A DNA stretch of 64,000 bases from assembly GCA_005880985.1 (NCBI GenBank), contig VBIQ01000008.1, positions 64,003-128,002 of the forward strand. The letters are read 5' to 3'. The DNA comes from Chloroflexota bacterium. GTDB lineage: Bacteria; Chloroflexota; Dormibacteria; Aeolococcales; Aeolococcaceae. Below, one piece after another: positions 1 through 64,000 of the stretch. The position numbers and the translations under genes were made by a program. Under the pieces are notes generated by a model, which saw only the letters and a list, made by a program, of their open reading frames with translations, made no database searches and was not told the origin of the DNA. Numbering within the stretch: the stretch's first letter is position 1; every line of letters starts with the position of its first letter.

Positions 1-1
1 C

Positions 2-1072
2 CGCGGCGGCATGCGCCCTTTGCTGCTCGAGCGAGCGACCCTCGGGGAGGGGTCGACCGCAAAGGGCGCCGGCGGGGTGCGGCAGCAGTTCTCCACCGAG
101 GTCAACGTCCGCGTCAGCCGGATGTCGCGCGCCATGTTGCGCCGCTTTCCCGATGAGATCGGCGCCACCGCGGCGCTGCGCGAGATCGGCTATCTCCTCC
201 TCGCCACCACCGACGTTGAGGCCGAACAGTTCGCCCGCAACGTCGAGGTGCAACGCACTGCCGGGCTCGAGGAGGTCCGGCTGCTGAGCCCCGACCAGGC
301 CCTCGAGCTGGTCCCCGAGCTGCGCGGTGACGATCTGCGCGCCGCCACCTTCTGCCCCACCGACGGTCTCGCCGGGCCTCACGAGGTGACCACCGGGTAC
401 GCCGCCGCGGCGCGCCGGCTGGGAGCGCGGATCGTCGAGGACTGCGCGGTCGAAGCGGTCGAGCGCGATGCCGGCCGGGTCATCAGCGTCCGCGCTCGCG
501 GCCAGAGCGTTGCTGCCTCGATTGTCGTGAACTGCGCGGGCGCCTACGCCGCGGTGGTCGGCGCCATGGCCGGGGTCAGCGTGCCGGTCAAGCCCTACCG
601 CCGCCACATCTTCGTCACCGAGCCCTTCTCGCTGTCGCGGCCGGCGCCGATGACGGTGGACTTCCACACGTCCTTCTATTTCCATCCCGAGGGCGACGGG
701 CTGCTGCTGGGGATGAGCGACCCCGCCGAGCCGCCTTCCTTCGACACCTCGGTCGCCTGGGACTTTCTCGAGCACCTGATCGAGCACGCGACCTGGCGCC
801 TGCCGGTGCTGGAGCGCGCCACCATCCGCACCGGCTGGGCGGGGTTGTACGAGGTGTCGCCCGACAATCAGGCCATCGTCGGAGAGGCGCCGGAGCTGGC
901 GGGCTTCTGGCTCTGCTGCGGGTTCTCGGGACACGGGTTCATGCAGGCGCCGGCGATGGGTCACCTGCTGGCGGAGCGGCTGCTCGGAGGTGAGCCCGAG
1001 ATCGACCTGGCTCCCTACGCCCCGCAACGCTTCGCGCGCGGCGACCTGCGGCCCGAGGCGGCCGTCATCTGA
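2..1072 (+). CDS. FAD-dependent oxidoreductase (DAO family; glycine/sarcosine-oxidase-like), C-terminal part; the 5' end lies outside the window
   Basis: Open frame runs from window edge; translation shows DAO-family C-terminal motifs (GxGxxG-type region, ...CGFSGHGFMQAPAMGHLLAE...); high GC3. Confidence 0.8.
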   Translation, partial: RGGMRPLLLERATLGEGSTAKGAGGVRQQFSTEVNVRVSRMSRAMLRRFPDEIGATAALREIGYLLLATTDVEAEQFARNVEVQRTAGLEEVRLLSPDQALELVPELRGDDLRAATFCPTDGLAGPHEVTTGYAAAARRLGARIVEDCAVEAVERDAGRVISVRARGQSVAASIVVNCAGAYAAVVGAMAGVSVPVKPYRRHIFVTEPFSLSRPAPMTVDFHTSFYFHPEGDGLLLGMSDPAEPPSFDTSVAWDFLEHLIEHATWRLPVLERATIRTGWAGLYEVSPDNQAIVGEAPELAGFWLCCGFSGHGFMQAPAMGHLLAERLLGGEPEIDLAPYAPQRFARGDLRPEAAVI

Positions 1073-1102
1073 GGCCGCTGCGGCCGGGCTGTCAGCGGAC
1101 GG

Positions 1103-2719
1103 TTGCGCCGGCGGCGCCGCGCCGGCCGCCGGGTATCGTGGCCGCGCGTGAGCGCGATGCCAGGGTCGGCCGAGTCACCGCCGCGGCCCCCGCTGGGGCG
1201 GCGCGGGCGGCGGTGGTGGCTGCTGCTGGCGCTGATGGTGGCGCTGGTGCCGACGGTGGTGGTCGCCGGCCTGACCCTGGCCGGCCGAGCGCGCGGCGGC
1301 GGGGCCGAGGTCGCCCTGGTCGGTGCCGTCGCCCGCGGCGCCACCGCGACCAGCATCGACCGCGTTGAGCTCGGCGGTGCGGGCAACACGGTGACGCTGA
1401 CGGCGACGACGTCACCCCTGGCCCGCGCCCCCGACGAGGCCGATCTCGGCGTGCAGCATGTTCCCGCGGGACGCTACCAGGAGGTTCGCGTCGGTGTCGG
1501 TTCCACCACGCTGCGCGCCGCGCTCCGGCTGCAGCTCCATGACGGCGATCTGGTTCCGCTGCTGGTCGTCGTCGACGGTGGCAGGCTCAGCGCCTACACC
1601 GGCAGCGGCGCGGTGAGTCTTGGGTTACAGCTGGCGGGGGGCACCGTGGTCCACCCGCCCGACGCCATCACCCTCGCCGACCAGAACGGGGTCACCGCCT
1701 CGCTGCAGCAGCTGCTGCGTGGCCATCTCACCGTCCTCGTCTCCTTCAACACCCACTGCCACGACACCTGTCCGCTGTACACGGCTCTGCTCGCCGACCT
1801 CGAGCAGACCCTGCGGGCGCGCGGCTGGCAGGACCGGGTGCAGCTGTTGGAGGTGACCATGGACCCGGGCCGCGACAGTCCCGCGGTGCTGAGCGCCTAT
1901 GCCCGGCTGACCGGCGCCGACTGGAGGCTGCTCACCGGCGATCCCGCGGCGGTGCGGCTGTTCTGGAACGCTCTCGGGGTGCGCTATCAGGAATCGGCGT
2001 ATCCGCCGCAGGCCGCGCCGATCGACTGGTACTCGGGAACGCCGGAGGCCTATCACCTCGATCACGATTCGGCGGTCTTCGTCGTCGATGGCGACGGCAA
2101 CAGCGACTTCGCCCTGCTCGGCAATCCGCGCCTCTCCCACGGGCTCAGCCAGCCCCTCGACCACCTGCTGCAGCTCGGCGGCCACTCAGCGGCGCCGTAC
2201 GAGGCGCTGGCAACGTGGACGATCACCGACCTGCTGGACCGCGTCGACGTGGTGCTGCACGAGCCCGCCGAGCAGGCGCGAGCGACCGAGGCCACGGTGG
2301 CGCCGGGGACGGCAGTTCCCGACTTCACCCTCCGTGACCTCGATGGGCAGCAGGTCCGGCTGGCGCAGCTGGTCGGCGCGCCGGTGATCGTCAACTTCTG
2401 GGCCACCTGGTGCGGTCCCTGCCGCGCCGAGCTGCCGCGACTCGCCGCCGCGGTGCGCGAGCATCCCCGACTGCGGGTGCTGGCGGTGGACGAGGCGGAG
2501 GACGCGGCATCGGTGCGCAGCTATCTGCGTTCGCTCACCGGAACCTCGTCGCTCACCGTGCTGTTGGACGGCGACCGCGCCGTGGCGGAGCGATACGCGC
2601 TGGCGGGGATGCCGGTGAGCGTGATGGTCGATGCCGGCGGCACGGTGCGCGCGGTCCACGTGGGCGAGTTGAGCAGCGGCGATCTCCGCCAGGCGTTGAC
2701 GGCGATCGGAGCCGCCTGA
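1103..2719 (+). CDS. Membrane-anchored SCO1/SenC copper chaperone fused to a C-terminal TlpA/ResA-like thioredoxin (alternative start about 1157)
   Basis: N-terminal Arg-rich segment then hydrophobic anchor (WWLLLALMVALVPTVVVAGL); SCO1 CxxxC motif (VLVSFNTHCHDTCP) with downstream His; C-terminal VIVNFWATWCGPCRAELP thioredoxin-fold motif. Confidence 0.8.
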   Translation: MRRRRRAGRRVSWPRVSAMPGSAESPPRPPLGRRGRRWWLLLALMVALVPTVVVAGLTLAGRARGGGAEVALVGAVARGATATSIDRVELGGAGNTVTLTATTSPLARAPDEADLGVQHVPAGRYQEVRVGVGSTTLRAALRLQLHDGDLVPLLVVVDGGRLSAYTGSGAVSLGLQLAGGTVVHPPDAITLADQNGVTASLQQLLRGHLTVLVSFNTHCHDTCPLYTALLADLEQTLRARGWQDRVQLLEVTMDPGRDSPAVLSAYARLTGADWRLLTGDPAAVRLFWNALGVRYQESAYPPQAAPIDWYSGTPEAYHLDHDSAVFVVDGDGNSDFALLGNPRLSHGLSQPLDHLLQLGGHSAAPYEALATWTITDLLDRVDVVLHEPAEQARATEATVAPGTAVPDFTLRDLDGQQVRLAQLVGAPVIVNFWATWCGPCRAELPRLAAAVREHPRLRVLAVDEAEDAASVRSYLRSLTGTSSLTVLLDGDRAVAERYALAGMPVSVMVDAGGTVRAVHVGELSSGDLRQALTAIGAA

Positions 2720-2777
2720 CCGCCGCCGACGGGCGCGGCCCGCGGCAGCGGGAGGGGGAGGTAGCATCAGAGCGGAG

Positions 2778-5519
2778 ATGACCCAGCTCGACGAACGACC
2801 TCCTGCCACGCCGCTGATCTCGGGACCGAGCGGCCCGCTGGCGGTGGTGCCGCCGGCGCTCGAGGACATCGACCCCGAGGAGACCCGGGAGTGGCTGGAG
2901 TCTCTCGACGAGCTCATCGACCGCTACGGTCCCGAGCGCGCTCGCTTCATCGTGACCCGGCTGATGGAACGTGCCCACCACCGGCACGTCCACCTGCCGC
3001 TGCGACGCACCACCGACTACGTCAACACCATCGCTCCCAATGAGGAAGCGGCCTTCCCCGGTGACGAGGCGATGGAACGTCGCATCCGGCGCATCGTCCG
3101 CTGGAACGCGGCCGCCATGGTCACCCGCGCCAACGCCCGCTGGCCGGGCATCGGCGGTCACCTCTCGACCTACGCGTCGGCGGCGTCGCTCTACGAGGTC
3201 GGCTTCAACCACTTCTTCCGCGGCCGCGACAAGGGCTCGGGGGACCAGGTGTACTTCCAGGGTCACGCCACCCCCGGCATCTACGCGCGCGCCTTTCTCG
3301 AGGGGTTCTTCGACGAGGCCCGCCTCGATCACTTTCGCACCGAGGTGCAGGGTCCCGGGCTGTCGTCCTATCCGCATCCGCGGCTGATGCCTGACTTCTG
3401 GGAGTTTCCCACGGTGTCGATGGGCCTCGGCCCGCTCAACGCCATCTATCAGGCACGCTTCAACCGCTACCTGCGCGACCGCGACATCAAGGACACCGAC
3501 GCCTCTCGCGTCTGGTGCTTCGTCGGCGATGGCGAGATGGACGAGCCGGAATCGCTCGCCGGCCTGGCGATCGCGGCCCGCGAGAACCTGGACAACCTGA
3601 TCTTCGTGATCAACTGCAACCTGCAGCGGCTCGATGGCCCGGTGCGCGGCAACGGCAAGGTGATCCAGGAGCTCGAGGCGCTGTTCTTCGGGGCCGGCTG
3701 GAACGTCATCAAGGTGATCTGGGGCCGCGAGTGGGACGACCTGCTGGCACGTGACCGCGACGGAGTGCTGCTGGAGAAGATGAACCGCACCGTTGATGGT
3801 GAGTTCCAGAAGTACGCGACCGAGACAGGCGCGTATGTCCGTGAGCGCTTCTTCGGTCCCGATCCCCGTCTCCAGCAGTTGGTGGCCCATCTCTCCGACG
3901 ATGAGATCCGTCACCTGCGACGGGGCGGCCACGACTACCGCAAGCTCTACAGCGCCTACCGCAAGGCGGTGGAGTGGGAGCACAGCCCCACCGTCATCCT
4001 GGCCAAGACGGTCAAGGGCTGGGTGCTCGGTCCCGTCTTCGAAGCGCGCAACGCCACCCACCAGATCAAGAAGATGAGCGAGCTGGAGGTGAAGACCTTC
4101 CGCGACCGGCTCGAGCTTCCCATTCCCGACTCCGAGCTGAAGGACGGCCATGTGCCCTACTTCCACCCCGGGGAGAAGAGCGAGGAGGTCGCCTACCTGC
4201 GCGAGCGCCGGCAGGCGTTGGGTGGCTACATCCCGCGGCGGTCGACCAAGGCTCGCAAGGTGGAGATGCCCGCCGCCGCCGCCTTCGCCGACCTCTTCGG
4301 CGGCACCGGCGACAAGGGGCAGGCATCGACCACCGCCGCCTTCGTGCGACTGCTGCGCAATCTGCTTCGCGACAAGTCGGTGGGCAAGCGGGTGGTGCCG
4401 GTGATCCCGGATGAGGGACGCACCTTCGGCATGGACGCGCTCTTCCACGAGTTCAAGATCTACGCGTGGACGGGACAGCTCTACGAGCCCGTCGACGCCA
4501 AGATGCTGATCAGCTACCGCGAGGGCAAGGACGGCCAGATCCTCGAGGAGGGAATCACCGAGGCGGGCAGCATGGCGAGCTTCACCGCCGCCGGCACCTC
4601 GTACGCGACCCACGGCGAGCCGATGATCCCGTTCTTCACCTTCTACTCGATGTTCGGGTTCCAGCGGGTGGGCGACCTCATCTGGGCCTTCGGCGACGTG
4701 CGCGGACGCGGCTTCCTGCTCGGCGGCACCGCCGGGCGCACCACCCTGCACGGCGAGGGGCTGCAGCACGACGACGGCCACAGCCTGCTGGTGGCATCGT
4801 CGGTTCCAAACTGCCACGCGTACGATCCTGCTTTCGCCTATGAGGTGGCGGTGATCGTCCGCGACGGCATGCGGCGGATGCTCATCGACAAGCAGGACGT
4901 CTTCTACTACCTCGCGCTCTACAACGAGAACTACCCCATGCCGGCGATGCCCGCCGGGGTGGAGGAGGGGATCGTGCGCGGTCTCTATCCGCTGCACGCC
5001 GCCGAGGGAGTGAACCAGGACGCGCTGCGGGTGCAGCTGCTGGGGAGCGGCCCGATGGTGCGGGCGGCGCTGGAGGCGCAGTCGCTGCTCGCCGACCATC
5101 ACGGCGTGGCCGCCGACGTGTGGAGCGCGACCAGCTACCAGCAACTGCGCGCGGAGGCATTGCGAGTGGAGCGTTGGAACCGCCTCCACCCCACCAAGAC
5201 GCCGCGCGTGCCGCTGGTCACCGAGCAGCTGGCCACCTCGAAGGGGCCGATCATCGCCGTGAGCGACTGGATCAAGTCGGTGCCCGACCAGATCGCGCGC
5301 TGGGCGCCGCGGCGCTGGTGGACCTTGGGGACGGACGGATTCGGTCGCAGCGACACCCGCGAGGCGCTGCGCCGCCACTTCGAGGTCGACAGTGGCCACG
5401 TGGTGGTGGCGGCTCTGCATGCCCTCGCCGTCGAAGGCGCGGTGGAACCGGCGGCGGTGGCGGCCGCCATCAAGCGCTACGGCATCGACCCCGATGCCGT
5501 GGATCCCCGCGACGCGTAA
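2778..5519 (+). CDS. aceE: Pyruvate dehydrogenase E1 component (homodimeric type)
   Basis: 913-aa product with characteristic AceE N-terminus (EETREWLESLDELIDRYGPERARFI...), ThDP-binding region and full length. Confidence 0.95.
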   Translation: MTQLDERPPATPLISGPSGPLAVVPPALEDIDPEETREWLESLDELIDRYGPERARFIVTRLMERAHHRHVHLPLRRTTDYVNTIAPNEEAAFPGDEAMERRIRRIVRWNAAAMVTRANARWPGIGGHLSTYASAASLYEVGFNHFFRGRDKGSGDQVYFQGHATPGIYARAFLEGFFDEARLDHFRTEVQGPGLSSYPHPRLMPDFWEFPTVSMGLGPLNAIYQARFNRYLRDRDIKDTDASRVWCFVGDGEMDEPESLAGLAIAARENLDNLIFVINCNLQRLDGPVRGNGKVIQELEALFFGAGWNVIKVIWGREWDDLLARDRDGVLLEKMNRTVDGEFQKYATETGAYVRERFFGPDPRLQQLVAHLSDDEIRHLRRGGHDYRKLYSAYRKAVEWEHSPTVILAKTVKGWVLGPVFEARNATHQIKKMSELEVKTFRDRLELPIPDSELKDGHVPYFHPGEKSEEVAYLRERRQALGGYIPRRSTKARKVEMPAAAAFADLFGGTGDKGQASTTAAFVRLLRNLLRDKSVGKRVVPVIPDEGRTFGMDALFHEFKIYAWTGQLYEPVDAKMLISYREGKDGQILEEGITEAGSMASFTAAGTSYATHGEPMIPFFTFYSMFGFQRVGDLIWAFGDVRGRGFLLGGTAGRTTLHGEGLQHDDGHSLLVASSVPNCHAYDPAFAYEVAVIVRDGMRRMLIDKQDVFYYLALYNENYPMPAMPAGVEEGIVRGLYPLHAAEGVNQDALRVQLLGSGPMVRAALEAQSLLADHHGVAADVWSATSYQQLRAEALRVERWNRLHPTKTPRVPLVTEQLATSKGPIIAVSDWIKSVPDQIARWAPRRWWTLGTDGFGRSDTREALRRHFEVDSGHVVVAALHALAVEGAVEPAAVAAAIKRYGIDPDAVDPRDA

Positions 5520-5525
5520 CCACGA

Positions 5526-6884
5526 TTGCGTGTCGGTGCGAGGAGGGTGATCGAGCCGAGCGGAATCGAGGCGCCGGTCGACCTCGCCGCCGTGAGCGCC
5601 GAGCCGGCCGCGCAGGCTTCCCCAGCGCGGGCACTGCGCCGCTTTCCCCCTCCGGCGCTCCAGGTCCGCCCCTTTCGCTGGTACTGGCTCGCGCAGTGGC
5701 CGGTGCTGCTCGGCGTCTGGATGCAGATGGTCGCCCTCGGCTACCTGGTGTACCGCCAGACGCACAGCAGCACCGCGGTCGGTGTCGCCGCCGCCGCTCA
5801 GGGACTGCCCGCGGTGCTGCTCTCCCTGGCCGGCGGAGTCGCCGCCGACCGGGTGCCCCGCCGCCGGATCCTGCTGGTGACCCAGAGCGTGCTCGGCACC
5901 AGCGCGGCAACCCTCGCCGTGCTTGCGGCGACCGGGCACGCGACCTTCGCCGCCATCGTGGTGGTCGCCGCCGTCTTCGGCTCGGCCGACGCCGTCGACC
6001 TGCCCACCAGGCAGGCGCTGGTCGCCGACCTGGTCGACCGCGAGCTGATCGTCAGCGCCGTCGCCCTCGGCACGGTGGTGATGAGCGCCACCCGCATCGC
6101 CGGGCCTTCACTCGCCGGGGTGCTGATCGCCTGGACCGGTCCCGCCGCCTGCTTCGCCACCTTGGCCCTCGCCTACACGGTGCCGCTGGCGGTGCTCGCT
6201 CTGGTGATCCCCGACCTGCCACCGGCGCCGCGGCGGGCCGGCAGCACCGCCTTGGGCGAGATCGGCCGGGCGCTGAGCACGGCCGCGCGTGATCGGCTGG
6301 TGCGTCCGGTGCTGATCTGCGTCGCCGTCATCTCCTTCCTCGGGGTGTCGTACATGCCGTACCTGCCTGTCCTGGCAGCAACTCGGCTGCACGGCGGCTC
6401 GACCGTGCTCGGCATCCTCTACAGCACCGGTGGGATCGGCGGCCTGGTGGGGGGAGTGGCGCTGGCATCGCTGGGGCGGACGGCGTCGCGGCGGCCGCTG
6501 CTCCTCGGCGGGGCGGTGCTCTATGCCTGCGGGTTGTTCACCGTCAGCCACACCGGTGCGCTGGCGGTCGCCCTGCCCGCGCTGGTGCTGATCACCCTCG
6601 GCTTTCTGGCGATGAACACCTCGCTGACGACGTGGATCCAGGCCGACACCGATCCCGCGATGCGCGGCCGCCTGCTCGGCATCTACACCATGCTGCTGGC
6701 CGGACTGCAGCCGCTGGGCACGTTGACCTACGGGCTGCTCGCCCACGTGGTGCCGCTGTTCGACGCCATCGGCATCGGCGGGCTGATCGTCGGCGCCGTC
6801 GGGGTGCTCACCGCCGGCAGCCCGGCGATGCGTGGTGCCTCAGGGGTCGCGCCCGCGGTCGCCGCAGTCGACGATCCTGGCTGA
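5526..6884 (+). CDS. MFS transporter (EntS/YbdA-like exporter family), start uncertain
   Basis: 12 predicted TM segments, MFS signature region (FRWYWLAQWPVLLGVWMQMVALGYLVY...GGVAADRVPRRRIL). Confidence 0.8.
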   Translation: MRVGARRVIEPSGIEAPVDLAAVSAEPAAQASPARALRRFPPPALQVRPFRWYWLAQWPVLLGVWMQMVALGYLVYRQTHSSTAVGVAAAAQGLPAVLLSLAGGVAADRVPRRRILLVTQSVLGTSAATLAVLAATGHATFAAIVVVAAVFGSADAVDLPTRQALVADLVDRELIVSAVALGTVVMSATRIAGPSLAGVLIAWTGPAACFATLALAYTVPLAVLALVIPDLPPAPRRAGSTALGEIGRALSTAARDRLVRPVLICVAVISFLGVSYMPYLPVLAATRLHGGSTVLGILYSTGGIGGLVGGVALASLGRTASRRPLLLGGAVLYACGLFTVSHTGALAVALPALVLITLGFLAMNTSLTTWIQADTDPAMRGRLLGIYTMLLAGLQPLGTLTYGLLAHVVPLFDAIGIGGLIVGAVGVLTAGSPAMRGASGVAPAVAAVDDPG

Positions 6885-6924
6885 GAGGACGCTCGAGCTC
6901 GGCGGACTACACTGCCCGACCGCC

Positions 6925-7899
6925 ATGCCCCCGGGTCTCGGTCGACGCAACGCTGCCCTCGTCGCGTCGGCGGCGGCAGCGCTCGCCTCGATGCTGCTTC
7001 TCAGCGGCTGCGGTGGGCCGACCTCGAACGCGGCCGCCACCGCCTCCAGCCCGGTCGCCCGGGTCGGGAACGACGTGATCCCGGTGTCCCTCTTCGAGCT
7101 CCGGGTCGGCAAGACCCTGGCCGGCATCCGCCAGGGAGGAGGGCCGGCGCAGGGTTCACCCGGCTACGCGGCGATGGTGAAACAGGTGCGGGCCAGCGTC
7201 ATGCGCAGCCTGATCATCGACACCGTCATCGCTCACGAGGCGTCGTTTCGTGGACTGGGCGCGACCGATGCAGAGGTTGAGCGCGAGCTCGCCAACGACG
7301 CCCGCGCCGCGGGAGGGATGGACAAGCTCCGCCAGCAGCTCGCCGGCGACGGTGGGTCACTCGATCAGCGCCGTGACGAGCTGCGCGCGCACATCAACGA
7401 GCAGCGCCTCGAGGATCTCTTCGCCAGGCAGCGAGCCGACGAGATCGCGGCTCAGCTCAACCACGGTGCCGACTTCGCCACCCTGGCGACGCAGCTCTCC
7501 GACGACGTGGCGACGCGCAGCCGCGGCGGTGATCTCGGAGTGCTCGGCGCAGACCAGCTCCGCGCCGGCGACGCGGCCTTCTCCGTCGCGGTCACCGCCC
7601 TGTCCGCCGGTCACACCACCTCCGCGCCGGTTCGTGACGACGCCGGGTACGAGCTGATCCGGGTCGACACCGTCGCCGCCGCCGGAAGCAGCGTGCGCCA
7701 CATCCTGGTGGCGGCCCCGCGCGTCTATCGTGTCGCCGACCGGCCCGCATGGTTCAGCCAGTCGATCCTCGACGCCGTCGCCCAGGACTGCGCGCACAAG
7801 GCGATCACCGTCTACATCGACGCGGGTCAGCAGCCGTGCGTCGCCGGTGCGTCGGCAACCGCGTCGCCGGCAACGGGTACCGCCTCCCCGACCCGGTGA
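6925..7899 (+). CDS. Lipoprotein peptidyl-prolyl cis-trans isomerase (SurA-N-like plus PpiC/parvulin domain)
   Basis: Signal peptide with lipobox (LLLSGCGG); parvulin rotamase region (ADFATLATQLSDD...SRGGDLGVLG...); ORF track start 6832 trimmed to the Met before the signal peptide. Confidence 0.8.
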   Translation: MPPGLGRRNAALVASAAAALASMLLLSGCGGPTSNAAATASSPVARVGNDVIPVSLFELRVGKTLAGIRQGGGPAQGSPGYAAMVKQVRASVMRSLIIDTVIAHEASFRGLGATDAEVERELANDARAAGGMDKLRQQLAGDGGSLDQRRDELRAHINEQRLEDLFARQRADEIAAQLNHGADFATLATQLSDDVATRSRGGDLGVLGADQLRAGDAAFSVAVTALSAGHTTSAPVRDDAGYELIRVDTVAAAGSSVRHILVAAPRVYRVADRPAWFSQSILDAVAQDCAHKAITVYIDAGQQPCVAGASATASPATGTASPTR

Positions 7900-8498
7900 G
7901 GGCGTTCCTGGGCGTCGCCGTCACCGAGCCCGCGCTTGCCGCGGCGGTCTCGCTGCTGGCGGAGCTGCGGCGGGAGGTCGCCGACGTTCGCTGGGTCCGC
8001 GACGAGGGGCTCCACCTGACCATTCATTTCTTCGGCGCGCTTCCCGCCGATCGCCTCGATGCCGCGGTGGCCGCGGTGGCCCCCGCGGCGGCGGCCACGT
8101 CGCCCTTCCGGGTGCGCCTCGCCGGGCCGGGCAGCTTTCCCGGCGGGCGTCGCGAGCGGGTGCTCTGGATCGGGGCGTCCGAGGGGACGGCGGAGATGGC
8201 GGCCCTGGCCGGGCGCTGCACCGCGGGCCTCGCCGCCACCGGCTTCGCCGTCGAGGAGCGACCGTTCCGCGCCCACTGCACCCTGGGGCGGCCCCGCGGC
8301 ACGGCGCTGAGCGCCGCCGCACGCGGGGCCTGGGAGCAGGCTGCCGCCGCCTCACTGCCCGCGTTCACCGCCGACCGGCTGACCCTCTACGAGTCGGTCC
8401 CGGCCCAGGGCGGACCCCTCTACGTGCCTCGCGCCGAGGCGGGGTTCGGTCAGGCGGGCTCGGCGAGTGCCGGGTTCGGCGCCGGCACCGGGGCCTGA
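7896..8498 (+). CDS. thpR: RNA 2',3'-cyclic phosphodiesterase (2H phosphoesterase, LigT/ThpR)
   Basis: Two H-x-T/S-x motifs (HLTIHFFG and AHCTLGR) at the expected spacing; GTG start overlapping the upstream stop (GTGA). Confidence 0.8.
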   Translation: MRAFLGVAVTEPALAAAVSLLAELRREVADVRWVRDEGLHLTIHFFGALPADRLDAAVAAVAPAAAATSPFRVRLAGPGSFPGGRRERVLWIGASEGTAEMAALAGRCTAGLAATGFAVEERPFRAHCTLGRPRGTALSAAARGAWEQAAAASLPAFTADRLTLYESVPAQGGPLYVPRAEAGFGQAGSASAGFGAGTGA

Positions 8499-9394
8499 AG
8501 CGCGGCCACCGGCGCCGGTCGCGGCCGGCCAACCACCACCCCGGCGATCACCACCACGCCGCCCGCCAGTTGCAGCGGTCGCAGCGTCTCGCCCAGCGCC
8601 AGGAAGGCCACCACCGCCCCGAGGAAGGGCTGGAGGTAGCCGTAGACCGCCGCCCGGGTCGCGCCGAGGTGCTCGAGGCCGATGTAGAAGGCGAGGTTGC
8701 ACCAGCCGACCGCCATCACCGTGCTGAAGGCGAAGAAGCCGAGCAGCTGCCAGCTCAGCCGTGGCGGGGCCGTCGCCGCCTGGGCGGCGGCCACCGGGAG
8801 CAGGGGCAGGGCGCCGAGGATGGTGACCCAGCCGCTCAGGACCAGGGGCTGGTAGCGGGGGAGGAGGTCGACCAGGCGGGTGACGTAGAACGCCCAGACC
8901 AGCGGCGCTCCCAGGGCGATGAGGTCGCCGCCGATCTGGCCGTGCGCCCCGCCGCCCGCTCCGACCACCAGGACCAGGCCGGCCGCGCCCACCAGCATGC
9001 CGCTCCAGGCGCGGGCTCCAATCCGCTCGGAGCTCAGCAGCGCGCCGTAGGCGGCCACCACCAGGGGGGTGGCGCCGAGGATCAGGGAGACGTCGACGGC
9101 GGTGGTGTAGCGCAGCGAGACGGTGAAGGCGGTCTGGTTGGCGGCGATTCCGAAGAGCCCCGCCAGCGCCATCGCCCCCAGGTCGCGAAGCGGCGGCCGC
9201 CCCGACTCGGAACGGTGTAAACGCACCACGCTGAGCAGAAGCGTCCCACCGAGAAGGAACCGCGCCGCCGTGTACACGAGCGGGTCGACCGCGTCGAGGG
9301 CGACCTTGACCACGATGACGTTGACGCTCCAGACGCAGATCGCCGAGAGGACGAGGAGGTCGGAGGAGGACGCGCGGCGCGGGTGGCGACTCAC
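8450..9394 (-). CDS. EamA/DMT-family transporter
   Basis: 10 TM helices in two EamA-like halves; typical length about 300 aa. Confidence 0.8.
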   Translation of the reverse strand: MSRHPRRASSSDLLVLSAICVWSVNVIVVKVALDAVDPLVYTAARFLLGGTLLLSVVRLHRSESGRPPLRDLGAMALAGLFGIAANQTAFTVSLRYTTAVDVSLILGATPLVVAAYGALLSSERIGARAWSGMLVGAAGLVLVVGAGGGAHGQIGGDLIALGAPLVWAFYVTRLVDLLPRYQPLVLSGWVTILGALPLLPVAAAQAATAPPRLSWQLLGFFAFSTVMAVGWCNLAFYIGLEHLGATRAAVYGYLQPFLGAVVAFLALGETLRPLQLAGGVVVIAGVVVGRPRPAPVAALQAPVPAPNPALAEPA

Positions 9395-9563
9395 CCGGGC
9401 ACCCTACCGGAGGGCGGATGAACGGCGCCGGCGAAATGCAGCCCGGCCGGCACCGCAAGGGGATGAGCGCCACGTGTTAGGGGGGACAGCGACCGCGCGC
9501 CCCATGAAGAGAGGACAGGGGGGTGGGGGAGACGTTGCAGCGGCCACCGGCGTGGATGTGGCC

Positions 9564-10262
9564 TCAGTCGCCCCCCGTGGCGGCGGCGAGCACCGCCCTC
9601 GCCCCGGCGGCCGGGCCGCCAGGATGGCCGAAGACCGCGGTTCCCGAGACCAGGACGGTGGCACCGGCCTCGACGCAGGCGCGCGCGTTGGCGGTGTCGA
9701 CCCCGCCGTCGACCTCGACCTCGGTGGCCAGGCCCTGCCGCTCCACCTCCCGGCGAACCTGCTCCACCTTGTGGAGAGTGCGGGGGATCAGCTCCTGGCC
9801 GCCGAACCCGGGATCGATGGTCATCACCAGGGCCAGGTCGCAGGCCTCGAGGACGTCGTCCAGGTGATGGGCGGCTGTGCTGGGATTGATGGCGGCGCCG
9901 GCGCGGCAGTTCAGCTCGCGGATGGCGCCGAGGGTCCGATGCAGATGGGGGGAGACCTCGTAGTGGACGGTGATGCCGTCGGCGCCGGCTCGGGCGAAGG
10001 TCACGAGGTGGCGCTCGGGATCGACGATCATCAGGTGGAGCTCGAGGGGCAGCTCGGTCTCCCGGCGCAGGGAGCGCACGGTGTCGGTGCCGAAGGTGAA
10101 GTTGGGCACGAAGACGCCGTCCATCACGTCGACGTGAATCCGCTCGGCGCCGCCTCCCTCGAGCGCGCGCACGGCGTCTGCGAGGTGGCCGAAGTCGGCA
10201 GCCAGGACGCTGGGAGCGAGATGGATCGCCCCGGGGCACGGCGTCCAGGTGGAGCGCGGCAT
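9564..10262 (-). CDS. rpe: Ribulose-phosphate 3-epimerase
   Basis: Strong Rpe signature (APSVLAADF...HVDVMDGVFVPN...HLMIVDPE...MTIDPGFGGQ). Confidence 0.9.
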   Translation of the reverse strand: MPRSTWTPCPGAIHLAPSVLAADFGHLADAVRALEGGGAERIHVDVMDGVFVPNFTFGTDTVRSLRRETELPLELHLMIVDPERHLVTFARAGADGITVHYEVSPHLHRTLGAIRELNCRAGAAINPSTAAHHLDDVLEACDLALVMTIDPGFGGQELIPRTLHKVEQVRREVERQGLATEVEVDGGVDTANARACVEAGATVLVSGTAVFGHPGGPAAGARAVLAAATGGD

Positions 10263-10317
10263 CCGGTGATGATGCCAGCGCCTCCCATCGTGGTGGCGGT
10301 TTGCCAGACTGCGCGGC

Positions 10318-11250
10318 GTGCGGTGGGTGACCTTCCGGCGGGCGGATCACGTCGAGGACCGGGTCGGTCTGGTGGTCGGCGATCGCGTTCACGCGCTGCC
10401 TCCGCGCACCGCGCTGATCGACCTGCTCGGTGACGACGGCGAGCGCCTGTCACGCGCCGGCGAGCGCGCCGAGCATGAACCCGACCTGGTTCTGGTGCTG
10501 AGCGAGGTGCGACTGCGGCCGCCGATCACCAGACCGCCGTCGGTCCGCGACTTCTACGCCTTCGAGCAGCACGTGCGGACGGCTCGTCAGAGCCGCGGGT
10601 TGGAGATGGACCCTGACTGGTATGAGCTGCCGGTCTTCTACTTCACCAATCCGCATGCGATCTCGGCGGACGGTGATGACGTTGCCGTCCCGCCGGGTTG
10701 CGGCGAGCTCGACTACGAGCTGGAGGTCGCCGCGATCGTGGGACGCGGGGGCACCGACCTGGATCCTGATGAGGCAGAGCGTGCCATCGCCGGGTACTGC
10801 GTGATGAACGACTGGAGCGCGCGCGACCTGCAGCGACGCGAGATGAAGCTCAACCTGGGTCCCGCCAAGGGCAAGGACTTCGCTACCGGGCTGGGACCGT
10901 GGTTGGCGACGCCGGACGAGCTCGAGCCGGTGCGTTCCGGCGAGGCCTTCGATCTGGCGATGACCGCGTCGGTCAACGGCCGCGAGTACTCACGTGCGTC
11001 GCTGGCGGACGTGTACTGGAGTTTCGGTGAGATGATCGCCTATGCCTCACGAGGCACCCGCGTCGAGCCCGGGGATGTGATCGGGTCGGGGACGTGCGGC
11101 ACCGGCTGCATCCTCGAGCTGTCGCTGGTTCATGGCGGTGACGCGTACCCATGGCTGCAGCCCGGCGACCTGGTCGAGCTCTCGGTCGACCGCTTGGGAG
11201 CGCTGCGCAACCGGGTCGTGCCGGGGCCGCCGCTGCGCTCGCTGCGATGA
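10318..11250 (+). CDS. Fumarylacetoacetate hydrolase (FAH) family protein
   Basis: FAH-fold C-terminal domain signature (FYFTNPHAI...DYELEVAAIVG...GDVIGSGTCGTG...GDLVELSVDRLGAL). Confidence 0.85.
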   Translation: MRWVTFRRADHVEDRVGLVVGDRVHALPPRTALIDLLGDDGERLSRAGERAEHEPDLVLVLSEVRLRPPITRPPSVRDFYAFEQHVRTARQSRGLEMDPDWYELPVFYFTNPHAISADGDDVAVPPGCGELDYELEVAAIVGRGGTDLDPDEAERAIAGYCVMNDWSARDLQRREMKLNLGPAKGKDFATGLGPWLATPDELEPVRSGEAFDLAMTASVNGREYSRASLADVYWSFGEMIAYASRGTRVEPGDVIGSGTCGTGCILELSLVHGGDAYPWLQPGDLVELSVDRLGALRNRVVPGPPLRSLR

Positions 11251-11738
11251 CCGCCGGCGCGGCCGCGGATCTGCTGATGCGCCTCGACGCGGTGGAGGCT
11301 CGCCTGGCATCGCTCGCGGTCGAGTCGGTTGGCGGGCTGACCGACGCCGACCCCGCAACCGGTGAGCGCTGGGATGCGGGACAGGTGTGGGCGCATCTGG
11401 CGGAGTTTCCCGGCTACTGGCTGGGGCAGGCCCGTCTGGTGGTGGAGAGATGGCGGGACGAGCCGGTTCCCTTCGGCCGGGTCAAGACCGATCCCGAGCG
11501 GCTGGCCGCCATCGAGAACGAGCGGATGGCGGCTCCTTCGCTCCTGTTGGATCGCGTGCATGCGCAGCTCGACGCGCTGCGGAGCTGGCTGCGCGAACTG
11601 CCCGGGGACGCCTGGGACGCGGTGGGGTTGCACGTCAGGCTCGGTGAGATGGGGCTGGCCCGCACCCTGGACGAGTTCGTGGTCGGCCACCTCGAGGAGC
11701 ACGCCGCCCAGCTCGAAGGGATGGCGGGACGCGGCTGA
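11247..11738 (+). CDS. DinB_2 / mycothiol-dependent maleylpyruvate isomerase N-terminal-like domain protein
   Basis: About 160-aa helical protein with DinB/MDMPI-like features (WDAGQVWAHLAEF...VVGHLEEHAAQLE); ATG overlaps the FAH stop (ATGA). Confidence 0.55.
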   Translation: MTAGAAADLLMRLDAVEARLASLAVESVGGLTDADPATGERWDAGQVWAHLAEFPGYWLGQARLVVERWRDEPVPFGRVKTDPERLAAIENERMAAPSLLLDRVHAQLDALRSWLRELPGDAWDAVGLHVRLGEMGLARTLDEFVVGHLEEHAAQLEGMAGRG

Positions 11739-11749
11739 GCGGCACTCCA

Positions 11750-11926
11750 TCACGACTCCAGGCGTTCGCGGAGCTCGGCGCTCAGGCAGGCGGGACACGC
11801 GGGAGCGCCGCCACCGCGGATCGAGCACTCCGCGCTCAGATGACCGTCGTACAGCCGGGCGGGGCTCGGGCGGGTCTCGGTGTGGTGGGGGCGCACCCGG
11901 GCGGGATTGCCGGCCCCCTCGGGCAT
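11750..11926 (-). CDS. Small hypothetical Cys-containing protein (58 aa) downstream of pgl
   Basis: High GC3 codon bias; C-x10-C-x2-C (ECSIRGGGAPACPAC); no recognisable family. Confidence 0.25.
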   Translation of the reverse strand: MPEGAGNPARVRPHHTETRPSPARLYDGHLSAECSIRGGGAPACPACLSAELRERLES

Positions 11927-11958
11927 GAACGGCTGGCGGGCGGGGTCGGGGCGAGGAC

Positions 11959-12690
11959 TCACGCCGCGATGCTGCGTGCCGCCGCCTCGTCGAGGAACCA
12001 GATCAGCTCGCCCTCGCGCGGCGCCACGCCGGCCGCGGGCACGCTGCCGTCCAGCACTCCCCGCAGCGCGTCCGCCTTGTTGGCGCCAGCCACCAGGAAG
12101 GCCACCGCCGCGGCGGCGTTGATCGTCGCGTACGTCAGGGTGATGCGGTCGTACGGCGCGTAGTCGGCACGACCCCGGGTGGCCCAGGTGTCCTGGACCC
12201 GGAGCGCGGGCTGTCCGGGAAAGAGCGAGGCGGTGTGTCCGTTCTCGCCCAGACCGAGCAGGATGCAGTCGAGCCGCGGCGCCCCGCACGGGCCTCGCGG
12301 CAGGGTGCGGACCAGCAGCTCTGCGTAGCGGGCGGCGGCGGCGGCGGGATCGGGCGCCTCGCCCTCCATCCGGTAGATGTGGTCGCGATCGACGGGAACC
12401 TGGCGGAGCAGGGTCTCGTCGATCAGGCGGTAATTGCTGGCGGGATCATCGGGCGGGCAGGCCCGCTCATCGGCGAAGTAGATGCGCCAGCGCTGCCAGT
12501 CGGCGCGAGTGCGCCATGGCTCTCCAGCCAGCAGCTGATACAGGGGGCGCGGGGTGCTCCCGCCGGAGACGGCGAGGGTGAAGCGGCCGTGATCGCCGAT
12601 GGCGGCAGCGGCCCGGTCCATCAACCACGCCGCCACCGTTTCCGCCAGGTTGGCCGCGATCCGCACCTGGCCGGGAAGCGACTCAGGCAT
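11959..12690 (-). CDS. pgl: 6-phosphogluconolactonase
   Basis: Pgl/DevB signature (FTLAVSGGSTP...ILLGLGENGHTASLFPG); overlaps the opcA stop. Confidence 0.85.
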   Translation of the reverse strand: MPESLPGQVRIAANLAETVAAWLMDRAAAAIGDHGRFTLAVSGGSTPRPLYQLLAGEPWRTRADWQRWRIYFADERACPPDDPASNYRLIDETLLRQVPVDRDHIYRMEGEAPDPAAAAARYAELLVRTLPRGPCGAPRLDCILLGLGENGHTASLFPGQPALRVQDTWATRGRADYAPYDRITLTYATINAAAAVAFLVAGANKADALRGVLDGSVPAAGVAPREGELIWFLDEAAARSIAA

Positions 12691-13744
12691 TGTCGGCCAG
12701 CGCTGCAGCCCGCAGCGCGGCGAGGTGGATGGGATCGACATCGGTCTCCTGCAGGATGCTGCCGACCAGTTCGGCGGTGCTTGGATCTGTCGCGGGAAGG
12801 CTGCGGACCAGGCGGGGACCGCGTTCGACCTCCAGGGAACAGGTGATGACCCCCTGCTCGCGGGCCAGCCTCACCCGCGCCGCGCCTCCTCCCGCGTGTC
12901 CTTCCAGCTCGACGGCGGCGAGCCGCGGCGCCGCGTCCGAGCCGCTGATGGTGGCCATCTCCACTTTTGGCGAGAACGACTCCCCGGCGGTCGGGGGGAC
13001 CCGGGATGCGATCCAGCCGGCGATCAGCCACCCGTCGCTGCAGGGACGGTCCCCGGCGGTGGTCACGGCGAGACTTTGCAGTCCCCGCAGGTAGCGCGGC
13101 ATGTCCGGTCCGTCGAAGGCCTGCGCCAGCAACTCGCGCCAGCGCCGCCCGCGGACCCAGGCGAGGTCGGCCAGCCGCAGCCGTGGCTGAACGGATGCGT
13201 GGGTGGCAAGCAGCATCAGCGTTCTCGCGCTGTCGGCGTAGCCGTTGCTGTCGAGGATGACCCGCTCGCAGGCGCCGGCGACGTCGTCGCTCAGCGCCTG
13301 GTCGAGCGGCGGCGCTCCCACCACCCAGAGGTAGACGGGGACGTCGGGCAGCAGCAGCGGCGCGACCACGCTGAGCAGGTGGCGGGCCGGTTCGCCGGCG
13401 ACGCGCAGCTGAACCTGTTCGGCGCAGACCTGGCCGCCGCCGCGGACCGAGCATTGGAGGGAGAGGTCGGCGGTGATCGACGCCTCCGCCGCCGCGGGGT
13501 CGGCGAGGATGATGATGATCCGCGCCGGACTGGTCTCGGCGATGCGCGACGCCACCACCTCGGCGGTCTCCGTGCCCGCCTCGTCGGTACAGGCAGCGAC
13601 CAGGGTCAGACAGCTGAGGCGCACCGGGGTGCTGCCCTCCTCGCCCGCCCTGAGCGTCTCCGCATGCAGCGCGATGAGCTCGTGGGCGACCGCGTTCAGC
13701 CCGCTGGCGTGGGCGGTACGGATCAGGGTCGGCGACTGGCTCAC
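12683..13744 (-). CDS. opcA: Glucose-6-phosphate dehydrogenase assembly protein OpcA
   Basis: About 350-aa product immediately downstream of zwf with OpcA-like sequence; conserved actinobacterial zwf-opcA-pgl order. Confidence 0.8.
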   Translation of the reverse strand: MSQSPTLIRTAHASGLNAVAHELIALHAETLRAGEEGSTPVRLSCLTLVAACTDEAGTETAEVVASRIAETSPARIIIILADPAAAEASITADLSLQCSVRGGGQVCAEQVQLRVAGEPARHLLSVVAPLLLPDVPVYLWVVGAPPLDQALSDDVAGACERVILDSNGYADSARTLMLLATHASVQPRLRLADLAWVRGRRWRELLAQAFDGPDMPRYLRGLQSLAVTTAGDRPCSDGWLIAGWIASRVPPTAGESFSPKVEMATISGSDAAPRLAAVELEGHAGGGAARVRLAREQGVITCSLEVERGPRLVRSLPATDPSTAELVGSILQETDVDPIHLAALRAAALADNA

Positions 13745-13754
13745 CGGCGGAGGA

Positions 13755-15356
13755 CTACAGGCGGCGCCAGGCGCGGCCGTCGCCGGCGATGAAGTCGTGC
13801 GCCTCGCGCGGTCCCCAGGTTCCCGCTTCGTAGTTGGGGAACTGAGCCGGATCGGGAGGGTGGGTGCGCCAGGCGTCGAGGATGGCGGTGCAGACCCGCC
13901 AGGCCTCCTCCACCTCGTCTTCGCGGGCGAACAGGGTGGCGTCGCCGAGCATGCAGTCGAGCAGCAACCGCTCGTACGCGTCCGGCGAGGCGCCGAGGAA
14001 GGAGCTGCCGTAGAGGAAGTCCATCGAGACGCTGCGGATGCGCATCGTCTGGCCGGGCACCTTGGCGGCGAAGCGGAGGGTGATGCCCTCGTCGGGCTGG
14101 ATGCGGAGGATCAGCCAGTTGGGTTCGATCGTCCCGCCGACCACGGACGAGCGCGGGCTGTCGAACGGGCTGTGGGGGACGCGCCGGAACTGGACGGCGA
14201 TCTCGGTGGCGCGCCGCGGGAGCCGTTTGCCGGTGCGCAGGTAGAAGGGCGTCGTCGCCCATCGCCAGTTGTCGACATCGAGCTTGAGGGCGACGAAGGT
14301 CTCGCGCAGCGACTGCTCGGGAACACCCTCCTCCTCGCGGTATCCGGGGACGCGCTCGCCGTCGATCCAGCCGGGGCCGTACTCGCCTCGGACGGTGCGC
14401 GCGAGCGCGTCCTCCGGGGCAATGGGACGGATGGCGCGCAGCAGCTTGACCTTCTCGTCGCGCACCGTCTCGGCGGCGAAGTCGGCCGGCGCCTCCATAC
14501 CGACGAGCGCGACCAGCTGCATGATGTGGTTCTGCACGATGTCGCGCAGCGCCCCCGACTCCTCGTAGTAGTTGCCGCGCCCTTCGACACCGAGCGACTC
14601 CGCCACCGTGATCTGGACGTGATCGATGTACTGGCGGTTCCAGATCGGCTCGAAGATGCCGTTGGCGAAGCGGAACACCATCAGGTTCTGGACTGTCTCC
14701 TTGCCCAGGTAGTGGTCGATGCGGTAGATCTGGTCCTCGTTGAAGCTGCGGTGGAGCTCCTCGGTGAGGGTGCGAGCGGTGGCGAGGTCGCGGCCGAACG
14801 GCTTCTCGACCACCAGGTGGACATAGGCGCCGGGGCTGTCCGCGGCACGGTTGAGGCCCTCCTCGCCGAGCCGGGTGGCGACCCGGCCGATGCCGCTCGG
14901 GGGGATGCTGAGATAGAAGAGTCGGTTGCCGCCGGTGCCGCGGTCGCGATCGCACTCGGCCAGCACCTGTTTCAGCGCCTCGAAACCGCCCTCGGCTTGG
15001 AAGTCGACGACGGCGTAGCGCAGGCCCTGGGCGAAGCCGCTCCAGACATCGTCGCGGAGCTCGACGCGGCCGTACTTCTCCACCCCCTCCCGCATCGCGG
15101 CGCGGAACGCGTCGTCCGACATCTCGGTGCGGCCGGCGCCGACCACACTGGTGCTCGAGGGGAGCAGGCCGTCGGAGGCCAGGGCGTAGAGAGCGGGGAC
15201 GAGCTTGCGCTGAGTGAGGTCGCCGCTGGCGCCGAAGATCACGACCGCACAGGGCAGCGGGGTGCGCTGCTGCCGAACCCCCTCGCGAAGCGGGTTGACC
15301 TCCTGCTCTGGTGGCGCCTGCGTCTGCACCGGTGCCGACGCTCCGTCGGGAGCCAC
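13755..15356 (-). CDS. zwf: Glucose-6-phosphate 1-dehydrogenase
   Basis: Rossmann GASGDLT motif, RIDHYLGKE active-site motif, full-length 533 aa. Confidence 0.95.
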   Translation of the reverse strand: MAPDGASAPVQTQAPPEQEVNPLREGVRQQRTPLPCAVVIFGASGDLTQRKLVPALYALASDGLLPSSTSVVGAGRTEMSDDAFRAAMREGVEKYGRVELRDDVWSGFAQGLRYAVVDFQAEGGFEALKQVLAECDRDRGTGGNRLFYLSIPPSGIGRVATRLGEEGLNRAADSPGAYVHLVVEKPFGRDLATARTLTEELHRSFNEDQIYRIDHYLGKETVQNLMVFRFANGIFEPIWNRQYIDHVQITVAESLGVEGRGNYYEESGALRDIVQNHIMQLVALVGMEAPADFAAETVRDEKVKLLRAIRPIAPEDALARTVRGEYGPGWIDGERVPGYREEEGVPEQSLRETFVALKLDVDNWRWATTPFYLRTGKRLPRRATEIAVQFRRVPHSPFDSPRSSVVGGTIEPNWLILRIQPDEGITLRFAAKVPGQTMRIRSVSMDFLYGSSFLGASPDAYERLLLDCMLGDATLFAREDEVEEAWRVCTAILDAWRTHPPDPAQFPNYEAGTWGPREAHDFIAGDGRAWRRL

Positions 15357-15357
15357 C

Positions 15358-16266
15358 CTACGGGGCCTCTGCCTTCACCGCGTGGCCGCCGAACTCGTTG
15401 CGCAGCGCCGCGATCACCTTGTTGGCGAAGCTGTCATCGCGGCGCGAGTCGAACCTGGTGAAGAGACTCAGGGCGATGGTCGGGGCGGGGATGCGCAGGT
15501 CGATCGCCTCCTGCACCGTCCAGCGGCCCTCGCCGGAGTCGTCGACCCAGCCGCGCAGCCTGTCCAATCCCGGATCGCGCTGAAAGGCCGCCTCGGCGAG
15601 CTCCAGCAGCCAGGAGCGCACCACGCTTCCCTGGTTCCAGAGGTGGGCGATGCCGTGCAGGTCGAGCTCGAACTCCGACTTGGCGTGCAGGATGTCGAAG
15701 CCTTCCGCATACGCCTGGAGCATGGCGTACTCGATCCCGTTATGGACCATCTTGACGAAATGTCCCGCGCCGGTGGGACCGACATGGAGGAAGCCGTCGG
15801 GAGGCGCCAGGGTGTCGAACACCGGCCGCAGGTGGTCGATGGCGGTCTGGTCGCCGCCGGCCATGATGCAATAGCCGACCTCCAGGCCCCAGATGCCTCC
15901 GCTGGTGCCGGCGTCGACCAGGTGCACGCCCCTGGCCCGGCAGCGTTCGGCGTCGGCCATGGTGTCGCGGTAGTTGCTGTTGCCGCCGTCGACGATGATG
16001 TCACCGCCGCCGAGCAGCTCCAGCAGCCGGCTGATGGTGTCCTCGGTGACCTTGCCGGCGGGGACCATCAGCCACACGGCGCGGGGCCGGTCGAGCCTCC
16101 CGACCAGCTCGTCGAGGGAGGAGACGGCAACCGCGCCGAACTGCTCGACCGCGTTCCGGGCCTGCGGGTCAGGGTCGAAGGCGACCACCGCGGTGTCGCT
16201 GTCGCGGCGCAACCGGTGGACCATGTTGCCGCCCATCCGGCCCAGCCCGACGAATCCCAGCTGCAT
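15358..16266 (-). CDS. gnd: 6-phosphogluconate dehydrogenase, decarboxylating, short (about 300 aa) form
   Basis: N-terminal GxGxMG Rossmann motif (LGFVGLGRMGGNM), 6PGDH central motifs; TGATG overlap with the upstream tal-pgi stop. Confidence 0.9.
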   Translation of the reverse strand: MQLGFVGLGRMGGNMVHRLRRDSDTAVVAFDPDPQARNAVEQFGAVAVSSLDELVGRLDRPRAVWLMVPAGKVTEDTISRLLELLGGGDIIVDGGNSNYRDTMADAERCRARGVHLVDAGTSGGIWGLEVGYCIMAGGDQTAIDHLRPVFDTLAPPDGFLHVGPTGAGHFVKMVHNGIEYAMLQAYAEGFDILHAKSEFELDLHGIAHLWNQGSVVRSWLLELAEAAFQRDPGLDRLRGWVDDSGEGRWTVQEAIDLRIPAPTIALSLFTRFDSRRDDSFANKVIAALRNEFGGHAVKAEAP

Positions 16267-19106
16267 CAGCGTACCGCCCCCGCTGCGGTGGTCAGCGCCG
16301 CGGTGAGGCGCTGCAGGCCCGAGCGGAGGTCACCGGCGATGTGGATGCGGATGGCGCGGCGCCCGTGCTGGTGGAGCGATTCGAGGTCGCCCTGGGCCTG
16401 CGCCCTTTTCAGTACCGAGAAGGTGTACCGCTTGCCGGGGACCTCCACGTCGGTGGTGTCGTCGGTGGTGATCTGGATGAAGACCCCCTTGTCCGGGCCT
16501 CCCTTGTGGAGCTGGCCGGTGCTGTGCAGGAAGCGCGGTCCGAATCCCAGCGTGGTCGCCACCCGGCGGCCGTCGCGGATGGCGACTCGCAGCTGCTGCA
16601 GGGCCGCCTCATTCTCCTCGCTCGGGGTGACGTAGGCCATCAGCGCGACGTAGTCGCCACGCTGCGCGCTCTCAACGAAGCGGCGAAGGGCGGCGCCGGC
16701 GTCACGCTCCTTCTCGCCACCGAAGACGGCGATGTCGCCGTCGCTGACCGCCGGCTCGCCGGCATCGGGCAGCGCGCCGCTGCTTGCGAAGGCGTCGAGC
16801 AGCCGCTTGGTGTTGTCCTTCGACTCCTGCACGTTGGGCTCGTCGAAGGGGTCGATGTGCAGGGACGCGCCAGCCACCGCGGTGGCGAACTCCCAGCGGA
16901 AGAATTCGCCACCCAGGTCGTAGAGGTCGGCGAGGTCGAGGGTGACCATCGGCTGGCCCGCGGTCCGCAGCGCGCCCACCCCGCGGTCGAACGACGGGTC
17001 ATCGCCCAGGCGCAGGGCGACGAAGAGGCGGTCGTCGCCGTAGACGTCGGGGCGGCCGACCGGCTCGCCGCCGATGGGGATGATCCCCTTGCCCTCCTTG
17101 CCGGTGCTCTCGGCGATGAGCTGTTCCGCCCAGAGGCTGAACGCGGCGATGCGGGGCGGCGCCAGGATGGTGACCTTGTCGCGGCCCACACCGCTCAGCA
17201 GCCCCATGGTGGTGCCCAGCTCGAGGCCGGGATTGAGCTGGGCCGGAGCCTCGGCGCCGCACTGGGCCGCCATGGTGGCGGCTCGGTCGAGCAGCGCCTC
17301 GATGTCGATGCCGGCAACCGCTGCGGGTACCAGCCCGAAGAACGACAGTGCGGAATAGCGGCCGCCGATATCGGGAGGATTCTCGAAGAGGTGTCGGAAC
17401 CCGCGCTCTCCGGCGGTCTTCCCCAGTGACGTCCCGGGATCGGTGATCGCTGCGAAGGCTCGTCCGGTGTCGGGGATGCCGGCGGCGCGGACCACCCGCC
17501 AGAAGTGCTCCAGGTGGGAGAGCGTCTCCACCGTGCCGCCCGATTTGCTGGCGACGATGAAGAGGACGCGGTGCGGGTCGATGCCCCGGGTGACGGCCAC
17601 GATGGCGGCGGGATCGGTGGTGTCGAGGACGTGGAGGGTCGGGTAGCCGGCGGCGCTGCCGAAGGAGGTGCGCAGCACCTCGGGACACAGGCTGCTGCCG
17701 CCCATGCCGAGCAGTACCGCGTCGCGGACGCCCTCGTCTCGCAGCGCCGCGGCAAAGCCGAGCAGCTCGGGCACACGGCCCTTCATGGTGTCGATCACCT
17801 CGAGCCAGCCGAGACGGTTCTCGATGATCGCCTTGTGGGCGGCATCGCCTGGCTTCCAGAGATCGGCGTCCCGCTGCCAGATTCGCGTCGCCACCTCGCC
17901 GGCGGTACCCTCCCTGAGCTCCGACTCGACCACCGACGCCTGGGCGCCCAGCTCCAGACGGGTGCGCCCCGACAGCCCGCCGCGCAGCTTCTCGACCTCG
18001 CGCGCGATCGCGGCGATCAGCTGGTCGTACGAGTCGGCGAACGACTTGACTCCGGCGTCGAGGAGATCCTGAGTCACCTCGTCCATGTCGATGCCGACCG
18101 CCGCCAGGCGCTCGAAGGTTCGGTGAGCTCCGGGATAGTCGCTGGACGCGGTGTCGCCGTCGACGATGCCGTGGTCGCGGAAGGCCTCGATGGTCGCCGG
18201 TGGCATGGTGTCGATGGTGTCGGGGCCGACCAGCGCCTCGGCGTAGACGACGGCCCGGTACTTGGGGTTCTTGGCGCTGGTGCTGGCCCAGAGGGTGCGC
18301 TGCGGCCTGGCTCCCACCTCGCGAAGCTGCTCGAATCGATCGCCTTTGAAAACCTGCTCGAAGCTCTCGTAGGCAAGCCGCGCGTTGGCGATCGCGGCGG
18401 TACCCAGCAGTGACCTGAGCTCCTGGTTGTCGGGGTCCTTCTCGAGCTTCTCCTCGAGCAGCTTGTCCACGGCGGTGTCGACCCGGCTGACGAAGAAGGA
18501 GGCGACGGAGGCGATGTCGACAGACTGCCCGCGTTCGCGACGCTCCTCGAGTCCGCCGATGTACGCCTCGGCCACCGCCTGGTAGGCGGAGAGGGCGAAG
18601 ATCAGCGTCACGTTGATGTTGACGCCGGCGGCGACCAGACGGCGGATGGCCGGGATGCCCTCGGGAGTCGCCGGCACCTTGACCATCAGGTTGGGGCGCT
18701 CGACCTTGCTCCACAGGAACTTGGCCATGTCGATGGTGGCAGCGGTGTCGTGGGCGAGCGCCGGCGCGACTTCGATGCTGACGAAGCCGTCGGCTCCTCG
18801 GGTGCGGTCGTAGACGGGTCGCATGATGTCGGCGGCCTGCTGGATGTCGGTCACCGAGAGCTCGACAAAGAGGTCGTCGGGAGAGGCGATGCCGGCCTGG
18901 AGCAGGGCGGCAAGCTGCGCGTCGTAGTCGGTGCCCTCGGCGATCGCCTTCTGGAAGATGGTGGGATTGCTGGTGAGCCCGGTGACGTGCTCCGCGGCGA
19001 CCAGGCGCCGGAGCTCGCCGCTGGTGATGAGCTCGCGGCTGATGTAGTCGAGCCAGATGCTCTGCCCGTGCTCCACCAGCTTCTGCAGCGGGTTCTTGTC
19101 GGCCAT
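16266..19106 (-). CDS. tal: Bifunctional transaldolase / glucose-6-phosphate isomerase fusion
   Basis: N-terminal about 370 aa is transaldolase (Schiff-base Lys region NLMVKVPAT); C-terminal about 550 aa is PGI (sugar isomerase SIS motifs, GGRYSALS). Confidence 0.9.
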   Translation of the reverse strand: MADKNPLQKLVEHGQSIWLDYISRELITSGELRRLVAAEHVTGLTSNPTIFQKAIAEGTDYDAQLAALLQAGIASPDDLFVELSVTDIQQAADIMRPVYDRTRGADGFVSIEVAPALAHDTAATIDMAKFLWSKVERPNLMVKVPATPEGIPAIRRLVAAGVNINVTLIFALSAYQAVAEAYIGGLEERRERGQSVDIASVASFFVSRVDTAVDKLLEEKLEKDPDNQELRSLLGTAAIANARLAYESFEQVFKGDRFEQLREVGARPQRTLWASTSAKNPKYRAVVYAEALVGPDTIDTMPPATIEAFRDHGIVDGDTASSDYPGAHRTFERLAAVGIDMDEVTQDLLDAGVKSFADSYDQLIAAIAREVEKLRGGLSGRTRLELGAQASVVESELREGTAGEVATRIWQRDADLWKPGDAAHKAIIENRLGWLEVIDTMKGRVPELLGFAAALRDEGVRDAVLLGMGGSSLCPEVLRTSFGSAAGYPTLHVLDTTDPAAIVAVTRGIDPHRVLFIVASKSGGTVETLSHLEHFWRVVRAAGIPDTGRAFAAITDPGTSLGKTAGERGFRHLFENPPDIGGRYSALSFFGLVPAAVAGIDIEALLDRAATMAAQCGAEAPAQLNPGLELGTTMGLLSGVGRDKVTILAPPRIAAFSLWAEQLIAESTGKEGKGIIPIGGEPVGRPDVYGDDRLFVALRLGDDPSFDRGVGALRTAGQPMVTLDLADLYDLGGEFFRWEFATAVAGASLHIDPFDEPNVQESKDNTKRLLDAFASSGALPDAGEPAVSDGDIAVFGGEKERDAGAALRRFVESAQRGDYVALMAYVTPSEENEAALQQLRVAIRDGRRVATTLGFGPRFLHSTGQLHKGGPDKGVFIQITTDDTTDVEVPGKRYTFSVLKRAQAQGDLESLHQHGRRAIRIHIAGDLRSGLQRLTAALTTAAGAVR

Positions 19107-19122
19107 CGATTGCGTTCCTCCC

Positions 19123-21018
19123 TCAACGGCGGCCGTCGGCGGCCAGGCTGCGCGCCGCCGCGACGATGTGACGTGCGGAGATCCCAGCCGCGTCGAGCAG
19201 CTCGGCCGGTCTTCCCGATCCGGGAAGACCGCGCACCGCCAGGTGCCGGATCCGCGGCGGTCGCTCCTCCTCGGAGAGCGCCTCCATCACCGCCGCTCCC
19301 AGGCCTCCCTGGGGATAGTGGTCCTCGACCACCACCAGCCGCCCTCCGGTCACTCGCGATGCTTCGCGCAGGGTCGCGACGTCGACCGGCTTGACCGAGT
19401 ACAGGTCGATGACGCGGACGTGGGCGCCAGCGGCGTCGAGCTCGGCCGCCGCCTCGAGGCATTGGTGGAGGGTGACCCCGGCCCCGATCAGGGCCACCTG
19501 GTCGTCGTCATGCTGGCGCAGGACCTTCGATCCGCCGACCGCGAACGTCTCGTCCTCGGTGTAGATGACCGGATAGGCGCCGCGGGTGGTGCGCATGTAG
19601 ACGATTCCGTCGGTCGTGGCCATCTCCGCCACCAGCCGCACCGCCGACACGGCGTCGCATGGATAGAGCACCGTCGAACCGTGCACCGCGCGCAGCGCGG
19701 CGAGATCCTCGAGCGCCATCTGCGACGGGCCGTCCTCGCCGATCTCGACCCCGGCATGCGAGCCCGACAGGCGGATGTTGGCCTGGGAGATCGCGGCCAT
19801 GCGGATGAAGTCGTAGGCGCGGCTGAGAAAGGCGGCGAAGGTCGAGGCGAAGGGGACGTAGCCGCGCACGCTCATGCCCACCGCGGCCGAGATCAACTGC
19901 TGCTCGGCGATGAACATCTCGAAGAAGCGGTCGGGATAGGCCTGCTTGAACTCGTCGGCATGGGTCGAGTTGCTCACCTCACCGTCCATGGCGACGACGT
20001 CGGGGCGCGCTCCGAGCGAGACCAGCGCATCTCCGTAGGCCTTGCGAGTCGCCACCTTGTCGCCCAGCTGGTAGCGCGGCAGCTCGATGCGGGCGCCGGC
20101 ACCGTGTGGGGTTGCCGGCTCGCGGTGCTCCGGCACCGCCACCTCGACCCGGAGGTCGCGAACGCCGCCGAGCTCGGCGATGGCGCGCTCCGCCATGTCC
20201 TTGGGCAGCGCCTTGCCGTGCCAGCCGTCCTTGTTCTCGATCTCCGGGAAGCCCTTGCCCTTGACGGTGCGGGCGATCACCACGGTGGGACGGTCGCCGC
20301 CGTCGCGGGCATCGCCGAGGGCACGGTCGATCTCACGCAGGTCGTGGCCGTCGATCACCAGCGGACGGCAGCCGAACGCTTCGACTCGCTGCCGGTAGCG
20401 GTCGAGGTCCCAGCCGAACTCCGTCTCGCCGCGTTGACCCAGGCGGTTGACGTCGATGATGGCGCAGAGATTTCCGAGCTGGTAGTGCGCGGCCTTGTCG
20501 AGCGCCTCCCACATCGAGCCCTCGGCCATCTCGCTGTCGCCGCACAGGGCCCAGACGTGGTAGGGGAGCTTGTCCATCGCCTTGCCGGCGAGAGCGATGC
20601 CGACGGCAATGGGCAGCCCCTGTCCGAGCGAGCCGGTGGCGACGTCGACCCAGGGGAGCACCGGGGTCGGGTGCCCCTGCAGACGTGACCCGAAGCGGCG
20701 ATAGGTGGTGATCAGCTCGCGGTCGTCGATCACTCCCACCGCCTTGAACATCGCGTAGAGCAGCGGTGACGCGTGGCCCTTGGAGAAGACCAGGTGGTCG
20801 TTGTTGGGCTCACGCGGGTTGGCCCAGTCGTAGCGGAGGTGGTGCGCCAGCAGCATCGCCATCAGGTCGGCGGCCGACATCCCCGAGGTGGGATGGCCGG
20901 ATCCGACCTCGGTGCTGCAGCGGACGCCGTCGACACGCAGCTGCTGCGCCAGTTCGTGCACGACGTCGAGGTCGACGCCGGCCTCGCCGGTGGTGCGCCG
21001 GGTGACTGCCATTCTCAC
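19123..21018 (-). CDS. tkt: Transketolase
   Basis: ThDP-binding motif (GDGEMAEG...), TK C-terminal domain, first gene of the PPP operon. Confidence 0.95.
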   Translation of the reverse strand: MRMAVTRRTTGEAGVDLDVVHELAQQLRVDGVRCSTEVGSGHPTSGMSAADLMAMLLAHHLRYDWANPREPNNDHLVFSKGHASPLLYAMFKAVGVIDDRELITTYRRFGSRLQGHPTPVLPWVDVATGSLGQGLPIAVGIALAGKAMDKLPYHVWALCGDSEMAEGSMWEALDKAAHYQLGNLCAIIDVNRLGQRGETEFGWDLDRYRQRVEAFGCRPLVIDGHDLREIDRALGDARDGGDRPTVVIARTVKGKGFPEIENKDGWHGKALPKDMAERAIAELGGVRDLRVEVAVPEHREPATPHGAGARIELPRYQLGDKVATRKAYGDALVSLGARPDVVAMDGEVSNSTHADEFKQAYPDRFFEMFIAEQQLISAAVGMSVRGYVPFASTFAAFLSRAYDFIRMAAISQANIRLSGSHAGVEIGEDGPSQMALEDLAALRAVHGSTVLYPCDAVSAVRLVAEMATTDGIVYMRTTRGAYPVIYTEDETFAVGGSKVLRQHDDDQVALIGAGVTLHQCLEAAAELDAAGAHVRVIDLYSVKPVDVATLREASRVTGGRLVVVEDHYPQGGLGAAVMEALSEEERPPRIRHLAVRGLPGSGRPAELLDAAGISARHIVAAARSLAADGRR

Positions 21019-21125
21019 CTCCCTCGATCACGGTGCACGGGAACGCCCGCCGGTCTCCATCATGGCCCCTGGGATCGGATGACTGCAGGGGCCCAACTCC
21101 GGCGCGGAGTCGCGTGCGCCGACGC

Positions 21126-21824
21126 TCAACCCGGGCCGAGCAGGGCGGTGACGGCGGCGCGGGCGGCGGCGGCGCGCGCCGGCGCGGCGGCGAGCTCGTC
21201 CTGCCGCCGCCGGCGCCGTTCGTCCGGCCCGCCGGGGTCGATCGCCCGCCGCCACCACGGTACCGCGGCCTCCCCGAGACCCACGCGCCGCGCCAGCCGG
21301 GTCACCGCGACGGCGTCGGCGACGCCGCCGCAGACCAGCACCTGCCCGACCACCGCTGCCGCGGCCTGGCGCCAGGCATCCGCCTCGCGGTCGACAGCGG
21401 CGATGCCGGCGCGGCCCAGGGAGATGAGCACCTGCTCGCTGCGACCAACGTCGCGCACGGTGGCGATCCGGCCCACCGCGGTGTTGGGGCCGCCGCTCGC
21501 ACGGGCGGCCAGCTCGGCGTCGCCGTCGAGGATGACCGCCGCCTCGCCGGCCATCGGAGTGGCGATCGCGGTCCCCGCGACGGCGACGCGGCGGGCCCGC
21601 GGCATCCAGAACCCGGCCGCCTGCCGCGCCGCGGCGATCCCGCTCCCGCTGACCACCAGGGCGATCGTTCCCGCGGGAGCGGCACAGGTCCACGCGGCGC
21701 GCGCGCGACCGGCGGGCACGCTGCGCAGCTGCAACCGCCGGCGGCGGAGCTCGCCCCGGACGGGGACGGCGTCCGCCGACAGCGCGCAGGCGACGATCCC
21801 GACCAGCCAGGGCTGCTGTGCCAT
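21126..21824 (-). CDS. Hypothetical protein (Ala/Gly-rich, soluble), start chosen at MAQQPWL
   Basis: Only frame with consistent GC3 bias in this interval; the overlapping Arg-rich frames look like GC artefacts; no confident family assignment. Confidence 0.35.
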   Translation of the reverse strand: MAQQPWLVGIVACALSADAVPVRGELRRRRLQLRSVPAGRARAAWTCAAPAGTIALVVSGSGIAAARQAAGFWMPRARRVAVAGTAIATPMAGEAAVILDGDAELAARASGGPNTAVGRIATVRDVGRSEQVLISLGRAGIAAVDREADAWRQAAAAVVGQVLVCGGVADAVAVTRLARRVGLGEAAVPWWRRAIDPGGPDERRRRRQDELAAAPARAAAARAAVTALLGPG

Positions 21825-21948
21825 TGCGGAGGCTCCTCGGTGCTTCGATATGGGCGTGAGGAGTCTGCCCGGAGACCGGCGGCGGGCGTGGGTGACCCCC
21901 GCCGGACGGGGTGTACACTCGGGTTCCCGAGACGGTTTTGCGCGCCGC

Positions 21949-22025
21949 GCGCCCATAGCTCAGCCCGGATAGAGCAGCGGACTACGGATCCGCGTGCGGG
22001 GGTTCAAATCCTCCTGGGCGCGCCA
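21949..22025 (+). tRNA. tRNA-Arg (anticodon ACG)
   Basis: Cloverleaf parsed by hand: acceptor GCGCCCA/TGGGCGC, D arm GCTC-AGCCCGGATA-GAGC, anticodon stem GCGGA/TCCGC with loop CUACGGA (U33, ACG at 34-36), 4-nt variable loop, T arm GGGGG-TTCAAAT-CCTCC, discriminator G then genomically encoded CCA; loop identical to known bacterial tRNA-Arg(ACG). Confidence 0.88.
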
Positions 22026-22063
22026 CCCTGTTTCGAGTTCGATTCGCAGCGTGGAGCTAGCCG

Positions 22064-22681
22064 ATGGGTTTGTACCAGGACCAACTCCTGCCGCGATTCC
22101 AGGACAAGGTGATGAGTCGAAAGGCGACGCGCGAGCCCCGAGCCCGCGTCTGTGCCGGCCTGCATGGCGAGATCGTGGAAGTCGGCTTCGGCACCGGGCT
22201 CAACGCTCCGCACTATCCGGCCGAGGTCGTCAAGGTGTTGGCGGTCGAGCCGTCGGCGGTGTGCATGCGGCTCGCGGAGCCACGGATCGCCCGCACCTCG
22301 GCCCGGGTCGAGTTGGCGGGTCTCAGCGGCGAGCATCTGGACCTGCCCTCCGATGAGTTCGACGGTGTGTTGTCGACGTGGACGCTGTGCACCATCCCCG
22401 ACGTCGGTGTCGCCCTCACCGAGCTGCGACGGGTGTTGCAACGCGGCGGGTCATTCCACTTCATCGAGCACGGGCACGCGCCGGATCCCAAGGTGGCGCG
22501 CTGGCAGGGACGGCTCGAACCGCTCAACAAGCGGCTCGCCGGGGGGTGCCACCTCACTCGCGACATCCCCCGGCTGATCGAGGACGCGGGGTTCGCCATC
22601 GAGCACCTCAACAAGTATTACTTCAAGGGCGAGCCCAAGGTGTTCGGCCACACATTCGAAGGCCGCGCCGTCAAGGTTTGA
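22064..22681 (+). CDS. Class I SAM-dependent methyltransferase
   Basis: Motif I (EVGFGTGLN) and Methyltransf_11-like layout (RVLQRGGSFHFIEH). Confidence 0.8.
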   Translation: MGLYQDQLLPRFQDKVMSRKATREPRARVCAGLHGEIVEVGFGTGLNAPHYPAEVVKVLAVEPSAVCMRLAEPRIARTSARVELAGLSGEHLDLPSDEFDGVLSTWTLCTIPDVGVALTELRRVLQRGGSFHFIEHGHAPDPKVARWQGRLEPLNKRLAGGCHLTRDIPRLIEDAGFAIEHLNKYYFKGEPKVFGHTFEGRAVKV

Positions 22682-22695
22682 CGAGGGAGCCGCAA

Positions 22696-22713
22696 GCCGC
22701 AGCGGGAGGCGGC
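22696..22713. terminator. Candidate bidirectional terminator hairpin between convergent genes
   Basis: GCCGC-agcgggag-GCGGC stem-loop sits exactly between the methyltransferase stop (22679-22681) and the HD-GYP stop (22715-22717); weak, no U-tract. Confidence 0.25.
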
Positions 22714-22714
22714 C

Positions 22715-24652
22715 TCAGGCTTTGACGGTGGTGCTGGCCGTGCCGGAAGAGCCGTCGTCGTCGCTGATGACCACCGTCACCGTGTAGGTGTGTCCCTGGG
22801 CGTACTGGTGGTTGAGGGTGAAGGTCCGTCCCGTGAGGGCGAGTGGCTGCGGCCCGGCTCCGTCGCCGTAATCGACCGTCGCCGTCCAGGTGTCCGATGC
22901 GGGATCGCTGAACGAGCCCGGCTGTGAGTAGGTCTTCGTCCCCGAGCCGGCGAGGGTTGCCGTGGGAATCGCCTGGACCACCGGCGCGACGTCCACAACC
23001 CGCAACGACGTGCTGCCTCGTCCTGAAGCACTGCCGTCGTCGGTGACGGTGACCGTCACCGCGAACGTTCCCTCGTTGGCGTAGGTGTGGCCCAGCGTGA
23101 ACGATCGCCCCGCGAGCGCCAGCGGGTGGGTTCCGCTGCCATCGCCGTAGTCCACGGTCGCCGTCCACGAGCTGCTGTCGGGATCGCTGAACGAACCGCC
23201 GCCAGAGAAGCTCGTCCCCTCGGACACCTGGGCAGCCGCGTTGACGGTGACCGTCGGCGGCGTGTCGACCCTCGCGGTGGGAGTGGGTGATGGCGAGGCC
23301 GGTCCGGTGCTGGTTGGTTGGGCGGCAGCTGATGCTGCCGGCGTCGCCGTCGCGGTCGGGTTCGGCTGCAGCCGAACCGCCGACGGCACCGGCGAGCCCG
23401 CGGACGCAGCCGGGGTGGATGCGGGCTGAGGGTTGGGCGACGGCGTGGCCGTCGCGCCGGGTATCAAGGATGCGGAGCGACCCGGGGGAACCGGCTTGGT
23501 GTGGGCCGCCGCAGTTGCCGGTGCGCTCGCGGCCGCCGAGTGGTGCGGTCCCAGCACGCCGCCGACCACCAGTCCGGCGGTCGTCGCGGTCACCGCCACG
23601 CCGGAGGCGATCTGGCTGCCGATCTGGCCGAAGCCACCGCCGAGGCGCCCGAGCAGCGGGAATTGACCGAGCCAGGCTCCGAAGCCGGCAGCCCGCCAGA
23701 TCCGGCCAACCGAGATGTTGAGGAAAGCGCGGACCACTGCGGGATCGAAGTGCGTGCCGGAGCACCGAACCAGCTCCCCGCGCGCCGCGGTCGCCCCCAT
23801 CGGCCGGCGGTACGGCCGGGGAGCGGTCATCGTCTCGTAGGAGTCGGCGACCGCGACGATGCGGCCTCCGAGTGAGATCTCCTCACCTCGGAGGCCGCGA
23901 GGGTAGCCGCTGCCGTCGAATCGTTCGTGGTGGTGTTCCACCGCGAACGCCCACTCGCCCAGCCAGGGGAAGATCGGTGCGACCAGCTTCGCGCCCTGCT
24001 CCGGGTGTGCATGCAGGGTCGCCCACTCTTCGTCGTCCGGCGCTGCCGCCTTGGTGAGGATGTCGGCGGGCACGTCGAGCTTGCCGATGTCGTGCAGTAG
24101 GGACGCCCACCGCAGCCGCGCCCGGTCGAGCTCGGGCAGCTGCATCTCCTCGCTGATGAGGTCGGTGAACACCCGCGTCCGTTCCGAGTGCCCGCGGGTC
24201 TGGCGGTCATGGAGCTGCAACGCGGTGACAAGCTCGAGCACTGTTCGCGCCCCGAAGGCATCGTCTTCGAGGCCGTCCTCATGGGCGCGAAGCAGCTTCT
24301 GGCGGAGCTCCTCGGGCCGGCCGACCCGGCGGGCCACGGCGAAGCGCGCCGGCGCGCGGTCGGGGAAGAGCAGGCTGAGGTTGAGCAGCGTCGCCAGAGG
24401 AATCAGCCGCCGGGCCAGGCGCCCGACCCCTATCAGCGCCACCAGCGATCCGGCCACCACCACCGTCCACCACAGCCCGATCCGGAGCGCGCCTTCGGGG
24501 CGGGGAAGGACCTTGATCAGCAGCATCGACGCTGCCAGCGAGGCGGCGACGGGAAGCACGAAGATCGCCGCGCGCAGGAGCCCGCTGAGCAGCGGACGAC
24601 GCCGCCAGAGTTGCCCGGGACGCGGCTCCTCCACCCTCTGCTCGGGGTTCAA
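22715..24652 (-). CDS. Membrane HD-GYP c-di-GMP phosphodiesterase with C-terminal tandem PKD-like domains
   Basis: Two N-terminal TM helices; HD motif (LLHDIGK) and HHERFDGSGYP (HD-GYP signature); a third hydrophobic segment, a Pro/Ala/Thr/Ser linker, then two about 85-aa repeats with a PKD-like core (WTATVDYGDGSG...GHTYANEGTFAVTVTVTDDDG). Confidence 0.85.
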   Translation of the reverse strand: MNPEQRVEEPRPGQLWRRRPLLSGLLRAAIFVLPVAASLAASMLLIKVLPRPEGALRIGLWWTVVVAGSLVALIGVGRLARRLIPLATLLNLSLLFPDRAPARFAVARRVGRPEELRQKLLRAHEDGLEDDAFGARTVLELVTALQLHDRQTRGHSERTRVFTDLISEEMQLPELDRARLRWASLLHDIGKLDVPADILTKAAAPDDEEWATLHAHPEQGAKLVAPIFPWLGEWAFAVEHHHERFDGSGYPRGLRGEEISLGGRIVAVADSYETMTAPRPYRRPMGATAARGELVRCSGTHFDPAVVRAFLNISVGRIWRAAGFGAWLGQFPLLGRLGGGFGQIGSQIASGVAVTATTAGLVVGGVLGPHHSAAASAPATAAAHTKPVPPGRSASLIPGATATPSPNPQPASTPAASAGSPVPSAVRLQPNPTATATPAASAAAQPTSTGPASPSPTPTARVDTPPTVTVNAAAQVSEGTSFSGGGSFSDPDSSSWTATVDYGDGSGTHPLALAGRSFTLGHTYANEGTFAVTVTVTDDGSASGRGSTSLRVVDVAPVVQAIPTATLAGSGTKTYSQPGSFSDPASDTWTATVDYGDGAGPQPLALTGRTFTLNHQYAQGHTYTVTVVISDDDGSSGTASTTVKA

Positions 24653-24963
24653 GCTGCTGACTGCCTCCTCGATGGCGCGGCACGAGATCTCGCCCGCGCG
24701 CGTTCACGGTGATCATGGATGCCAGTAACCCCACCGCCTGAACCGCCGGCGTGACAAGCCCGTAAACGCCCTCCCGGCTCCCGGTTCGGCTTCTGCCCCG
24801 GATCGGTCACGAGGCCTTGACGCGCTCGTCGGGGCGGCCGGTGGGCGGCGACGATTCCCCGCGACGCGAAGGTTCGCGCGTGAGGGACCGCCGGGAACGC
24901 CATGGCAGTGGCCCGGTCCGGCCACCCTGACGTTCGCCTACCCAAGAGGATGGATGAGTTGAG

Positions 24964-25551
24964 GTGAAGGCAGACGGGGGTGGTGCCCTCGCCCGACGCG
25001 CACAGCGCCGGCGCGAGTCCGGCGTCTCCATGGTCGAGTTCGCGATCGTGGCACCGCTCGGACTCCTCCTCATGTTCGGCATCGTGATCTTCGGCCTGCT
25101 GGAGATGAACCAGGTGGCGCTGAGCAACCTCACGAGGGACTCGGTGCGTGCCGGCGGTGTCTGCGGCAGCGCGTTGCGAGCTTCGAACTCCAAGCTTCCC
25201 GATGGGAATGCCTGCTCCTACGCAAACCTCAAAACCTTCGTCACCAACCGCCTCAACGGGCTGCCGAGCGGCTCGGTGGTGAAGCCGCCCGCCGCCGGCT
25301 TCAGCAGCACCAACTGCGACACCACCGACACCAACGCGATCTACTGCGTCTGGGACGCATCGCACAATGCCGTCTCGATCAGCAGCTCCAACCCGCTCGA
25401 CGCCTGCATCAAGGGCGACGAGCTGGAGATCGTCACTGAATTCAGCCAGAGCCTGTACACCCCGTTCGTCGGCAAGGCCTTCGGCGGCAGTGGCTCGAGC
25501 AAGACGCTGAGCGCCGACGCCTACGCAGCGTGCGAGCAGGCACTGTCATGA
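24964..25551 (+). CDS. tadE: TadE-like pilus assembly protein (Flp/Tad pseudopilin), GTG start
   Basis: TadE N-terminal signature (RRRESGVSMVEFAIVAPLGLLLMFGIV) with single TM. Confidence 0.7.
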   Translation: MKADGGGALARRAQRRRESGVSMVEFAIVAPLGLLLMFGIVIFGLLEMNQVALSNLTRDSVRAGGVCGSALRASNSKLPDGNACSYANLKTFVTNRLNGLPSGSVVKPPAAGFSSTNCDTTDTNAIYCVWDASHNAVSISSSNPLDACIKGDELEIVTEFSQSLYTPFVGKAFGGSGSSKTLSADAYAACEQALS

Positions 25552-26090
25552 GCTTTCGCCGCTCGCGATCGAGGAGACGGCGGGGTCAGGCGATGGTTGA
25601 GCTGGCCATCGTCGCCCCGATCCTGGTGCTGCTGGTGACCGGTGGCGCCCAGGTAGCGGTGGTCGTCTATTCCCAGGTATCCGTTGGCACCGCGTCGAGG
25701 GAAGGCGCCCGCACCGCTGTCGACAACCCCAAGGACACGCAGCTGTTCCCGGCAGCAGTCACCAAGGACTGCACCAGCTCCAGCGACACGCGCAAGGCCT
25801 GCGCCGCCGCCTTCAACTCGACGACCCAGACCTTCGGCCTTGTCAACCCCGCGAATTTCACCGTCCACCTGTCGTCGCAGAAGTACCCCTCGGGGACCTC
25901 CACCCCTTCCTGCAACGGGAGCGCAGGCACGGCCGACGATGGGCTCGTCCAGGTGCAGGTCACGTATCAGGCGCCCATCTTCGTCCCATTTGTCAACCGG
26001 TTCTTCGCTGATTCCGGTCAGTCGTATCGCACGGTAAAGAGCACCGTGACGATGCGGGTCAGCCCATGCTCGGCCAATGGTGGTAACTAG
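25548..26090 (+). CDS. TadE/TadF-like pilus assembly protein
   Basis: TadE N-terminal signature (RRRRGQAMVELAIVAPILVLLVTGG); ATG overlaps the upstream stop (ATGA). Confidence 0.7.
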   Translation: MSFRRSRSRRRRGQAMVELAIVAPILVLLVTGGAQVAVVVYSQVSVGTASREGARTAVDNPKDTQLFPAAVTKDCTSSSDTRKACAAAFNSTTQTFGLVNPANFTVHLSSQKYPSGTSTPSCNGSAGTADDGLVQVQVTYQAPIFVPFVNRFFADSGQSYRTVKSTVTMRVSPCSANGGN

Positions 26091-26091
26091 A

Positions 26092-27645
26092 ATGCACAGG
26101 CCTCGTCGCTCCGGCGGGCAGTCCGGCCAGATGCTCGTCGTCACGGCGCTCCTGGCTCTGGTCCTCATCGGCGCCACCGCTCTGGCGGTCGATCTCTCGG
26201 CCAACACCCAGAGCCGGCGCAGTCTCCAGAACATCACCGACTCGGCCGCGCTGGCGGCGGCTCGGAACCTTCCGAGCAACCAGAATCAAGCGATGAAGGA
26301 CGCGCTCGACGACCTGGACCGCAATTCTCCATGGTCCAGCGACCCAACCTGGCTGGCCAACGCCCAGGCTGCGATCACCTGCGCCGGCGGCACCTGCACG
26401 GTCAGCTACCCGGGGCCGGGAAGCTACAGCAACTACACCGTATCGGCCAGCACCCCACCGGCCAGCCCGAAGAACTCCGCCTACAACAGCAGCAGCTACA
26501 TCCAGGTGGACCTGACGCAGAGCACGACCAACGGCTTCGCCGGGGCGGTCGGGTTCAGCTCGTCCACCGAGGTGGGCCACTCGGTGGGCTACAGCGCCGG
26601 TCCGTCGACGTTCTACGACTATGCCTTCTTCTCCAAGGTGCACGCCGGTTCGGGTAACCAGCAGGAGCAGATCTACGGGGACGCGTACCTCGGTAATGGG
26701 TACTCGCCGCAGAGCTCAGGCAAGGCGGGCTTCTGCGCCTTCCAGCTGACCGGCAAAGAGACCGCCGCGACAGATACCGATAACGACCTGAACGATCCGA
26801 TGCCTGACAGCGGCGGCGACGTCGATGATCAGGGCCACCTGACCTTCGCCGGGCCGCCGAGTGTCGGGCCAAACCCCAGCTATGATGTGGGACCGCCCTG
26901 TGCGGGCAGCGGCGGGCTGAGCGCGCAGTCCGGCCCGCCGAGCGCGAGCAACTGTCCGCCGGCTTCAGCTCCGCAGTCATACACAAGCGGCGGCACCACC
27001 TACTCGGTCTGCGTTCAGGCGGCGCCTCCCCTTCCGAATATCATCGCGCCCACCGTCACCACGGCGAGCGGCACTCCTGCCCTCTGCGGCGCCACCATCT
27101 CCAACGGATACGCTAAGGGCGTATACGCGGTGGGCGCCAATTGCACGGTGACGCTCGACTTCTCGTCCGGCAACATCGACTGCGTCTCCCTCGTGCTGGG
27201 CGCGGGGGCATCGGTCAGCATCACCAACAAGAAGGGACAGAACTACATCAGCGCTTTTGGCTTTGACCCCACGACCTCCGCCAAGGCTGTTGCCGCCATC
27301 AACGCTTTGCCAGCGGTTGCCCCGGTCGCTGCGTGTCTCGGTGCGAGTGGGACGGAGCCGGGGCCGAACAAGAGCGTCATCTGGTCACCCAACACCTCGG
27401 CCAGCCCCATGCCGACGGCGTTGAGCAATGCCGCGACAGGCTGCTGCAGTGACACCCTCTTCCTCGGCACCGTCTATCTGCCCGGCCAGCAGGTGAGCTT
27501 CGCCACCAACCAGGCGATGGAAGACGTCGGCATGGTGTACGTGGGGGACTGGGACGTCCAGAGCGGAAACCATCCCAACCCCATGGTGCAGTTCGATGGG
27601 GCGGTGGCGGCACCCCTGCAGACCATCCTTCGGTTGGTCGAGTAG
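26092..27645 (+). CDS. tadG: TadG-like protein (putative Flp pilus-assembly TadE/G-like domain), alternative start 26077
   Basis: N-terminal TM then the TadG-like segment (LVLIGATALAVDLSANTQSRRSLQNITDSAALAAAR); Ser/Gly/Pro-rich, Cys-containing extracellular region. Confidence 0.7.
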   Translation: MHRPRRSGGQSGQMLVVTALLALVLIGATALAVDLSANTQSRRSLQNITDSAALAAARNLPSNQNQAMKDALDDLDRNSPWSSDPTWLANAQAAITCAGGTCTVSYPGPGSYSNYTVSASTPPASPKNSAYNSSSYIQVDLTQSTTNGFAGAVGFSSSTEVGHSVGYSAGPSTFYDYAFFSKVHAGSGNQQEQIYGDAYLGNGYSPQSSGKAGFCAFQLTGKETAATDTDNDLNDPMPDSGGDVDDQGHLTFAGPPSVGPNPSYDVGPPCAGSGGLSAQSGPPSASNCPPASAPQSYTSGGTTYSVCVQAAPPLPNIIAPTVTTASGTPALCGATISNGYAKGVYAVGANCTVTLDFSSGNIDCVSLVLGAGASVSITNKKGQNYISAFGFDPTTSAKAVAAINALPAVAPVAACLGASGTEPGPNKSVIWSPNTSASPMPTALSNAATGCCSDTLFLGTVYLPGQQVSFATNQAMEDVGMVYVGDWDVQSGNHPNPMVQFDGAVAAPLQTILRLVE

Positions 27646-27706
27646 GCAGGGAGCGGTCGGCACCAACCGGCCGCCACTTCGCCCGGCGTCGCGTACGCTG
27701 CTCACC

Positions 27707-28747
27707 ATGGACGAACCCGCCGCAGCCCCAGCCTTCCGGCTGGCGGCGTTGCGCCCGCCGGTGGCGCTGGCGCTGAGCGGCGGCGGCGCGCGGGGCGCCG
27801 CCCAGGCGGGCGTGGCCATCGAGCTGATCGCGGCCGGGCTGCGGCCGGACCTGATCATCGGCACCTCGATCGGTGCCTGGAACGGCGCCTGGCTGGCCGC
27901 CCACCCGGACGACGTGGAGTCGCTGGCGACCTGGTGGCTGGACGCCGAGGTGCGGCGCATCTTCCGCGGCATGTGGCTCGGCTATGCCGGCGCCCTCGCC
28001 TGGCGTCGCAGCGCCGCGCTGTCGGCGGGGCGGGTCGATCACCTGCTGGGGCGCGGTCTCGGCGACATGACCTTCGAGGAGCTGCCGGTCCGGCTGGTGA
28101 TCGGCGCCGCCGACCTGCTCACCGCCGACCTCGTCTACTTCGACAGCGGCCCGGTCGCTCCCGCGGTGCGCGCCTCCTCGGCGATCCCCACGGTGCTGCC
28201 TCCGGTGGCGCTGGGAGACCGCCTGCTCGTCGACGGCGGCATCCTCGACAACTTCGGCGTGCACGAGGCGGTCCGCCGCGGCGCTCGCAGCATCATCCTC
28301 GTCGACGTCAGCACCTACGATCTGGTCCAGCCACCGGTCGGTCTGGGCGAGATCTTCGACCGTTCCACGGTGATCGCGCAGGTGCACCAGCGGCGCCGAT
28401 CGGCGGCGGCGGCGGCAGGCGCCGGCGTGCCCATGCACCTCATCGAGGCGAGCAACGGGGAGTCGCCGCTCGACTTCCAGCATGCGGCGGCTGCGCTGGA
28501 GCACGGCCGTGCCGTGGCCCGTGCCTGGCTGGCCGGCGAGGCTCTACCACCGCTCCGTCCGGCGCCGCCGGCCGAGGAGCGGGTCCGGCTTCTGCAGCGG
28601 TGGCGGGTCCTCGAGGAGCAGCTGGTCGCCCGGATGTCCGCCATGCCCCTCTGGCGGCGAGTGGCACAGTATGGGAACGGCTCCGACCCGGCGGTCCCGG
28701 CCGCCGACCTCGAGCCCATCGACCCGGTGGGGGACGCCGCCGGCTGA
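27707..28747 (+). CDS. Patatin-like phospholipase
   Basis: Oxyanion GGGARG and nucleophile elbow GTSIGA (GxSxG), DGG catalytic Asp motif (LVDGGILDN). Confidence 0.8.
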   Translation: MDEPAAAPAFRLAALRPPVALALSGGGARGAAQAGVAIELIAAGLRPDLIIGTSIGAWNGAWLAAHPDDVESLATWWLDAEVRRIFRGMWLGYAGALAWRRSAALSAGRVDHLLGRGLGDMTFEELPVRLVIGAADLLTADLVYFDSGPVAPAVRASSAIPTVLPPVALGDRLLVDGGILDNFGVHEAVRRGARSIILVDVSTYDLVQPPVGLGEIFDRSTVIAQVHQRRRSAAAAAGAGVPMHLIEASNGESPLDFQHAAAALEHGRAVARAWLAGEALPPLRPAPPAEERVRLLQRWRVLEEQLVARMSAMPLWRRVAQYGNGSDPAVPAADLEPIDPVGDAAG

Positions 28748-28798
28748 CCGGTCCCAGGAGCGACGCCTGTCCGAGATGAGCTGCGTGATCAGTCGTCA

Positions 28799-29653
28799 AT
28801 GCCGGTGAGCGAGCGCACCACCCGCCGCCGCATCCTCCACCTCGACGGAACGCAGCAGCGCTGGCGCACCGACGAGGTCGCCGGCGAGGAGCCCCTCGAG
28901 ATCCGCATCGGCGGCGTGCCGCTGGCGCTGACCATGCGCACTCCCGGCCATGACTTCGAGCTCGCCATCGGCTTCCTCTTCACCGAGGGGGTGGTCGGCG
29001 AGCCGTCCCACATCCGGTCGATCCGCACCTGCGCGGCCAAGCAGGACGCGGCCCGCAGCGGCGTCTACAATATCCTCGACGTCACCCTGGCGCCCGGCGC
29101 CCCACCGTTCGATCCCCGCGGCGGGCGCAACTTCTACACCACCTCGTCCTGCGGCGTCTGCGGCAAGGCGAGCATCGAGGCATTGCAGACCAGGGCCCGG
29201 TGGCAGGTTCGCGACGACCCGTTGATGCTCGACCCGGCGCTGCTGGCCGCGCTGCCCGACCGGTTGCGTGAGGCGCAGCGCGTCTTCGAGCGCACCGGCG
29301 GCCTCCACGGCGCGGCACTGTTCGACGCGGCGGGGAACCTCGTGTGCCTGCGCGAGGACGTCGGCCGCCACAACGCCTTCGACAAGGTGGTGGGATGGGC
29401 CGCGGGCGAGGGCCGGCTGCCGCTTCGCTCCCACGTCATCCTCGCCTCCGGCCGGGCCAGCTTCGAGCTCACCCAGAAGGCGTTGATGGCGGGCATCCCC
29501 GCGCTCGTGGCCATCTCGGCTCCGTCGAGCCTGGCAATCGAGCTCGCCGACGATGCCGGGATGACCCTGGTCGGCTTTCTGCGCGGGCCGCGCATGAACG
29601 TCTATGCCGGCCACCACCGCATCGTCGCCGTCGCGGCGGTGACGACCGCCTGA
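28799..29653 (+). CDS. fdhD: Formate dehydrogenase accessory sulfurtransferase FdhD
   Basis: Conserved SSCGVCGK cysteine motif and FdhD-length (284 aa) product. Confidence 0.9.
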   Translation: MPVSERTTRRRILHLDGTQQRWRTDEVAGEEPLEIRIGGVPLALTMRTPGHDFELAIGFLFTEGVVGEPSHIRSIRTCAAKQDAARSGVYNILDVTLAPGAPPFDPRGGRNFYTTSSCGVCGKASIEALQTRARWQVRDDPLMLDPALLAALPDRLREAQRVFERTGGLHGAALFDAAGNLVCLREDVGRHNAFDKVVGWAAGEGRLPLRSHVILASGRASFELTQKALMAGIPALVAISAPSSLAIELADDAGMTLVGFLRGPRMNVYAGHHRIVAVAAVTTA

Positions 29654-30690
29654 TGCTGCCCCTCGCCCCGCCGCTGGAGCCGATGCTCGCCCGGGTGCAG
29701 GACGAGATCCCGCGCGGGAAGGGCTGGCTCTACGAGCCCAAGTGGGACGGCTTCCGCGCCCTGGTCTACCGCGACAACGACGGCCTGGTCATCGGCAGCC
29801 GCAAGGGGCAGCCGCTGGAGCGGTACTTCCCCGAGCTGAGCCAACCGCTGAAGGCGGCGCTGGCCGAGCACTGCGTGGTCGACGGAGAGATCGTGGTCCC
29901 CGGCCGGGCCGGGCTCGACTTCGATGGGCTGCTGCAGCGCATCCATCCGGCCGCCTCGCGGGTCCGGCTGCTGGCGGAGAGCACCCCGGCGATCTTCATC
30001 GCCTTCGACCTGCTGGCCCTGGGTGGCGACGACCTGCGCGGCTCACCGCTGCACGATCGCCGGGCGGCGCTGCGAGCGATGCTCCGACCGAATCCCAGCG
30101 TCGTGCTGACTCCGCAGACCGATGACGCGGAGCTCGCCGCCTCGTGGTTCGAGCGATTCGAGGGGGCGGGCCTCGACGGCGTGGTCGCCAAGCACGCCGA
30201 CATCCACTACGTCCATGGCGAGCGGGTGATGATCAAGGTCAAGCACATCCGGACCGCCGACTGCGTGGTCGGCGGCTACCGGGTCGCGTCCAAGGGGGGC
30301 GGGGTGGCGTCGCTGCTCCTCGGGCTGTACGACGCGAACGGCGCCCTGCACCACGCCGGCCACACGTCGTCGTTCAACGCGGCGCAGCGCGTGGAACTGC
30401 TCGAGCTGCTGCGGCCGCTCGAGGGCGGTCACAGCTTCGGAGGCGGGCGCACCCCGGGCGGCCCCAGCCGGTGGTCGCAGGGACGGGACCTGTCCTGGGT
30501 CGCGGTGGAGCCCACGCTGGTCTGCGAGGTCCAGTTCGACCATCTCCAGGCCGACCGCTTCCGCCATGCCACCCGCTTTCTCCGCTGGCGGCCCGACAAG
30601 GATGCCCACCAGTGCACCTACGACCAGCTGGTGCCGCCCCACTCCTTCTCGCTCGACGACGCGCTCCACGCCGACGCGGGCGGTCTCTAG
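29653..30690 (+). CDS. ATP-dependent DNA ligase (LigC/LigD-ligase-domain type, about 345 aa)
   Basis: Adenylation motif I (EPKWDGFR, KxDG), OB-fold C-terminal region; start ATG overlaps the fdhD stop (TGATG). Confidence 0.85.
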   Translation: MLPLAPPLEPMLARVQDEIPRGKGWLYEPKWDGFRALVYRDNDGLVIGSRKGQPLERYFPELSQPLKAALAEHCVVDGEIVVPGRAGLDFDGLLQRIHPAASRVRLLAESTPAIFIAFDLLALGGDDLRGSPLHDRRAALRAMLRPNPSVVLTPQTDDAELAASWFERFEGAGLDGVVAKHADIHYVHGERVMIKVKHIRTADCVVGGYRVASKGGGVASLLLGLYDANGALHHAGHTSSFNAAQRVELLELLRPLEGGHSFGGGRTPGGPSRWSQGRDLSWVAVEPTLVCEVQFDHLQADRFRHATRFLRWRPDKDAHQCTYDQLVPPHSFSLDDALHADAGGL

Positions 30691-30736
30691 GGGGCGCCGC
30701 TCGGGTCGCGTCCGCGGCCTCCGCTAGGCTACCGGC

Positions 30737-31894
30737 ATGGGGCTGGGCGACGACGACAGCGGAGGGCTCGCCGGCCTCGACCCCGCCACCCTCGCCGTGC
30801 ACGCCGGCGCGGAGCCGAGCGCGCTCGACGGCGCGGCGATGCCGCCCCTGGTGTTGAGCACCATCTACGAGAACAGTCGCGCCGGCGAGCACAATTACGG
30901 CCGCGAGCGCAACGCGACCTGGGAGCGTCTCGAGACGGTGCTCGCAGCCCTCGAGCGCGGCCCGCGCGCGGTCGTCTTCGCCTCGGGTATGGCCGCAATC
31001 GCGGCCGTCGTCGACGCCGTGCCGGTCGGTGGCCGGGTGGTGGCGGCCCACAACAGCTACTCGGGAACGCGCCAGCTGCTTCGCCGGCTACACCACGCCG
31101 AGCGGGTCGAGGCGGTGCTGGTCGACATCGCCGACACCGAGGCGGTGACCGGCTCCTGTGACGGCGCGGCGCTGCTCTGCCTCGAGAGCCTGACCAACCC
31201 GATGCTGACGATGCCCGACCTGCGGGCGTGCATCGACGCCGCTCACGACGCCGGCGCGATGGTGATGGTCGACAACACCTTTGCCACCCCGGTGACGCTC
31301 ACCCCGCTGACCTGGGGCGCCGACGTGGTGGTGCATTCATTGACGAAGTACGTCGGCGGCCACAGCGACCTGCTGCTCGGCGCCCTCGTCTGCCGCGACC
31401 CCGCGCTGGCGGAGCGCCTGGTCGAGCACCGCACCCTCGGCGGGGCCGTCCCCGGCCAGCTGGAGACGTGGCTGGCGCTTCGCGGCATCCGCACCCTCGA
31501 TGTCCGGGTGCGTCGCCAGATGGCGAGCGCGGCCACCCTCGCCGGCCGGCTGGTCGAGCATCCCGCAGTCGCCCGGGTCCACTATCCCGGGCTTGCCTCG
31601 CACCCGCAGCACGCGCGCGCCGCCCGGCAGCTCGAGGGAGGTTTCGGCGCGGTGCTCTCCATCGAAGTGGCCGGCGGTCGCGAGGAGGCCGAGGCGGTCT
31701 GCGCCGCGACCAGGCTCTGGCTGCATGCCACCAGTCTGGGCGGCGTCGAATCCACTCTGGAGCGGCGGCGGCGATACCCGGCGGAATCCGACGCCGTCCC
31801 CGAGTCGTTGCTCCGGCTCTCGGTGGGCATCGAGGCGGTCGAGGATCTCGCCGCCGACCTGGTCAGCGCCCTCGACGGCGGCGCGTCGCGCTGA
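30737..31894 (+). CDS. PLP-dependent Cys/Met-metabolism enzyme (cystathionine gamma-synthase / beta-lyase family)
   Basis: N-terminal TLAVHAG motif and PLP-lysine motif (SLTKYVGGHSD). Confidence 0.8.
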   Translation: MGLGDDDSGGLAGLDPATLAVHAGAEPSALDGAAMPPLVLSTIYENSRAGEHNYGRERNATWERLETVLAALERGPRAVVFASGMAAIAAVVDAVPVGGRVVAAHNSYSGTRQLLRRLHHAERVEAVLVDIADTEAVTGSCDGAALLCLESLTNPMLTMPDLRACIDAAHDAGAMVMVDNTFATPVTLTPLTWGADVVVHSLTKYVGGHSDLLLGALVCRDPALAERLVEHRTLGGAVPGQLETWLALRGIRTLDVRVRRQMASAATLAGRLVEHPAVARVHYPGLASHPQHARAARQLEGGFGAVLSIEVAGGREEAEAVCAATRLWLHATSLGGVESTLERRRRYPAESDAVPESLLRLSVGIEAVEDLAADLVSALDGGASR

Positions 31895-32625
31895 TGGACC
31901 AGCCCGCCGCCGGGGGCACCGAGTACGCCGAATACCTGCTGATCGATGACCTGCTGCGCCTGCAGTGTCCGCTTACTCCCGGCGCCGACGACGAGCTTCT
32001 CTTCATCGTCGTCCACCAGGTGTACGAGCTGTGGTTCAAGCTTCTGCTGGCCGAGCTCTCTCGCGCCCGCGACCTGCTGGCGGCGTCGGATGCCAACGCC
32101 GCAGTGGGCCTGCTGCAGCGCGTGAGCCGCATTGACCGCTTGCTGGTCGAGCAGCTCGCCGTGTTGGAGACGATGAGTCCCGACGAGTTCCTGCGTTTCC
32201 GCGATCCGCTGGCACCGGCATCCGGTTTCCAGTCACGCCAGTTCCGCGCCATCGAGAGGATCTCCGGGGACGCCGGCGACGGCGGCGGGGGACTGTGGGA
32301 CGCGTTCTGCGCCTGCGGACGCGGCCTGGGTCTCGACCTTCCAGCCGGCGAGGAACCGCTCGCGCGCAGCGCGCGGCTGGCCGCGCTGGCTGGTCTCTAC
32401 CACGAGCATCGGGCTCCCGGTCGTGCCGCCCTGCACCGCGTCGCCGAGCTGCTGCTCGACCATGACGAGACGATCGCGGCCTGGCGGTTCCGGCACACCC
32501 TGATGGCGGCGCGGGCGATCGGTTCGCGCCCCGGCACCGGCGGCTCGAAGGGGGTCGGTTACCTGCGCGGCACCATCGACCAGCGTTTCTTTCCCGAGCT
32601 GTGGGAGGTGCGCAACCGGCTGTGA
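31894..32625 (+). CDS. kynA: Tryptophan 2,3-dioxygenase
   Basis: TDO motifs (YELWFKLLL and PASGFQSRQFRAIE); ATG overlaps the upstream stop (TGATG). Confidence 0.85.
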   Translation: MDQPAAGGTEYAEYLLIDDLLRLQCPLTPGADDELLFIVVHQVYELWFKLLLAELSRARDLLAASDANAAVGLLQRVSRIDRLLVEQLAVLETMSPDEFLRFRDPLAPASGFQSRQFRAIERISGDAGDGGGGLWDAFCACGRGLGLDLPAGEEPLARSARLAALAGLYHEHRAPGRAALHRVAELLLDHDETIAAWRFRHTLMAARAIGSRPGTGGSKGVGYLRGTIDQRFFPELWEVRNRL

Positions 32626-33872
32626 CCGGGCTCGCCGGTGGTCCGCTGACCCGGGAGCGGTGCGCCGCCCTCGACGCCACCGATCCGCTGGCATCGCTGC
32701 GCGATCGATTCCAGGTTCCCGACGATGTGGTCTACCTCGATGGAAACTCGCTCGGGGCGCCGCCACGCGCCGCGGCCGACACCGTGCGGCATCTCCTCGA
32801 TGAGGAATGGGGGCGGGGACTGATTCGTAGCTGGAACGAGGCGGGTTGGATCGATGCGCCGCGGCGCATCGGCGACAAGCTCGGCCGGCTGATCGGCGCC
32901 GCCCCCGGTCAGGTGGTCGTCAGCGACAGCACCTCGGTCAACCTGTTCAAGCTGCTCACCGCAGCGCTGCGGGCCCGGCCGGGCCGCCGGGTCATCCTCA
33001 GCGAGCGCGACAACTTCCCCACCGACCTCTATGTGGCCGAGGGCGTGGCGCGCGGCATGGATGCCGTCCTGCGCATCGTCGACCGCGGTGAGCTCGAGGG
33101 CGCCATCGACGAGTCGGTGGCGGTGCTCATGCTCACCCACGTCGATTACCGCACCGGCTTCATGCACGACATGGGCAGCTTGACCGAGGTGGCGCATGCC
33201 GGCGGGGTGGTGGCGCTGTGGGACCTCTCCCACAGCGTCGCCGCCGTTCCGCTGGCGGTCGACGAGTGGGGTGTGGACCTCGCCGTCGGGTGCGGCTACA
33301 AGCATCTCTGCGGCGGTCCCGGGGCGCCGGCTCATCTCTATGTGGCCTCGCGTCTCCAGGAGGAGATGCGCTCGTCCATCCAGGGATGGATGGGTCATGC
33401 CGACACCTTCGGCTTCGAGGCCGAGTACCGTCCGGCGCCGGGAGTATTGCGTCACCTCTGCGGTACACCGCCGATGCTCGCCATGGCCGCGCTGGAGGCC
33501 GCCGTCGACCTGTTCGGCTCGATCGATACGGCGGAGGTGCGGCGCAAGTCCGTCGCCCTGGGCGATCTCCTCATCCGGCTGGTGGACGAGCGCCTCGCCG
33601 GTCGTGGCCTGGTGGTTGCCTCGCCGCGTGATGGCGCCTGCCGCGGCTCGCAGGTGTCGCTCTCCCATCCGCAGGGATACCGGGTCATGCGCGCGCTCAT
33701 CGATCGAGGGGTCATCGGAGACTTCCGTCCGCCCGACCTGATGCGGTTCGGCCTGGTGCCGCTCTACGTCCGCCACGTCGACATCTGGGACGCGGTGGAG
33801 GTGCTGCGCGAGGTGATCGACGGCGAGCTCTGGCGCGACCTGGCGTATGCGGTGCGCGCCACCGTGACGTGA
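32622..33872 (+). CDS. kynU: Kynureninase
   Basis: PLP-lysine region (VDLAVGCGYKHLCGGPGAPA), kynureninase N-terminus (TRERCAALDATDPLASLRDRF); GTG start overlapping the kynA stop. Confidence 0.9.
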   Translation: MTGLAGGPLTRERCAALDATDPLASLRDRFQVPDDVVYLDGNSLGAPPRAAADTVRHLLDEEWGRGLIRSWNEAGWIDAPRRIGDKLGRLIGAAPGQVVVSDSTSVNLFKLLTAALRARPGRRVILSERDNFPTDLYVAEGVARGMDAVLRIVDRGELEGAIDESVAVLMLTHVDYRTGFMHDMGSLTEVAHAGGVVALWDLSHSVAAVPLAVDEWGVDLAVGCGYKHLCGGPGAPAHLYVASRLQEEMRSSIQGWMGHADTFGFEAEYRPAPGVLRHLCGTPPMLAMAALEAAVDLFGSIDTAEVRRKSVALGDLLIRLVDERLAGRGLVVASPRDGACRGSQVSLSHPQGYRVMRALIDRGVIGDFRPPDLMRFGLVPLYVRHVDIWDAVEVLREVIDGELWRDLAYAVRATVT

Positions 33873-34633
33873 GGACGAGCCATCGATACGGTGCCGCGCC
33901 GGATCAGGAGGGCGAGCTCTGGCTGCCGTCCGGCAACGGACCCCATCCCGTCGCGGTGCTCATCCACGGCGGCTTCTGGCGTGCCCGCCACCGGCTCGAT
34001 CTCATGGACGCGCTCGCCGCCGACCTGCAGGCACGCGGTCTCGCCGCCTGGAACCTCGAGTACCGCCGTATCGGTGCCGGTGGCGGCTGGCCCGCGACCT
34101 TCGTCGACGTGGCCGCGGGAGTCGACGCGCTCACCGTCATCGCTGACGCGCACCACCTCGACGTCACCCGCATGGTGGTCGCCGGCCACTCGGCGGGTGG
34201 ACACCTCGCCCTCTGGACCGCGGCGCGGGCGACACTTCCCCACGATGCTCCCGGCGCCTCGCCGCGACTGCGTCCGCGGCTGGCGATCGCCCTCGCCGGC
34301 GTCTGCGACCTGGTCGCCGCCGCCGAGCGTCGCCTCGGCGACCGTGCCGCCATCGAGCTGATGGGCGCATCGCCCGAGGCGGCTCCAGACGCCTATGCAC
34401 TGGCATCACCAGCGGCGCGGTTGCCGCTGGGCGTGCCCCAGCTGTTGGTCCACGGCACCGCCGATGACAGCGTTCCGGTGGATGTCAGCGAGCGCTACCA
34501 GGCCGCCGCGACCGCCGCCGGCGACCGATGCCGGCTGCTGCGGCTGCCCGGGGTCGATCACTTCGCGCTGATCGACCCCGGCAGCGATGCCTGGCGGTTG
34601 ACCGCCGACGAGATCGGCGCGGCCCTGAGCTGA
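33869..34633 (+). CDS. Alpha/beta hydrolase (esterase/lipase fold); candidate kynurenine formamidase of the alpha/beta-hydrolase type
   Basis: HGGFW oxyanion motif and GHSAGG nucleophile elbow; coupled (GTGA overlap) to kynU. The formamidase assignment is an inference from context. Confidence 0.65.
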   Translation: MRTSHRYGAAPDQEGELWLPSGNGPHPVAVLIHGGFWRARHRLDLMDALAADLQARGLAAWNLEYRRIGAGGGWPATFVDVAAGVDALTVIADAHHLDVTRMVVAGHSAGGHLALWTAARATLPHDAPGASPRLRPRLAIALAGVCDLVAAAERRLGDRAAIELMGASPEAAPDAYALASPAARLPLGVPQLLVHGTADDSVPVDVSERYQAAATAAGDRCRLLRLPGVDHFALIDPGSDAWRLTADEIGAALS

Positions 34634-34646
34634 GGTCGGTCGCGGA

Positions 34647-35087
34647 TCAGGAGACCGTGGCCGGCGCCGCAACCAGTCCGAGCTGGGTCAGGAACTCGTG
34701 GCGATCGAAGTAGAGGCGGTCCTCGACGAGGCGGTTGCCCTGGACGCGGGCGATGTTGACGCCTCGCATGCTGATGCGCTTCCCGGTTGACTGCACGGTT
34801 TCGCCGGTGGCAAGCCGCAGGGGCGCGGTGTGCGTCGCCGTGTTGCGAAACTCGCTGACCACCACGTCGCCGTCGACGTACTGCTGCTCGATGTCGATGC
34901 GGGTGTCGGAGTAGGCGCGCAGCAGGTTCTCGTAGTGCTCGCGGATGGCGGCGGTGCCACTCACCCGGCGCCCTCCCGGCCAGACCAGCTCCGCATCCGG
35001 CGTGTAGGTGGCCATGATCGCGTCCAGGTCGTGCGTGTTCATGGCGTCGATGTTCCGCCGAACCACCGCTTTGGGATCAGCCATCAC
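34647..35087 (-). CDS. SnoaL-like / NTF2-fold protein (ester cyclase or ketosteroid-isomerase-like)
   Basis: About 145 aa with the SnoaL-like signature (VRRNIDAMNTHDLDAIMATYTPDAELVWPGG). Confidence 0.7.
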   Translation of the reverse strand: MMADPKAVVRRNIDAMNTHDLDAIMATYTPDAELVWPGGRRVSGTAAIREHYENLLRAYSDTRIDIEQQYVDGDVVVSEFRNTATHTAPLRLATGETVQSTGKRISMRGVNIARVQGNRLVEDRLYFDRHEFLTQLGLVAAPATVS

Positions 35088-35172
35088 CGCCCCCCTCTAT
35101 ACCAGCCAAACGAAGGACACGATGATCGCGCCTGCCGGGCGATGGGTCAACCGCCGCGTCGTGGGGTGTCGC

Positions 35173-36066
35173 TCAGCCTCCCCGGCTCTCGCCGCGCTCG
35201 ATGCGGGCGCGCTGCGGCCCCACCGCATAGGCGGGGTCGCGCACCGAGTGAGCGCCGGCGGCGAAGACCGTCCAGCGCAGGCAGGCGGCGCCGGCGAGCA
35301 CCGACAGGCCGCCGAGGATCGCCGCCGGGCGGCGCCGCCCGGTCAGCGTCATCGCCAGCGCGCCCGCGGCGGTCAGGCCCCTGGCCAGACGACGGCTGAC
35401 CGCGTTGCCGCCGGTGGAGTACGGCTGGCCGGCCTCACCCAGCCGGCGCTCCATCACCCCGGTGGCGGCCAGTTCCACCAGCGCGCCCATCGCGCACAGC
35501 CGGCGGGCGGGTCGCGCCGACGCCGCCGGTGTCACCAGCGCCGCCGCCGCGCCTGCGCTCGCCGCCGAGCTGGCGGCGAACACGAAGGGAAGCTCGAAGC
35601 GTGCCTCGTGCCACGCCGGCACCGCGGTGTCGGCGATGAGCACCGCGGTGTAGGTGGCGAGCGCCGGTCCCAGCGCACCGGCGGCGGTCTCGGTGGCGGT
35701 GCGGAGTCGCGGCATGACGCCCAGCACCTCGCAGCCGGTGGCAACCCCGGTGGCAAGCCCGCTGGCGCTGAGCACCCAGGTGCCGACGCTCATCGGCGAG
35801 GTGACCTTGAGGACCCGCAGCATGTGGTGGAAACGGGCCGGTCGGCCGAGGTCGCGGATGAGCAGGGGAGGGCTGACGATCAGGCCCGCCAGCGCGACCA
35901 TCAGGGCGCGCCGCGCCAGCACATCGTTGCCGCGCCGCCGCGCCGCCGCAGCGAGCGTCGCCGACGCTCCTGCCAGCCCACCGGTGAAGAGGTAGGCGGC
36001 GATGTCCGGCTCCCACACCGGTCCCTTGAGCAGCGGACGGCCGTAGTACGAGCGCGCCTCGGTCAC
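35173..36066 (-). CDS. Formate dehydrogenase membrane subunit (NrfD/PsrC-like polytopic anchor)
   Basis: About 8 TM helices, NrfD-like; GTG start overlaps the fdhB stop (GTGA). The 649-aa track ORF here is a frame-merge artefact. Confidence 0.7.
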   Translation of the reverse strand: MTEARSYYGRPLLKGPVWEPDIAAYLFTGGLAGASATLAAAARRRGNDVLARRALMVALAGLIVSPPLLIRDLGRPARFHHMLRVLKVTSPMSVGTWVLSASGLATGVATGCEVLGVMPRLRTATETAAGALGPALATYTAVLIADTAVPAWHEARFELPFVFAASSAASAGAAAALVTPAASARPARRLCAMGALVELAATGVMERRLGEAGQPYSTGGNAVSRRLARGLTAAGALAMTLTGRRRPAAILGGLSVLAGAACLRWTVFAAGAHSVRDPAYAVGPQRARIERGESRGG

Positions 36067-36923
36067 CGCCGCTCTCCGAGAAAGGCCGCGGCCACCCCCA
36101 GGGCGAGCGCTCCCGCAGCGGCGGCGGCGGCCCCCCACATCTGTCCCAGCCGGCGGGTGCTGACCACCGGATCCGGCGGCAGCCCGTACACCTCCGGCTG
36201 GTCGAGGAGCAGGAAGAAGGCGCCGAAACCACCGACGCCGTTGTCGCGGTCGGCGCCGTACAGCCGGGCGTCGCCGACGCCGCGCTGGTGCAGGGTGTCC
36301 ACCCGCTCGCGCGCCAGCGCCAGCAGCTCGTCGACGGGGCCGAACTGGATCGACTTGGTCGGGCACGCCTGGGCGCAGGCGGGCTCCAGGTCGCCGCGGA
36401 GACGGTCGTAGCACAGGGTGCACTTCCAGACCCGGCCGTCCTCCCGGCGCTTGTCGAGCACGCCGAAGGGACAGGCAGACACGCAGTAGCCACAGCCGTT
36501 GCAGATGTCCTGCTGGACGACCACGGTGTCGAACTCGGTGCGGAAGAGGGCGCCGGTGGGGCAGACGTCGAGACAGGCGGCGTGGGCGCAGTGCTTGCAG
36601 ACATCGCTGCTCATCAGCCAGCGAAGGCCATCGCCGGCTTCGGGGTCGGAGACGGCGACCGGCCGTCCCTGCTCGATGAAGGCGACGTGCCGCCACGAGT
36701 TGCATCCGATGCTGCCGGTGTTGTCGTAGGAGTCGCCGGTGAAGCTCAGGCCGTCGTCGGGAACCAGGTTCCACTCCTTGCAGGCCACCTCGCAGGCCTT
36801 GCAGCCGATGCAGATCGAGGTGTCGGTGAAGAAGCCCATCGCCCGCGGCGACCCGTCCGGATGGTGCGAGGCGACATCGATGTCGTGGCTGATGATGGTC
36901 GGATCGCCGCTGATCGCGGTCAT
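36063..36923 (-). CDS. fdhB: Formate dehydrogenase iron-sulfur (4x[4Fe-4S]) beta subunit
   Basis: Four ferredoxin Cys clusters (CIGCKACEVACKEW, CKHCAHAACLDVCPTGA, CNGCGYCVSACPFG, CTLCYDRL) plus a C-terminal TM anchor; ATGA overlap with the fdhA stop. Confidence 0.9.
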   Translation of the reverse strand: MTAISGDPTIISHDIDVASHHPDGSPRAMGFFTDTSICIGCKACEVACKEWNLVPDDGLSFTGDSYDNTGSIGCNSWRHVAFIEQGRPVAVSDPEAGDGLRWLMSSDVCKHCAHAACLDVCPTGALFRTEFDTVVVQQDICNGCGYCVSACPFGVLDKRREDGRVWKCTLCYDRLRGDLEPACAQACPTKSIQFGPVDELLALARERVDTLHQRGVGDARLYGADRDNGVGGFGAFFLLLDQPEVYGLPPDPVVSTRRLGQMWGAAAAAAGALALGVAAAFLGERR

Positions 36924-39900
36924 CTCTCGGAGCGCCGCCCTGAGGAGCGGCCGGCCCGGCCCGGTGGCCTGGCTGCGGCACGCTGTCGGTAGCCGGCGAC
37001 CAGCTCGAGCAGCGCCGCTCCCCGCGGGCGCCGTCCCGGCCGGATGTCACAGGTCGCCGCCTTGCACTCCTGGATGTGGACGTTGGGGTCGAGCGCCAGC
37101 GGGAGAAGATCGTTGCCCGCATCCCCGGTGCTCAGCCCGCAGACGCCCCAGTGATAGGGCACGCCGACGGTGTGCACCTCGCGCCCCTGGACGCGCACGC
37201 TGGGGATGCGCTCGGTCACCAGCACCCGTGCCTCGATCGCGGTGCGAGTGGTGATGATCGTCGCCCAGCCGCCGTGCTCCAGGGCGCGCTCGGCGGCCAG
37301 TTGCGGGCTCACCTCGCAGAAGAGCTCGGGCTGCAGCTCGGCCAGGTACTCGACCGAACGGCTCATGCCCCCTGCGGTGTGATGCTCGGTGAGGCGGTAG
37401 GTGGTGAGCAGATAGGGGAAGAGACCGTCGTCGTCGAAGGCGTCCGGGGCGTTGTTGTAGGCGTTGAGCGGGTGCCGGAACTGCTGGCGCACGGGATTGC
37501 TCTGCTGGCGGTACAGCGGGTTGCGGAAGACCGACTCCTGCGGCTCGTAGTGGGTGGGGAACGGTCCGTCGCGCAGGCCCTCGGGGACGTACAGCCAGGC
37601 CTTGCCATCTGCCTGCATGATGAACGGCTCGGTGCCGCGCAACGCCTCCTCCGCGGCCGCCTGCTTGCCGGGCTCGTGGTCGGGCGGCATCGTGCGCTTG
37701 AAGTCGGGGGTGTCGATCCCGGTCCACTGGCGCCTGGCGCGGTCCCACCAGACGTAGCGTTTGCGCTCCGACCACGGCTCGCCGCGAGGATCCGCCGAGG
37801 CGCGGTTATAGAGGATGCGCCGGTTGTCGGGCCAGGCCCATCCCCACTCGGCGCCGACGTAGCTCTGCTCGCGGTGCGGCGTGCGGCGCGCCGTCTGGTT
37901 GACACCGTCCCGGTAGCAACCGCTGTAGATCCAGCACCCGCACGCGGTGCTGCCGTCCGCCTTCAGCTCGGTGAACGACGAGAGCTGCTTGCCGTCCGGG
38001 CCCCAACCGCTGATCTCCCGCAACACCGCGTCCGCGCTGGGCTCGGCACGCCTGCCCTCGACCGGATAGTCCCAGGTGAGCTCGAGGACGGGGCGGTTCT
38101 TGGGATCGTCCGGAGCGCGGTCACGCAGCTTCATGCGGATGATCCGGCCGAGGTGGAAATAGAACCACAGGTCGCTGCGACAGTCGCCCCGGGGTTGCAC
38201 CGCGGTGTGGTGCCACTGCAGCAGTCGCTGGGTGTTGGTGAACGAGCCGTCCTTCTCGGTGTGCGACGCCGCCGGCAGGAAGAACACCTCGGTGGGAATG
38301 TCGTCGGTGCGCAGCTCGCCGGTCTCGATCTCCGACGATCGGTACCAGAAGGCGGCGCTCTCGATCTCGACCAGGTCGCGCACCACCAGCCAGTCGAGCC
38401 TGGCCATCGCCATCCGGTTGAGCTTGCCGTTGGCCGAGCCCACCGCCGGGTTCTCCCCGGGCAGGAAGTAGCCCCTGACCCCGCCCTCCAGCATTCCCAT
38501 GGTGAAGACATAGGCGGAGTGGTCGCCGTCGATCCGAGGCAGGTGGCCGAAGGCCCAGTCGTTGTCAGCGGTCGCGTGCTCACCCCACCACGCCTTCATC
38601 AAACTGATGAAGTACTCCTCCATGTGGCCCCAGAAGCCGGTCGGTGCCGAGTTCTTGCGCACGTAGTCCTGATGGCCGAGATACCGCTCGCTGTGCGGCA
38701 TGGGGAGATATCCCGGCAGCAGGTTGTAGAGGGTGGGGATGTCGGTCGAGCCCTGGATGCTGGCGTGGCCGCGCAGCGCCAGGATGCCGCCGCCGGGCCG
38801 GCCGATGTTGCCCAGCAGCTGCTGGACGATCGCCGCGGTGCGGATGTACTGCACCCCGACGGTGTGCTGGGTCCAGCCGACCGCGTAGCAGAAGGCGGAA
38901 GTGCGCTCCCGTCCGCTGTTGGCGCAGAGCGCCTCGGCCACCCGCAGGAAGAGCTGCCGGGGGATGCCGCATGTCTCCTCGACGAGCTCGGGCGTGTAGC
39001 GCCGGTAATGCTTCTTGAGCAGCTGGAAGACACAGCGCGGATGCTGCAGGCTGCGGTCCTGGGGCGGCTCACCGTGCTCGATCGGACGGCCGGCGCCGCC
39101 GGTCTGCTCGCCGTGCGGCACGCCGGGTGGCGCCTCCATCCCGTCGTACAGCCACGACCGCACGTCGTACGCGGCCTTCTTCGCATCGAAGCCGGAGAAG
39201 ACGCCGTCGAGGTCCTCGGTGTCGCGGAAGTCCGCCTTGATGATCGTCGCCGCATTGGTGTACTCGACCACGTAGTCGCGGAAGTACCGCTCGTTCTCGA
39301 GGATGTGGTTGACGATGCCGCCGAGGAAGGCAATGTCCGAGCCGGGGCGGATGGGAACGAAGATGTCGGCGAGGGCGCTGGTGCGAGTGAATCGAGGATC
39401 GACATGGATGATGGTCGCGCCCCGTTCCTTGGCCTCCATCACCCACTGGAATCCGACCGGATGGCACTCCGCCATGTTGGATCCCTGGATGACGATGCAG
39501 TCAGCGTTCTGCAGGTCCTGCTGGAAGGTGGTGGCGCCTCCCCGACCGAAGCTCGTCCCCAGACCGGGGACCGTGGAGCTGTGTCATATCCGCGCCTGGT
39601 TCTCGACCTGGACCACGCCGAGGGCCGTCATCAGCTTCTTGATGAGGTAGTTCTCCTCGTTGTCCAGAGTCGCGCCGCCCAGCGAGGCGATGCCGAGGGT
39701 CCGGTTGCGGGGTCGCTCCTCGTCCCCGTCTCCCTCGGTGCTCTGCCAGGTGGCGTCGCGAGTGGTGATGACCCGCTCGGCGATCATGTCCATCGCCGCA
39801 TCCAGCGACAGTTCCTCCCACTCGGTGCCGAAAGGTCGCCGGTACTTGACCCGGTACTCGCGGCGCGGCGCGGTGACCAGGTTCTTGGTCGCCGCACCCT

Positions 39901-40201
39901 TGGGACATAGCCGGCCGCGCGAGATCGGGCTGTCGGGGTCACCCTCGATCTGGACGATGCGCTCGTCCTTGACGAAGACGCGCTGCCCGCAGCCGACCGC
40001 GCAGTAGGGACAGATGGAGCCGACCACCCGGTCGGCGGTGGCGGTGCGCGGTCGCAGGCGTTCGGTCGCCGGCGAGCGGACCGAGTCGCCACGGCCGAGG
40101 AGGTCACCGCGGGTGAGTTGTCGCACCAGCGGCCAGCGGGCGAGCATGCCCCCGAGACCCATCGGGGGCTGACGGTAGGGGAGTGGACCGCTCGGCGGCA
40201 A
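36920..40201 (-). CDS. fdhA: Formate dehydrogenase alpha subunit, molybdopterin-dependent, selenocysteine-containing (in-frame TGA at 39584-39586); N-terminal start uncertain (TTG 40201, ATG 40162 or 40147)
   Basis: The two track ORFs (39584-40201 and 36920-39475) are in the same frame, separated only by TGA. The flanking sequence ENQARI-U-HSSTVPGLGTSFGRGGATTF closely matches the E. coli FdnG/FdhF Sec region (NQARV-U-HGPTVASLAPTFGRGAMTNHW). N-terminal CPYCAVGCG...C [4Fe-4S] motif. Confidence 0.85.
39540..39583 (-). promoter_or_regulatory. Candidate bacterial SECIS hairpin directly 3' of the Sec UGA
   Basis: On the coding strand, 11 nt after UGA: GUCCCC-GGUCU-GGGGAC stem-loop whose GGUCU apical loop resembles the E. 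coli fdhF SECIS loop; structure judged by eye only. Confidence 0.5.
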
Positions 40202-40253
40202 GACGGCCGATCGCTACCCGTGTCGAAGCGAAGGTACTTTGGTCGCGCCGACC

Positions 40254-40457
40254 CTACGCGGCGGTGGCGATGACCTGGCCGCCCCGCCCCGTCACCCTCA
40301 GCGTGCAGCGTTCGACGTCCAGCGGTCCTGCCAGGGTGTCGCCGCAGCCGAGGCAGCGACCACGCAGCCCGCCGGCCGCCTCCTCCAGGGCTCGATGACG
40401 TCCGCCGCATCGCCGGCACTCTGCTAGGCGCAGTACGAAGGTATCCATGTTCAGCAC
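40254..40457 (-). CDS. Small zinc-ribbon-like hypothetical protein (about 65 aa) immediately upstream of fdhA
   Basis: Two CxxC pairs (CRRCGG...CLGCGD), strong GC3 bias, same strand and about 50 bp from fdhA. Confidence 0.4.
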   Translation of the reverse strand: MLNMDTFVLRLAECRRCGGRHRALEEAAGGLRGRCLGCGDTLAGPLDVERCTLRVTGRGGQVIATAA

Positions 40458-40556
40458 CGTGACATGACGACGCCGCCGTCACCAGGGGCGCGGTGCACGA
40501 GATTTGCTCCGCCCGAACTGTGCGCGGCGACGGTTCTCGCCGGCACGACGAGCCGC

Positions 40557-41243
40557 CTATTCGCCCATCGACCGTGCCGTTCGGACACCGCGAACTACGG
40601 CGAAGCCCAACACCAGGACCACCAGGGCTCCGGTGAACCAGAGCCCGTAATGGGAGATGTTGTCCGCAATGCTGGTGGCGCGGCTTCCCAACGCCCAACC
40701 CAGGCACACGAGCAGCCCGATCCAGGACAGGGTTCCCAGCGCGTCGGCCGCGGCGAAGAGCGGGATCGGCATTCGCGCCTCTCCGGCGGCGATGTAGAGG
40801 AGGAGGTTGGGCACCGGGAGGAAGTACCCGAAGGCTATGGTCCAGGCGCCCCAGCGGGCGAAGAATCTCTCCCCGCGGGCCACCAGCCGTTGCGAGCGTG
40901 GGCTCTGACGCGCGTAGTGCTCCAGGATGCGGCGTCCGTAGCGCCGGCCGGCCCAGTAATAGAAGGGGTCGACGGCCACCATGATCGGAATGGGGGTGAT
41001 CATCGCCAGCCAGATCGGCCCCTTGGCGCCCGAGGCGATCAACGCCGAGATGCTGCCGCGGAGCGCCGATAGGAGGAACGGGTGGGGTCCGATCAGCCAC
41101 GGCCCCAGCGGAATCGAGGCCCACGCGTAGATCGCCATCACGAATGGCGGCCCGAGGCAGGCGACGTCGGTGCGGGTGATGGTCAAGCCGCCCGGCTGCG
41201 GCGGTGCCGGCTCGGACGACGGGGCGCGCGCGGCCTCCTCCAC
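40557..41243 (-). CDS. DedA-family (VTT/SNARE-associated domain) membrane protein
   Basis: DedA signature (FYYWAGRRYGRR...) with flanking TM helices. Confidence 0.85.
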   Translation of the reverse strand: MEEAARAPSSEPAPPQPGGLTITRTDVACLGPPFVMAIYAWASIPLGPWLIGPHPFLLSALRGSISALIASGAKGPIWLAMITPIPIMVAVDPFYYWAGRRYGRRILEHYARQSPRSQRLVARGERFFARWGAWTIAFGYFLPVPNLLLYIAAGEARMPIPLFAAADALGTLSWIGLLVCLGWALGSRATSIADNISHYGLWFTGALVVLVLGFAVVRGVRTARSMGE

Positions 41244-41290
41244 CAGGTGATTCTCCGTGTTGACCGCCGGTGAGAGGCTGGGCGCGACGG

Positions 41291-41596
41291 CTACCAGCGC
41301 CGTCCGGACCAGAAGCGCCGCCGTCGCACTCCGCCCAGGCCGCGGCCGCCGCTCAGCACGCGGAGGAGCGCCAGCAGCAGGACCGCGCCGACGAAGGCGA
41401 CCACCACGCTCCAGAGCCCGCGGTAGTCGACGCTGGGATCGACGGCCCGGAAGACGGCGCCGCCCACGATGGCTCCGGCGAGGCCGACCACCAGGTCGCC
41501 GAGCAGGCCGAAGCCTCCGCCCTCGACCACGCGGCCCGCCAGCCAGCCGGCCACGATGCCGATGACGATCCAGGCGATGAGGCTGTGGGTGGGCAT
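41291..41596 (-). CDS. GlsB/YeaQ/YmgE-family (transglycosylase-associated) small membrane protein
   Basis: About 100 aa, three Gly-rich TM helices (LIAWIVIGIVAGWLAG...GDLVVGLAGAIVGG...); the ATG at 41594-41596 was checked on the reverse strand. Confidence 0.7.
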   Translation of the reverse strand: MPTHSLIAWIVIGIVAGWLAGRVVEGGGFGLLGDLVVGLAGAIVGGAVFRAVDPSVDYRGLWSVVVAFVGAVLLLALLRVLSGGRGLGGVRRRRFWSGRRW

Positions 41597-41653
41597 TGGC
41601 AGGACGTGTATAGCATCAGGGTCGTCGGCGGCGACGGTGGTGAGGTGGATGTG

Positions 41654-43072
41654 ATGGCGATCCAGGCGGCGCGGATGAAATCGGTCGATCCGGCCACCGG
41701 AGAGACCATCGCGGAGTTCGACGTCATGGGGGAGGCCGACGTCGACCGCGCCCTGGCTCAGGCGCACGCGATCTTCCCCGGGTGGCGGGACGCCGGCTTC
41801 GCCGAGCGGGCGCGGCTGATGCGCGCCGCCGCGGAGCGCCTGCGCGGTGACCGGGAGAGGCTCGCCCGGATCATCACCGCCGAGATGGGCAAGGTGATCG
41901 CCGAGGCCGAGGCCGAGGTGGAGAAGTGCGCCTTCGCCTGCGACTACTACGCGGAGAACGCCGCCCGCTTCCTCGCCGACGAGCCCTTCCCCAGCGATGT
42001 GCCCGGCAGTTTCGTCGCCTTCGAGCCCCTCGGCGCCGTGCTGGCGGTGATGCCGTGGAACTTCCCCCTCTGGCAGGTGTTCCGTTTTGCCGCCCCCAAT
42101 CTGATGGCGGGCAACACCGCGGTGCTGAAGCACGCCGCCAACGTCAGCCGCTGCGCTCTGGAGATCGAGGACGTCTTCCGCCACGCCGGATTTCCCGAGG
42201 GCGCGTTTCGCACCCTGCTCCTCCCCGGGGACCGGGTCGGCTCGGTGATCGCCGATCCGCGGGTGCGGGCCGTCACCCTGACCGGGAGCGACACCACCGG
42301 CAGCAAGGTGGCGGCCGTGGCCGGCGAGCATCTCAAGAAGACGGTGCTCGAGCTGGGCGGATCCGACGCCTTCATCGTGCTCGCCGATGCCGACCTCGAC
42401 GCGGCGGCCACCACCGCGGTGCGGTCGCGATTCCAGAACGCCGGCCAGAGCTGCATCGCCGCCAAGCGCTTCATCGTGGTCGAGGCGGTGGCCGCGGAGT
42501 TCGAGTCGAAGATGGCAGCAACAGCGGCACGGCTGAAGGTGGGCGATCCCCGCGAGCCGGGGGTCGACATGGGACCGCTGGCCCGCGAGGACCTGCGCCA
42601 GACGCTGGAGAGGCAGCTCGAGCAGTCGCTGCAGGCGGGGGCGCGGCTGCTCACCGGTGGCGGGCGGGCGGGGCAGCGGGGCTGGTTCTTCGAGCCCACC
42701 GTGATCACCGATTGCACGCTGGAGATGCCCGCCGTCGCCGAGGAGACCTTCGGTCCCCTGGCGGCGGTGATCCGCGTCTCCGGCGAGGAAGAGGCGGTGG
42801 ATGTCGCCAACCGGTCCCAGTACGGCCTCGGTGGCAACCTCTGGACCGCCGACGTCGAGCGGGGTGTCGCCCTGGCGCGACAGCTCGAGACCGGTGGGGT
42901 CTTCATCAACGGGATGACCCACTCCGACCCGCGTCTGCCGTTCGGCGGCGTCAAGCGCAGCGGCTACGGGCGGGAACTGTCCAGCTTCGGCATCCGCGAG
43001 TTCGTCAACGTGCAGACCATCTGGATTCCCGGCGAGCAGGACGGCCGGCGCCCGTCCGTCGCCGTCGAGTAG
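41654..43072 (+). CDS. NAD(P)-dependent aldehyde dehydrogenase, succinate-semialdehyde dehydrogenase-like
   Basis: ALDH catalytic Cys (FQNAGQSCIAAKR) and Glu (LELGGSDAF) motifs, NAD-binding region; about 470 aa from ATG 41654. Confidence 0.9.
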   Translation: MAIQAARMKSVDPATGETIAEFDVMGEADVDRALAQAHAIFPGWRDAGFAERARLMRAAAERLRGDRERLARIITAEMGKVIAEAEAEVEKCAFACDYYAENAARFLADEPFPSDVPGSFVAFEPLGAVLAVMPWNFPLWQVFRFAAPNLMAGNTAVLKHAANVSRCALEIEDVFRHAGFPEGAFRTLLLPGDRVGSVIADPRVRAVTLTGSDTTGSKVAAVAGEHLKKTVLELGGSDAFIVLADADLDAAATTAVRSRFQNAGQSCIAAKRFIVVEAVAAEFESKMAATAARLKVGDPREPGVDMGPLAREDLRQTLERQLEQSLQAGARLLTGGGRAGQRGWFFEPTVITDCTLEMPAVAEETFGPLAAVIRVSGEEEAVDVANRSQYGLGGNLWTADVERGVALARQLETGGVFINGMTHSDPRLPFGGVKRSGYGRELSSFGIREFVNVQTIWIPGEQDGRRPSVAVE

Positions 43073-43075
43073 ACG

Positions 43076-43516
43076 GTGGGGGAGATCGCCGAGGGGTCGG
43101 GAGTGGTGGTGGTGAGGCCGTGCCGCCGGGACGAGGTCGCGACCATCCTCGAACTCTGGCGCAACGCCGGCGCTCCCCCGAGCGTCACCGACGACTCCGC
43201 CGGCCTCAACCGTCTGCTCGACCGCGATCCCCAATGCCTGCTCGTCGCCGAGGTCGACGGCGAGGTCGGCGGGACGGTGATCGCCGGCTTCGACGGCTGG
43301 CGCGGCCACATGTACCGGCTCGCCGTGCTGCCGGCCCATCGGCGACGCGGAATCGCCCGCCGTCTGGTCGTCGAGGCCGAGCGGCGGTTGCAGCGCGTTG
43401 GTGCGGTGCGCGTCGGCGCGGTGGTCATCACCGCCAACCCGGAGGCGGTCGGCTTCTGGTCGGCGGCCGGCTACCGGCTCGACGGGACGATGCGGCGCTT
43501 CATCAAGGACTTCTGA
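43076..43516 (+). CDS. GNAT-family N-acetyltransferase
   Basis: Acetyl-CoA binding motif (LAVLPAHRRRGIARRLV). Confidence 0.8.
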   Translation: MGEIAEGSGVVVVRPCRRDEVATILELWRNAGAPPSVTDDSAGLNRLLDRDPQCLLVAEVDGEVGGTVIAGFDGWRGHMYRLAVLPAHRRRGIARRLVVEAERRLQRVGAVRVGAVVITANPEAVGFWSAAGYRLDGTMRRFIKDF

Positions 43517-43546
43517 GCGAGGCGAGGTCGTGCGCCACGCGCGGCG

Positions 43547-44470
43547 TCAGAGCCGTAGCGCGAGCTGTCGCGGCGCCGCCGGCGGCTCGCGCCGGGGCGC
43601 GGGCTGCTCACTGAAGCCCCAGCGTGCACGCAGCGATGCCATTGCCTCCAGGGCCGGCGCCGCCACCGCGGACGGAACGCTCGTCCTGCCGGCAAAGATC
43701 TGCTGGTAGCGCGGCACCAGTTCTGGCCAGTCGCGGGACAGCGCCTCGATGAAGTGCTCGCGCGTTCCCGGCTGCAGGCGCACCATGCTCGGCCAGACGA
43801 AGCTGGCTCCCGATCGGCGGGCGGCGGCGAGCACGGCGGCCAGGCTGTCGGCGCCGTCGCTGAGTCCTGGGAGGATGGGCGCCACCGCGACACCGGCGTT
43901 GACTCCGGCGGCGCGCAGCCGCTCCAGAGCCCGCAGCCGCGCCCGCGGAGGTGCGGTGCCGGGCTCGGTGGTGCGCCACACGGCGTCGTCAAGAGTCGGA
44001 ACGCTGAAGATGACGGTGGCCCCGGCGTGCGCCGTCATCGTCGCCAGCACGTCGATGTCGCGCACCGCCATCGGTCCCCGGGTGATCAGCGCCGCCGGGG
44101 TGCGGAAGTCGTCGAGCGCCACGAGGCAGGCGCGCGTCAGGCGGTAGCTGCCCTCCGCGGGTTGGTAGGGATCGGTCGCGGTGCCGATGTGCACCGACTG
44201 CCGCTGCCATGACCGTCGCGACAGCTCCCAGCGCAGCCGTTCGGCGATGTTGACCTTGACCCGCACGGTTCGCCCGTAGCGTTCGTCGGAGGCCCGGTCG
44301 GCGCGGCGTTCGAAGGAGCGCACGTAGCAGAAGGTGCAGCGATGGGCGCAGCCGACGTACGGGTTGAGCGACCACTCGAACCCCATGCCGACCACGTGGT
44401 GGAGGGCGGCGCGGCACGGCTGCTCGAGGTAGGCGGTGGGCAGCCGGCGAGCGTTCACGGGACCGCCCAT
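43547..44470 (-). CDS. Radical SAM protein, SPL/DNA-repair-photolyase-like family (COG1533-type)
   Basis: CxxxCxxC cluster (CAHRCTFCY) in an SPL-like N-terminal context (LNPYVGCAHRCTFCYV). Confidence 0.8.
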   Translation of the reverse strand: MGGPVNARRLPTAYLEQPCRAALHHVVGMGFEWSLNPYVGCAHRCTFCYVRSFERRADRASDERYGRTVRVKVNIAERLRWELSRRSWQRQSVHIGTATDPYQPAEGSYRLTRACLVALDDFRTPAALITRGPMAVRDIDVLATMTAHAGATVIFSVPTLDDAVWRTTEPGTAPPRARLRALERLRAAGVNAGVAVAPILPGLSDGADSLAAVLAAARRSGASFVWPSMVRLQPGTREHFIEALSRDWPELVPRYQQIFAGRTSVPSAVAAPALEAMASLRARWGFSEQPAPRREPPAAPRQLALRL

Positions 44471-44545
44471 TGTAGAACATATGTTCGCGCCAGGTCGGGG
44501 CCCCGCTCCCGTCCCGCCTGGCCCCGTCCGAGCCGGCCGCGTCGC

Positions 44546-45562
44546 TCAGTTGGCGGTGGCGTAGACCCAGTCGGCGATCCGCCGCCGGTGCCAGTCGGCG
44601 TCGCCGTAGGCGATCTCGAGCGCCTTGCCCCGCTTCAGCCAGAGGTGGAGGTCGTGCTCCCAGGTGAAGCCGATGCCGCCGTGGAGCTGGAGGGCCTCGT
44701 AGTTGGCCCGGCGCTCGGCGTCGCTGGCGTAGGCCTTGGCCACCGACACCGCGATCGGGGCGTCGGGCAGCTCGTTGGCGAGGGCGTAGGCCGCGTAGTA
44801 CACCGCGCTGCGGGCCGACTCCACCAGCAGCAGGGTCTCCGCCAGCTTGTGCTGCACCGCCTGGAAGGCGCCGATGCGGCGGCCGAACTGCTCGCGCTGC
44901 TGCACGTAGGCGACCGTCTGGTCGAGGAGCGCCGCGGCGACGCCGACCAGGACGGTCGCGGTGGCGGCGGCGGCGTGGTCGAAGGCCCAGTGGGCCGGTT
45001 CGCGGCCGCCCGCCAGGCGGGTGTCGTCACCGGTCTCCGCCGCGGTCACCTCGAAGAGCCGGCGGGTGCCGTCCCAGCTGCGCAGCGGGGTCAGGGTCAG
45101 CCGGTCCTGGGTGAGCGCGTGCAGCTCGCCGTCACGCTCGAGAACGACCAGGTCGGCGGTGGCGTCGGCGACGAACGGGGAGGAGGCCAGTCCGATGCTG
45201 GCGGTCGCCTCACCGGACGAGAGCCGTGGCAACCACTCGCGTCGCTGCGCCTCGCTGCCGGCGTGCGCCAGCAGCGGCGCCGCCACCGCGGTGTGCTCGA
45301 GCAGCGGCTCCGGCAGCAGGCTGCGTCCCGCCTCCTCGAGCAGCAGCACCAGGTCGACCTCGTTCATCCCCGAGCCGCCGTACTCCTCGGGGACGGTGAG
45401 GCCGACGACTCCCAGCTCGGCGAGCTTGCGCCAGCGTTCCGGTGAGCGACCGCCGGGATCGTCGTAGAGCGCGCGGATGTGCTTGGGGGTGCATTCCCGC
45501 CGCAACAGGTCGCGCACCGTGTCGCGGAGCAGGTACTGCTCCTCCGAGAAGTCGAAGTCCAC
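44546..45562 (-). CDS. Acyl-CoA dehydrogenase family protein, short (338 aa) beta-like subunit
   Basis: ACAD fold; the N-terminal region is short relative to canonical ACADs, and the gene is adjacent and co-oriented with a full-length ACAD. Confidence 0.8.
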   Translation of the reverse strand: MDFDFSEEQYLLRDTVRDLLRRECTPKHIRALYDDPGGRSPERWRKLAELGVVGLTVPEEYGGSGMNEVDLVLLLEEAGRSLLPEPLLEHTAVAAPLLAHAGSEAQRREWLPRLSSGEATASIGLASSPFVADATADLVVLERDGELHALTQDRLTLTPLRSWDGTRRLFEVTAAETGDDTRLAGGREPAHWAFDHAAAATATVLVGVAAALLDQTVAYVQQREQFGRRIGAFQAVQHKLAETLLLVESARSAVYYAAYALANELPDAPIAVSVAKAYASDAERRANYEALQLHGGIGFTWEHDLHLWLKRGKALEIAYGDADWHRRRIADWVYATAN

Positions 45563-45576
45563 GGCTCAGCAGCCCG

Positions 45577-46764
45577 TTATTCGCGGGGGAGGCCGAGCAC
45601 GCGCTGGGCGATCACGTTCTTCTGCACCTCGCTGGTGCCGGCGAAGATCATGCTGGCGCGGGCGTAGAGGTACTCGCTGTACCAGTCGCCGTTGCGTTCG
45701 GCGCCGGGTGATCCCTTGGCCAGCTCGGCCCGCGGACCGAGCACGTCCATGGCGAGCTCCTCGAGGCGTGCCTCCATCTCCGACCAGTACAGCTTGGTCA
45801 GCGACGCCTCGGGGCCGAGGGTGCCTCCCTTGGCCAGGCGGGTGAGCGTCCGCTGCGAGCTCAGTTCGAAGATGCGGGTCTCGATATACGCCTGCGCCAC
45901 CCGGCGGCGGATGTCGGGGTCGTCGGCGGCGACGCCGCCGTCGCGGGGCGAGCGGCGGGTCAGGTCGACGACCTCGTCGAGGATGCGGTTGAAGACGGCC
46001 GGGCTGCCGAGACCGGTGCCGCGCTCGAACCCGAGGGTGGTCATCGCCACCCTCCAGCCCTCGTCGACGGCTCCCACCACGTTGCTTGCCGGGGTCCGAG
46101 CCTCGGTGAAGAAGATCTCGGCGAAGCGGGCGTCACCGTTGATCTGCACCAACGGGCGCACCTCCACCCCGGGGGCGTGCATGTCACAGAGGATGAAGCT
46201 GATGCCCTTGTGCTTGGGGGCATCGGGATTGGTCCGGCAGAGCACGAAGATCCAGTCGCCGAAGACCCCCAGGGAGGTCCAGATCTTCTGGCCGGTGATG
46301 ACGAAATCATCACCGTCACGGACGGCGCGGGTGCGCAGCGAGGCCAGGTCGCTGCCGGCGTTGGGTTCGGAGAACCCCTGGCACCAGATCTCGTCGCAGC
46401 GCGCGATCTTGGAGAGGTGAGCCTCCCGCTGCTCCGCGGTGCCGTGCAGCATCAGCGTCGGTGCCAGCAGGTTCAGTCCCAGCCGGTTGATGCGGTCTGG
46501 GCCCTTGGCTCGCACGTACTCGTCGGTGAAAAGCGCCTGCTGCACCAGGCTGGCGCCGCGGCCGCCGTACTCCTTGGGCCAGGTCACCGCCCCCCAGCCG
46601 GCATCGAAGAGGATGCGTTCCCACTCCCGGTAGCGCTCGAAGCGCTCCCCCCCGTCCTCCCAGTTGACCGCGCGCACGTGCTCGATCTGGTCGCGGTTCT
46701 CCGCCAACCAGCCACGCACCTCGTCGCGGAAGGCGGCATCCTCGGGGCTGAGCTCGAAGTCCAC
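45577..46764 (-). CDS. Acyl-CoA dehydrogenase (395 aa; GTG start after a GGAGGA RBS)
   Basis: ACAD motifs including the catalytic Glu region (FAGTSEVQKNVIAQRVLGLP); N-terminus VDFELSPEDAAFRDEV typical of ACADs. Confidence 0.85.
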   Translation of the reverse strand: MDFELSPEDAAFRDEVRGWLAENRDQIEHVRAVNWEDGGERFERYREWERILFDAGWGAVTWPKEYGGRGASLVQQALFTDEYVRAKGPDRINRLGLNLLAPTLMLHGTAEQREAHLSKIARCDEIWCQGFSEPNAGSDLASLRTRAVRDGDDFVITGQKIWTSLGVFGDWIFVLCRTNPDAPKHKGISFILCDMHAPGVEVRPLVQINGDARFAEIFFTEARTPASNVVGAVDEGWRVAMTTLGFERGTGLGSPAVFNRILDEVVDLTRRSPRDGGVAADDPDIRRRVAQAYIETRIFELSSQRTLTRLAKGGTLGPEASLTKLYWSEMEARLEELAMDVLGPRAELAKGSPGAERNGDWYSEYLYARASMIFAGTSEVQKNVIAQRVLGLPRE

Positions 46765-46909
46765 CGGTCTGTCCTCCTGACCTCCCCTCCGGTCCCCACG
46801 GCAGCGCCGCCGAGTGCGGCCGATGATGGCACGACCGCGGTCACGCACGGAGCGGCACCCGACCCGATCGACGTCGAATCCTGGGGCGGCTCAGCGGTAC
46901 GCTGCCGCC

Positions 46910-47470
46910 ATGCGGGGAGCACCGCGACCACGTGCTCGGCGCGGGCTGGTGCTGGCGGTGGCCGCCGTATCGCTCGGCATCTCCGCCTGCGGCAGCGCCG
47001 CGTCGAGCCCGGCGACCTCGACCGAGGCAACCGCCTTCGTGCTGCCGCGGCTCAACGGGAGCGGCGAGGTCCGCCTCGCCGACCTGCGCGGCCACCCGGT
47101 GGTGGTGAACTTCTTCGCCTCGTGGTGCACCGCCTGCCGGGGGGAGCTTCCCATCCTCGCCGACGTCTCGCGCCGGCTCCGCGGCCGGGTGACCTTCGCC
47201 GGCGTCAACGCCTACGAGAGCGGTGACGGGATGGCGATGGCCCGCAGCTTCGGCATCGACTGGTGGCCGCTGGCCCGCGATGTCGACGGCGCCCAGGACA
47301 GCGGGCTCCACGACAACCTCTTCGCCGGCAAGGCGATGCCCATCACCGCCTTCTACGACGCCACCGGGCGCCTGCTGTACGTCAACCCGGGAGCCCTCAC
47401 CGCGGACGCTCTCCGCGCTGCCCTCGAGCAGTACGCGGGGGTGGCCGTCCAGGCCGACACCACCCTTTAA
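46910..47470 (+). CDS. TlpA-family thiol:disulfide oxidoreductase lipoprotein
   Basis: Signal peptide plus lipobox (LGISACG); thioredoxin motif (VVVNFFASWCTACRGELP). Confidence 0.75.
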   Translation: MRGAPRPRARRGLVLAVAAVSLGISACGSAASSPATSTEATAFVLPRLNGSGEVRLADLRGHPVVVNFFASWCTACRGELPILADVSRRLRGRVTFAGVNAYESGDGMAMARSFGIDWWPLARDVDGAQDSGLHDNLFAGKAMPITAFYDATGRLLYVNPGALTADALRAALEQYAGVAVQADTTL

Positions 47471-47537
47471 GTGATCGTCGCGCTCCGTTGCGCGACCGCG
47501 ACCGGGCCCGAACGGGGCGACCCGTAGGCTCGCCAGG

Positions 47538-49340
47538 ATGGGTGTGTCCGTCGATCTCGAGGGGGGCGGCGGCCGCCTGCCCGCGCCCGGCGGCGCCGCG
47601 GTTCGGACGGCGCTGCGCGAGCTCTCCGCCAGCCGGTACCCGGAGCGTCCCGAGGCGGTTGCCGGTCGCGAGCGCAGCGCCTCTCCCCTGGCCTTCGCCC
47701 TGATGCTTGCCGCCGCGGTCAGCGCGTCGGTCGTCCTCGGCCGCCCCCATCTCTCCGCCGAGGTCTGGCCGCGGCTGGTGCCGGATGCGGTCGCCGTGAT
47801 GGTGGCCACCGTTCTGCTGATGCCGCGAACCGTGCAGCTGCGGGTTCGATTCTGGCTCTGCGGCATCACCGGCACGATCGCCGCCACCGTCGGTGTCTAC
47901 CTGGCCGTGGTGCCGCTGCGCGGCTCGGGCAACGTGACCTCCGATGTGGTGGTGCTCGGCGTCGCCACCGGTATGATCGCCATCCTGCTGACCAAGTGGC
48001 TCGTCGAGGAGCTGCGCTTCCGGGTTGCCCAGCTGGCGACGCTGGCGGGAACCGACCAGCTGACCGGACTGGCCAACCGGCGGGCCTGGGACGACGAGCT
48101 GCAGCGCGAGCTGCTGCGCGCCCGGCGTGACACCTCTCCACTGTGCATCGCCGTCCTCGACCTCGACCACTTCAAGGCGTTCAACGACATGCGCGGACAC
48201 CCGGAGGGCGACCGCCTGCTCGCCGCCACCGCCGCCGCCTGGCTGGAGGTGCTGCGAGGCGGCGACTTCCTGGCCCGCTACGGGGGCGAGGAGTTCGCCG
48301 CGGTCTTCCGGCGCTGCACCCTCGACGACGCGCTGATCGCCGTCGAGCGCCTGCGGATGGCGGTGCCCGACGAGCAGACCTGCTCGGTGGGCCTCGCCCG
48401 ATGGGATGGTGAGGAGACCGCTGACCAGCTGGTGGCCCGCGCCGACGAAGCGCTGTACATGGCGAAGGTCGGCGGCCGCAACCGCGTCAAGTGTGCGGAG
48501 TGGGTCACCGAGACCGGCGGCCGTCTCGGGGTCACCAACTGGGCTGCCCTCGTGCCCAAGATCATCGCGGACGAGGGACTCGTCTCCGCCTACCAGCCGA
48601 TCGTCGACCTCGGCAGCGGCACCGTGGTGGCCCACGAGGCATTGGCGCGGCCCGGCGTGGAGTACGACGGCAGTGTCGAGGGACTCTTCACCGCCGCCCA
48701 CAAGATGGGCATGGGCTGCGACCTCGACTGGCTCTGCCGGCGCGCTGCGCTGGTGGGCTCGGAGTGGATCCCGCAGGGCGTGCCCCTGTTCATCAACGTC
48801 AACGTCTCGACGCTGCTCGACACCAACCTGCGGGTCGACCACATGCTGCTGCTGCTGGAGGGCTACAGCGGCCGGAGCCCGGAGGAGGTGGTGCTGGAGA
48901 TCACCGAGCGCGAGGTGTTCAGCGACCTGGTGCGGTTGCGCCTGGTGGTCGGGCTGTACCGGCAGCGCGGTTTCCGCTTCGCCATCGACGACGTCGGTGA
49001 GGGCCACTCGACCCTCGAGGTGCTTGCCGCGGTCACCCCCGAATACATCAAGATCGCCCGTCCCATGGTTGTCGACGCGCTCAGCGTCGGACCGCGGGCC
49101 GCGGTCGCGGCGGTGGTCGCCTTCGCTCAGGCGAGCGGTTCGACCGTCATCGCCGAGGGAATCGAGTCGGAGCTGACCGCCAGCTTCATGCGGCGCATGG
49201 GCGTCCATCTGGGCCAGGGATTCCACTTCGGCCGTCCGCTGGTACCGGCCGGCACGGCGCTGAACCTGTCGGTGCCGCTGCTGCGTCCGCCCAGCGGCGG
49301 AAGCACAGGCCTGCTAGCCGGCGGCGCCCAGGTGGCCTGA
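47538..49340 (+). CDS. Membrane-anchored GGDEF-EAL protein (c-di-GMP synthesis/hydrolysis)
   Basis: Five N-terminal TM helices; GGDEF active site (RYGGEEF) with Asp/His motifs; EAL domain (VAHEALARP...DDVGEGHSTL). Confidence 0.9.
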   Translation: MGVSVDLEGGGGRLPAPGGAAVRTALRELSASRYPERPEAVAGRERSASPLAFALMLAAAVSASVVLGRPHLSAEVWPRLVPDAVAVMVATVLLMPRTVQLRVRFWLCGITGTIAATVGVYLAVVPLRGSGNVTSDVVVLGVATGMIAILLTKWLVEELRFRVAQLATLAGTDQLTGLANRRAWDDELQRELLRARRDTSPLCIAVLDLDHFKAFNDMRGHPEGDRLLAATAAAWLEVLRGGDFLARYGGEEFAAVFRRCTLDDALIAVERLRMAVPDEQTCSVGLARWDGEETADQLVARADEALYMAKVGGRNRVKCAEWVTETGGRLGVTNWAALVPKIIADEGLVSAYQPIVDLGSGTVVAHEALARPGVEYDGSVEGLFTAAHKMGMGCDLDWLCRRAALVGSEWIPQGVPLFINVNVSTLLDTNLRVDHMLLLLEGYSGRSPEEVVLEITEREVFSDLVRLRLVVGLYRQRGFRFAIDDVGEGHSTLEVLAAVTPEYIKIARPMVVDALSVGPRAAVAAVVAFAQASGSTVIAEGIESELTASFMRRMGVHLGQGFHFGRPLVPAGTALNLSVPLLRPPSGGSTGLLAGGAQVA

Positions 49341-50267
49341 GCCCCCGGCCGGGGCGAGCGCATCCTCTCCCGCGGTCGCCAGCGCCCGGCTGACGTCGGG
49401 GCGGCCCGACCAGCTGAGCACCGTCTCGAGGAAGCGATCGGGGTCCTCGATCTGCGGCGTGTGGCCGAGACCGTCGAGCATGCGGAGGGTCCAGTCGGGA
49501 TGACGGGCAGCGAGCGCCCGGGCTGACACCGGCGACACCAGGCGGTCACGCTCGCCCTGGATGAGCAGGGTGGGGGAGCGGACCGCGCCGGTCAGGCGAA
49601 AGAAGCGCCGGCGGACCAGCAGCATGCGGGTCAGCGAGCGCCCCGCCGCCCGGGTGGCAGGGACGCTCCAGGGCATGGCCGCGCGGTCGCGCGCCGCGGC
49701 CGCGAATGCCTGCACCACCTCGTCGGACAGGCGGCTGGGATCGCCGAAGCACATCGTCAGCGTCTCGCGGACCAGCCGTTCGGCGGCCACCGTGCGCATC
49801 CGCCGCTGCATCAGCCGCAGGCCCAGCAGTGGGATGCCGTACACCACTCCCATCCGCACCACCTGGGGGTCGAGCCTGGCACCGCGCGCATGGGGAACGG
49901 CCGGGTCGACGAGGACCAGGGCGGCCACGTGCTCGGGACGCAGCGCGGCCTCCAGCAGAGAGATCAGCCCACCCATCGAGTTGCCGACAAGAATGGCAGG
50001 TACACCGGAGACCTCGAGCAGGAAGCGGTCGAGAAGGGCGCGGTTGGCGGGGATGGTGGCCCGGGTCGGCGGTATCGCCGGCGTATGCCCGAAGCCGGCC
50101 AGGTCGAGCGCGAAGACTCGGAAGTCCCGGGTCAGTGCTGGGGCGACGTACATCCAGTCGGCGTGCGAGCCACCGAGTCCGTGGACCAGCACCAGGCGTG
50201 GTCCCTGCCCGCCGTGATCGACGGCGTGGACCTCGACACCCAGGTCGACGGTGAAGCTGCGCATCAT
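49314..50267 (-). CDS. Alpha/beta-fold hydrolase
   Basis: HGLGGS oxyanion region and GNSMGG nucleophile elbow; ATGA-coupled to the upstream lipoprotein gene. Confidence 0.8.
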   Translation of the reverse strand: MMRSFTVDLGVEVHAVDHGGQGPRLVLVHGLGGSHADWMYVAPALTRDFRVFALDLAGFGHTPAIPPTRATIPANRALLDRFLLEVSGVPAILVGNSMGGLISLLEAALRPEHVAALVLVDPAVPHARGARLDPQVVRMGVVYGIPLLGLRLMQRRMRTVAAERLVRETLTMCFGDPSRLSDEVVQAFAAAARDRAAMPWSVPATRAAGRSLTRMLLVRRRFFRLTGAVRSPTLLIQGERDRLVSPVSARALAARHPDWTLRMLDGLGHTPQIEDPDRFLETVLSWSGRPDVSRALATAGEDALAPAGGSGHLGAAG

Positions 50268-51172
50268 CCGGTGGCGACGTCGACGGCGGGGACGTGGCCG
50301 GCGAGGGTGCCGTCCGCCGCCGATCGCAGCTCACCGATGGTCACCGGACCCTCGAAGCGGTCGGCGACGACCCCCTGGGCGTTGACGAAGTAGACCCACG
50401 GCTCACTCTGGAACCCGAAGGCAGTGAACACCGGGTTCTCCGGCGCCTTGCCGGTGGGGCCGGCGGGGAAGTTGACCTCGATGTGCTCGAAGAGCAGCTT
50501 GTCGCAGTACTGGGCGCAGAGCTTCTCCAGCACCTGCACGGTGGGCCCGCAGGTCTGCGTCTGGCAGAAACCCGGTTGACCGAAGTAGAGAACCATCGGG
50601 CGGTGTTGCGCCAGCCCATCGGCGATGGTGGCGGTGTGCCAGTCGTCGGGCTTGGGGACCCCGCTGTCGAGCTGGGCCAGGGTCACGCCGGGCTCACCGA
50701 GGATGTGCTGGCGTGCCGCGGGGACCTGGAAGCCGACGGGGAGGCTGGGCGACTTGGTGGTGACATCGACGTTGGCCTGGCCGGTGGCGTGGACCCCGCC
50801 GGGCAGCGTCGCGTCGATGACGTAGCGGTAGCGTCCCGCGGCGGGGAATCGCGCCGTGCCCAGATAGACGGGAATGGAGCCGTACTCGGGGCCGATGTAC
50901 TCGAGCGGCCGCTGCTCGGGCACCGCCGCGCCGGGTCCGTCGATGGTCAGGGTGACCCCGGTGGCACCGTTCACTGCCTTGCGGTCGGAGCTGAAGAGGG
51001 CGACGCCGACGCGGTCGAGACCGACCAGCAGCATCGAGTTCTGCGCCTCGACCACGAGGAAGCCCGGCACCGCCGACGCGGTGGACGACGAGGCGATGTT
51101 GCTCTCGCCACACGCGACCGCGGCCAGGGCGGCGGCGGCGAGGACGGCTGTCAGAGTGGCGCGGACGCGCAT
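50264..51172 (-). CDS. Lipoprotein of unknown function (start chosen at MRVRATLTAV...)
   Basis: Signal peptide with lipobox (LAAVACG); C-terminal CxxxxC (FCQTQTCGP) hints at a thioredoxin-like fold. Confidence 0.5.
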   Translation of the reverse strand: MRVRATLTAVLAAAALAAVACGESNIASSSTASAVPGFLVVEAQNSMLLVGLDRVGVALFSSDRKAVNGATGVTLTIDGPGAAVPEQRPLEYIGPEYGSIPVYLGTARFPAAGRYRYVIDATLPGGVHATGQANVDVTTKSPSLPVGFQVPAARQHILGEPGVTLAQLDSGVPKPDDWHTATIADGLAQHRPMVLYFGQPGFCQTQTCGPTVQVLEKLCAQYCDKLLFEHIEVNFPAGPTGKAPENPVFTAFGFQSEPWVYFVNAQGVVADRFEGPVTIGELRSAADGTLAGHVPAVDVATG

Positions 51173-51443
51173 TGTGTCGGGTGTCCTTCCGGGCTGAACC
51201 GGCGGCGAGTATAGCGACGGGCTTGGCGGCGGCCTCGATGCCCGCCACCTGTGACTCAGTACCCCGGGGGGTGACACCGCCGCTCGGCGCCGCTCGTCAT
51301 GCCGCTGCTCAGCCCTGCTCGCGGCGGCTATGCCAGCTCCCCTGTTGTGGCCAATGCTTTCCGCAACGTCGGCGCCGGGACGCCGAGCCGGCCGGCTGAT
51401 CGCTGATTTCGAGGGGCGTCAGCCGGCCGGGCTCGGCGTTTAG

Positions 51444-51815
51444 CTACCGCTTGGCGTAGTCGGCGATGCCCTGCCAGTCGACGACGACGCAGCGGTCGCC
51501 GCCAACCACCCAGGCATCGTGGCCCGGGGGCACGATCATCAGGTCGCCGGTACCGAACTCCTCCTGCGACCCGTCGTCCATCACCACCTTCATCCGCCCG
51601 GAGACGACGTACCCCATGTGGGCGCCCTGACAGCTGTTGGTCTTGGCGATGGGCTTGACGTGCTCGGACCAGCGCCATCCTGGCTCGAAGGTGGCCCGGC
51701 CGACCGGCCCGGTATCGGCGTTCACCAGCTCGAGCTTGCCTTTGCCCTGCTCGAAGGGCCGGGTCTCCTCGGGAGAGTCGAAGCTCTTGCGAACCATCTT
51801 GACTGCTGCGGCCAT
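51444..51815 (-). CDS. Cupin-domain protein
   Basis: 123-aa product with a cupin motif pair (GAHMGYVVSG...MIVPPGHDAWVVGG). Confidence 0.75.
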   Translation of the reverse strand: MAAAVKMVRKSFDSPEETRPFEQGKGKLELVNADTGPVGRATFEPGWRWSEHVKPIAKTNSCQGAHMGYVVSGRMKVVMDDGSQEEFGTGDLMIVPPGHDAWVVGGDRCVVVDWQGIADYAKR

Positions 51816-51890
51816 GACTGCCCTCCTCGCGAACCGGCGATCGAGGGGCGCGCCCCCTCGGCCGCATGGTAGCCGCCCGGGACGTCCCGC

Positions 51891-54713
51891 TCAATGGCCC
51901 CGGCGTTCGAGACGGACCTGGCCGGAACGCCGGGCCACGGACGCTGCCAGCTGCACCCGCGAGCTGACGCCGAGCTTGGTGAAGACGTGGGAGAGGTGGG
52001 TCTCCACGGTGCGGCGGGAGACGAAGAGGCGCGCTCCGATCTCGGGGTTGGTGAGCCCCTGGGCGGCGAGCCGTACCACCTCGCGCTCGGCGGGGGTCAG
52101 GCTCTCCCAGCCGTGCGCGGCGCGGGCATGGCGGCCGCGCGGCCCCGGATGGGCGCCCAGCTCTCGCAGCATCGCCGCCGCCTCCGCCTCGTCGCGACGT
52201 GCCCCGATGCGTCCGAAGATCGACCGCGCCTCCTCGGCCATGGCGACGGCTTCGTCGCGCCGGTCCCTGGCCGCGAGCACCGTGGCGGCGTCGCGACAGG
52301 TGGCCGCCAGGTCCACCCGGCGCGGGGTGCTCAGGTACGCGTCCACCGCGCGTTGCATCAGTGACGGGTCGCGCTCGGCCAGGCCGCGGCAGCGCAGCGC
52401 CGCCGCCCGGGCGCTCGGGATCATGGCGCGGGCCGCCGTGCGGTCGACGGCGGTCAGCACCCGCCCGACCAGGGCCCGGTCCGCGGTCGACCCCGAGAGC
52501 CGGATCAGCGGCGGCCCCAGCATCAGCTGGACCGAGAGGGCCTCCAGCGCCGTGGCGCACAACCACCCCCTCTGCACGATCTCCAGGGCCCGGTCGCGCT
52601 CGCCTCGCGCCTCCGCGAGCGCAGCCTGGGCCATCGCCAGCCACTCCCACCCGAATTCACGGGGCTCGTCGGTGCCGAAGGCGCGCTCGGCGTGGCGGAG
52701 GTGGGCGGTGGCGCCGTCGAGCTCGTCGCGGTGGACGGCGATCAGTGCGAGCCGGGCGAGGATGTGGGGCACCGACCAGCGCGTTTCCACCTGCTCAGCG
52801 ACGAGCAGGCCGGCCTCGAGCTCGGCGACGGCATCGTCCCACGCCCCCACGAGGAAGTCGGCGTGGGCCTGGACCGGGTCGTGGAGGGCGAGATGCCAGC
52901 TTCGCTCGCCCTGGTTTGCGGTTCGACGGCTCGCCGCCAGCGCCTGGCGGGCCTCGTCGATGCGGCCCGCCTCCGCCAGCAGCCATCCGTGCCAGACGTG
53001 CGGGGTGCGGCCGAGCGTCTCGTCCCCGCCCGCCTGGGCGAGGGCCACGGCCCGGGCGGAGAGCTCGACCGCCTTGGCCGTGTAGCCGCGGCCGGCGGCG
53101 GTGATCGACAGCGCCAGCAGGCCGGTGGACACCGCCCGGGCGTCGCGGACCCCCGCCCCGATGAGCACCGCCGTCTCGGCGGCGCGAGAGGCGCCGGGCA
53201 GATCGCAGCCCAGGGCAAGCACCAGAGCGGCCTGGGCCAGCAGCTGGGCCCGTCGCGGCTCCGGGGTCTCGTCGCGCGCCGCGATCAGCGAGAACTGCTC
53301 TGCCGCCTCCTGCCAGCGCCCCAGGAAGGCCAGGGCGCGGGCCAGCACCAGCCGGGCCCTTTCCTCGGGGCCGCCCGGTGCCGCTCCCTCCAGCAGGGCG
53401 CGCGCCGCCAGCTCGCCCTCGCGGGGCCTGCCCGCCCAGACCAGGACGTCGGCCTCGTCGAGCCGCAGCGCCCGCTGGTCGCGGTAGCCGGTGCCGGCCA
53501 GCCGTGAGGCGCTGGCGATCAGCTCGCGGGCGGCCGCGGGTGCCTGGGCCGACGCCTCAAGTGCCGCCTGGCGCAGCCAGCCGACGGTCTCCTCGTCACC
53601 CGGCTCGGCTCCCAAGGCCAGCTGGGTCGCAACCCGCCAGGCCGGGGCGTGGCGGGCAGCCAGGGCACGCCCCGCTTGGAGGTGGAGGGCGGTGCGCAAC
53701 GGGGGTGGCTGCTCCAGGTAGACGAGCTCGCGGACCACCGGGTGCCGGAAGGCATAGCGTTCGCCCTTCTCGACGATCAGGCCGAGACGGGCCGCCTCCT
53801 CGAGCGCCGGGGCCAGCTCGACGGCAGGCGTGGCGAGCACCGCCGCCAGGTCATCGACGGGGAAGCTCGAACCCAGCAGCGAGGCCGCCTTGAGAACCGC
53901 GAGATGCTGGCGATCGAGGGTTCGCAGCCGCCGGCGCATCAGCCCGCGAAGGCGTCGAGGCAGCGTGGGCCTGCCCATCAGCTCGGCAACCCCGTCGGCG
54001 ACCTCGACGGCACCGTCGTCGCGCAGGCCGTTGACCAGCTCGGTGACCAGCAGCGGGTCGCCGCCGGCGCCCAAAACCTGTTCCAGCAGGCGAGGACCCG
54101 GCTCGGTGCCGACCATCACCCGCACCAGGTCCACCACCGCGGCCGCGTCGAGTGGCGCCAGCTCGATGATCGTCGCCCCCGCGCTGCCGGCGGCGGCCGC
54201 GAACGCGGCCAGCTCCGGGGACGGCGCCGAGGCTCGGAAGGCAGCGAGGATGAGAAGCCGCCTGGCCTCCGCCCGTCTCCCCAAGCGGTCCAGCGCCAGC
54301 AGGGTGCCGGGGTCGGCCCGGTCGAGGTCGTCGAGGGCGATGGCCACCGCGGCGCGACCCGCCAGGCGGTCGACGTGAGCGATCAGGCCGTTGATGAGCC
54401 GGGCGCGCCCGGCCTCCGACCCCGGGGACCGATCGGCGAGCCCGGCGAGGGTCGGGTCGCCGGCTGCGTCCGCGACGCCCAGGGCGTCGAGCAGCGCCCC
54501 ACAGGGGCGGCCCGCCTCGGCCACGCCGGCGCCGGCGGAGAAGACCTGGCAGCCGCATCGCCTGGCCTCGGCGACGCCCTCCTCGAGCAGGCGGGTCTTG
54601 CCCACGCCGGGCTCTCCCTCGATGAGCACCATCTGGCCGCGCCCGGTGCCGGCGTCGGCGACCGCGCCGCGGAGAATGGCCATCTCGCGGTCACGGCCCA
54701 GCAAGGCCTGCAT
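51891..54713 (-). CDS. Large ATP-binding LuxR-family transcriptional regulator (AAA+/STAND-like NTPase, TPR-like middle region, C-terminal LuxR HTH)
   Basis: Walker A (IEGEPGVGKTRLLEE); long helical repeat region; C-terminal LuxR HTH (LTPAEREVVRLAAQGLTNPEIGARLFVSRRTVETHLSHVFTKLGV). Confidence 0.9.
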   Translation of the reverse strand: MQALLGRDREMAILRGAVADAGTGRGQMVLIEGEPGVGKTRLLEEGVAEARRCGCQVFSAGAGVAEAGRPCGALLDALGVADAAGDPTLAGLADRSPGSEAGRARLINGLIAHVDRLAGRAAVAIALDDLDRADPGTLLALDRLGRRAEARRLLILAAFRASAPSPELAAFAAAAGSAGATIIELAPLDAAAVVDLVRVMVGTEPGPRLLEQVLGAGGDPLLVTELVNGLRDDGAVEVADGVAELMGRPTLPRRLRGLMRRRLRTLDRQHLAVLKAASLLGSSFPVDDLAAVLATPAVELAPALEEAARLGLIVEKGERYAFRHPVVRELVYLEQPPPLRTALHLQAGRALAARHAPAWRVATQLALGAEPGDEETVGWLRQAALEASAQAPAAARELIASASRLAGTGYRDQRALRLDEADVLVWAGRPREGELAARALLEGAAPGGPEERARLVLARALAFLGRWQEAAEQFSLIAARDETPEPRRAQLLAQAALVLALGCDLPGASRAAETAVLIGAGVRDARAVSTGLLALSITAAGRGYTAKAVELSARAVALAQAGGDETLGRTPHVWHGWLLAEAGRIDEARQALAASRRTANQGERSWHLALHDPVQAHADFLVGAWDDAVAELEAGLLVAEQVETRWSVPHILARLALIAVHRDELDGATAHLRHAERAFGTDEPREFGWEWLAMAQAALAEARGERDRALEIVQRGWLCATALEALSVQLMLGPPLIRLSGSTADRALVGRVLTAVDRTAARAMIPSARAAALRCRGLAERDPSLMQRAVDAYLSTPRRVDLAATCRDAATVLAARDRRDEAVAMAEEARSIFGRIGARRDEAEAAAMLRELGAHPGPRGRHARAAHGWESLTPAEREVVRLAAQGLTNPEIGARLFVSRRTVETHLSHVFTKLGVSSRVQLAASVARRSGQVRLERRGH

Positions 54714-54950
54714 GCGAACCCCTTCCGTGGCGGTCCAAGCGATCCCGTCGAGCCGCCTGGGATCCGCCCAGCATATCCGGTAGGTCCCTGATGTCTGAAA
54801 CGGTGAGAAGCGCGACCATCAACGTCGAGCGACGCACCGAGGCGGGGTGGCACTCGAGGCGGGGCAGCCAGGCCCCCGGGCGGGGGGGGAATCGACGCCC
54901 CGGGAGGGGTCTGTTCGCCCGCCTATGTCGACGGCGGGCGATGTGGCAGA

Positions 54951-55271
54951 ATGGTGGTCTTCCCCGTCCCCCATTCCGCGGTCTCATTCATGGATCTCGA
55001 GACGGGCGCCGCCCTCGAGGGCGAAGAGCCCCGCGATGCCACCGCTCGCGATGTCGAGTACTGGCTCAGCATCTATGACGGCCTGCTCTCCTTCACCGAG
55101 GAGATGCTGCAGCGCACGCGCGACTTCATGCGAGAAGCGCCGATGCCGGCTCGCCGGCACCTCGAGACGACCAACGTTCGGATCATGGAGGAGGAGCTGG
55201 CCCAGTTCCGGGCGCGCCTCGACTACTGGCGGCAGCAGCGCGACGAGGCTCGGGGCCAGGCTCAATCCTGA
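54951..55271 (+). CDS. Small hypothetical protein A (about 93-106 aa), paralogous to the convergent neighbour
   Basis: Strong GC3 bias; shares motifs with 55286-55603 (EYWLSIY / EHWVSSY and FRARLDYWRQQ / YRARLEYWKNK). Confidence 0.5.
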   Translation: MVVFPVPHSAVSFMDLETGAALEGEEPRDATARDVEYWLSIYDGLLSFTEEMLQRTRDFMREAPMPARRHLETTNVRIMEEELAQFRARLDYWRQQRDEARGQAQS

Positions 55272-55285
55272 CGACCCGACGACGG

Positions 55286-55603
55286 TCAGCGATGGCCGCC
55301 GGCGGGTGGCTCCCTGACCTTGTTCTTCCAGTACTCGAGGCGCGCGCGATAGCGGAGCAACTGGTTGCGCAGCAGCCGCTCGTCCGCAGACATCGCTCGC
55401 CCGCCGGCGGCCGGCATCACCTTCAGCGCCCTTCCCGACCCGAGCAGGACCTCGTTCTTGTAGGCGATGCGGTCGCGATAGCTGGAGACCCAGTGCTCGG
55501 CTTGGGATGCGCCCGCGATGACAAACGCATCGCTGCTCCTGCCAGCCGGTGGGCGCCGCGACGTGGAGTCGTCGCCGCCCATGACGTACGGTCGTCGAAC
55601 CAC
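55286..55603 (-). CDS. Small hypothetical protein B (about 98-105 aa), paralog of protein A
   Basis: Strong GC3 bias on the reverse strand; conserved blocks shared with protein A; convergent with it (14-bp gap). Confidence 0.5.
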   Translation of the reverse strand: MVRRPYVMGGDDSTSRRPPAGRSSDAFVIAGASQAEHWVSSYRDRIAYKNEVLLGSGRALKVMPAAGGRAMSADERLLRNQLLRYRARLEYWKNKVREPPAGGHR

Positions 55604-55722
55604 GCTTCCGTTCCCTCGCAGCCGCAGCCGGCGCTACTCGAACCGGCAAGCACTCCCCCGTCCTTCGATCATACCCTCATGCCGCCGCGAGATACGAGAG
55701 AACCGCGGGGTTCATCGCTCCG

Positions 55723-56496
55723 GTGACCAACCATGCTCGTGCCGGCTGCGCGACCGCGCTGGTGCTCGCGACCGGCATCGTCGCCGGCTGCGGCGGTTCG
55801 GCGGGCGCGCTGTCAGCGCCACCAGCACAACCGCCGTCGGCCTCGCCCTCCGGGCCGGCTCCGTCGGGCGTCCCCGCGACCGCTGAACCATCAAGCGCGT
55901 CGTTCACCGTCGCCGTCCGTCCCTTTCACGAGCCGGGCGATTTCGCCCACCGCAACTACTGCGGATCGGGCGCCACCGAGGTGCTGCTGTCGGCGTGGAT
56001 CGCCGAGCTCCCCGACCTCGAGACCGTGGCCCGGCGCGCCCACCTGGATCCGCGGAGCGGCCAGACCGGCGCCGACACCACCGCCGGCATCAACTCGTTC
56101 ATCGACCCGCTTGTCACCCCCGCCCTCGGACGCAGCTGGTACCGGCCCGACCATGTCACCGGCATCGCCGCGCTGGAGGCACGGCTGCGCGCCGACCTCG
56201 GCAGCACCCAGGCGCGGCGCCTCTTCGGCCATGCCGTGCCGGTGATGGTGCAGACCATGACCAAGACCATGCCCGGCTGGCGCGGCTGGCAGGCGACCCA
56301 CATGATCACCGTCTCGGCCGCCGACCTCGGTCCCGGCGACCCTGGCCTGGACACCGTGACCTACGCCGAGACGCCGTCGGCGCTGGCGGGGTACCGGGGC
56401 CCCGACTTCCAGACGATGACGGTGGCGGCCCTCTGGCAGGCGATGCACGCCTTCCTGGCCGACGACCCCTCAGATCCGGTCAACGTCATCTGGTGA
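55723..56496 (+). CDS. Lipoprotein of unknown function
   Basis: Signal peptide plus lipobox ([11 protein letters not shown]), Pro/Ser-rich linker, about 190-aa globular domain with no recognised motifs; immediately upstream of the hybrid kinase. Confidence 0.6.
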
Positions 56497-56548
56497 CGTT
56501 ACCGACGAGTTGGTGGAGTTTGGCTTCTGAGGTAGTACATTCCCCCCG

Positions 56549-59500
56549 TTGACCGTCCGGCGGCCGCTGGGGGGAGCGCCGCCGACACTGGGCGCCGCCC
56601 ACGAGGGGACCATGCCGACTGCTACGTCGCCGCCAGACACCTTGGACGCCCGGGTACTCCTGGGCGTCCTCACCAAGCTCAAGAAGGGCGACTTCACCGC
56701 CCGCATGCCGGAGGACTGGACCGGCATCGCGGGCAAGGTCGCCGACACCCTCAACGAAGTCATCGAGACCAACCAGCGCCTCGGCCGAGAGCTCGATCGG
56801 GTGGGGCGGACGGTCGGCAAGCAGGGCAAGACCTCGCAGCGGCTCAACCTCGGTGAGGTGGGCGGCGGATGGGCCACCGCCGTCGACACGGTCAACGAGC
56901 TGATCGAGGACCTGGTCCGGCCCACCAGCGACATGGCCCGGGTCATCGGCGCGGTCGCCAACGGCGACCTCAGCCAGACCATCCCACTCGAGGTCGACGG
57001 GCGGCCGCTCGAGGGACAGTTCCTGCGCACCGCGAAGACGGTCAACACCATGGTGTCGCAGCTGGACTCCTTCGCGGCCGAGGTCACCCGGGTGGCGGGC
57101 GAGGTGGGCACCGAGGGGAAGCTGGGTGGCCAGGCGCGCGTCCGCGGCGTCGGCGGCGTCTGGAAGGACCTGACCGACAACGTCAACTCGATGGCCGGCA
57201 ACCTCACCGCCCAGGTGCGCAACATCGCCGAGGTCACCACCGCGGTGGCGCGAGGCGATCTCTCCAAGAAGATCACCGTCGACGTGCGCGGTGAGATCCT
57301 CGAGCTGAAGAACACCATCAACGTGATGGTCGACCAGCTCAACGGCTTCGCCTCGGAGGTCACCCGCGTGGCCCGCGAGGTCGGCAGCGAAGGCAAGCTC
57401 GGCGGCCAGGCCAAGGTCGAGGGCGTGGGCGGCGTCTGGAAGGACCTGACCGACAACGTCAACATGATGGCCGGCAACCTGACCGGACAGGTGCGCAACA
57501 TCGCCGAGGTCACCACCGCGGTGGCCAACGGCGACCTCTCCAAGAAGATCACCGTCGACGTGCGTGGTGAGATCCTCGAGCTGAAGAACACCGTCAACGT
57601 CATGGTCGACCAGCTCAACGCCTTCGCCTCCGAGGTCACCCGCGTCGCCCGCGAGGTCGGCAGCGAGGGCAAGCTGGGCGGCCAGGCGGACGTCCGTGGC
57701 GTTGCCGGCGTCTGGAAGGACCTGACCGACAACGTCAACATGATGGCCGGCAACCTGACCGGCCAGGTGCGCAACATCGCCGAGGTCACCACCGCGGTGG
57801 CCAACGGCGACCTCTCCAAGAAGATCACCGTCGACGTGCGTGGTGAGATCCTCGAGCTCAAGGACACCATCAACGTGATGGTCGACCAGCTCAACGACTT
57901 CGCCTCCGAGGTCACCCGCGTGGCCCGCGAGGTCGGCAGCGAGGGCAAGCTGGGCGGACAGGCGGAGGTGCGCGGCGTCGGCGGCGTCTGGAAGGACCTC
58001 ACCGACAACGTCAACTTCATGGCGTCCAACCTCACCGGCCAGGTGCGCAACATCGCCGATGTGACCACCGCGGTGGCCAACGGCGACCTGTCCAAGAAGA
58101 TCACCGTCGACGTGCGCGGCGAGATCCTCGAGCTGAAGAACACCATCAACACCATGCTCGACCAGCTCAACGCCTTCGCCTCCGAGGTCACCCGCGTCGC
58201 CCGCGAGGTCGGCAGCGAGGGCAAGCTGGGCGGACAGGCGGAAGTCCGCGGCGTCGGCGGCGTCTGGAAGGACCTCACCGACAACGTCAACTTCATGGCG
58301 TCCAACCTCACCGGCCAGGTGCGCAACATCGCCGAGGTCACCACCGCGGTGGCCAACGGCGACCTCTCCAAGAAGATCACCGTCGACGTGCGTGGCGAGA
58401 TCCTCGAGCTCAAGGACACCATCAACGTGATGGTCGACCAGCTCAACGACTTCGCCTCGGAGGTCACCCGCGTGGCCCGCGAGGTCGGCAGCGAGGGCAA
58501 CCTGGGCGGACAGGCGGAGGTCCGCGGCGTCGGCGGCGTCTGGAAGGACCTCACCGACAACGTCAACTTCATGGCGTCCAACCTCACCGGCCAGGTGCGC
58601 AACATCGCCGACGTGACCACCGCGGTGGCCAACGGCGACCTCTCCAAGAAGATCACCGTCGACGTGCGCGGTGAGATCCTCGAGCTCAAGAACACCATCA
58701 ACGTGATGGTCGATCAACTCAACGCCTTCGCCTCCGAGGTCACCCGCGTCGCCCGCGAGGTCGGCACCGACGGCAAGCTGGGCGGCCAGGCCCAGGTGCG
58801 CGGCGTCGGCGGCGTCTGGAAGGACCTGACCGACAACGTCAACTTCATGGCATCGAACCTGACGGGCCAGGTGCGCAACATCGCCGAGGTGACCACCGCG
58901 GTGGCCAACGGCGACCTGTCCAAGAAGATCACCGTCGATGTGCGCGGTGAGCTGCTGGAGCTCAAGAACACCATCAACGTGATGGTCGATCAGCTCAACA
59001 ACTTCGCCTCGGAGGTGACCCGCGTCGCCCGCGAGGTCGGCAGCGACGGCAAGCTGGGCGGCCAGGCCCAGGTGCGCGGCGTGGCCGGCGTCTGGAAGGA
59101 CCTGACCGACAACGTCAACATGATGGCCGGCAACCTCACCGACCAGGTGCGAGGCATCGCCCGGGTCGTGACCGCGGTGGCCGACGGCGATCTGAAGCGC
59201 AAGCTCATCGTCGAGGCCAAGGGCGAGGTCGCCGCGCTCGCCGACACCATCAACAACATGACCGACACCCTGGCCACCTTCGCCGATCAGGTGACCACGG
59301 TGGCCCGCGAGGTCGGTGTTGAAGGCAAGCTGGGCGGTCAGGCGAACGTGCCCGGCGCCGCCGGCACCTGGCGCGACCTCACCGACAACGTCAACCAGCT
59401 GGCGGCCAATCTCACCACCCAGGTGCGGGCGATCGCCGACGTCGCCATCGCCGTCACCGAAGGCGACCTCACCCGGTCGATCGCGGTCGTGGCGAGCGGC

Positions 59501-62320
59501 GAGGTCGCCGTCCTCAAGGACAACGTCAACGCGATGATCCGCAACCTGCGTGAAACCACGCAGCGCAACACCGAGCAGGACTGGTTGAAGACCAACCTGG
59601 CTCGCTTCACCCGCATGCTCCAGGGCCAGCGCGACCTGCTGACGGTTTCGCGCCTCATCCTCTCCGAGCTGGCCCCCCTGGTCGGCGCCCAGCACGGCGT
59701 CTTCTACACCATCGACGGCCAGAACGGGAGCGCGAGTCTTCGCTTCATGGCCGGCTACGGGTACAAGGAGCGCAAGCACCTCGCCAACGAGTTCAGACTG
59801 GGCGAGGGCCTGATCGGCCAGTGTGCGCTCGAGAAGGAGCGCATCCTGCTCACCAACGTCCCCGACGACTACATCAGAATCAGTTCCGGGCTCGGCGAGG
59901 CCAAGCCCCTCAACATCGTCACCCTTCCCGTCGTCTTCGAGGGTTCGGTGCGTGCGGTGGTGGAGCTGGCCTCGTTCGAGCGTTTCAGCGTGGCCCATCT
60001 CGACTTCCTCGACCAGCTGACCGAGAGCATCGGCATCGTCATCAATACCATCGAGGCGACGATGCGCACCGAGTCGCTGCTCGAGCAGTCGCAGCGGCTC
60101 GCCCAGGAGCTGCAGAGCCAGCAGGACGAGCTGCAGCAGACCAATGACGAGCTCGCCGAGAAGGCGCGGCTGCTGGCGGAGCAGAACGCCGAGGTCGAGC
60201 GCAAGAACGCCGAGGTCGAGGCCGCCAAGCTTTCACTGGAGGAGAAGGCCGCCCAGCTGGCGCTCACCTCCAAGTACAAGTCCGAGTTCCTGGCCAACAT
60301 GTCGCACGAGCTACGGACGCCGCTGAACAGCCTGCTCATCCTGGCCGAGCAACTCGCCCAGAACCCGCAGGAGAACCTGTCGCCCGAGCAGGTGGAGTAC
60401 GCGACCATCATCCGCTCGTCGGGCAACGACCTGCTCAACCTGATCAATGACATCCTCGACCTGTCCAAGATCGAGTCGGGCACGGTGGCGCTCGACGTCA
60501 CCCGGGAACGCTTCACCGACCTGCGTGACTTCTGCGAGCGCGCCTTCCGTCATGTCGCCGAGGCTCAGGCACTCGACTTCGCCGTCGAGGTCGATGCGCG
60601 GCTACCCGAGGCCATCCTCACCGATCCCAAGCGCTTGCAGCAGATCCTCCGCAACCTGCTCTCCAACGCCTTCAAGTTCACCGAGAAGGGATCGGTGAAG
60701 ACACGCTTCCGCCTGGCGGACGGTGGCTGGAGCCCCGACGAGACCGTGCTCACCCGAGCGGGGCAGGTGGTGGCGGTCGACGTGGTCGACACCGGCATCG
60801 GCATTCCCAAGGATCGCCAGCGCCACATCTTCGAGGCGTTCCAGCAGGCGGATGGCACCACCAGCCGCCGCTATGGCGGCACCGGACTAGGACTGTCCAT
60901 CAGCCGCGAGCTGGCGCGGTTGCTCGAGGGCGAGATCATCGTCGACAGCGAACCGGGCCGGGGAAGCACCTTCACGGTCTATCTCCCCATCAGCCGGATG
61001 GTGTCGATCACCGGTCCCGTCCCCCACACCATCGAGAGCACCGTGCCGGCGCCGGTGGTCGAGGCTCTCACCGACGGTGACGGCGCCGCCGCGACCCGTC
61101 CGGGAATCGTGGCGATACGCGATGACCGCTACGCGATCGAACCGGGCGATCGGGTGGTGCTGATCGTCGAGGACGACGCCAACTTCGCCCGGGTGCTAGC
61201 CGACCTCGCTCACGAACGCGGTTTGCGAGCGGTGGTGGCGACTCACGGAGGTGAGGCGCTCCAGCTCGCCAAGGAGTTCGGCGCCGACGCCATCACCCTG
61301 GACCTGCTGCTCCAGGACGTCAGCGGCTGGACGGTGCTCGACCAGCTCCAGCACGATCCCGTCACCAAGCACATTCCCGTCCACATCGTCAGCGTCCAGG
61401 ACGAGGGCGACCGGGGGGTGGTCGAGGGCGCCTCGACGGTGCTCACCAAGCCCGCCCACCGCGACGAGCTGCAGGCTCTCTTCGCCCGCATCGAGGAGGC
61501 CATCGAGAAGCGCGTCAAGCACCTGCTTGTGATCGAGGACGATTCCGTGCAGCGGCAGACCATCGTCGACCTGCTGTACAACGGCCACACCACCGTCCGT
61601 GGTGCCGGCAGCGGTGAGAACGCCTTGCAGGCGATGCGCGAGCAGCACTTCGACTGCGTGGTCCTCGATCTCGGTCTTCCCGACACCAACGGCTTCGACC
61701 TGCTCGAGAAGATGAAGGGGGAGCCGAGCCTGCGCAGTGTGCCGGTGGTCGTCTACACGGCGGGCGATCTCGCTCGCAAGGACGAGACGCGCCTGCGCCG
61801 CCTGGCCCGCAGCATCGTGCTGAAGGAGGTCCGATCTCCGGAGCGGCTGCTCGAGGAGGTGAACCGGCTGCTGCAGCGGGTCGCGGTCCCGGTTCCGGTG
61901 GGAGCCGACGGCGGCGAGCCTGAGGAGGCGGGCACCGATGCCAAGCTGGCCGGCAGGAAGGTGCTCATCGTCGATGACGACGTGCGCAACATCTTTGCCC
62001 TCACCGCTGCCCTGGAGCGTCACGGGCTCGAGGTGGTGGCGGCGGAGAGTGGGCGCGATGCCGTCGAGCTGATCCGCTCGGACCGGACCATCGACATCGC
62101 CCTGATCGACGTGATGATGCCGGAATTCGACGGCTACGAGACGATGCGCGCCGTGCGAGAGGTCACGGACCTCAAGGACTTCCCGATGCTGGCGGTCACC
62201 GCCAAGGCGATGAAGGGTGACCGTGACAAGTGCCTGGAGGCCGGTGCCAACGACTACATCCCCAAACCAGTCGACACCAGCACCCTGCTCTCGATGCTGC
62301 GGGTATGGCTGCGTCGCTGA
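56549..62320 (+). CDS. Cytoplasmic poly-HAMP hybrid sensor histidine kinase: about 20 HAMP domains, GAF, coiled coil, HisKA, HATPase_c, three receiver domains (start TTG 56549 or ATG 56612)
   Basis: No TM segment; nine tandem 92-aa di-HAMP units (...[92 protein letters not shown]...); GAF at about aa 1010-1170; H-box [12 protein letters not shown]; G-box [14 protein letters not shown]; three REC domains with intact Asp/Thr/Lys. Confidence 0.9.
57080..59563 (+). repeat. Tandem 276-bp coding repeats (7 near-identical plus 2 degenerate) encoding the di-HAMP units
   Basis: Unit boundaries 57080, 57356, 57632, 57908, 58184, 58460, 58736, 59012, 59288; roughly 90% or more nucleotide identity between the first seven units, judged by eye. 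Confidence 0.85.
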
Positions 62321-63174
62321 CCGCGGGGGCCGCGAGCGCGGCGCCGCCGCAGACGGCGGAGACGCTCCTCGAGCTGGAGACCGACCTGCTCTTCGAGGGC
62401 ATCCGCCGGCGCTACGGCTACGACTTTGGCGCCTACTCCCGCGAGTCGTTGCAGCGGCGGTTGCAGGCGAGGATGAAGGCGGAAGGAGTGCTCACCCTCT
62501 CGGCGCTGCAAGAGGCGGTGCTCCACGACAGCGCCTGCATGCACCGCCTGCTGCGCGCCATCTCGGTGCCCGCGACGGCGCTCTTCCGCGATCCCGGGCT
62601 CTTCGCGAGCATCCGGGAGGACGTGATCCCGCTGCTGCGGACGTGGCCCTGGTTGCGTATCTGGCATGCCGGCTGCGCCAGCGGCGAGGAGCCCTACTCG
62701 ATGGCCATCCTGCTGGCCGAGGAAGGGCTGCTGGCGCGGACATCGATCTATGCCACCGATGTCAATGACGAGCTGCTGACCCGGGCAGCGTCGGGCAGGC
62801 TGACGGCGAGCAAGCTGGCCGCTTCGCGGCAGGCGCATCACGACGCCGGCGGCGCGCGCCCGCTCGACGAGCACCTGATCGTCGACGGCACCGGCGCACG
62901 ACTGAGACCGGAATTGCTGGAGCGCATCACCTGGGCCCAGCACGACCTGGTGAGCGACACCGGCTTCAACGATTTCCACCTGATCATCTGCGCCAACGTG
63001 CTGATCTACTTCACCCCGCCCTTCCGCGAGCGGATCCACCGGCTGCTCTATGAGAGCCTGGTGCCGTTCGGGTTTCTCGGCCTCGGTGAGCGCGAGTTGA
63101 TCGCCGCGCACCCGCCGACACCGCGGTACCGCCCGGTGCCGCAGGCCAACCGGCTGTACAAGAAGGTGGCCTGA
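62305..63174 (+). CDS. cheR: CheR-type protein-glutamate O-methyltransferase
   Basis: CheR N-terminal all-alpha domain and SAM-binding motifs ([35 protein letters not shown]); overlaps the kinase 3' end by 16 nt. Confidence 0.85.
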
Positions 63175-64000
63175 TGCCTCGCGACGCCCGCGCCAGCATC
63201 CTGGTGGTGGACGACAATCCCAACAAGCTGTTTGCCCTGGAGACGGTGCTGGCCCCGCTCGGCCAGCGGGTGGTGCGTGCCTCGTCAGGGCGCGAAGCGC
63301 TGCGTCGCCTGCTCCACGAGGACTACGCCGTCGTCCTGCTCGACGTGCGGATGACGGAGATGGATGGTTTCGAGACCGCCGAGCTGATCCGCCAGCGGCA
63401 GCGTTCGGAGCGCACCCCGATCATCTTCGTCACCGCCTTCGCCCAGGCGGAGGCCGATATGGCTCGTGGCTACTCGCTGGGCGCGGTGGACTTCGTCTTC
63501 TCTCCGATCGTGCCCGAGGTGCTCCGCAACAAGGTCTCGGTCTTCGTCGACCTGCACAAGAAGTCCGAGGAGGTCAGGCGGCAGAGCGATCGTCTGCGAC
63601 GCCTCGAGGAGCTGGAGCATCAGCGCCGCCTGGAGCGGGCGGAGAGCGGTCGCCGCCAGGCGGAAGCCCGCTTCGCCACCATGCTGGACATCGCCGGTGA
63701 CGCCATCATCGCGGTCGAGGACGACTGGCGGATCGTCCTCTTCAACAAGGCGGCAGAGCGCACCTTCGGGCAGAGTGCGGAGGCCACCATCGGCCATCGG
63801 CTCGACGAGCTGATCGTGCACGGCTTGGAGGGGATGCTGCCGGTCGGGGTCGAGCATCCCGTCAACGGCGTCCGTCACGAGGTGCGGGGCCGGCGGCCCG
63901 ACGGGAGCGAATTCCCCGCCGAGGTCAGCGTGGCACGCACCGACGCCGGCGACAGGGCCGTGTTCACCGTGATCCTGCGCGACATCACCGAGCGTCGCGA
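63174..64000 (+). CDS. Response-regulator receiver plus coiled coil plus PAS domain protein; the 3' end lies outside the window
   Basis: REC (ILVVDDNP...[15 protein letters not shown]...VTAF...), coiled coil, PAS ([30 protein letters not shown]); ATG overlaps the cheR stop (TGATG); not in the ORF track because no stop occurs within the window. Confidence 0.8.

Follow-up and report, generated by a model that had tools for sequence, protein, structure and literature searches.

A membrane-anchored Dormibacteria protein joining a Sco copper-chaperone domain to a thioredoxin domain, with a putative role in CuA assembly

The window analysed here, a 64,000-nucleotide stretch of contig VBIQ01000008.1 from a Chloroflexota bacterium, carries a gene whose product joins a Sco-type copper-chaperone domain to a thioredoxin domain in one chain. 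The features of this gene, together with a standalone redoxin gene of the same window, are listed below by window position (residue numbers follow the 538-aa numbering unless a model is named).

1103..2719, + strand: open reading frame of the Sco-thioredoxin fusion, 538 aa from TTG 1103, with the stop codon at 2717-2719
1211..1285, + strand: single transmembrane anchor, predicted N-in (RWWLLLALMVALVPTVVVAGLTLAG), after the Arg-rich GRRGRR; helix 19-43 in the AF2 model
1301..1639, + strand: N-terminal domain, beta-sandwich of eight strands with one helix, family-specific and modelled alone
1670..2176, + strand: SCO1/SenC copper-chaperone domain (Pfam, ScoI alignment, Foldseek)
1757-1771, + strand: CHDTC motif of the Sco domain (aa 219-223), read from the sequence
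2063-2065, + strand: candidate ligand H321 of the Sco domain, within LDHDS (aa 319-323)
2177..2311, + strand: helical linker with a W...DLLDRxD block (DLLDRVD at nt 2228-2248), then a low-confidence hinge
2312..2716, + strand: thioredoxin (reductase) domain of the TlpA/ResA/DsbE class (Pfam, NCBIfam, Foldseek)
2408-2422, + strand: WCGPC of the thioredoxin domain (aa 436-440), read from the sequence
46910..47470, + strand: standalone redoxin lipoprotein (lipobox ISAC; WCTAC at nt 47123; Pfam Redoxin, E 1.3e-8)

The initial annotation had described the fusion as one membrane-anchored polypeptide, and this description holds: the interval from 1103 to 2719 is unbroken as a single open reading frame, and a transmembrane helix was located at residues 37-61, with the Arg-rich segment before it. 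A hidden stop or frameshift splitting two genes was looked for and none was found, and the colinear orthologs and homologs described below are likewise undivided. The likelier start is probably the ATG at 1157, giving a product of 520 aa; the copy of the fusion in a public protein collection (P0001) starts at this codon and has this length, and the position lines up with the starts of the orthologs. GC3 of the gene (0.89) is the same as that of other genes in the window, and the protein was found identical in other assemblies. From the positive-inside rule we infer that the N-terminus of the anchor faces inward.

An N-terminal beta-rich domain had also been claimed, and it appeared in the models as a beta-sandwich of approximately 115 aa (pLDDT 90-94; pLDDT 94 and pTM 0.87 when modelled alone). 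Domain searches supported both the Sco and the thioredoxin folds, but matched this domain to no family. There was no significant match among Pfam relatives, the sole hit being DUF4382 (PF14321), which was rejected as the identity of the domain (E 0.22; 12.2 bits, cutoff 25; one of 16 members scanned). PCuAC, CopC and YcnI were likewise rejected, with neither a Pfam match nor conserved metal ligands, and with Foldseek returning generic beta-sandwiches at E of at least 3.5e-3; the best PDB match (E 3.5e-3, TM 0.54) was to generic transthyretin-like/Ig-like folds. Among the fusion homologs fetched, the domain occurs N-terminal to Sco only. When the alignment of the N-domain (A2) was used to search for homologs, low-complexity words dominated, and the outcome was one 140-aa fragment, with known members missed. 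No conserved Cys, His or Met was found in the domain in the ortholog alignment, and since it therefore offers no candidate metal ligands, it would most likely act as a spacer or docking module.

The SCO1 domain with an HCHDTC motif that the annotation had read in the middle of the protein proved well founded. The SCO1-SenC profile (PF02630) aligned to residues 190-333 from position 5 to position 133 of its 134 (E 3e-21; 76.2 bits, cutoff 22.8), the motif is in place, and the copper ligands align with those of ScoI (Blr1131) from Bradyrhizobium japonicum/diazoefficiens (PDB 4wbj, 4wbr, 4txo chain D), which is likewise a membrane-tethered thioredoxin-fold copper chaperone. C219-HDT-C223-P is in register with CPDVCP of ScoI and H321 (LDHDS) with the His of its MDHT, such that THCPDVCP and the MDHT His of ScoI correspond to THCHDTCP and LDHD of the fusion. 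Both cysteines, the histidine and the CxxxCP motif were invariant across 30 orthologs, and the AF2 model of the domain compared with ScoI at a Foldseek TM of 0.72-0.76. The domain holds a complete predicted Cys-x3-Cys/His copper site. Unlike ScoI, however, the Sco module of the fusion is the middle domain of three, has an insertion of approximately 15 aa in its His loop, and is followed by a conserved C-terminal helix (W..DLLDRxD). This helix belongs to a linker with invariant columns in the ortholog alignment (W354, D358-L-L-D-R, D364, P370, E372, R375 and E378), after which a hinge falls in pLDDT to 58 at model residues 371-380.

For the C-terminal domain, described initially as TlpA-type, the WCGPC motif within a thioredoxin domain of the TlpA/ResA/DsbE class stood, whereas assignment to TlpA proper did not. 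Pfam placed AhpC-TSA (E 2e-23, 83 bits) and Redoxin (E 4e-20, 72.6 bits) at residues 401-532. The score against the TlpA equivalog (NCBIfam NF047696) was 58.6 bits, under the cutoff of 230, and the best NCBIfam match was ResA (NF002854) at 84.7 bits, itself under the cutoff of 170. Bacillus subtilis ResA is also the closest solved structure (PDB 1st9, 1su9; 1st9 at TM 0.92, rmsd 1.2 Å and 29% identity by Foldseek), and ResA, CcmG, DsbF and TlpA structures were all matched, those of TlpA at TM 0.66-0.68. The W-C-x-x-C and G..P positions were invariant in the 30 orthologs, and GMPVS contains the candidate cis-Pro. Bradyrhizobium TlpA (PDB 1jfu, 4txo, 4txv) has a comparable membrane-anchored, extracytoplasmic, reducing thioredoxin-like domain with a W-C-x-P-C motif. 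It differs in having CVPC rather than CGPC and in being a separate protein, whereas the thioredoxin domain of the fusion is joined to its presumed substrate.

We surveyed how widespread the fusion is, as had been suggested at the outset, and found it to be recurrent. The 30 full-length orthologs (42-50% identity) come from independent assemblies and are colinear, with both active sites invariant in these closest homologs; approximately 66 homologs from independent assemblies have all four parts colinear in the same three-domain order. All but one of the named homologs are Candidatus Dormibacteria. The Sco-thioredoxin fusion is genuine and occurs repeatedly, in many soil bacteria. More broadly, the proteins fetched included 146 Sco-Trx (thioredoxin) fusions in several architectures, the Sco CxxxC being kept in 135 and the C-terminal CxxC in 140 of them. 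The classes other than the one described here were:

~350-430 aa: Sco-Trx
~530-575 aa: Sco-Trx(degenerate)-Trx
~765-835 aa: X-Sco-Trx(degenerate)-Trx

These metagenome classes share the order of Sco followed by Trx and usually retain both active sites, but have neither the N-terminal beta-sandwich nor the conserved linker, and their Sco motif is usually CTTVC. In all 30 cases the CxxC of their middle Trx-like domain had been lost. Two of the proteins fetched carry Trx ahead of Sco. A scan of a genome collection with alignment A1 used a back-translated [LV][NT]FWATWC, which is generic to TlpA/ResA domains; none of the matches listed (80 loci) was a fusion, all being standalone redoxins, and a Sco gene lay within 10 kb in one of the 80. 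Annotations in IMG already give both functions for some members of the fusion family. In the reviews and primary papers searched we found no published description of a Sco-TlpA or Sco-thioredoxin fusion, though the genome-wide Sco survey of Banci et al. (2007) may contain a prior mention.

The link to oxidase biogenesis drawn in the initial annotation was not seen at the locus itself, but was found among relatives. Neither the window nor the 10 kb of upstream sequence from the source contig contained a cox, ctaA/B, PCuAC, copCD or ccdA gene, and the oxidase role of this particular gene therefore rests on homology. Cytochrome aa3 oxidase operons (COX1/2/3, CtaA, CtaB, CtaG) contain or adjoin three separate family members. 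In two independent assemblies P0143 (36% identical over 429 aligned residues) is divergently oriented, at a distance of approximately 140 bp, from a 77aa-COX3-COX2-COX1-CtaA-CtaB-CopCD operon whose COX2 carries the CuA motif CAEFCGINHAEM. P0134 stands at the end of a COX2-COX1-COX3-CtaB-Caa3_CtaG-Sco-[fusion] operon (L093), where COX2 carries CAELCGLYHAYM; a canonical standalone Sco is directly upstream of the fusion here, so that the fused Sco is not necessarily the primary chaperone. P0010 (49% identical) follows a COX1 fragment, DUF1404, a heme O synthase (325.6 bits, cutoff 246) and an ArsR regulator, with a cupredoxin as its neighbour; the genes downstream of it (SurA/PpiC, LigT, Pgl-OpcA-G6PD) show synteny with the window. 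Copper-related contexts extended further: P0029, P0030 and P0129 are 2.6 kb from CopC-CopD genes, and a fusion of the 769-aa class lies within a YcnI(DUF1775)-CopCD operon. At three of the sampled contexts (L085, L086 and L092) no copper- or oxidase-related genes were found. The COX2 proteins beside family members (225 and 259 aa) carry the CuA motif and are without a cytochrome c domain, and a caa3-type oxidase as the cause of the ResA-like domain was therefore ruled out for both cox operons seen.

Reading the domains and these contexts together, we propose, at a probability of about 0.6, that the fusion is a membrane-tethered extracytoplasmic factor for assembly of the CuA centre of aa3-type cytochrome oxidase, with chaperone and reductase in one chain. 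On the membrane's oxidising face, the tethered thioredoxin domain would keep the Sco cysteines, and probably also the CuA cysteine pair of oxidase subunit II, in the dithiol form. The Sco domain would then take up copper and engage subunit II, as does ScoI of Bradyrhizobium. For this, the thioredoxin domain would have to be recharged by a membrane electron carrier of the CcdA/DsbD type; no gene of this type (PF02683) was found in the window or in the contexts sampled. In Bradyrhizobium, TlpA and ScoI are separate proteins, and TlpA reduces both ScoI and CoxB (PMC6669012, PMC6696091, PMC7558416). In the ordinary sense of the term, the gene is thus a Rosetta-stone fusion, in keeping with the earlier reading of two separate partners found here in one chain. 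As such the fusion shows a functional linkage, while reduction of its own Sco domain by the thioredoxin domain is putative. The parts are familiar, and their joined form is a variant of a known system.

A related but more tentative possibility is that the protein acts as a dedicated two-step electron and copper relay for CuA assembly, in which electrons would move from the CGPC domain through the Sco-fold domain to the cysteines of subunit II, with the beta-sandwich docking on subunit II or on a CopCD importer. Such a protein would work beside a canonical Sco, as at L093, and in Dormibacteria would stand in for the missing TlpA and possibly for PCuAC; the arrangement would parallel that of mitochondrial SCO2 and SCO1.

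It is rather unlikely, in our estimation, that two independent assembly functions have simply been tethered together, with the C-terminal domain acting as a ResA/CcmG-type reductase for apocytochrome c (CxxCH) or for subunit II alone and not for the fused Sco. The closer match to ResA than to TlpA in both profile score and structure would suit this explanation, as would the situation in B. subtilis, which is without TlpA and in which ResA is the sole extracytoplasmic thiol oxidoreductase needed for oxidase assembly (PMC9145763). However, the neighbouring COX2 proteins have no cytochrome c domain to be supplied, and no resB, resC or ccm genes were found in any context sampled, whereas ResA, which reduces apocytochrome c, is encoded with resBC. 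The active-site motif also differs: ResA has CEPC, and its Glu is replaced in the fusion by Gly (CGPC).

We give similarly little weight to a redox relay or thiol-based defence protein in place of a copper chaperone, in which the Sco fold would work as a thiol-disulfide oxidoreductase or a peroxidase, with the fused thioredoxin domain recharging it, and would either pass electrons to the CuA cysteines or detoxify oxidants in the envelope. With a standalone Sco adjoining the fusion at L093, the chaperone role there could already be filled. Reductase roles have been proposed for Sco, or for a second Sco homolog, where TlpA is absent (PMC6669012, PMC9145763), and Sco proteins have also been implicated in oxidative stress defence (PMC7558416, PMC6307045). 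Invariance of the distal His along with CxxxCP in the 30 orthologs nevertheless argues for copper binding, as the His is needless for a purely redox role, and the contexts are rich in copper genes (CopCD, YcnI, cupredoxin).

Less probable again is a general extracytoplasmic copper-trafficking factor for other cuproproteins, whether blue copper proteins, CuB, or hand-over to or from CopCD importers. CopC-CopD fusions are found repeatedly in the vicinity of family members and of the 769-aa class, a plastocyanin-like cupredoxin adjoins the fusion at L004, and Sco occurs in bacteria without an aa3 oxidase and helps to assemble CuB of cbb3 oxidases (PMC7558416); the closest linkages, however, are to complete aa3-type cox operons with a CuA-bearing COX2. 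That assembly or frameshift error merged two adjacent genes has a negligible probability, given the identical protein in other assemblies, the colinearity of the 30 orthologs and of the three-domain homologs from many samples, the invariant residues in the linker between the domains, and no support found for a merger.

The proposed role bears on CuA assembly, for which the reduction of Sco and subunit II by TlpA has, to our knowledge, been elucidated in a single alpha-proteobacterium. Reviews point out that a recognisable TlpA is missing from many bacteria (PMC9145763, PMC6669012), and in these the reductant of the CuA cysteines is therefore unclear. A recurrent fusion in cox operons of an uncultured phylum provides independent comparative evidence for a general reductase-chaperone partnership, and leaves the known picture of CuA assembly unchanged. 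It also offers a compact single-chain system for studying intramolecular disulfide exchange and copper loading, and draws attention to a new beta-sandwich domain with a possible role in docking.

A second, standalone TlpA-like lipoprotein had additionally been noted in the window, and is real, with its lipobox, WCTAC motif and Redoxin match as listed above; it sits 44 kb from the fusion gene.

The fusion was read from one frame in a window of ~70% G+C, and its third-position G+C (0.89) was in line with that of the remaining window genes:

1103-2719, + strand: fusion ORF, 538 codons from TTG, no interruption
11-1072: FAD oxidoreductase, neighbour of the fusion
2778-5519: pyruvate dehydrogenase E1, neighbour of the fusion

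Public collections list an identical protein (P0001) of 520 aa that starts at ATG 1157 (M19 of the 538-aa frame, the first residue in model numbering); because this record and the ortholog alignment agree, ATG 1157 is the likely start. Residue numbers of the fusion not marked as model numbering refer to the 538-aa frame. The initial annotation had described a single polypeptide with an N-terminal beta domain, a SCO1 domain and a TlpA-like domain, an organisation on which the ORF, Pfam matches and a structural model agreed. An assembly artefact, or separate genes divided by an unrecognised stop or frameshift, was excluded by an alignment of ~30 orthologs and by 66 homologs of the same N-domain-Sco-Trx architecture.

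Assignment of the middle region to SCO1 was confirmed by a Pfam match above the gathering score (SCO1/SenC, residues 190-333, E 3e-21, 76.2 bits versus 22.8) and by alignment to B. japonicum ScoI, in which both the cysteine motif (THCHDTCP opposite THCPDVCP) and the His (H321 of YHLDHDSAVFVVDGDG opposite the His of YTMDHTALIYLMDRDG) were paired, although the His loop is longer by ~15 residues in the window protein. Matching PDB sequences were those of ScoI (Blr1131; 4wbj, 4wbr, 4txo chain D) and T. thermophilus Sco1 (2k6v). The AlphaFold2 model placed a Sco-like alpha/beta domain at ~172-340 (model numbering), with a TM of 0.72-0.76 to ScoI (Foldseek). The 'TlpA-type' label given to the C-terminal region was right as to thioredoxin-like class, with TlpA among the matches, but the best profile and fold were those of ResA, and the score fell below the TlpA cutoff. 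Pfam matched AhpC-TSA/Redoxin/Thioredoxin at residues 401-532 (E 2e-23 and 4e-20), while NCBIfam ranked ResA (84.7 bits, cutoff 170) ahead of TlpA (58.6 bits, cutoff 230) and DsbE/CcmG, none of which reached its curated threshold. PDB sequence matches included 3kcm, ResA, CcmG, DsbF and TlpA, and the modelled thioredoxin fold (391-516, model numbering) was closer to ResA (1st9; TM 0.92, rmsd 1.2 Å, Foldseek against PDB) than to TlpA (TM 0.66-0.68).

The model, built from 30 orthologs (mean pLDDT 85, pTM 0.61), also predicted a TM helix (19-43) and bore out the view that the N-terminal domain is beta-rich, with eight strands (49-148) and a helix (150-161; all model numbering); modelled by itself, this domain reached pLDDT 94 and pTM 0.87. 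Foldseek found no significant structural relative for it (best E 3.5e-3, TM 0.54; top matches were Bacteroides 'cell adhesion' proteins, transthyretin-like hydrolases and the PepT2 extracellular domain), its sole Pfam match was DUF4382 (E 0.22), and conserved Cys, His or Met were absent from it in the ortholog alignment. We conclude that it is a predicted family-specific beta-sandwich; a copper-binding module was rejected given the lack of such residues and of any significant profile or fold match. The Sco and Trx domains are predicted to be connected by a conserved helix and flexible hinge, the linker being modelled as short helices (345-380, model numbering) with pLDDT down to 58 at 371-380.

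A word-indexed search recovered ~30 full-length homologs (491-523 aa, 45-52% identity). Invariant in their alignment (model numbering) were C201, H202, C205, P206 and H303 in the Sco part, W415-A-T-W418-C419-x-x-C422, G484 and P486 in the Trx part, and a linker block of W354, D358-L-L-D-R, D364, P370, E372, R375 and E378. A profile search run exhaustively against 1.84 billion representatives returned 616 proteins at E <= 1e-30, and all 290 proteins retrieved were classified with four domain HMMs derived from the ortholog alignment. These contained 146 Sco-Trx fusions in several architectures: N-domain-Sco-(linker)-Trx in 66 of the 290, Sco and Trx without the N-domain in 78, and the reversed order, Trx then Sco, in two. 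Classes lacking the N-domain were a minimal Sco-Trx form (~350-430 aa), Sco-Trx-Trx (~530-575 aa) and a form with an extra N-terminal region (~765-835 aa). Fragments excepted, the N-domain was always accompanied by Sco. The Sco CxxxC was kept in 135 of 146 fusions and the C-terminal CxxC in 140, many exceptions being fragments. In the 530-835-aa classes (homologs P0033-P0080; e.g., L087 10001-12310), a middle Trx-fold domain sits between Sco and the C-terminal Trx; it has lost CxxC in 30 of 30 Sco-Trx-Trx cases and probably represents a degenerate domain with a structural or relay role.

Named three-domain members came from Candidatus Dormibacteraeota/Dormibacteria, plus one record labelled Candidatus Angelobacter (an Acidobacteriota genus), and one minimal 384-aa fusion had a Chloroflexota source. 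The fused architecture is recurrent in databases and auto-annotated as bifunctional. NCBI uses 'redoxin domain-containing protein' or 'SCO family protein', and IMG calls many 'cytochrome oxidase Cu insertion factor (SCO1/SenC/PrrC family)/thiol-disulfide isomerase/thioredoxin'. Both catalytic parts are well-known families and the Sco-reductase partnership is already known; our literature search, whose scope did not extend to a 2007 Sco genome survey, found no paper describing or exploiting a Sco-Trx fusion. What is new is the Dormibacteria-type three-domain form, with its novel predicted beta-sandwich and conserved linker.

The genomic context of family members is the main functional evidence for the fusion. 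Genes for cox, ctaA/B, PCuAC, copCD and ccdA were absent from the window and from 10 kb upstream on the source contig. Further window neighbours were an MFS transporter, a SurA/PpiC-like protein, a LigT-like protein and a pentose-phosphate cluster (Pgl, OpcA, G6PD, 6PGD, Tal/Pgi, Tkt), along with many unrelated genes. Pyruvate dehydrogenase E1 and the MFS transporter separate the fusion from SurA, and neither cox nor ctaB lies upstream. Loci sampled around homologs were as follows:

L004 (P0010, 49% identical): contig-truncated COX1, DUF1404, heme O synthase, ArsR-type regulator, fusion, 62-aa ORF, plastocyanin-like cupredoxin
L089, L090 (P0143, Candidatus Dormibacteria): fusion divergent by ~140 bp from 77aa-COX3-COX2-COX1-CtaA-CtaB-CopC/CopD
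L093 (P0134): COX2-COX1-COX3-CtaB-Caa3_CtaG-Sco(211 aa)-fusion, all co-directional
L093 7213-7848, +: the standalone Sco, canonical (CTTEC, GHS), directly upstream of the fusion (8001-9611)
L002, L003, L088 (P0030, P0029, P0129): CopC-CopD(-YtkA/FixH) fusion and DUF4399-like gene 2.6 kb away
L088 9114-10004, +, and L002/L003 ~9112-9995: lipoprotein gene, 293-296 aa, no Pfam match, overlapping the fusion start codon
L087 (769-aa class): DUF1775 (YcnI-like), CopC-CopD, then fusion, in one operon

In L004, the COX1 fragment (CtaD_CoxA, 87 bits) contains VPAHFHTYM, the heme O synthase scored 325.6 bits (cutoff 246), and the fusion ATG overlaps the stop codon of the preceding gene. Beyond the cupredoxin lie SurA/PpiC, LigT and Pgl-OpcA-G6PD, syntenic with the window (the order SurA/PpiC - LigT ... 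Pgl - OpcA - G6PD is common to window 6832-21018 and L004 5811-14942). This synteny supports orthology of P0010 and the window fusion and, since L004 carries cox genes upstream, suggests that they were lost from, or moved in, the window's genome. P0143 (36% identity over 429 aligned residues) retains CHESC, DHT and FCGPC, and its arrangement was seen in two independent assemblies; the adjacent COX2 (225 aa) carries CAEFCGINHAEM as its CuA motif and lacks a cytochrome c domain. COX2 in L093 carries CAELCGLYHAYM. A free Sco and a fused Sco domain coexist in this one operon. The 293-296-aa predicted lipoprotein, whose N-terminal part resembles YtkA/FixH on visual inspection and which carries the cysteine motif FGEPGFCMTAVCGP, is possibly a further thiol or copper protein of the fusion's operon. 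Contexts L085, L086, L091 and L092 held nothing clearly copper- or oxidase-related.

In Bradyrhizobium, membrane-anchored TlpA (CVPC, versus WCGPC in the window protein) holds the ScoI and CoxB cysteine pairs in the reduced state; ScoI.Cu2+ goes on to bind apo-CoxB, after which PcuC completes CuA (PMC6669012, PMC6696091, PMC7558416). According to reviews, a TlpA homolog is missing in many bacteria, where the reducing role may fall to Sco or to a second Sco protein (PMC9145763, PMC6669012). In the fusion, a single predicted anchor carries a thioredoxin domain of the reducing type together with a complete Sco copper site, and its most economical reading is that of a self-contained CuA-assembly module. 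The Trx domain would act on the cysteines of Sco (in cis), on those of CuA, or on both, keeping them reduced; the Sco domain would carry copper and hand it over, a CcdA/DsbD-type electron donor, not seen in the window or the sampled contexts, would recharge the system, and the beta-sandwich may serve as a spacer or docking element. The three-domain form supports the reductase-chaperone partnership initially proposed, and cox-operon linkage in relatives extends it.

The target may instead be another cuproprotein, as the CopCD and cupredoxin neighbours would allow. Alternatively, the Sco-fold domain may function as a redox relay and not as a chaperone, a relay role to which the standalone Sco adjoining the fusion in L093 points, but the invariant His ligand favours copper binding. 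Action of the Trx domain on another substrate, as ResA acts on cytochrome c, would fit its ResA-like profile and fold; however, the COX2 proteins adjoining family members carry no cytochrome c domain, and the sampled contexts contained neither resBC nor ccm genes. The function of the fusion as a CuA-assembly module remains inferred by comparison.

Other features of the window were as follows:

46910-47470: standalone redoxin lipoprotein
36920-40201, -: formate-dehydrogenase-like molybdopterin oxidoreductase, one gene listed as two ORFs, in-frame TGA at 39584-39586
56549-62320, +: hybrid histidine kinase, 1923 aa, with ~ten HAMP repeats, GAF, HisKA/HATPase and three receiver domains
24964-27645, +: two TadE-like and one TadG-like (Flp pilus) genes

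The redoxin lipoprotein, noted earlier, proved to have an ISAC lipobox and WCTAC, and neighbours acyl-CoA dehydrogenase and GGDEF/EAL genes. The molybdopterin oxidoreductase is a probable selenoprotein; its TGA falls where the selenocysteine is canonically located (...VENQARI*HSSTVPG...), and a 4Fe-4S subunit (36063-36923) and FdhD (28799-29653) are nearby. Between transketolase and a methyltransferase, ~1 kb (21018-22064) lacked a convincing gene and held just overlapping ORFs rich in Arg, Pro and Ala. CheR (62230-63174) and then a REC-PAS protein follow the histidine kinase. In L089 and L090, Tad genes resembling those of the window are situated a few kb away from the fusion.

What the first reader, a model, noticed from the sequence alone, without database searches (positions are those of the whole stretch)
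22715..27645. HD-GYP phosphodiesterase with extracytoplasmic PKD tandem, divergent from an orphan tadE-tadE-tadG minor-pilin trio
The HD-GYP protein has two N-terminal TM helices, a cytoplasmic catalytic domain with intact HHExxDGxGYP, a third hydrophobic segment, a PATS-rich linker and two PKD-like beta domains predicted to be outside the cell. That topology is unusual for HD-GYP enzymes. It shares about 310 bp of divergent promoter region with three Tad pseudopilin genes that have no flp pilin, cpaF/tadA ATPase or tadBC within the window. This suggests c-di-GMP-linked control of a Tad-like surface structure, or a surface-contact sensor.
Basis: partly seen in the sequence, partly recalled or inferred. 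Interest (0 to 1): 0.6.

Follow-up and report, generated by a model that had tools for sequence, protein, structure and literature searches.

The report
Surface-tailed HD-GYP enzyme beside Tad pilus-tip genes
A soil bacterium of the uncultured phylum Dormibacterota carries a membrane-bound signal-degrading enzyme that probably displays two Ig-like domains outside the cell, next to three genes for the tip of an adhesive pilus; both are real, the enzyme's build is unusual but common in this phylum, and the two are probably neighbours by accident.

Summary
On the minus strand, 22715-24652 encodes a 645-aa protein. It has two N-terminal TM helices, an intact HD-GYP domain (HHERFDGSGYP), a third hydrophobic segment, a 95-aa Pro/Ala/Ser/Thr linker and two confidently modelled PKD/Ig domains. 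It lies 311 bp from a divergent TadE-TadE-TadG operon (24964-27645). No Tad core gene or Flp-like pilin is in the 64-kb window.

- The window comes from a Dormibacterota MAG. Dormibacterota are monoderm.
- The HD-GYP belongs to a large family, about 600 clusters at 50% identity. Members share the same post-catalytic junction and carry variable adhesin-type tails: PKD, Big_3_5, up to 11 Big_9/cadherin repeats, or a 12-Cys repeat. This argues that the tail is outside the cell.
- A published HD-GYP census places HD-GYP C-terminal to its sensor domains. This family has the reverse order.
- The trio is an orthologous minor-pilin module found across Dormibacterota. In one genome it lies directly after rcpC-tadB-tadC. 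Its TadG has a ComZ-like beta-solenoid. It resembles the dispersed Myxococcus KilLMN "Tip" clusters.
- The HD-GYP/trio adjacency recurs only in one 86%-identical relative. It is absent from about 20 other trio loci and about 30 other family loci.

A functional link is therefore possible but unsupported.

The parts
22715..24652 (-). Gene for a 645-aa membrane-anchored HD-GYP phosphodiesterase with a C-terminal PKD tandem
   Evidence: ORF. Pfam HD_5, HD, PKD_4 and PKD. The identical protein P0001 is annotated in a Dormibacterota/'Chloroflexi' MAG. Gene callers chose the same start.
24509..24571 (-). TM1 (residues about 28-48)
   Evidence: Kyte-Doolittle 2.36. GES trapezoid 1.83. AF2 helix 20-48. 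An Arg cluster before it suggests the N-terminus is inside the cell.
24422..24484 (-). TM2 (residues about 57-77), followed by a conserved Arg-rich juxtamembrane segment
   Evidence: Kyte-Doolittle 2.13. GES 1.87. AF2 helix 55-95. Residues 77-113 are nearly invariant in the family.
23669..24247 (-). HD-GYP catalytic domain (residues about 136-328): H155, H187-D188, K191, H216, H241-H242-E243, D246, G247, G249-Y250-P251, D270
   Evidence: Pfam HD_5 E 1.3e-36. Of the residues named, all except D246 are invariant in 74 sequences; D246 is conserved at 90% or more. High pLDDT. Foldseek matches DvhD, PmGH and PA4781. phmmer matches V-cGAP3 at 5e-33 and PmGH at 5e-26.
23549..23611 (-). Third hydrophobic segment (residues 348-368, IASGVAVTATTAGLVVGGVLG), the probable TM3
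   Evidence: Kyte-Doolittle 1.68 and Hessa sum +3.1. GES 1.76, and at least 1.0 in 120/120 relatives. Eisenberg mean hydrophobicity 0.63. AF2 confidence is low.
23264..23548 (-). Pro/Ala/Ser/Thr-rich linker of 95 residues (369-463)
   Evidence: 75% Pro/Ala/Thr/Ser, 4 Lys+Arg, 1 Asp+Glu. pLDDT below 50. The first 80 tail residues are 81% Pro/Ser/Thr/Ala/Gly across the family.
22994..23263 (-). PKD/Ig-like domain 1 (residues 464-553)
   Evidence: Pfam PKD_4 and PKD. AF2 beta-sandwich with pLDDT above 92. Foldseek matches Ig-like adhesin modules.
22718..22957 (-). PKD/Ig-like domain 2 (residues 566-645)
   Evidence: Second PKD_4 stretch. AF2. Internal repeat of domain 1.
24653..24963 (.). 311-bp divergent intergenic region
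   Evidence: Sequence. About 85-90% identical to the spacer in L007. No Rfam match. No sigma-70-type consensus or terminator.
24964..25551 (+). TadE-like minor pilin 1, with leader MKADGGGALARRAQRRRESG|VSMVEF
   Evidence: PF07811 E 2.2e-9. G/xxxxEF signal, conserved in orthologs. First position of the conserved trio.
25530..26090 (+). TadE-like minor pilin 2 (TadF position), with leader ...RSRRRRG|QAMVEL
   Evidence: PF07811 E 3e-11. Prepilin signal. Overlaps the TadE1 stop codon. Conserved second position.
26077..27645 (+). TadG-like large minor pilin: N-terminal pilin helix plus a beta-solenoid domain with conserved Cys residues
   Evidence: PF13400 E 3e-10. About 70 full-length orthologs, all from Dormibacterota or unnamed sources. 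Nine Cys positions conserved at 90% or more, one of them (C312) invariant. AF2 pLDDT 85.6. Top Foldseek hit is ComZ 6qvi at 4e-5.

Best explanation
Two separate, individually well-defined systems lie side by side in this lineage.

(1) The 645-aa protein is a catalytically competent HD-GYP cyclic-dinucleotide phosphodiesterase, most likely acting on c-di-GMP.
- A TM1-TM2 hairpin holds it at the membrane on the N-terminal side.
- A third TM helix probably holds it on the C-terminal side.
- A 95-residue Pro/Ala/Ser/Thr stalk then carries two PKD/Ig domains out through the wall of a monoderm cell.
- It is one paralog of a large, Dormibacterota-expanded family. The catalytic core and junction are constant and the ectodomain is swapped: PKD, Big_3_5, Big_9/cadherin arrays or a Cys-rich repeat.
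- The inferred mechanism is outside-in signalling. Binding or load on the ectodomain passes through TM3, next to TM1 and TM2, and changes hydrolysis in the cytoplasmic domain. This is a sensor with the sensor placed C-terminal to the output.

(2) TadE-TadE-TadG encodes the three minor pilins that prime and cap a Tad (type IVc) pilus.
- The 522-aa TadG carries a ComZ-like beta-solenoid, probably the exposed tip module.
- The machinery genes lie elsewhere in the genome.

(3) The adjacency is a recent, genus-level rearrangement. It is not evidence of a dedicated regulatory pair.

Shown: domains, motifs, folds, family size, synteny statistics. Inferred: topology, substrate, signalling direction, tip location.
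For: Catalytic competence
- Pfam hits and the invariant metal and GYP residues.
- Structural and sequence matches to solved HD-GYP enzymes.

Topology
- Three hydrophobic segments.
- The junction and third segment are conserved in 120/120 relatives.
- Tails are Pro/Ser/Thr-rich, charge-poor and biased to even Cys counts, 50 even against 4 odd.
- Tails in relatives are PKD, Big_3_5, up to 11 Big_9/cadherin repeats, or a 12-Cys repeat.
- Dormibacterota are monoderm.

Family size
- 598 clusters match the 77-aa junction alone.

Trio
- Pfam hits and prepilin signals.
- The TadE1-TadE2-TadG order is conserved in about 22 distinct Dormibacterota loci.
- In L172 the orthologous trio follows rcpC-tadB-tadC directly. 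In L011 it lies beside rcpC-tadB-tadC.
- TadB orthologs are widespread in the phylum.
- The TadG model resembles the tip pilin ComZ.
- Dispersed TadE/F/G-like 'Tip' clusters are known in Myxococcus (PMC12075869).

Adjacency is not general
- An HD-GYP neighbour occurs only in L007, the 86%-identical relative.
- No TadE or TadG lies near about 30 other family loci or near L004-L006.
- In 55%-identical trio loci, the slot upstream of the trio holds a second minor-pilin cluster instead.
Against: - AF2 does not model the third hydrophobic segment with confidence: pLDDT is 35-45. Its Hessa insertion energy is marginal at +3.1 kcal/mol.
- A preceding Trp-rich segment reaches the 'putative' TM level here (GES 0.66). 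It reaches 'certain' in 54 of 120 relatives on the permissive GES scale. A two-helix hairpin, which would leave the tail in the cytoplasm, is therefore not excluded.
- The HD-GYP/trio/patatin block is kept intact between the window and L007. The left synteny breakpoint falls exactly at the HD-GYP stop codon. This is compatible with selection for linkage.
- Some paralogs also lie beside giant adhesin genes (L103, L004, L006). This hints that members of the family may be paired with surface structures.
- The rest of this genome could not be searched, so the presence of cpaF, flp or tadV is not shown.
Confidence: 0.6

Rival explanations
1. The HD-GYP-PKD protein and the trio form a functional pair. 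The PKD ectodomain senses surface contact or the pilus tip, and the enzyme lowers c-di-GMP to control production or dynamics of the Tad structure through the shared divergent control region.
For: - The genes are divergent with a 311-bp spacer.
- The block is conserved in L007, with the synteny breakpoint exactly at the HD-GYP 3' end.
- Other paralogs lie next to large adhesin genes: a 13xMBG_2 protein of 2523 aa directly upstream on the same strand in L103, and Big_3_5 giants in L004 and L006.
- Links between c-di-GMP and Tad minor pilins are known in Caulobacter (abstract of PMC12607857).
Against: - The adjacency is seen in only one close relative, at 86% identity.
- About 20 other distinct trio loci have no HD-GYP. 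GGDEF or EAL genes occur within 10 kb in roughly a third of them. A very rough background from this one window, two such genes in 64 kb, would predict a similar share, so no enrichment is evident.
- None of about 30 other family loci has TadE or TadG nearby.
- No riboswitch or recognisable regulatory element is in the spacer.
- No c-di-GMP effector gene is in the block.
Confidence: 0.2
2. The C-terminal region is cytoplasmic. Both post-catalytic hydrophobic segments cross the membrane as a hairpin, or neither does. The PKD domains would then be an intracellular interaction module rather than a surface sensor.
For: - AF2 gives no confident TM3.
- The insertion energy is marginal.
- Segment A scores as a TM on the GES scale in many relatives.
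Against: - Segment A is only about 15 apolar residues between Arg residues. It contains Gln and Pro, and its Eisenberg mean hydrophobicity is 0.34, against 0.63 for segment B.
- Segment A continues the last helix of the catalytic domain.
- Family tails are PKD, Big_3_5, arrays of 11 Big_9/cadherin domains, and disulfide-type Cys repeats joined by PT linkers. From general knowledge, these are features of exported proteins.
- The charge distribution fits the positive-inside rule for an outside tail.
Confidence: 0.15
3. The enzyme is a 3'3'-cGAMP (or other cyclic dinucleotide) phosphodiesterase like Vibrio V-cGAPs. It might work with the nearby patatin-like phospholipase as part of a CBASS-like circuit.
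For: - The best PDB sequence match is V-cGAP3 5z7c at 5e-33.
- A patatin gene lies 3 kb away in the same conserved block. It has weak hits to CBASS phospholipase models (NCBIfam 1e-6; PADLOC 4e-11).
Against: - The patatin scores far below the CapV cut-off (28 bits against 200). It matches RssA-type patatins better.
- No CD-NTase or SMODS domain was found in the window.
- GGDEF and EAL genes are in the window and in related loci.
- The Lys residue and GYP motif are those of c-di-GMP enzymes.
- V-cGAPs also hydrolyse c-di-GMP (general knowledge).
Confidence: 0.08

Closest known systems
HD-GYP c-di-GMP phosphodiesterases (RpfG, PmGH 4MCW, PA4781 4R8Z, DvhD 9RBZ; V-cGAP3 5Z7C)
   Same: Same catalytic domain. 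All metal-binding His/Asp residues, the HHExxDGxGYP motif and the conserved Lys are present. Structural and sequence matches are significant.
   Different: Known and catalogued architectures put sensor domains (REC, GAF, PAS, dCache, PBPb, CHASE2, MASE9-12) N-terminal to HD-GYP. Here the catalytic domain sits between a sensor-less TM hairpin and a C-terminal TM, stalk and ectodomain.
Type II (N-in/C-out) sensors with PT-linked C-terminal ectodomains, such as Clostridium thermocellum RsgI anti-sigma factors (from general knowledge)
   Same: A cytoplasmic effector part, one TM helix, a Pro/Thr-rich linker and an extracellular binding module at the C-terminus, in a monoderm cell.
   Different: RsgI outputs through sigma-factor release, not nucleotide hydrolysis. 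There is no sequence relationship. The extra N-terminal TM hairpin is specific to this family.
Myxococcus xanthus KilL/KilM/KilN 'Tip' minor-pilin clusters of the Kil Tad-like pilus (PMC12075869)
   Same: Three-gene TadE/TadF/TadG-like clusters. Some are encoded away from the machinery genes, and several clusters occur per genome. The large TadG-like subunit carries a variable C-terminal module. Dormibacterota loci likewise hold one to three such clusters.
   Different: The organism is a monoderm Dormibacterota and not a predator. The TadG C-terminal domain here is a Cys-containing beta-solenoid with no detectable sequence similarity to KilN. Formation of a heterotrimer was not tested.
ComZ, the competence-pilus tip pilin of Thermus thermophilus (6QVI)
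   Same: A pilin N-terminal helix and head with a large beta-solenoid domain. It is the top Foldseek hit for the TadG model (E 4e-5, prob 0.87).
   Different: ComZ belongs to a type IVa competence pilus. TM-scores are low (0.17-0.18) and identity is 9%. The resemblance is in architecture only, not in family membership.
Canonical tad loci (flp-tadV-rcpCAB-tadZABCDEFG; the Mycobacterium Rv3654c-Rv3660c type in monoderms)
   Same: The same TadE and Tad Pfam families. Weak NCBIfam hits to the Rv3655c and Rv3654c families. In L172 the order is rcpC-tadB-tadC-tadE-tadE-tadG.
   Different: In this window the three minor-pilin genes stand alone. In Dormibacterota even rcpC-tadB-tadC has no adjacent ATPase. 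In other phyla, by contrast, a CpaF-type ATPase lies within 10 kb in 11 of the fetched TadG-like loci.

Membership tests
HD-GYP phosphodiesterase | HD-superfamily domain with the extended HD-GYP sequence model | tested here: met
   Pfam HD_5 126 bits (cut-off 27.2) and HD 70 bits (cut-off 22).
HD-GYP phosphodiesterase | Metal ligands (H, HD, H, HH, D) and the HHExxDGxGYP motif intact, plus the c-di-GMP-binding Lys | tested here: met
   H155, H187-D188, K191, H216, H241-H242-E243, G247, G249-Y250-P251 and D270 are invariant in 74 aligned sequences; D246 is conserved at 90% or more. The motif is at residue 241.
HD-GYP phosphodiesterase | Hydrolysis of c-di-GMP (or cGAMP) | not testable with these tools
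   Needs an enzyme assay. The nearest solved relatives include both c-di-GMP and cGAMP enzymes.
PKD / Ig-like domain | Match to PKD profiles and a beta-sandwich fold | tested here: met
   PKD_4 69 bits in 2 stretches and PKD 30 bits, both above cut-off. AF2 strands with pLDDT above 92. Foldseek matches Ig-like adhesin modules and the PKD-bearing SORCS2 ectodomain.
Extracytoplasmic sensor topology (C-terminus outside) | An odd number of membrane spans between the catalytic domain and the tail | tested here: inconclusive
   Segment 348-368 passes the Kyte-Doolittle, GES and Eisenberg criteria. AF2 is not confident there, and a weaker segment precedes it. Indirect evidence from tail domain types and composition favours an outside tail.
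TadE/TadF minor pilins (type IVc) | TadE N-terminal domain, and a class III signal with Gly at -1 and Glu at +5 followed by a hydrophobic helix | tested here: met
   PF07811 at 37.7 and 43.7 bits (cut-off 22.9). G|VSMVEF and G|QAMVEL signals, conserved in orthologs.
TadE/TadF minor pilins (type IVc) | Genetic association with Tad machinery (tadA/cpaF, tadB, tadC, flp, tadV) | tested here: not met
   None is in the 64-kb window. The feature is met for orthologs in L172 and L011, which lie beside rcpC-tadB-tadC. The rest of this genome could not be searched.
TadG-like large minor pilin | Tad (PF13400) N-terminal segment plus a large C-terminal module | tested here: met
   PF13400 40.7 bits (cut-off 22.3). 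AF2 shows helix 16-62, a head and a beta-rich domain.
Kil-type 'Tip' heterotrimer | The three minor pilins assemble into a trimer through their N-terminal helices | not tested
   No multimer prediction tool was available. The analogy rests on gene content and order.
CBASS (considered because of the patatin gene and the V-cGAP-like HD-GYP) | A CD-NTase cyclase adjacent to the effector | tested here: not met
   No such domain is in the window. The patatin scores 28 bits against a cut-off of 200 for CapV. The PADLOC hit is weak.
c-di-GMP riboswitch upstream of pilin genes | A GEMM-I or GEMM-II match in the 5' region of the trio | tested here: not met
   There is no Rfam match at the gathering score in the window. 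The only match at E up to 5 in 24550-25100 is a chance-level hit to an unrelated family.

The most novel reading that the evidence does not exclude
The HD-GYP protein represents an undescribed class of 'adhesin-tethered' phosphodiesterases. A cell-surface Ig, cadherin or Cys-repeat ectodomain is joined through one TM helix to the C-terminal end of the catalytic domain, and a TM hairpin pins the N-terminal end. Ligand binding or mechanical pull on the surface module would then be converted directly into c-di-GMP hydrolysis. Paralogs with different ectodomains would each report on a different surface partner. For this paralog the partner would be the neighbouring Tad tip complex. For others it would be the giant adhesins encoded next to them.
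Probability: 0.25. Interest if true: 0.75.

Novelty: new variant of a known kind. Interest (0 to 1): 0.45.

Why it matters
Signal enzymes that make or break c-di-GMP are almost always described with the sensor ahead of the catalytic domain. For HD-GYP proteins, no member with an extracytoplasmic sensor has been characterised experimentally.

A family of several hundred clusters carries adhesin-type modules behind the catalytic domain. It would be a new wiring for outside-in second-messenger control, and a candidate for direct sensing of surfaces or matrix in a phylum with no cultured representative.

The trio extends the recent idea of interchangeable Tad pilus tips to a monoderm soil lineage. 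It also shows that Dormibacterota scatter their Tad genes.

The proposed link between the two would matter if real, but present evidence does not support it.

Tried and rejected
- AF2 on the full protein, to settle the third TM. The region 330-452 came back with pLDDT below 50, so it decides nothing.
- A TopPred-style GES scan. It is too permissive for this Ala/Gly/Thr-rich proteome, giving 4-7 'certain' TMs per protein, so it cannot separate segments A and B.
- Contexts of the nearest HD-GYP homologs (P0003, P0004, P0007). They are 50%-identical paralogs with unrelated surroundings.
- Riboswitch, Rfam, promoter and terminator scans of the spacer found nothing.
- The CBASS reading of the patatin plus HD-GYP pair was rejected.
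- The NCBIfam hit to 'PamR pilus system RbmA-like protein' is 31.9 bits against a cut-off of 300, over 44 residues of PKD1. It is generic Ig/PKD similarity, not membership.
- A search for Flp-like short pilins in the window and in 30 Dormibacterota loci found none.
- A Walker-A scan for CpaF found it only in loci from other phyla.
- The genome-contig collection does not hold this species, so the rest of the genome could not be searched.

Full report
ORIGIN AND GENE CONTENT

The window has about 70% G+C. The HD-GYP protein is identical to P0001, annotated in a MAG labelled "Chloroflexi bacterium". Nearly all named relatives are Candidatus Dormibacteraeota/Dormibacteria. This phylum is treated as part of a monoderm clade with Chloroflexi and CPR (10.1101/2021.05.31.446380).

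Pfam scans and called genes cover essentially the whole window.
- Around the finding lie housekeeping genes for the pentose-phosphate pathway, tryptophan degradation and a molybdopterin oxidoreductase.
- Further away lie a GGDEF-EAL protein and a very large poly-HAMP hybrid kinase.
- No T2SSE/CpaF, T2SSF/TadBC, RcpC, TadZ, Flp or A24 peptidase domain is present.
- A six-frame scan for G/xxxxE[YFL] followed by a hydrophobic stretch finds only TadE1 and TadE2.
- A Walker-A scan for CpaF-type ATPases is negative in the window.

THE HD-GYP PROTEIN (22715-24652, MINUS STRAND)

Sequence features
- Pfam gives HD_5 (residues 144-306, E 1e-36), HD, and PKD_4 in two stretches.
- The motif HHERFDGSGYP starts at residue 241.
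- In an alignment of 74 family members, the metal ligands, the Lys that contacts c-di-GMP in PmGH, and the Gly, Tyr and Pro of the GYP motif are invariant; the motif Asp (D246) is conserved at 90% or more.

Structure
- AF2 (pLDDT 76) models two long N-terminal helices (20-48 and 55-95) and a confident catalytic domain.
- It models two beta-sandwich domains at 464-553 and 566-645 with pLDDT above 92.
- Residues 330-452 are below pLDDT 50.
- By Foldseek, the catalytic part matches DvhD, PmGH and PA4781. The tail matches Ig-like adhesin modules.
- By sequence, the closest solved relative is V-cGAP3, then PmGH.

TOPOLOGY

The third hydrophobic segment (348-368)
- It passes the classical criteria: Kyte-Doolittle 1.68, GES 1.76 and Eisenberg mean hydrophobicity 0.63.
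- It is rich in Gly, Ala and Thr, and its Hessa sum is +3.1 kcal/mol.
- AF2 does not model it with confidence.

The preceding segment (about 316-334)
- It is Trp-rich and continues the last catalytic helix.
- It is conserved in the family.
- Its Eisenberg mean hydrophobicity is only 0.34 here.
- On the permissive GES scale it scores as a TM in 54 of 120 relatives.

Direct prediction is therefore inconclusive. Indirect evidence favours a tail outside the cell.
- Across 120 relatives, the 20 residues after the third segment carry a median of zero Lys or Arg. Two Lys or Arg (median) precede the junction.
- Tails are 81% Pro/Ser/Thr/Ala/Gly at their start. They hold 1% Lys and 0.6% Glu, against 3.5% and 7.2% in the catalytic part.
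- Cys is 1.7% in tails and 0.2% in the catalytic part. Cys counts are even in 50 tails and odd in 4, although many of these tails share one homologous domain.
- Every recognisable tail module is of the cell-surface kind. Examples are single or double PKD, Big_3_5, arrays of up to 11 Big_9/cadherin-like domains in a 1666-aa member, and a 12-residue C-x3-C-x7 repeat with 12 Cys.

I put the probability of an extracytoplasmic tail at about 0.75.

HOW UNUSUAL IS IT?

[quoted passage not shown] A term search of its text found extracytoplasmic sensor domains named only as N-terminal partners of HD-GYP.

The protein is nonetheless not a singleton.
- The 77-residue junction alone (residues 296-372) finds 598 clusters at E up to 1e-3 among 1.84 billion representatives.
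- The 120 best full-length relatives all score below E 1e-134.
- Two of them report the same 179,809-bp longest contig. That suggests, but does not show, several paralogs per genome.

THE TRIO (24964-27645, PLUS STRAND)

Sequence features
- Two PF07811 proteins and one PF13400 protein are encoded, with overlapping stop and start codons.
- The leaders are Arg-rich and end in Gly, followed by xxxxE[FL] and a hydrophobic helix.
- This pattern holds in orthologs. It shows that the automatic gene starts, which begin at MVEF or MVEL, cut off the prepilin leaders.

Distribution
- TadG has about 70 full-length orthologs.
- In a scan of one genome per species, full-length matches come almost only from Dormibacterota or from MAGs labelled Chloroflexi/Chloroflexota or simply 'bacterium'. 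One is labelled Candidatus Angelobacter and one uncultured Actinomycetes. Matches from clearly different phyla cover only the N-terminal Tad segment.
- Local annotation of the fetched loci, about 22 of them distinct, shows a conserved TadE1-TadE2-TadG order.

TadG structure
- The AF2 model (pLDDT 85.6, pTM 0.72) has a pilin helix, a small head and a large beta-rich domain.
- Its best PDB match is ComZ, the competence-pilus pilin of Thermus. Next come beta-solenoid ice-binding proteins and Caldicellulosiruptor tapirins.
- Nine Cys positions are conserved at 90% or more, one of them invariant.

IS THE TRIO ORPHAN?

It is orphan in the window.
- In L172 the orthologous trio (47% identity for TadG) follows rcpC-tadB-tadC on the same strand.
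- In L011 it lies divergent from a TadE-Tad(902 aa)-TadE-rcpC-tadB-tadC cluster.
- In L171, rcpC-tadB-tadC stands alone.
- TadB orthologs are common in the phylum.
- None of the Dormibacterota loci fetched has a CpaF-type ATPase within 10 kb. Eleven TadG-like loci from other phyla do.

Dormibacterota thus appear to scatter their Tad genes, and a stand-alone trio is the usual state.

Several loci carry two or three TadE/TadG clusters (L007, L008, L010, L020, L021). This matches the published Myxococcus case. There, four dispersed kilLMN clusters encode interchangeable heterotrimeric tips, and the authors propose that TadEFG minor pilins form such tips generally (PMC12075869).

THE PROPOSED LINK

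In L007 the HD-GYP ortholog (86% identity) is again divergent from the trio.
- DNA homology between the window and L007 begins exactly at the HD-GYP stop codon and runs through the trio.
- It resumes at the patatin gene, after a 2.25-kb segment present only in L007. That segment holds a second Tad-TadE-TadE cluster.

The block is therefore conserved at about genus level. Beyond that the link disappears.
- No other trio locus has an HD-GYP neighbour.
- The 55%-identical trio loci have a second minor-pilin cluster in the equivalent position.
- About 30 metagenomic loci of the HD-GYP family, and three paralog contexts, have no TadE or TadG.
- GGDEF or EAL genes lie within 10 kb of roughly a third of the trio loci.
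- As a very rough guide, this window alone has two c-di-GMP genes in 64 kb. That density would predict a similar share, so no enrichment is evident.
- The spacer has no Rfam match and no consensus promoter or terminator.

Some paralogs do lie beside very large adhesin genes.
- In L103, a 2523-aa protein with 13 MBG_2 domains ends 35 bp before the HD-GYP gene, on the same strand.
- L004 and L006 have Big_3_5 giants nearby.

This keeps open a broader idea, that members of the family are paired with surface structures. I could not test it statistically.

VERDICT

- The regulatory link to the Tad genes is not supported beyond one close relative.
- The HD-GYP is a new variant of a known kind: a sensor phosphodiesterase with the sensor on the C-terminal, extracellular side, in a large uncharacterised family.
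- The trio is a new member of a known kind: dispersed Tad tip or minor-pilin clusters.

Noticed in passing
window 27707-28747 (+): A patatin-like phospholipase lies directly after TadG, 62 bp downstream, and is kept in the same place in L007. It has weak hits to CBASS phospholipase models, but no cyclase is nearby. It matches RssA-type patatins better.
   Followed up: partly
L007 11527-13782, against window 27648-27671: The 86%-identical relative has a 2.25-kb segment holding a second minor-pilin cluster (Tad 351 aa, TadE, TadE) between TadG and the patatin gene. The window has only 24 bp there. This is an insertion or deletion of a whole 'tip' cluster.
   Followed up: partly
proteins P0041, P0048, P0065, P0094 and about 25 others (tails of HD-GYP paralogs): About 30 of the 120 closest paralogs end in a 12-Cys domain built of 12-residue repeats (C-T-S-[YH]-C-x-G-N-N-N-x-x, that is C-x3-C-x7). 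No Pfam domain is recorded for these tails. From general knowledge, the pattern recalls disulfide-laddered beta-solenoids such as the beetle antifreeze protein. Several of these tails end in a conserved ...TTTSAMV[MI]RPLY motif.
   Followed up: no
proteins P0269, P0323, P0336, P0287; L107 1506-6878: Some family members are very long, up to 1790 aa. P0269 has 11 Big_9/cadherin-like repeats behind the HD-GYP domain, so it is in effect an adhesin stalk fused to a phosphodiesterase.
   Followed up: partly
L103 185-7756 (+) and 7791-9713 (+); L004 865-6410; L006 3202-7584: Giant surface proteins lie next to HD-GYP family members. They are 2523 aa with 13 MBG_2 domains, and 1356, 492 and 1460 aa with Big_3_5 domains. 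In L103 the adhesin gene is on the same strand with a 35-bp gap.
   Followed up: partly
window 56531-62320 (+), 62227-63174 (+), 63090-63998 (+): A 1929-aa hybrid histidine kinase has about ten HAMP/HAMP_2 repeats, then GAF, HisKA, HATPase and three receiver domains. It is followed by CheR and a receiver-PAS protein.
   Followed up: no
window 47475-49340 (+): A GGDEF-EAL protein of 621 aa. It shows that the organism has c-di-GMP turnover genes besides the HD-GYP.
   Followed up: no
window 24964-25029 and 25530-25592; L001 called genes: Automatic gene calls start TadE1 and TadE2 at the Met of MVEF or MVEL. This removes the Arg-rich prepilin leader and the Gly at -1. The upstream GTG starts restore a class III signal that is conserved in all orthologs.
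   Followed up: yes
L171 9095-11904; L172 9186-14781; L011 1152-3814: In Dormibacterota, rcpC-tadB-tadC forms a unit near the nuo operon, His_Phos_1 and FAD_binding_4 genes. No CpaF/TadA ATPase or Flp gene is adjacent, so the Tad genes of this phylum are split over several loci.
   Followed up: partly
window 51891-54818 (-): A 975-aa AAA_16 plus LuxR/GerE regulator of the large ATP-binding LuxR type. The opposite strand carries long spurious high-GC ORFs.
   Followed up: no
window 21949-22022 (+): A tRNA gene (Rfam tRNA model, 60 bits) lies between the transketolase region and the methyltransferase gene, near the point where synteny with L007 ends.
   Followed up: no

What the first reader, a model, noticed from the sequence alone, without database searches (positions are those of the whole stretch)
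54951..55603. Convergent pair of paralogous small proteins wedged between a STAND-like LuxR regulator and the poly-HAMP kinase locus
Two about 100-aa ORFs on opposite strands end 14 bp apart and share conserved blocks (D/AEY/HWxSxY, and ELAQFRARLDYWRQQ versus QLLRYRARLEYWKNK), so they are paralogs. Each is divergently paired with a regulatory locus: A with the AAA+/LuxR gene (about 240 bp apart), B with the lipoprotein-kinase-CheR operon (about 120 bp apart). I cannot place them in any family I know. The arrangement suggests partner or antagonist factors for the adjacent regulators.
Basis: seen in the sequence. Interest (0 to 1): 0.6.

Follow-up and report, generated by a model that had tools for sequence, protein, structure and literature searches.

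The report
Paired helical-hairpin proteins, undescribed family
Two small convergent genes encode diverged copies of an undescribed two-helix "hairpin" domain, found almost only in the soil phylum Dormibacterota, that usually comes in unlike pairs and replaces the receiver domain in some OmpR-type regulators; it is probably a protein-pairing module of regulatory circuits, but its function is untested.

Summary
Two coding ORFs, A (most likely 54990-55271, +, 93 aa) and B (55286-55582, -, 98 aa), end 14 bp apart and are significant paralogs (BLASTP E=3e-10).

Neither matches Pfam, NCBIfam, PADLOC, PHROGs or any PDB sequence. They do belong to a real family: 432 cluster representatives at E<=1e-3, and 46 genome loci that are almost all Candidatus Dormibacterota. 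AlphaFold models A as a two-helix hairpin (pLDDT 89).

A and B belong to two different subtypes. Unlike subtypes recur as neighbours in tandem, divergent and convergent arrangements, and are fused into one chain at an orthologous position. The same domain sits where the receiver domain would be in about 190-aa OmpR-type winged-helix proteins. Standalone members are often translationally coupled to histidine kinases that have no response regulator nearby, or lie downstream of a MerR/HspR-like gene.

Best reading (confidence about 0.5): A and B pair with each other as a small cytoplasmic regulatory module.

The heterodimer is inferred: a model of the natural fusion did not resolve how the two hairpins pack. 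Interest is moderate.

The parts
54990..55271 (+). Gene A, 93 aa. The longest ORF starts at 54951 and gives 106 aa. It is the 'EEP / A-type' member of the hairpin family. Predicted helices are at residues 19-48 and 54-92.
   Evidence: ORF. GC3 is 0.85. Family HMM E=1.1e-31. It scores 69 bits against the upstream-type HMM and 48 against the downstream-type HMM. AF2 pLDDT is 89.2. The start at M14 follows from the homolog starts and the divergence pattern upstream.
55286..55582 (-). Gene B, 98 aa. The longest ORF starts at GTG 55603 and gives 105 aa. It is a diverged 'main / GEDP-type' member that keeps the invariant W..xY and R...W but lacks the N-terminal LLxGEDP motif.
   Evidence: ORF. GC3 is 0.84. 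Family HMM E=4.4e-16. It scores 37 bits against the downstream-type HMM and 23 against the upstream-type HMM. NCBI calls the 98-aa form, P0007. The word-indexed search of 5.8 billion proteins found only two clusters, so B belongs to a lineage-specific, fast-evolving branch.
55272..55285 (.). The 14-bp spacer between the two convergent stop codons.
   Evidence: Read directly from the sequence. No terminator-like site was found in 54600-55800.
55209..55348 (.). Inverted repeat with arms at 55209-55229 and 55328-55348 (21 nt, 90% complementary). The arms are the RARL(D/E)YW codons of A and B on opposite strands. RNA spanning both 3' ends folds into a long stem-loop.
   Evidence: the repeat finder pair I2. 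RNA fold of 55200-55355 gives -82.7 kcal/mol, z=-2.77, with 1 of 200 shuffles folding at least as well. Any function as a bidirectional 3' structure is only a possibility.
54714..54989 (.). Divergent intergenic region between the AAA_16/LuxR gene and gene A. It presumably holds both promoters.
   Evidence: No sigma-70 consensus site was found. The region is about 90% conserved with L002. Direct repeat D1 at 54828-54898 is a weak match (73%).
55583..55722 (.). Divergent intergenic region between gene B and the lipoprotein gene.
   Evidence: Read from the sequence. Highly conserved with L002.
51891..54713 (-). Context only: a 940-aa AAA_16 + GerE(LuxR) regulator, divergent from A.
   Evidence: Pfam: AAA_16 6e-18, GerE 9e-18.
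55723..63174 (+). Context only: putative lipoprotein (55723-56496), poly-HAMP/GAF hybrid histidine kinase with 3 REC domains (56549-62320), and CheR (62230-63174). This block is divergent from B.
   Evidence: Pfam.

Best explanation
A and B are two expressed-type genes for unlike members (one 'EEP/A-type', one 'GEDP/main-type') of an undescribed family of ~80-residue two-helix hairpin domains. The family is centred on Candidatus Dormibacterota.

The hairpin is most likely a protein-protein pairing module. A and B would bind each other, hairpin against hairpin, probably as an antiparallel four-helix bundle. The resulting small cytoplasmic complex would act as an accessory or adaptor in signal transduction and transcription control. 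It could do this by docking onto a histidine kinase, or onto a regulator that carries the same hairpin domain in place of a receiver. These targets need not be the genes that flank A and B.

Shown: both are real coding genes; they are paralogs; they belong to the family; the hairpin fold is predicted; unlike-subtype pairs and fusions recur; the domain occupies the receiver position of OmpR-type wHTH proteins; kinase and MerR genes are enriched as immediate neighbours.

Inferred: physical A:B binding, the bundle geometry, a regulatory role, and the identity of the targets.
For: (1) Real paralogous genes. BLASTP E=3e-10, GC3 0.85/0.84, and conservation in L002 and L049.

(2) A real family. A profile search gives 432 representatives at E<=1e-3 and 32 at <=1e-10. 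The word-indexed profile search finds 543 proteins. The 46 genome loci are nearly all Dormibacterota MAGs, several with 2 loci each. W25, Y29, R76 and W80 are invariant or nearly so.

(3) Fold. AF2 on a 97-sequence alignment gives pLDDT 89.2 and pTM 0.77, with helices at 19-48 and 54-92.

(4) Unlike-subtype pairing. A fits the 'upstream' subtype and B the 'downstream' subtype. A-type plus main-type genes occur in several arrangements:
- in tandem in 9 loci of one synteny group (a tenth same-strand pair, L016, is a main-type gene followed by a hairpin-wHTH gene) and in L052;
- divergent in L050;
- convergent here;
- fused into one 206-aa chain (P0157) at the orthologous MerR -> pair -> His_Phos_1 position.
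Other double-domain proteins are P0014 and P0020.

(5) Hairpin-wHTH regulators. Each has a divergently transcribed standalone hairpin gene of a third subtype, and/or a second hairpin-wHTH gene in tandem (L004, L057-L060).

(6) Domain architecture. Hairpin + Trans_reg_C in P0043, P0051, P0054 and P0135, and PAS + hairpin + Trans_reg_C in P0103, none with a REC domain.

(7) Neighbours. Of 96 immediately adjacent gene slots, 13 are MerR and 11 are histidine kinases, against 7 and 13 of 757 other genes in the same loci. The hairpin gene's stop overlaps the start of a PAS-HisKA-HATPase kinase in 7 loci, and no REC gene lies within 6 genes of these. In L018, a REC gene's stop overlaps a hairpin gene's start.

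(8) Residue pattern. Helix 1 carries hydrophobic doublets, more than a lone hairpin needs.
Against: - No direct test of A:B binding was possible.
- The AF2 model of the natural fusion P0157 shows two hairpins but has pTM of only 0.54. Its best PDB matches have TMq <=0.36, so a compact four-helix bundle is not demonstrated. The first half of that alignment had no depth.
- Most main-type members are solitary (33 of 46 genome loci).
- Two A-type lineages show no partner nearby (L001, L053/L054).
- A and B are convergent, so they are not co-transcribed.
- B is very diverged and lacks the conserved N-terminal motif.
- dN/dS against L002 is about 0.4-0.6 on few substitutions, which is weak evidence of constraint.
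- About half of the family loci have only metabolic or unknown neighbours.
- The neighbour counts come from a handful of synteny groups, not independent observations.
- The fold is a generic helical hairpin and says nothing about function.
Confidence: 0.5

Rival explanations
1. One reading: A is a dedicated partner or antagonist of the divergent AAA_16/LuxR regulator, and B is a dedicated partner or antagonist of the divergent lipoprotein/poly-HAMP kinase/CheR operon. B might act, for example, as an Sda-like anti-kinase.
For: Each gene shares a divergent promoter region with its regulator, and these regions are conserved in L002. Family members elsewhere are tightly coupled to histidine kinases. 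Sda is a precedent for a helical hairpin that binds a kinase's DHp domain (PMC10730256).
Against: The arrangement is seen only in the window and in 94-95% identical contigs (L002, L049). No other family locus has a homolog of the LuxR-AAA gene or the lipoprotein beside a family member. The kinases coupled to family members elsewhere are small soluble PAS or GAF kinases, not poly-HAMP hybrids. The feature that recurs across lineages is A-type with main-type.
Confidence: 0.15
2. A and B act independently, each as a homo-oligomer or monomer. Their adjacency is just the trace of a local duplication and inversion, with no heteromer.
For: Most family members are solitary. Single-hairpin wHTH proteins presumably self-associate. 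The genes are convergent with separate promoters. The P0157 model did not give a confident inter-hairpin packing.
Against: A and B are only 27% identical and fall into two old subtypes that are also adjacent or fused in unrelated synteny contexts and orientations. A recent local duplication would give two copies of the same subtype.
Confidence: 0.22
3. The pair is a WXG100/Esx-like pair of secreted substrates: two ~100-aa hairpins forming a heterodimeric four-helix bundle exported by a type VII-like system.
For: The size, the helix-turn-helix hairpin, the paralogous gene pairs and the weak Foldseek similarity to B. anthracis EsxB (TMq 0.61, E about 5) all resemble Esx pairs (PMC3191040).
Against: No WXG100 Pfam hit appears even at E<=10. 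There is no W-x-G in either hairpin loop (A: REAPMPARR; B: KVMPAAGGR). The same domain is fused to cytoplasmic PAS and wHTH DNA-binding domains. No FtsK/EccC-type gene was seen among the neighbours examined.
Confidence: 0.03
4. One or both ORFs are not functional genes: B could be a decaying paralog, or both could be chance ORFs in GC-rich DNA.
For: The proteins are short, no Shine-Dalgarno or sigma-70 consensus was found, B is rare in databases, and dN/dS is not strongly below 1.
Against: Both have the codon-position GC signature. Family HMM hits are at 1e-31 and 4e-16. The ORFs are intact in three contigs. All four invariant residues are retained in both proteins.
Confidence: 0.07

Closest known systems
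Sda (B. subtilis anti-kinase) and other small two-component 'connector' proteins
   Same: A small cytoplasmic helical hairpin that works by docking on a larger signalling protein. Sda binds the DHp domain of KinA (PMC10730256). Family members here are translationally coupled to histidine kinases that have no nearby response regulator.
   Different: There is no sequence relationship, since Pfam gives no hit. The proteins are twice the size of Sda (46 aa). They come as unlike paralog pairs and as an N-terminal domain of DNA-binding proteins, which Sda does not. Kinase binding is untested.
WXG100 / Esx heterodimers (EsxA-EsxB, EsxG-EsxH)
   Same: About 100-aa helix-turn-helix hairpins, encoded as adjacent paralog pairs, that pack antiparallel into a heterodimeric four-helix bundle (PMC3191040). 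This is the best structural analogue for the proposed A:B complex.
   Different: No WxG loop motif, no PF06013 match, and no type VII secretion context were found. The domain is fused to PAS and wHTH domains, so it is cytoplasmic.
OmpR/PhoB-family response regulators (REC + Trans_reg_C)
   Same: In ~190-aa relatives the hairpin sits directly N-terminal to a Trans_reg_C winged helix, at the place of the receiver domain. It presumably controls oligomerisation of the DNA-binding domain, as REC does.
   Different: No REC fold or sequence is present. A and B have no DNA-binding domain at all. hhalign finds no relation to the HisKA DHp domain or to HAMP either (probabilities 0.4% and 0.05%).
Dominant-negative dimerisation-only partners of transcription factors (e.g. 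eukaryotic Id/HLH 'microProteins')
   Same: Standalone copies of a TF's pairing domain are encoded beside the full TF: a standalone hairpin gene lies divergent from hairpin-wHTH genes in L004, L057, L058 and L060. This comparison rests on my own knowledge of that class.
   Different: The fold and lineage are unrelated. The analogy is purely functional and untested. No hairpin-wHTH gene lies in this 64-kb window.

Membership tests
The undescribed hairpin family itself (defined here by alignments A2/A3) | Significant match to the family profile over the whole ~80-residue domain | tested here: met
   hmmsearch domain E=1.1e-31 for A and 4.4e-16 for B. Both halves of the profile are covered.
The undescribed hairpin family itself (defined here by alignments A2/A3) | Invariant W..xY in helix 1 and R...W in helix 2 | tested here: met
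   A has W25, Y29, R76, W80. B has HWVSSY and RARLEYW.
The undescribed hairpin family itself (defined here by alignments A2/A3) | N-terminal (R)LLxGE(D/E)P motif ahead of helix 1 | tested here: inconclusive
   A has ALEGEEP, the A-type variant, in which E13 and P14 are invariant. B has no recognisable motif (PAGRSSDAF).
WXG100 / Esx (PF06013) | Pfam WXG100 profile match | tested here: not met
   No Pfam family at E<=10 for A or B.
WXG100 / Esx (PF06013) | W-x-G motif in the inter-helix turn | tested here: not met
   The loops read REAPMPARR (A) and KVMPAAGGR (B), with no WxG.
WXG100 / Esx (PF06013) | Linkage to type VII secretion genes (FtsK/EccC-like ATPase) | not tested
   None was seen among the neighbours that were annotated. 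The whole window and genome were not screened.
Sda anti-kinase | Sequence family match and ~46-aa size | tested here: not met
   No Pfam or NCBIfam hit. The proteins are 93 and 98 aa.
Sda anti-kinase | Binds the DHp domain of a histidine kinase and inhibits autophosphorylation | not testable with these tools
   Only genomic coupling to kinases in relatives is available.
HisKA/DHp or Hpt phosphotransfer helices | Profile similarity to DHp and a conserved phospho-accepting His | tested here: not met
   hhalign against 23 DHp regions gives probability 0.4%. The His before the invariant W is not conserved: Y in A, and E, D, R or F in A-type relatives.
HAMP domain | Profile similarity to HAMP units | tested here: not met
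   hhalign against the window kinase's own HAMP units gives probability 0.05%. No Pfam HAMP hit.
OmpR/PhoB response regulators | REC receiver domain plus Trans_reg_C | tested here: not met
   A and B have neither domain. Fused relatives have Trans_reg_C only, and NCBIfam response-regulator models match only their C-terminal part.

The most novel reading that the evidence does not exclude
The hairpin is a receiver-independent partner domain for histidine kinases. It would be a new output and adaptor class that docks on, or is modified by, kinases lacking a response regulator, and that directly drives OmpR-type winged-helix domains in place of REC. Unlike-subtype heterodimers such as A:B would set specificity. 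The position that is an invariant Asp (D62) in the main type is an invariant Asn in the A type, which would fit an active/pseudo-active pairing.
Probability: 0.1. Interest if true: 0.8.

Novelty: new variant of a known kind. Interest (0 to 1): 0.45.

Why it matters
If the reading is right, a whole uncultured soil phylum (Dormibacterota) uses a private, undescribed pairing domain to wire kinases, MerR-type regulators and OmpR-type DNA-binding domains together. This includes regulators that have a DNA-binding domain but no receiver, and kinases that have no response regulator nearby. That would add a family to the short list of small proteins that modulate two-component signalling. It would also give a handle on regulation in organisms that cannot yet be grown.

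The practical yield now is more modest. It consists of a definable new domain family (alignments A2/A3, three or more subtypes), a predicted fold, and a clear set of natural fusions and gene pairs that tell experimenters which proteins to co-express.

Tried and rejected
- **Known families.** Pfam, NCBIfam, PADLOC and PHROGs scans of A, B and relatives found nothing for the hairpin. A PDB sequence-profile search found nothing below E=0.9.
- **DHp or HAMP origin.** Rejected by hhalign, with a working positive control.
- **Heterodimer proxy.** The AF2 model of the natural fusion P0157 was inconclusive (pTM 0.54), partly because MAFFT placed all single-domain sequences on the second half.
- **Recurrence next to LuxR-AAA or poly-HAMP genes.** Not found outside near-identical contigs.
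- **Metagenome scan with the A-type alignment.** It returned only one near-identical locus. The first attempt on genome contigs with A2 failed for lack of a conserved stretch.
- **Promoter and terminator consensus scans.** Nothing found.
- **dN/dS against L002.** Too few substitutions to be decisive.
- **Literature search** for Dormibacterota two-component biology. Nothing relevant.
- **Ferritin/EncFtn-like metal site.** Considered because of the Foldseek hits. Rejected because no ExxH-type motif is conserved.

Full report
**1. Observation**

Their stop codons are 14 bp apart. BLASTP of one against the other gives 27% identity over 67 residues at E=3e-10, so the paralogy is real.

Both carry the coding signature of this 71% GC sequence. 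GC at the third codon position is 0.85 and 0.84, with second-position GC at 0.44 and 0.55. The overlapping alternative ORFs do not show this pattern.

A 3.9-kb contig that is 94.6% identical (L002) keeps the order LuxR-AAA, A, B, lipoprotein, kinase. A 1-kb contig (L049) keeps the convergent pair.

The real starts are probably internal:
- A most likely starts at M14 (54990, 93 aa). Homologs P0003, P0005 and P0006 begin there, and the 39 nt upstream differ from L002 in a non-coding manner.
- B most likely starts at M8 (55582, 98 aa), as NCBI called it.

The neighbours are as described: AAA_16+GerE (51891-54713, -); a lipobox protein without a Pfam hit (55723-56496); a 1923-aa poly-HAMP/GAF/HisKA/HATPase kinase with three REC domains (56549-62320); and CheR (62230-63174).

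**2. A family exists, but it is not described**

A and B hit nothing in Pfam or NCBIfam, even at E<=10. They hit nothing in PADLOC or PHROGs.

The word-indexed search found only 6 and 2 close relatives. These show that the window is a 'Chloroflexi bacterium' MAG with locus tags E6J14_07970 and E6J14_07975.

A full HMMER search with a profile of these sequences changed the picture. It found 432 cluster representatives at E<=1e-3 and 32 at <=1e-10, mostly 90-130 aa. A second word-indexed search with a 72-sequence profile gave 543 proteins. Those with names are 'hypothetical protein' from Candidatus Dormibacteria/Dormibacteraeota MAGs.

A genome scan returned 46 loci. Almost all are Dormibacterota MAGs and several MAGs contribute two loci, so the family is multi-copy per genome.

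The consensus of the commonest subtype is DPDRLLxGEDPxSxxxDDAxHWxxVYxELLxFKxxLL...ARxEVxxTDxxVLxAExxRFxRRLxFWxxRxxEL. W25 and Y29 are invariant, and R76 and W80 are nearly so. A profile search of all PDB sequences found nothing better than E=0.9.

**3. Fold**

AlphaFold2 on a 97-sequence alignment models A as a helical hairpin with helices at 19-48 and 54-92 (mean pLDDT 89.2, pTM 0.77).

Foldseek against the PDB gives only generic hairpins, all with E>1. The fold is credible but uninformative about function.

hhalign finds no relationship to the DHp (HisKA) helices of 23 kinases from the same loci (probability 0.4%). It finds none to the HAMP units of the neighbouring kinase (0.05%). The two subtypes of the family recognise each other at 98%.

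**4. Domain architectures**

Besides standalone proteins, the domain occurs in several combinations:
- Directly N-terminal to a Trans_reg_C winged helix in ~180-200-aa proteins (P0043, P0051, P0054, P0135 and many PF00486-tagged hits).
- Once as PAS + hairpin + Trans_reg_C (P0103).
- Twice in one chain (P0014, P0020, P0157).
- Once after a ThiS/MoaD domain (P0236).

These are documented. In the wHTH proteins the hairpin occupies the position that a receiver domain has in OmpR/PhoB regulators. NCBIfam response-regulator models match only the C-terminal part of these proteins.

**5. Pairs of unlike paralogs are the rule**

Scanning all fetched loci with the family HMM shows only two copies in the 64-kb window. 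Many other loci have two adjacent copies. In one synteny group the order is MerR-type gene, then hairpin 1, then hairpin 2, then a His_Phos_1 gene on the opposite strand.
- Hairpin 1 is always an 'A-type' (…AEP…W..LY..L.AMMERQLEETRAF…YLSRENIAILEEEIEAF…).
- Hairpin 2 is always the main type.

Window A scores 69 bits against the A-type model and 48 against the main-type model. Window B scores 37 against the main-type model and 23 against the A-type model. The window pair is therefore the same kind of unlike pair.

The same combination recurs in other forms:
- In tandem in an unrelated context (L052, around P0017).
- Divergent in L050, around P0009, with a shortened partner.
- Convergent here.
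- Fused in one 206-aa protein (P0157) at the orthologous MerR -> pair -> His_Phos_1 position.

Hairpin-wHTH regulators have a divergently transcribed standalone hairpin of a third ('ELTNLP') subtype immediately upstream. In L004 and L059 they also have a second hairpin-wHTH gene in tandem.

Gene adjacency in three orientations, plus a natural fusion, is the classical signature of physically interacting proteins. This is the main basis for proposing that A binds B.

Two features of the conserved columns fit a hairpin that is buried on more than one side and packs antiparallel to a partner:
- Helix 1 carries hydrophobic doublets at 25/26, 28/29, 32/33 and 39/40.
- Helix 2 carries a heptad-spaced charge row, D62-E69-R76-R83.

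This interpretation is inference. The best structural analogue is the Esx heterodimer, two hairpins forming an antiparallel four-helix bundle (PMC3191040).

I could not model A:B directly. The AF2 model of the natural fusion shows two hairpins (pLDDT 82), but its pTM is 0.54 and it has no compact-bundle match in the PDB (TMq <=0.36). Packing is therefore unresolved, partly because the first half of the alignment had no depth.

**6. Association with regulators**

In the fetched loci, the gene immediately next to a hairpin gene or pair is a MerR-type regulator in 13 of 96 slots and a histidine kinase in 11 of 96. The rates among the other 757 genes of the same loci are 7 and 13. Pfam confirmed the classes.

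Specific cases:
- In seven loci the hairpin gene's stop overlaps the start of a ~397-aa PAS-HisKA-HATPase kinase (GTGATG in L003). No REC gene lies within six genes of these kinases.
- Three further loci have a divergent 300-aa kinase, again without a REC gene nearby.
- In L018 a REC gene's stop overlaps the hairpin gene's start.

These counts come from about five synteny groups and are not independent observations. About half of all family loci have no regulatory neighbour (e.g. L014, L027, L039, L055). The association is real but not universal.

**7. What this means for the window**

It rests on an arrangement found only in the window's own close lineage. No other family locus has those neighbours.

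The more general idea, small partner or antagonist factors in regulatory circuits, agrees with the family-wide evidence. My best explanation (confidence about 0.5) is as follows:
- A and B form a hetero-oligomer of two hairpins.
- The complex acts as a small cytoplasmic regulatory adaptor.
- Possible targets are a kinase, as with the helical-hairpin anti-kinase Sda (PMC10730256), or hairpin-bearing transcription factors encoded elsewhere.

The rivals are:
- dedicated partners of the flanking regulators (0.15);
- independent homo-oligomers whose adjacency is only historical (0.22);
- WXG100-like secreted pairs (0.03), contradicted by the missing WxG motif, the missing Pfam hit, and the fusions to PAS and wHTH domains;
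- non-functional ORFs (0.07).

**8. Novelty and score**

The sequence family is undescribed and essentially confined to one uncultured phylum. The fold and the likely mode of action, small helical proteins that pair and modulate signalling proteins, are known kinds. I therefore rate it a new variant of a known kind.

The most novel reading not excluded is a receiver-independent kinase partner and output domain. In that reading, the D62 (main type) versus N62 (A type) difference would mark active and pseudo-active partners. I give it a probability of about 0.1.

Interest is 0.45. The finding is a solid, well-delimited new domain family with suggestive genomics, but it has no functional evidence and no surprising mechanism yet.

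**9. Side observation at the locus**

The RARL(D/E)YW codons of A and B form a 21-nt, 90% complementary inverted repeat (55209-55229 / 55328-55348). RNA across both 3' ends folds into a long stem-loop (-82.7 kcal/mol, z=-2.8). No canonical terminator is present. This structure could serve both convergent transcripts, but that is only a possibility.

Noticed in passing
window 36920-40201 (-), TGA at 39584-39586: A molybdopterin oxidoreductase is split into two ORFs by a single in-frame TGA. The context is ENQARI*HSSTVPGLGTSFGRGGAT, which looks like the selenocysteine site of formate dehydrogenase alpha subunits. This suggests a Sec-decoding FDH rather than a pseudogene. No SECIS or sel-gene search was done.
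   Followed up: partly
window 55200-55355: The paralogous RARL(D/E)YW codons on opposite strands create a 21-nt inverted repeat. RNA spanning the two convergent 3' ends folds into a long stem-loop (-82.7 kcal/mol, z=-2.77). It may be a shared 3' structure for both transcripts.
   Followed up: partly
window 47538-49340 (+), 62230-63174 (+), 63174-63998 (+): The pair sits in a signalling-rich stretch. It includes a GGDEF-EAL protein, CheR, and a REC-PAS protein that runs off the window end, in addition to the LuxR-AAA gene and the poly-HAMP kinase.
   Followed up: no
L003, L007, L008, L010, L011, L013 (about 4100-11450 in L003): The hairpin + orphan-kinase bicistron lies next to two cyanophycin-synthetase-like genes and a cyanophycinase (Peptidase_S51) in six or seven Dormibacterota MAGs. 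This may hint at what that kinase controls.
   Followed up: no
P0236 (186 aa): A fusion of a ThiS/MoaD ubiquitin-like domain (PF02597) to the hairpin domain. This architecture does not obviously fit a transcription or kinase role.
   Followed up: no
L004 2825-4131; L059 535-1464: Two hairpin-wHTH genes lie in tandem. In L004 there is also a divergent standalone hairpin and a REC-containing gene beside it. This small cluster has three family members of different subtypes.
   Followed up: partly
L034 and L041 (records titled Candidatus Saccharimonadales and Candidatus Acidiferrales): These two loci share the gene order of a Dormibacterota synteny group (L036, L038, L040, L042). The MAG assignments may therefore reflect mis-binning rather than true occurrence outside the phylum.
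   Followed up: no
L050 740-991 (-): The partner of the A-type gene P0009 is an 83-aa main-type hairpin with an internal deletion of the loop region. It may be a decaying or minimal partner.
   Followed up: no
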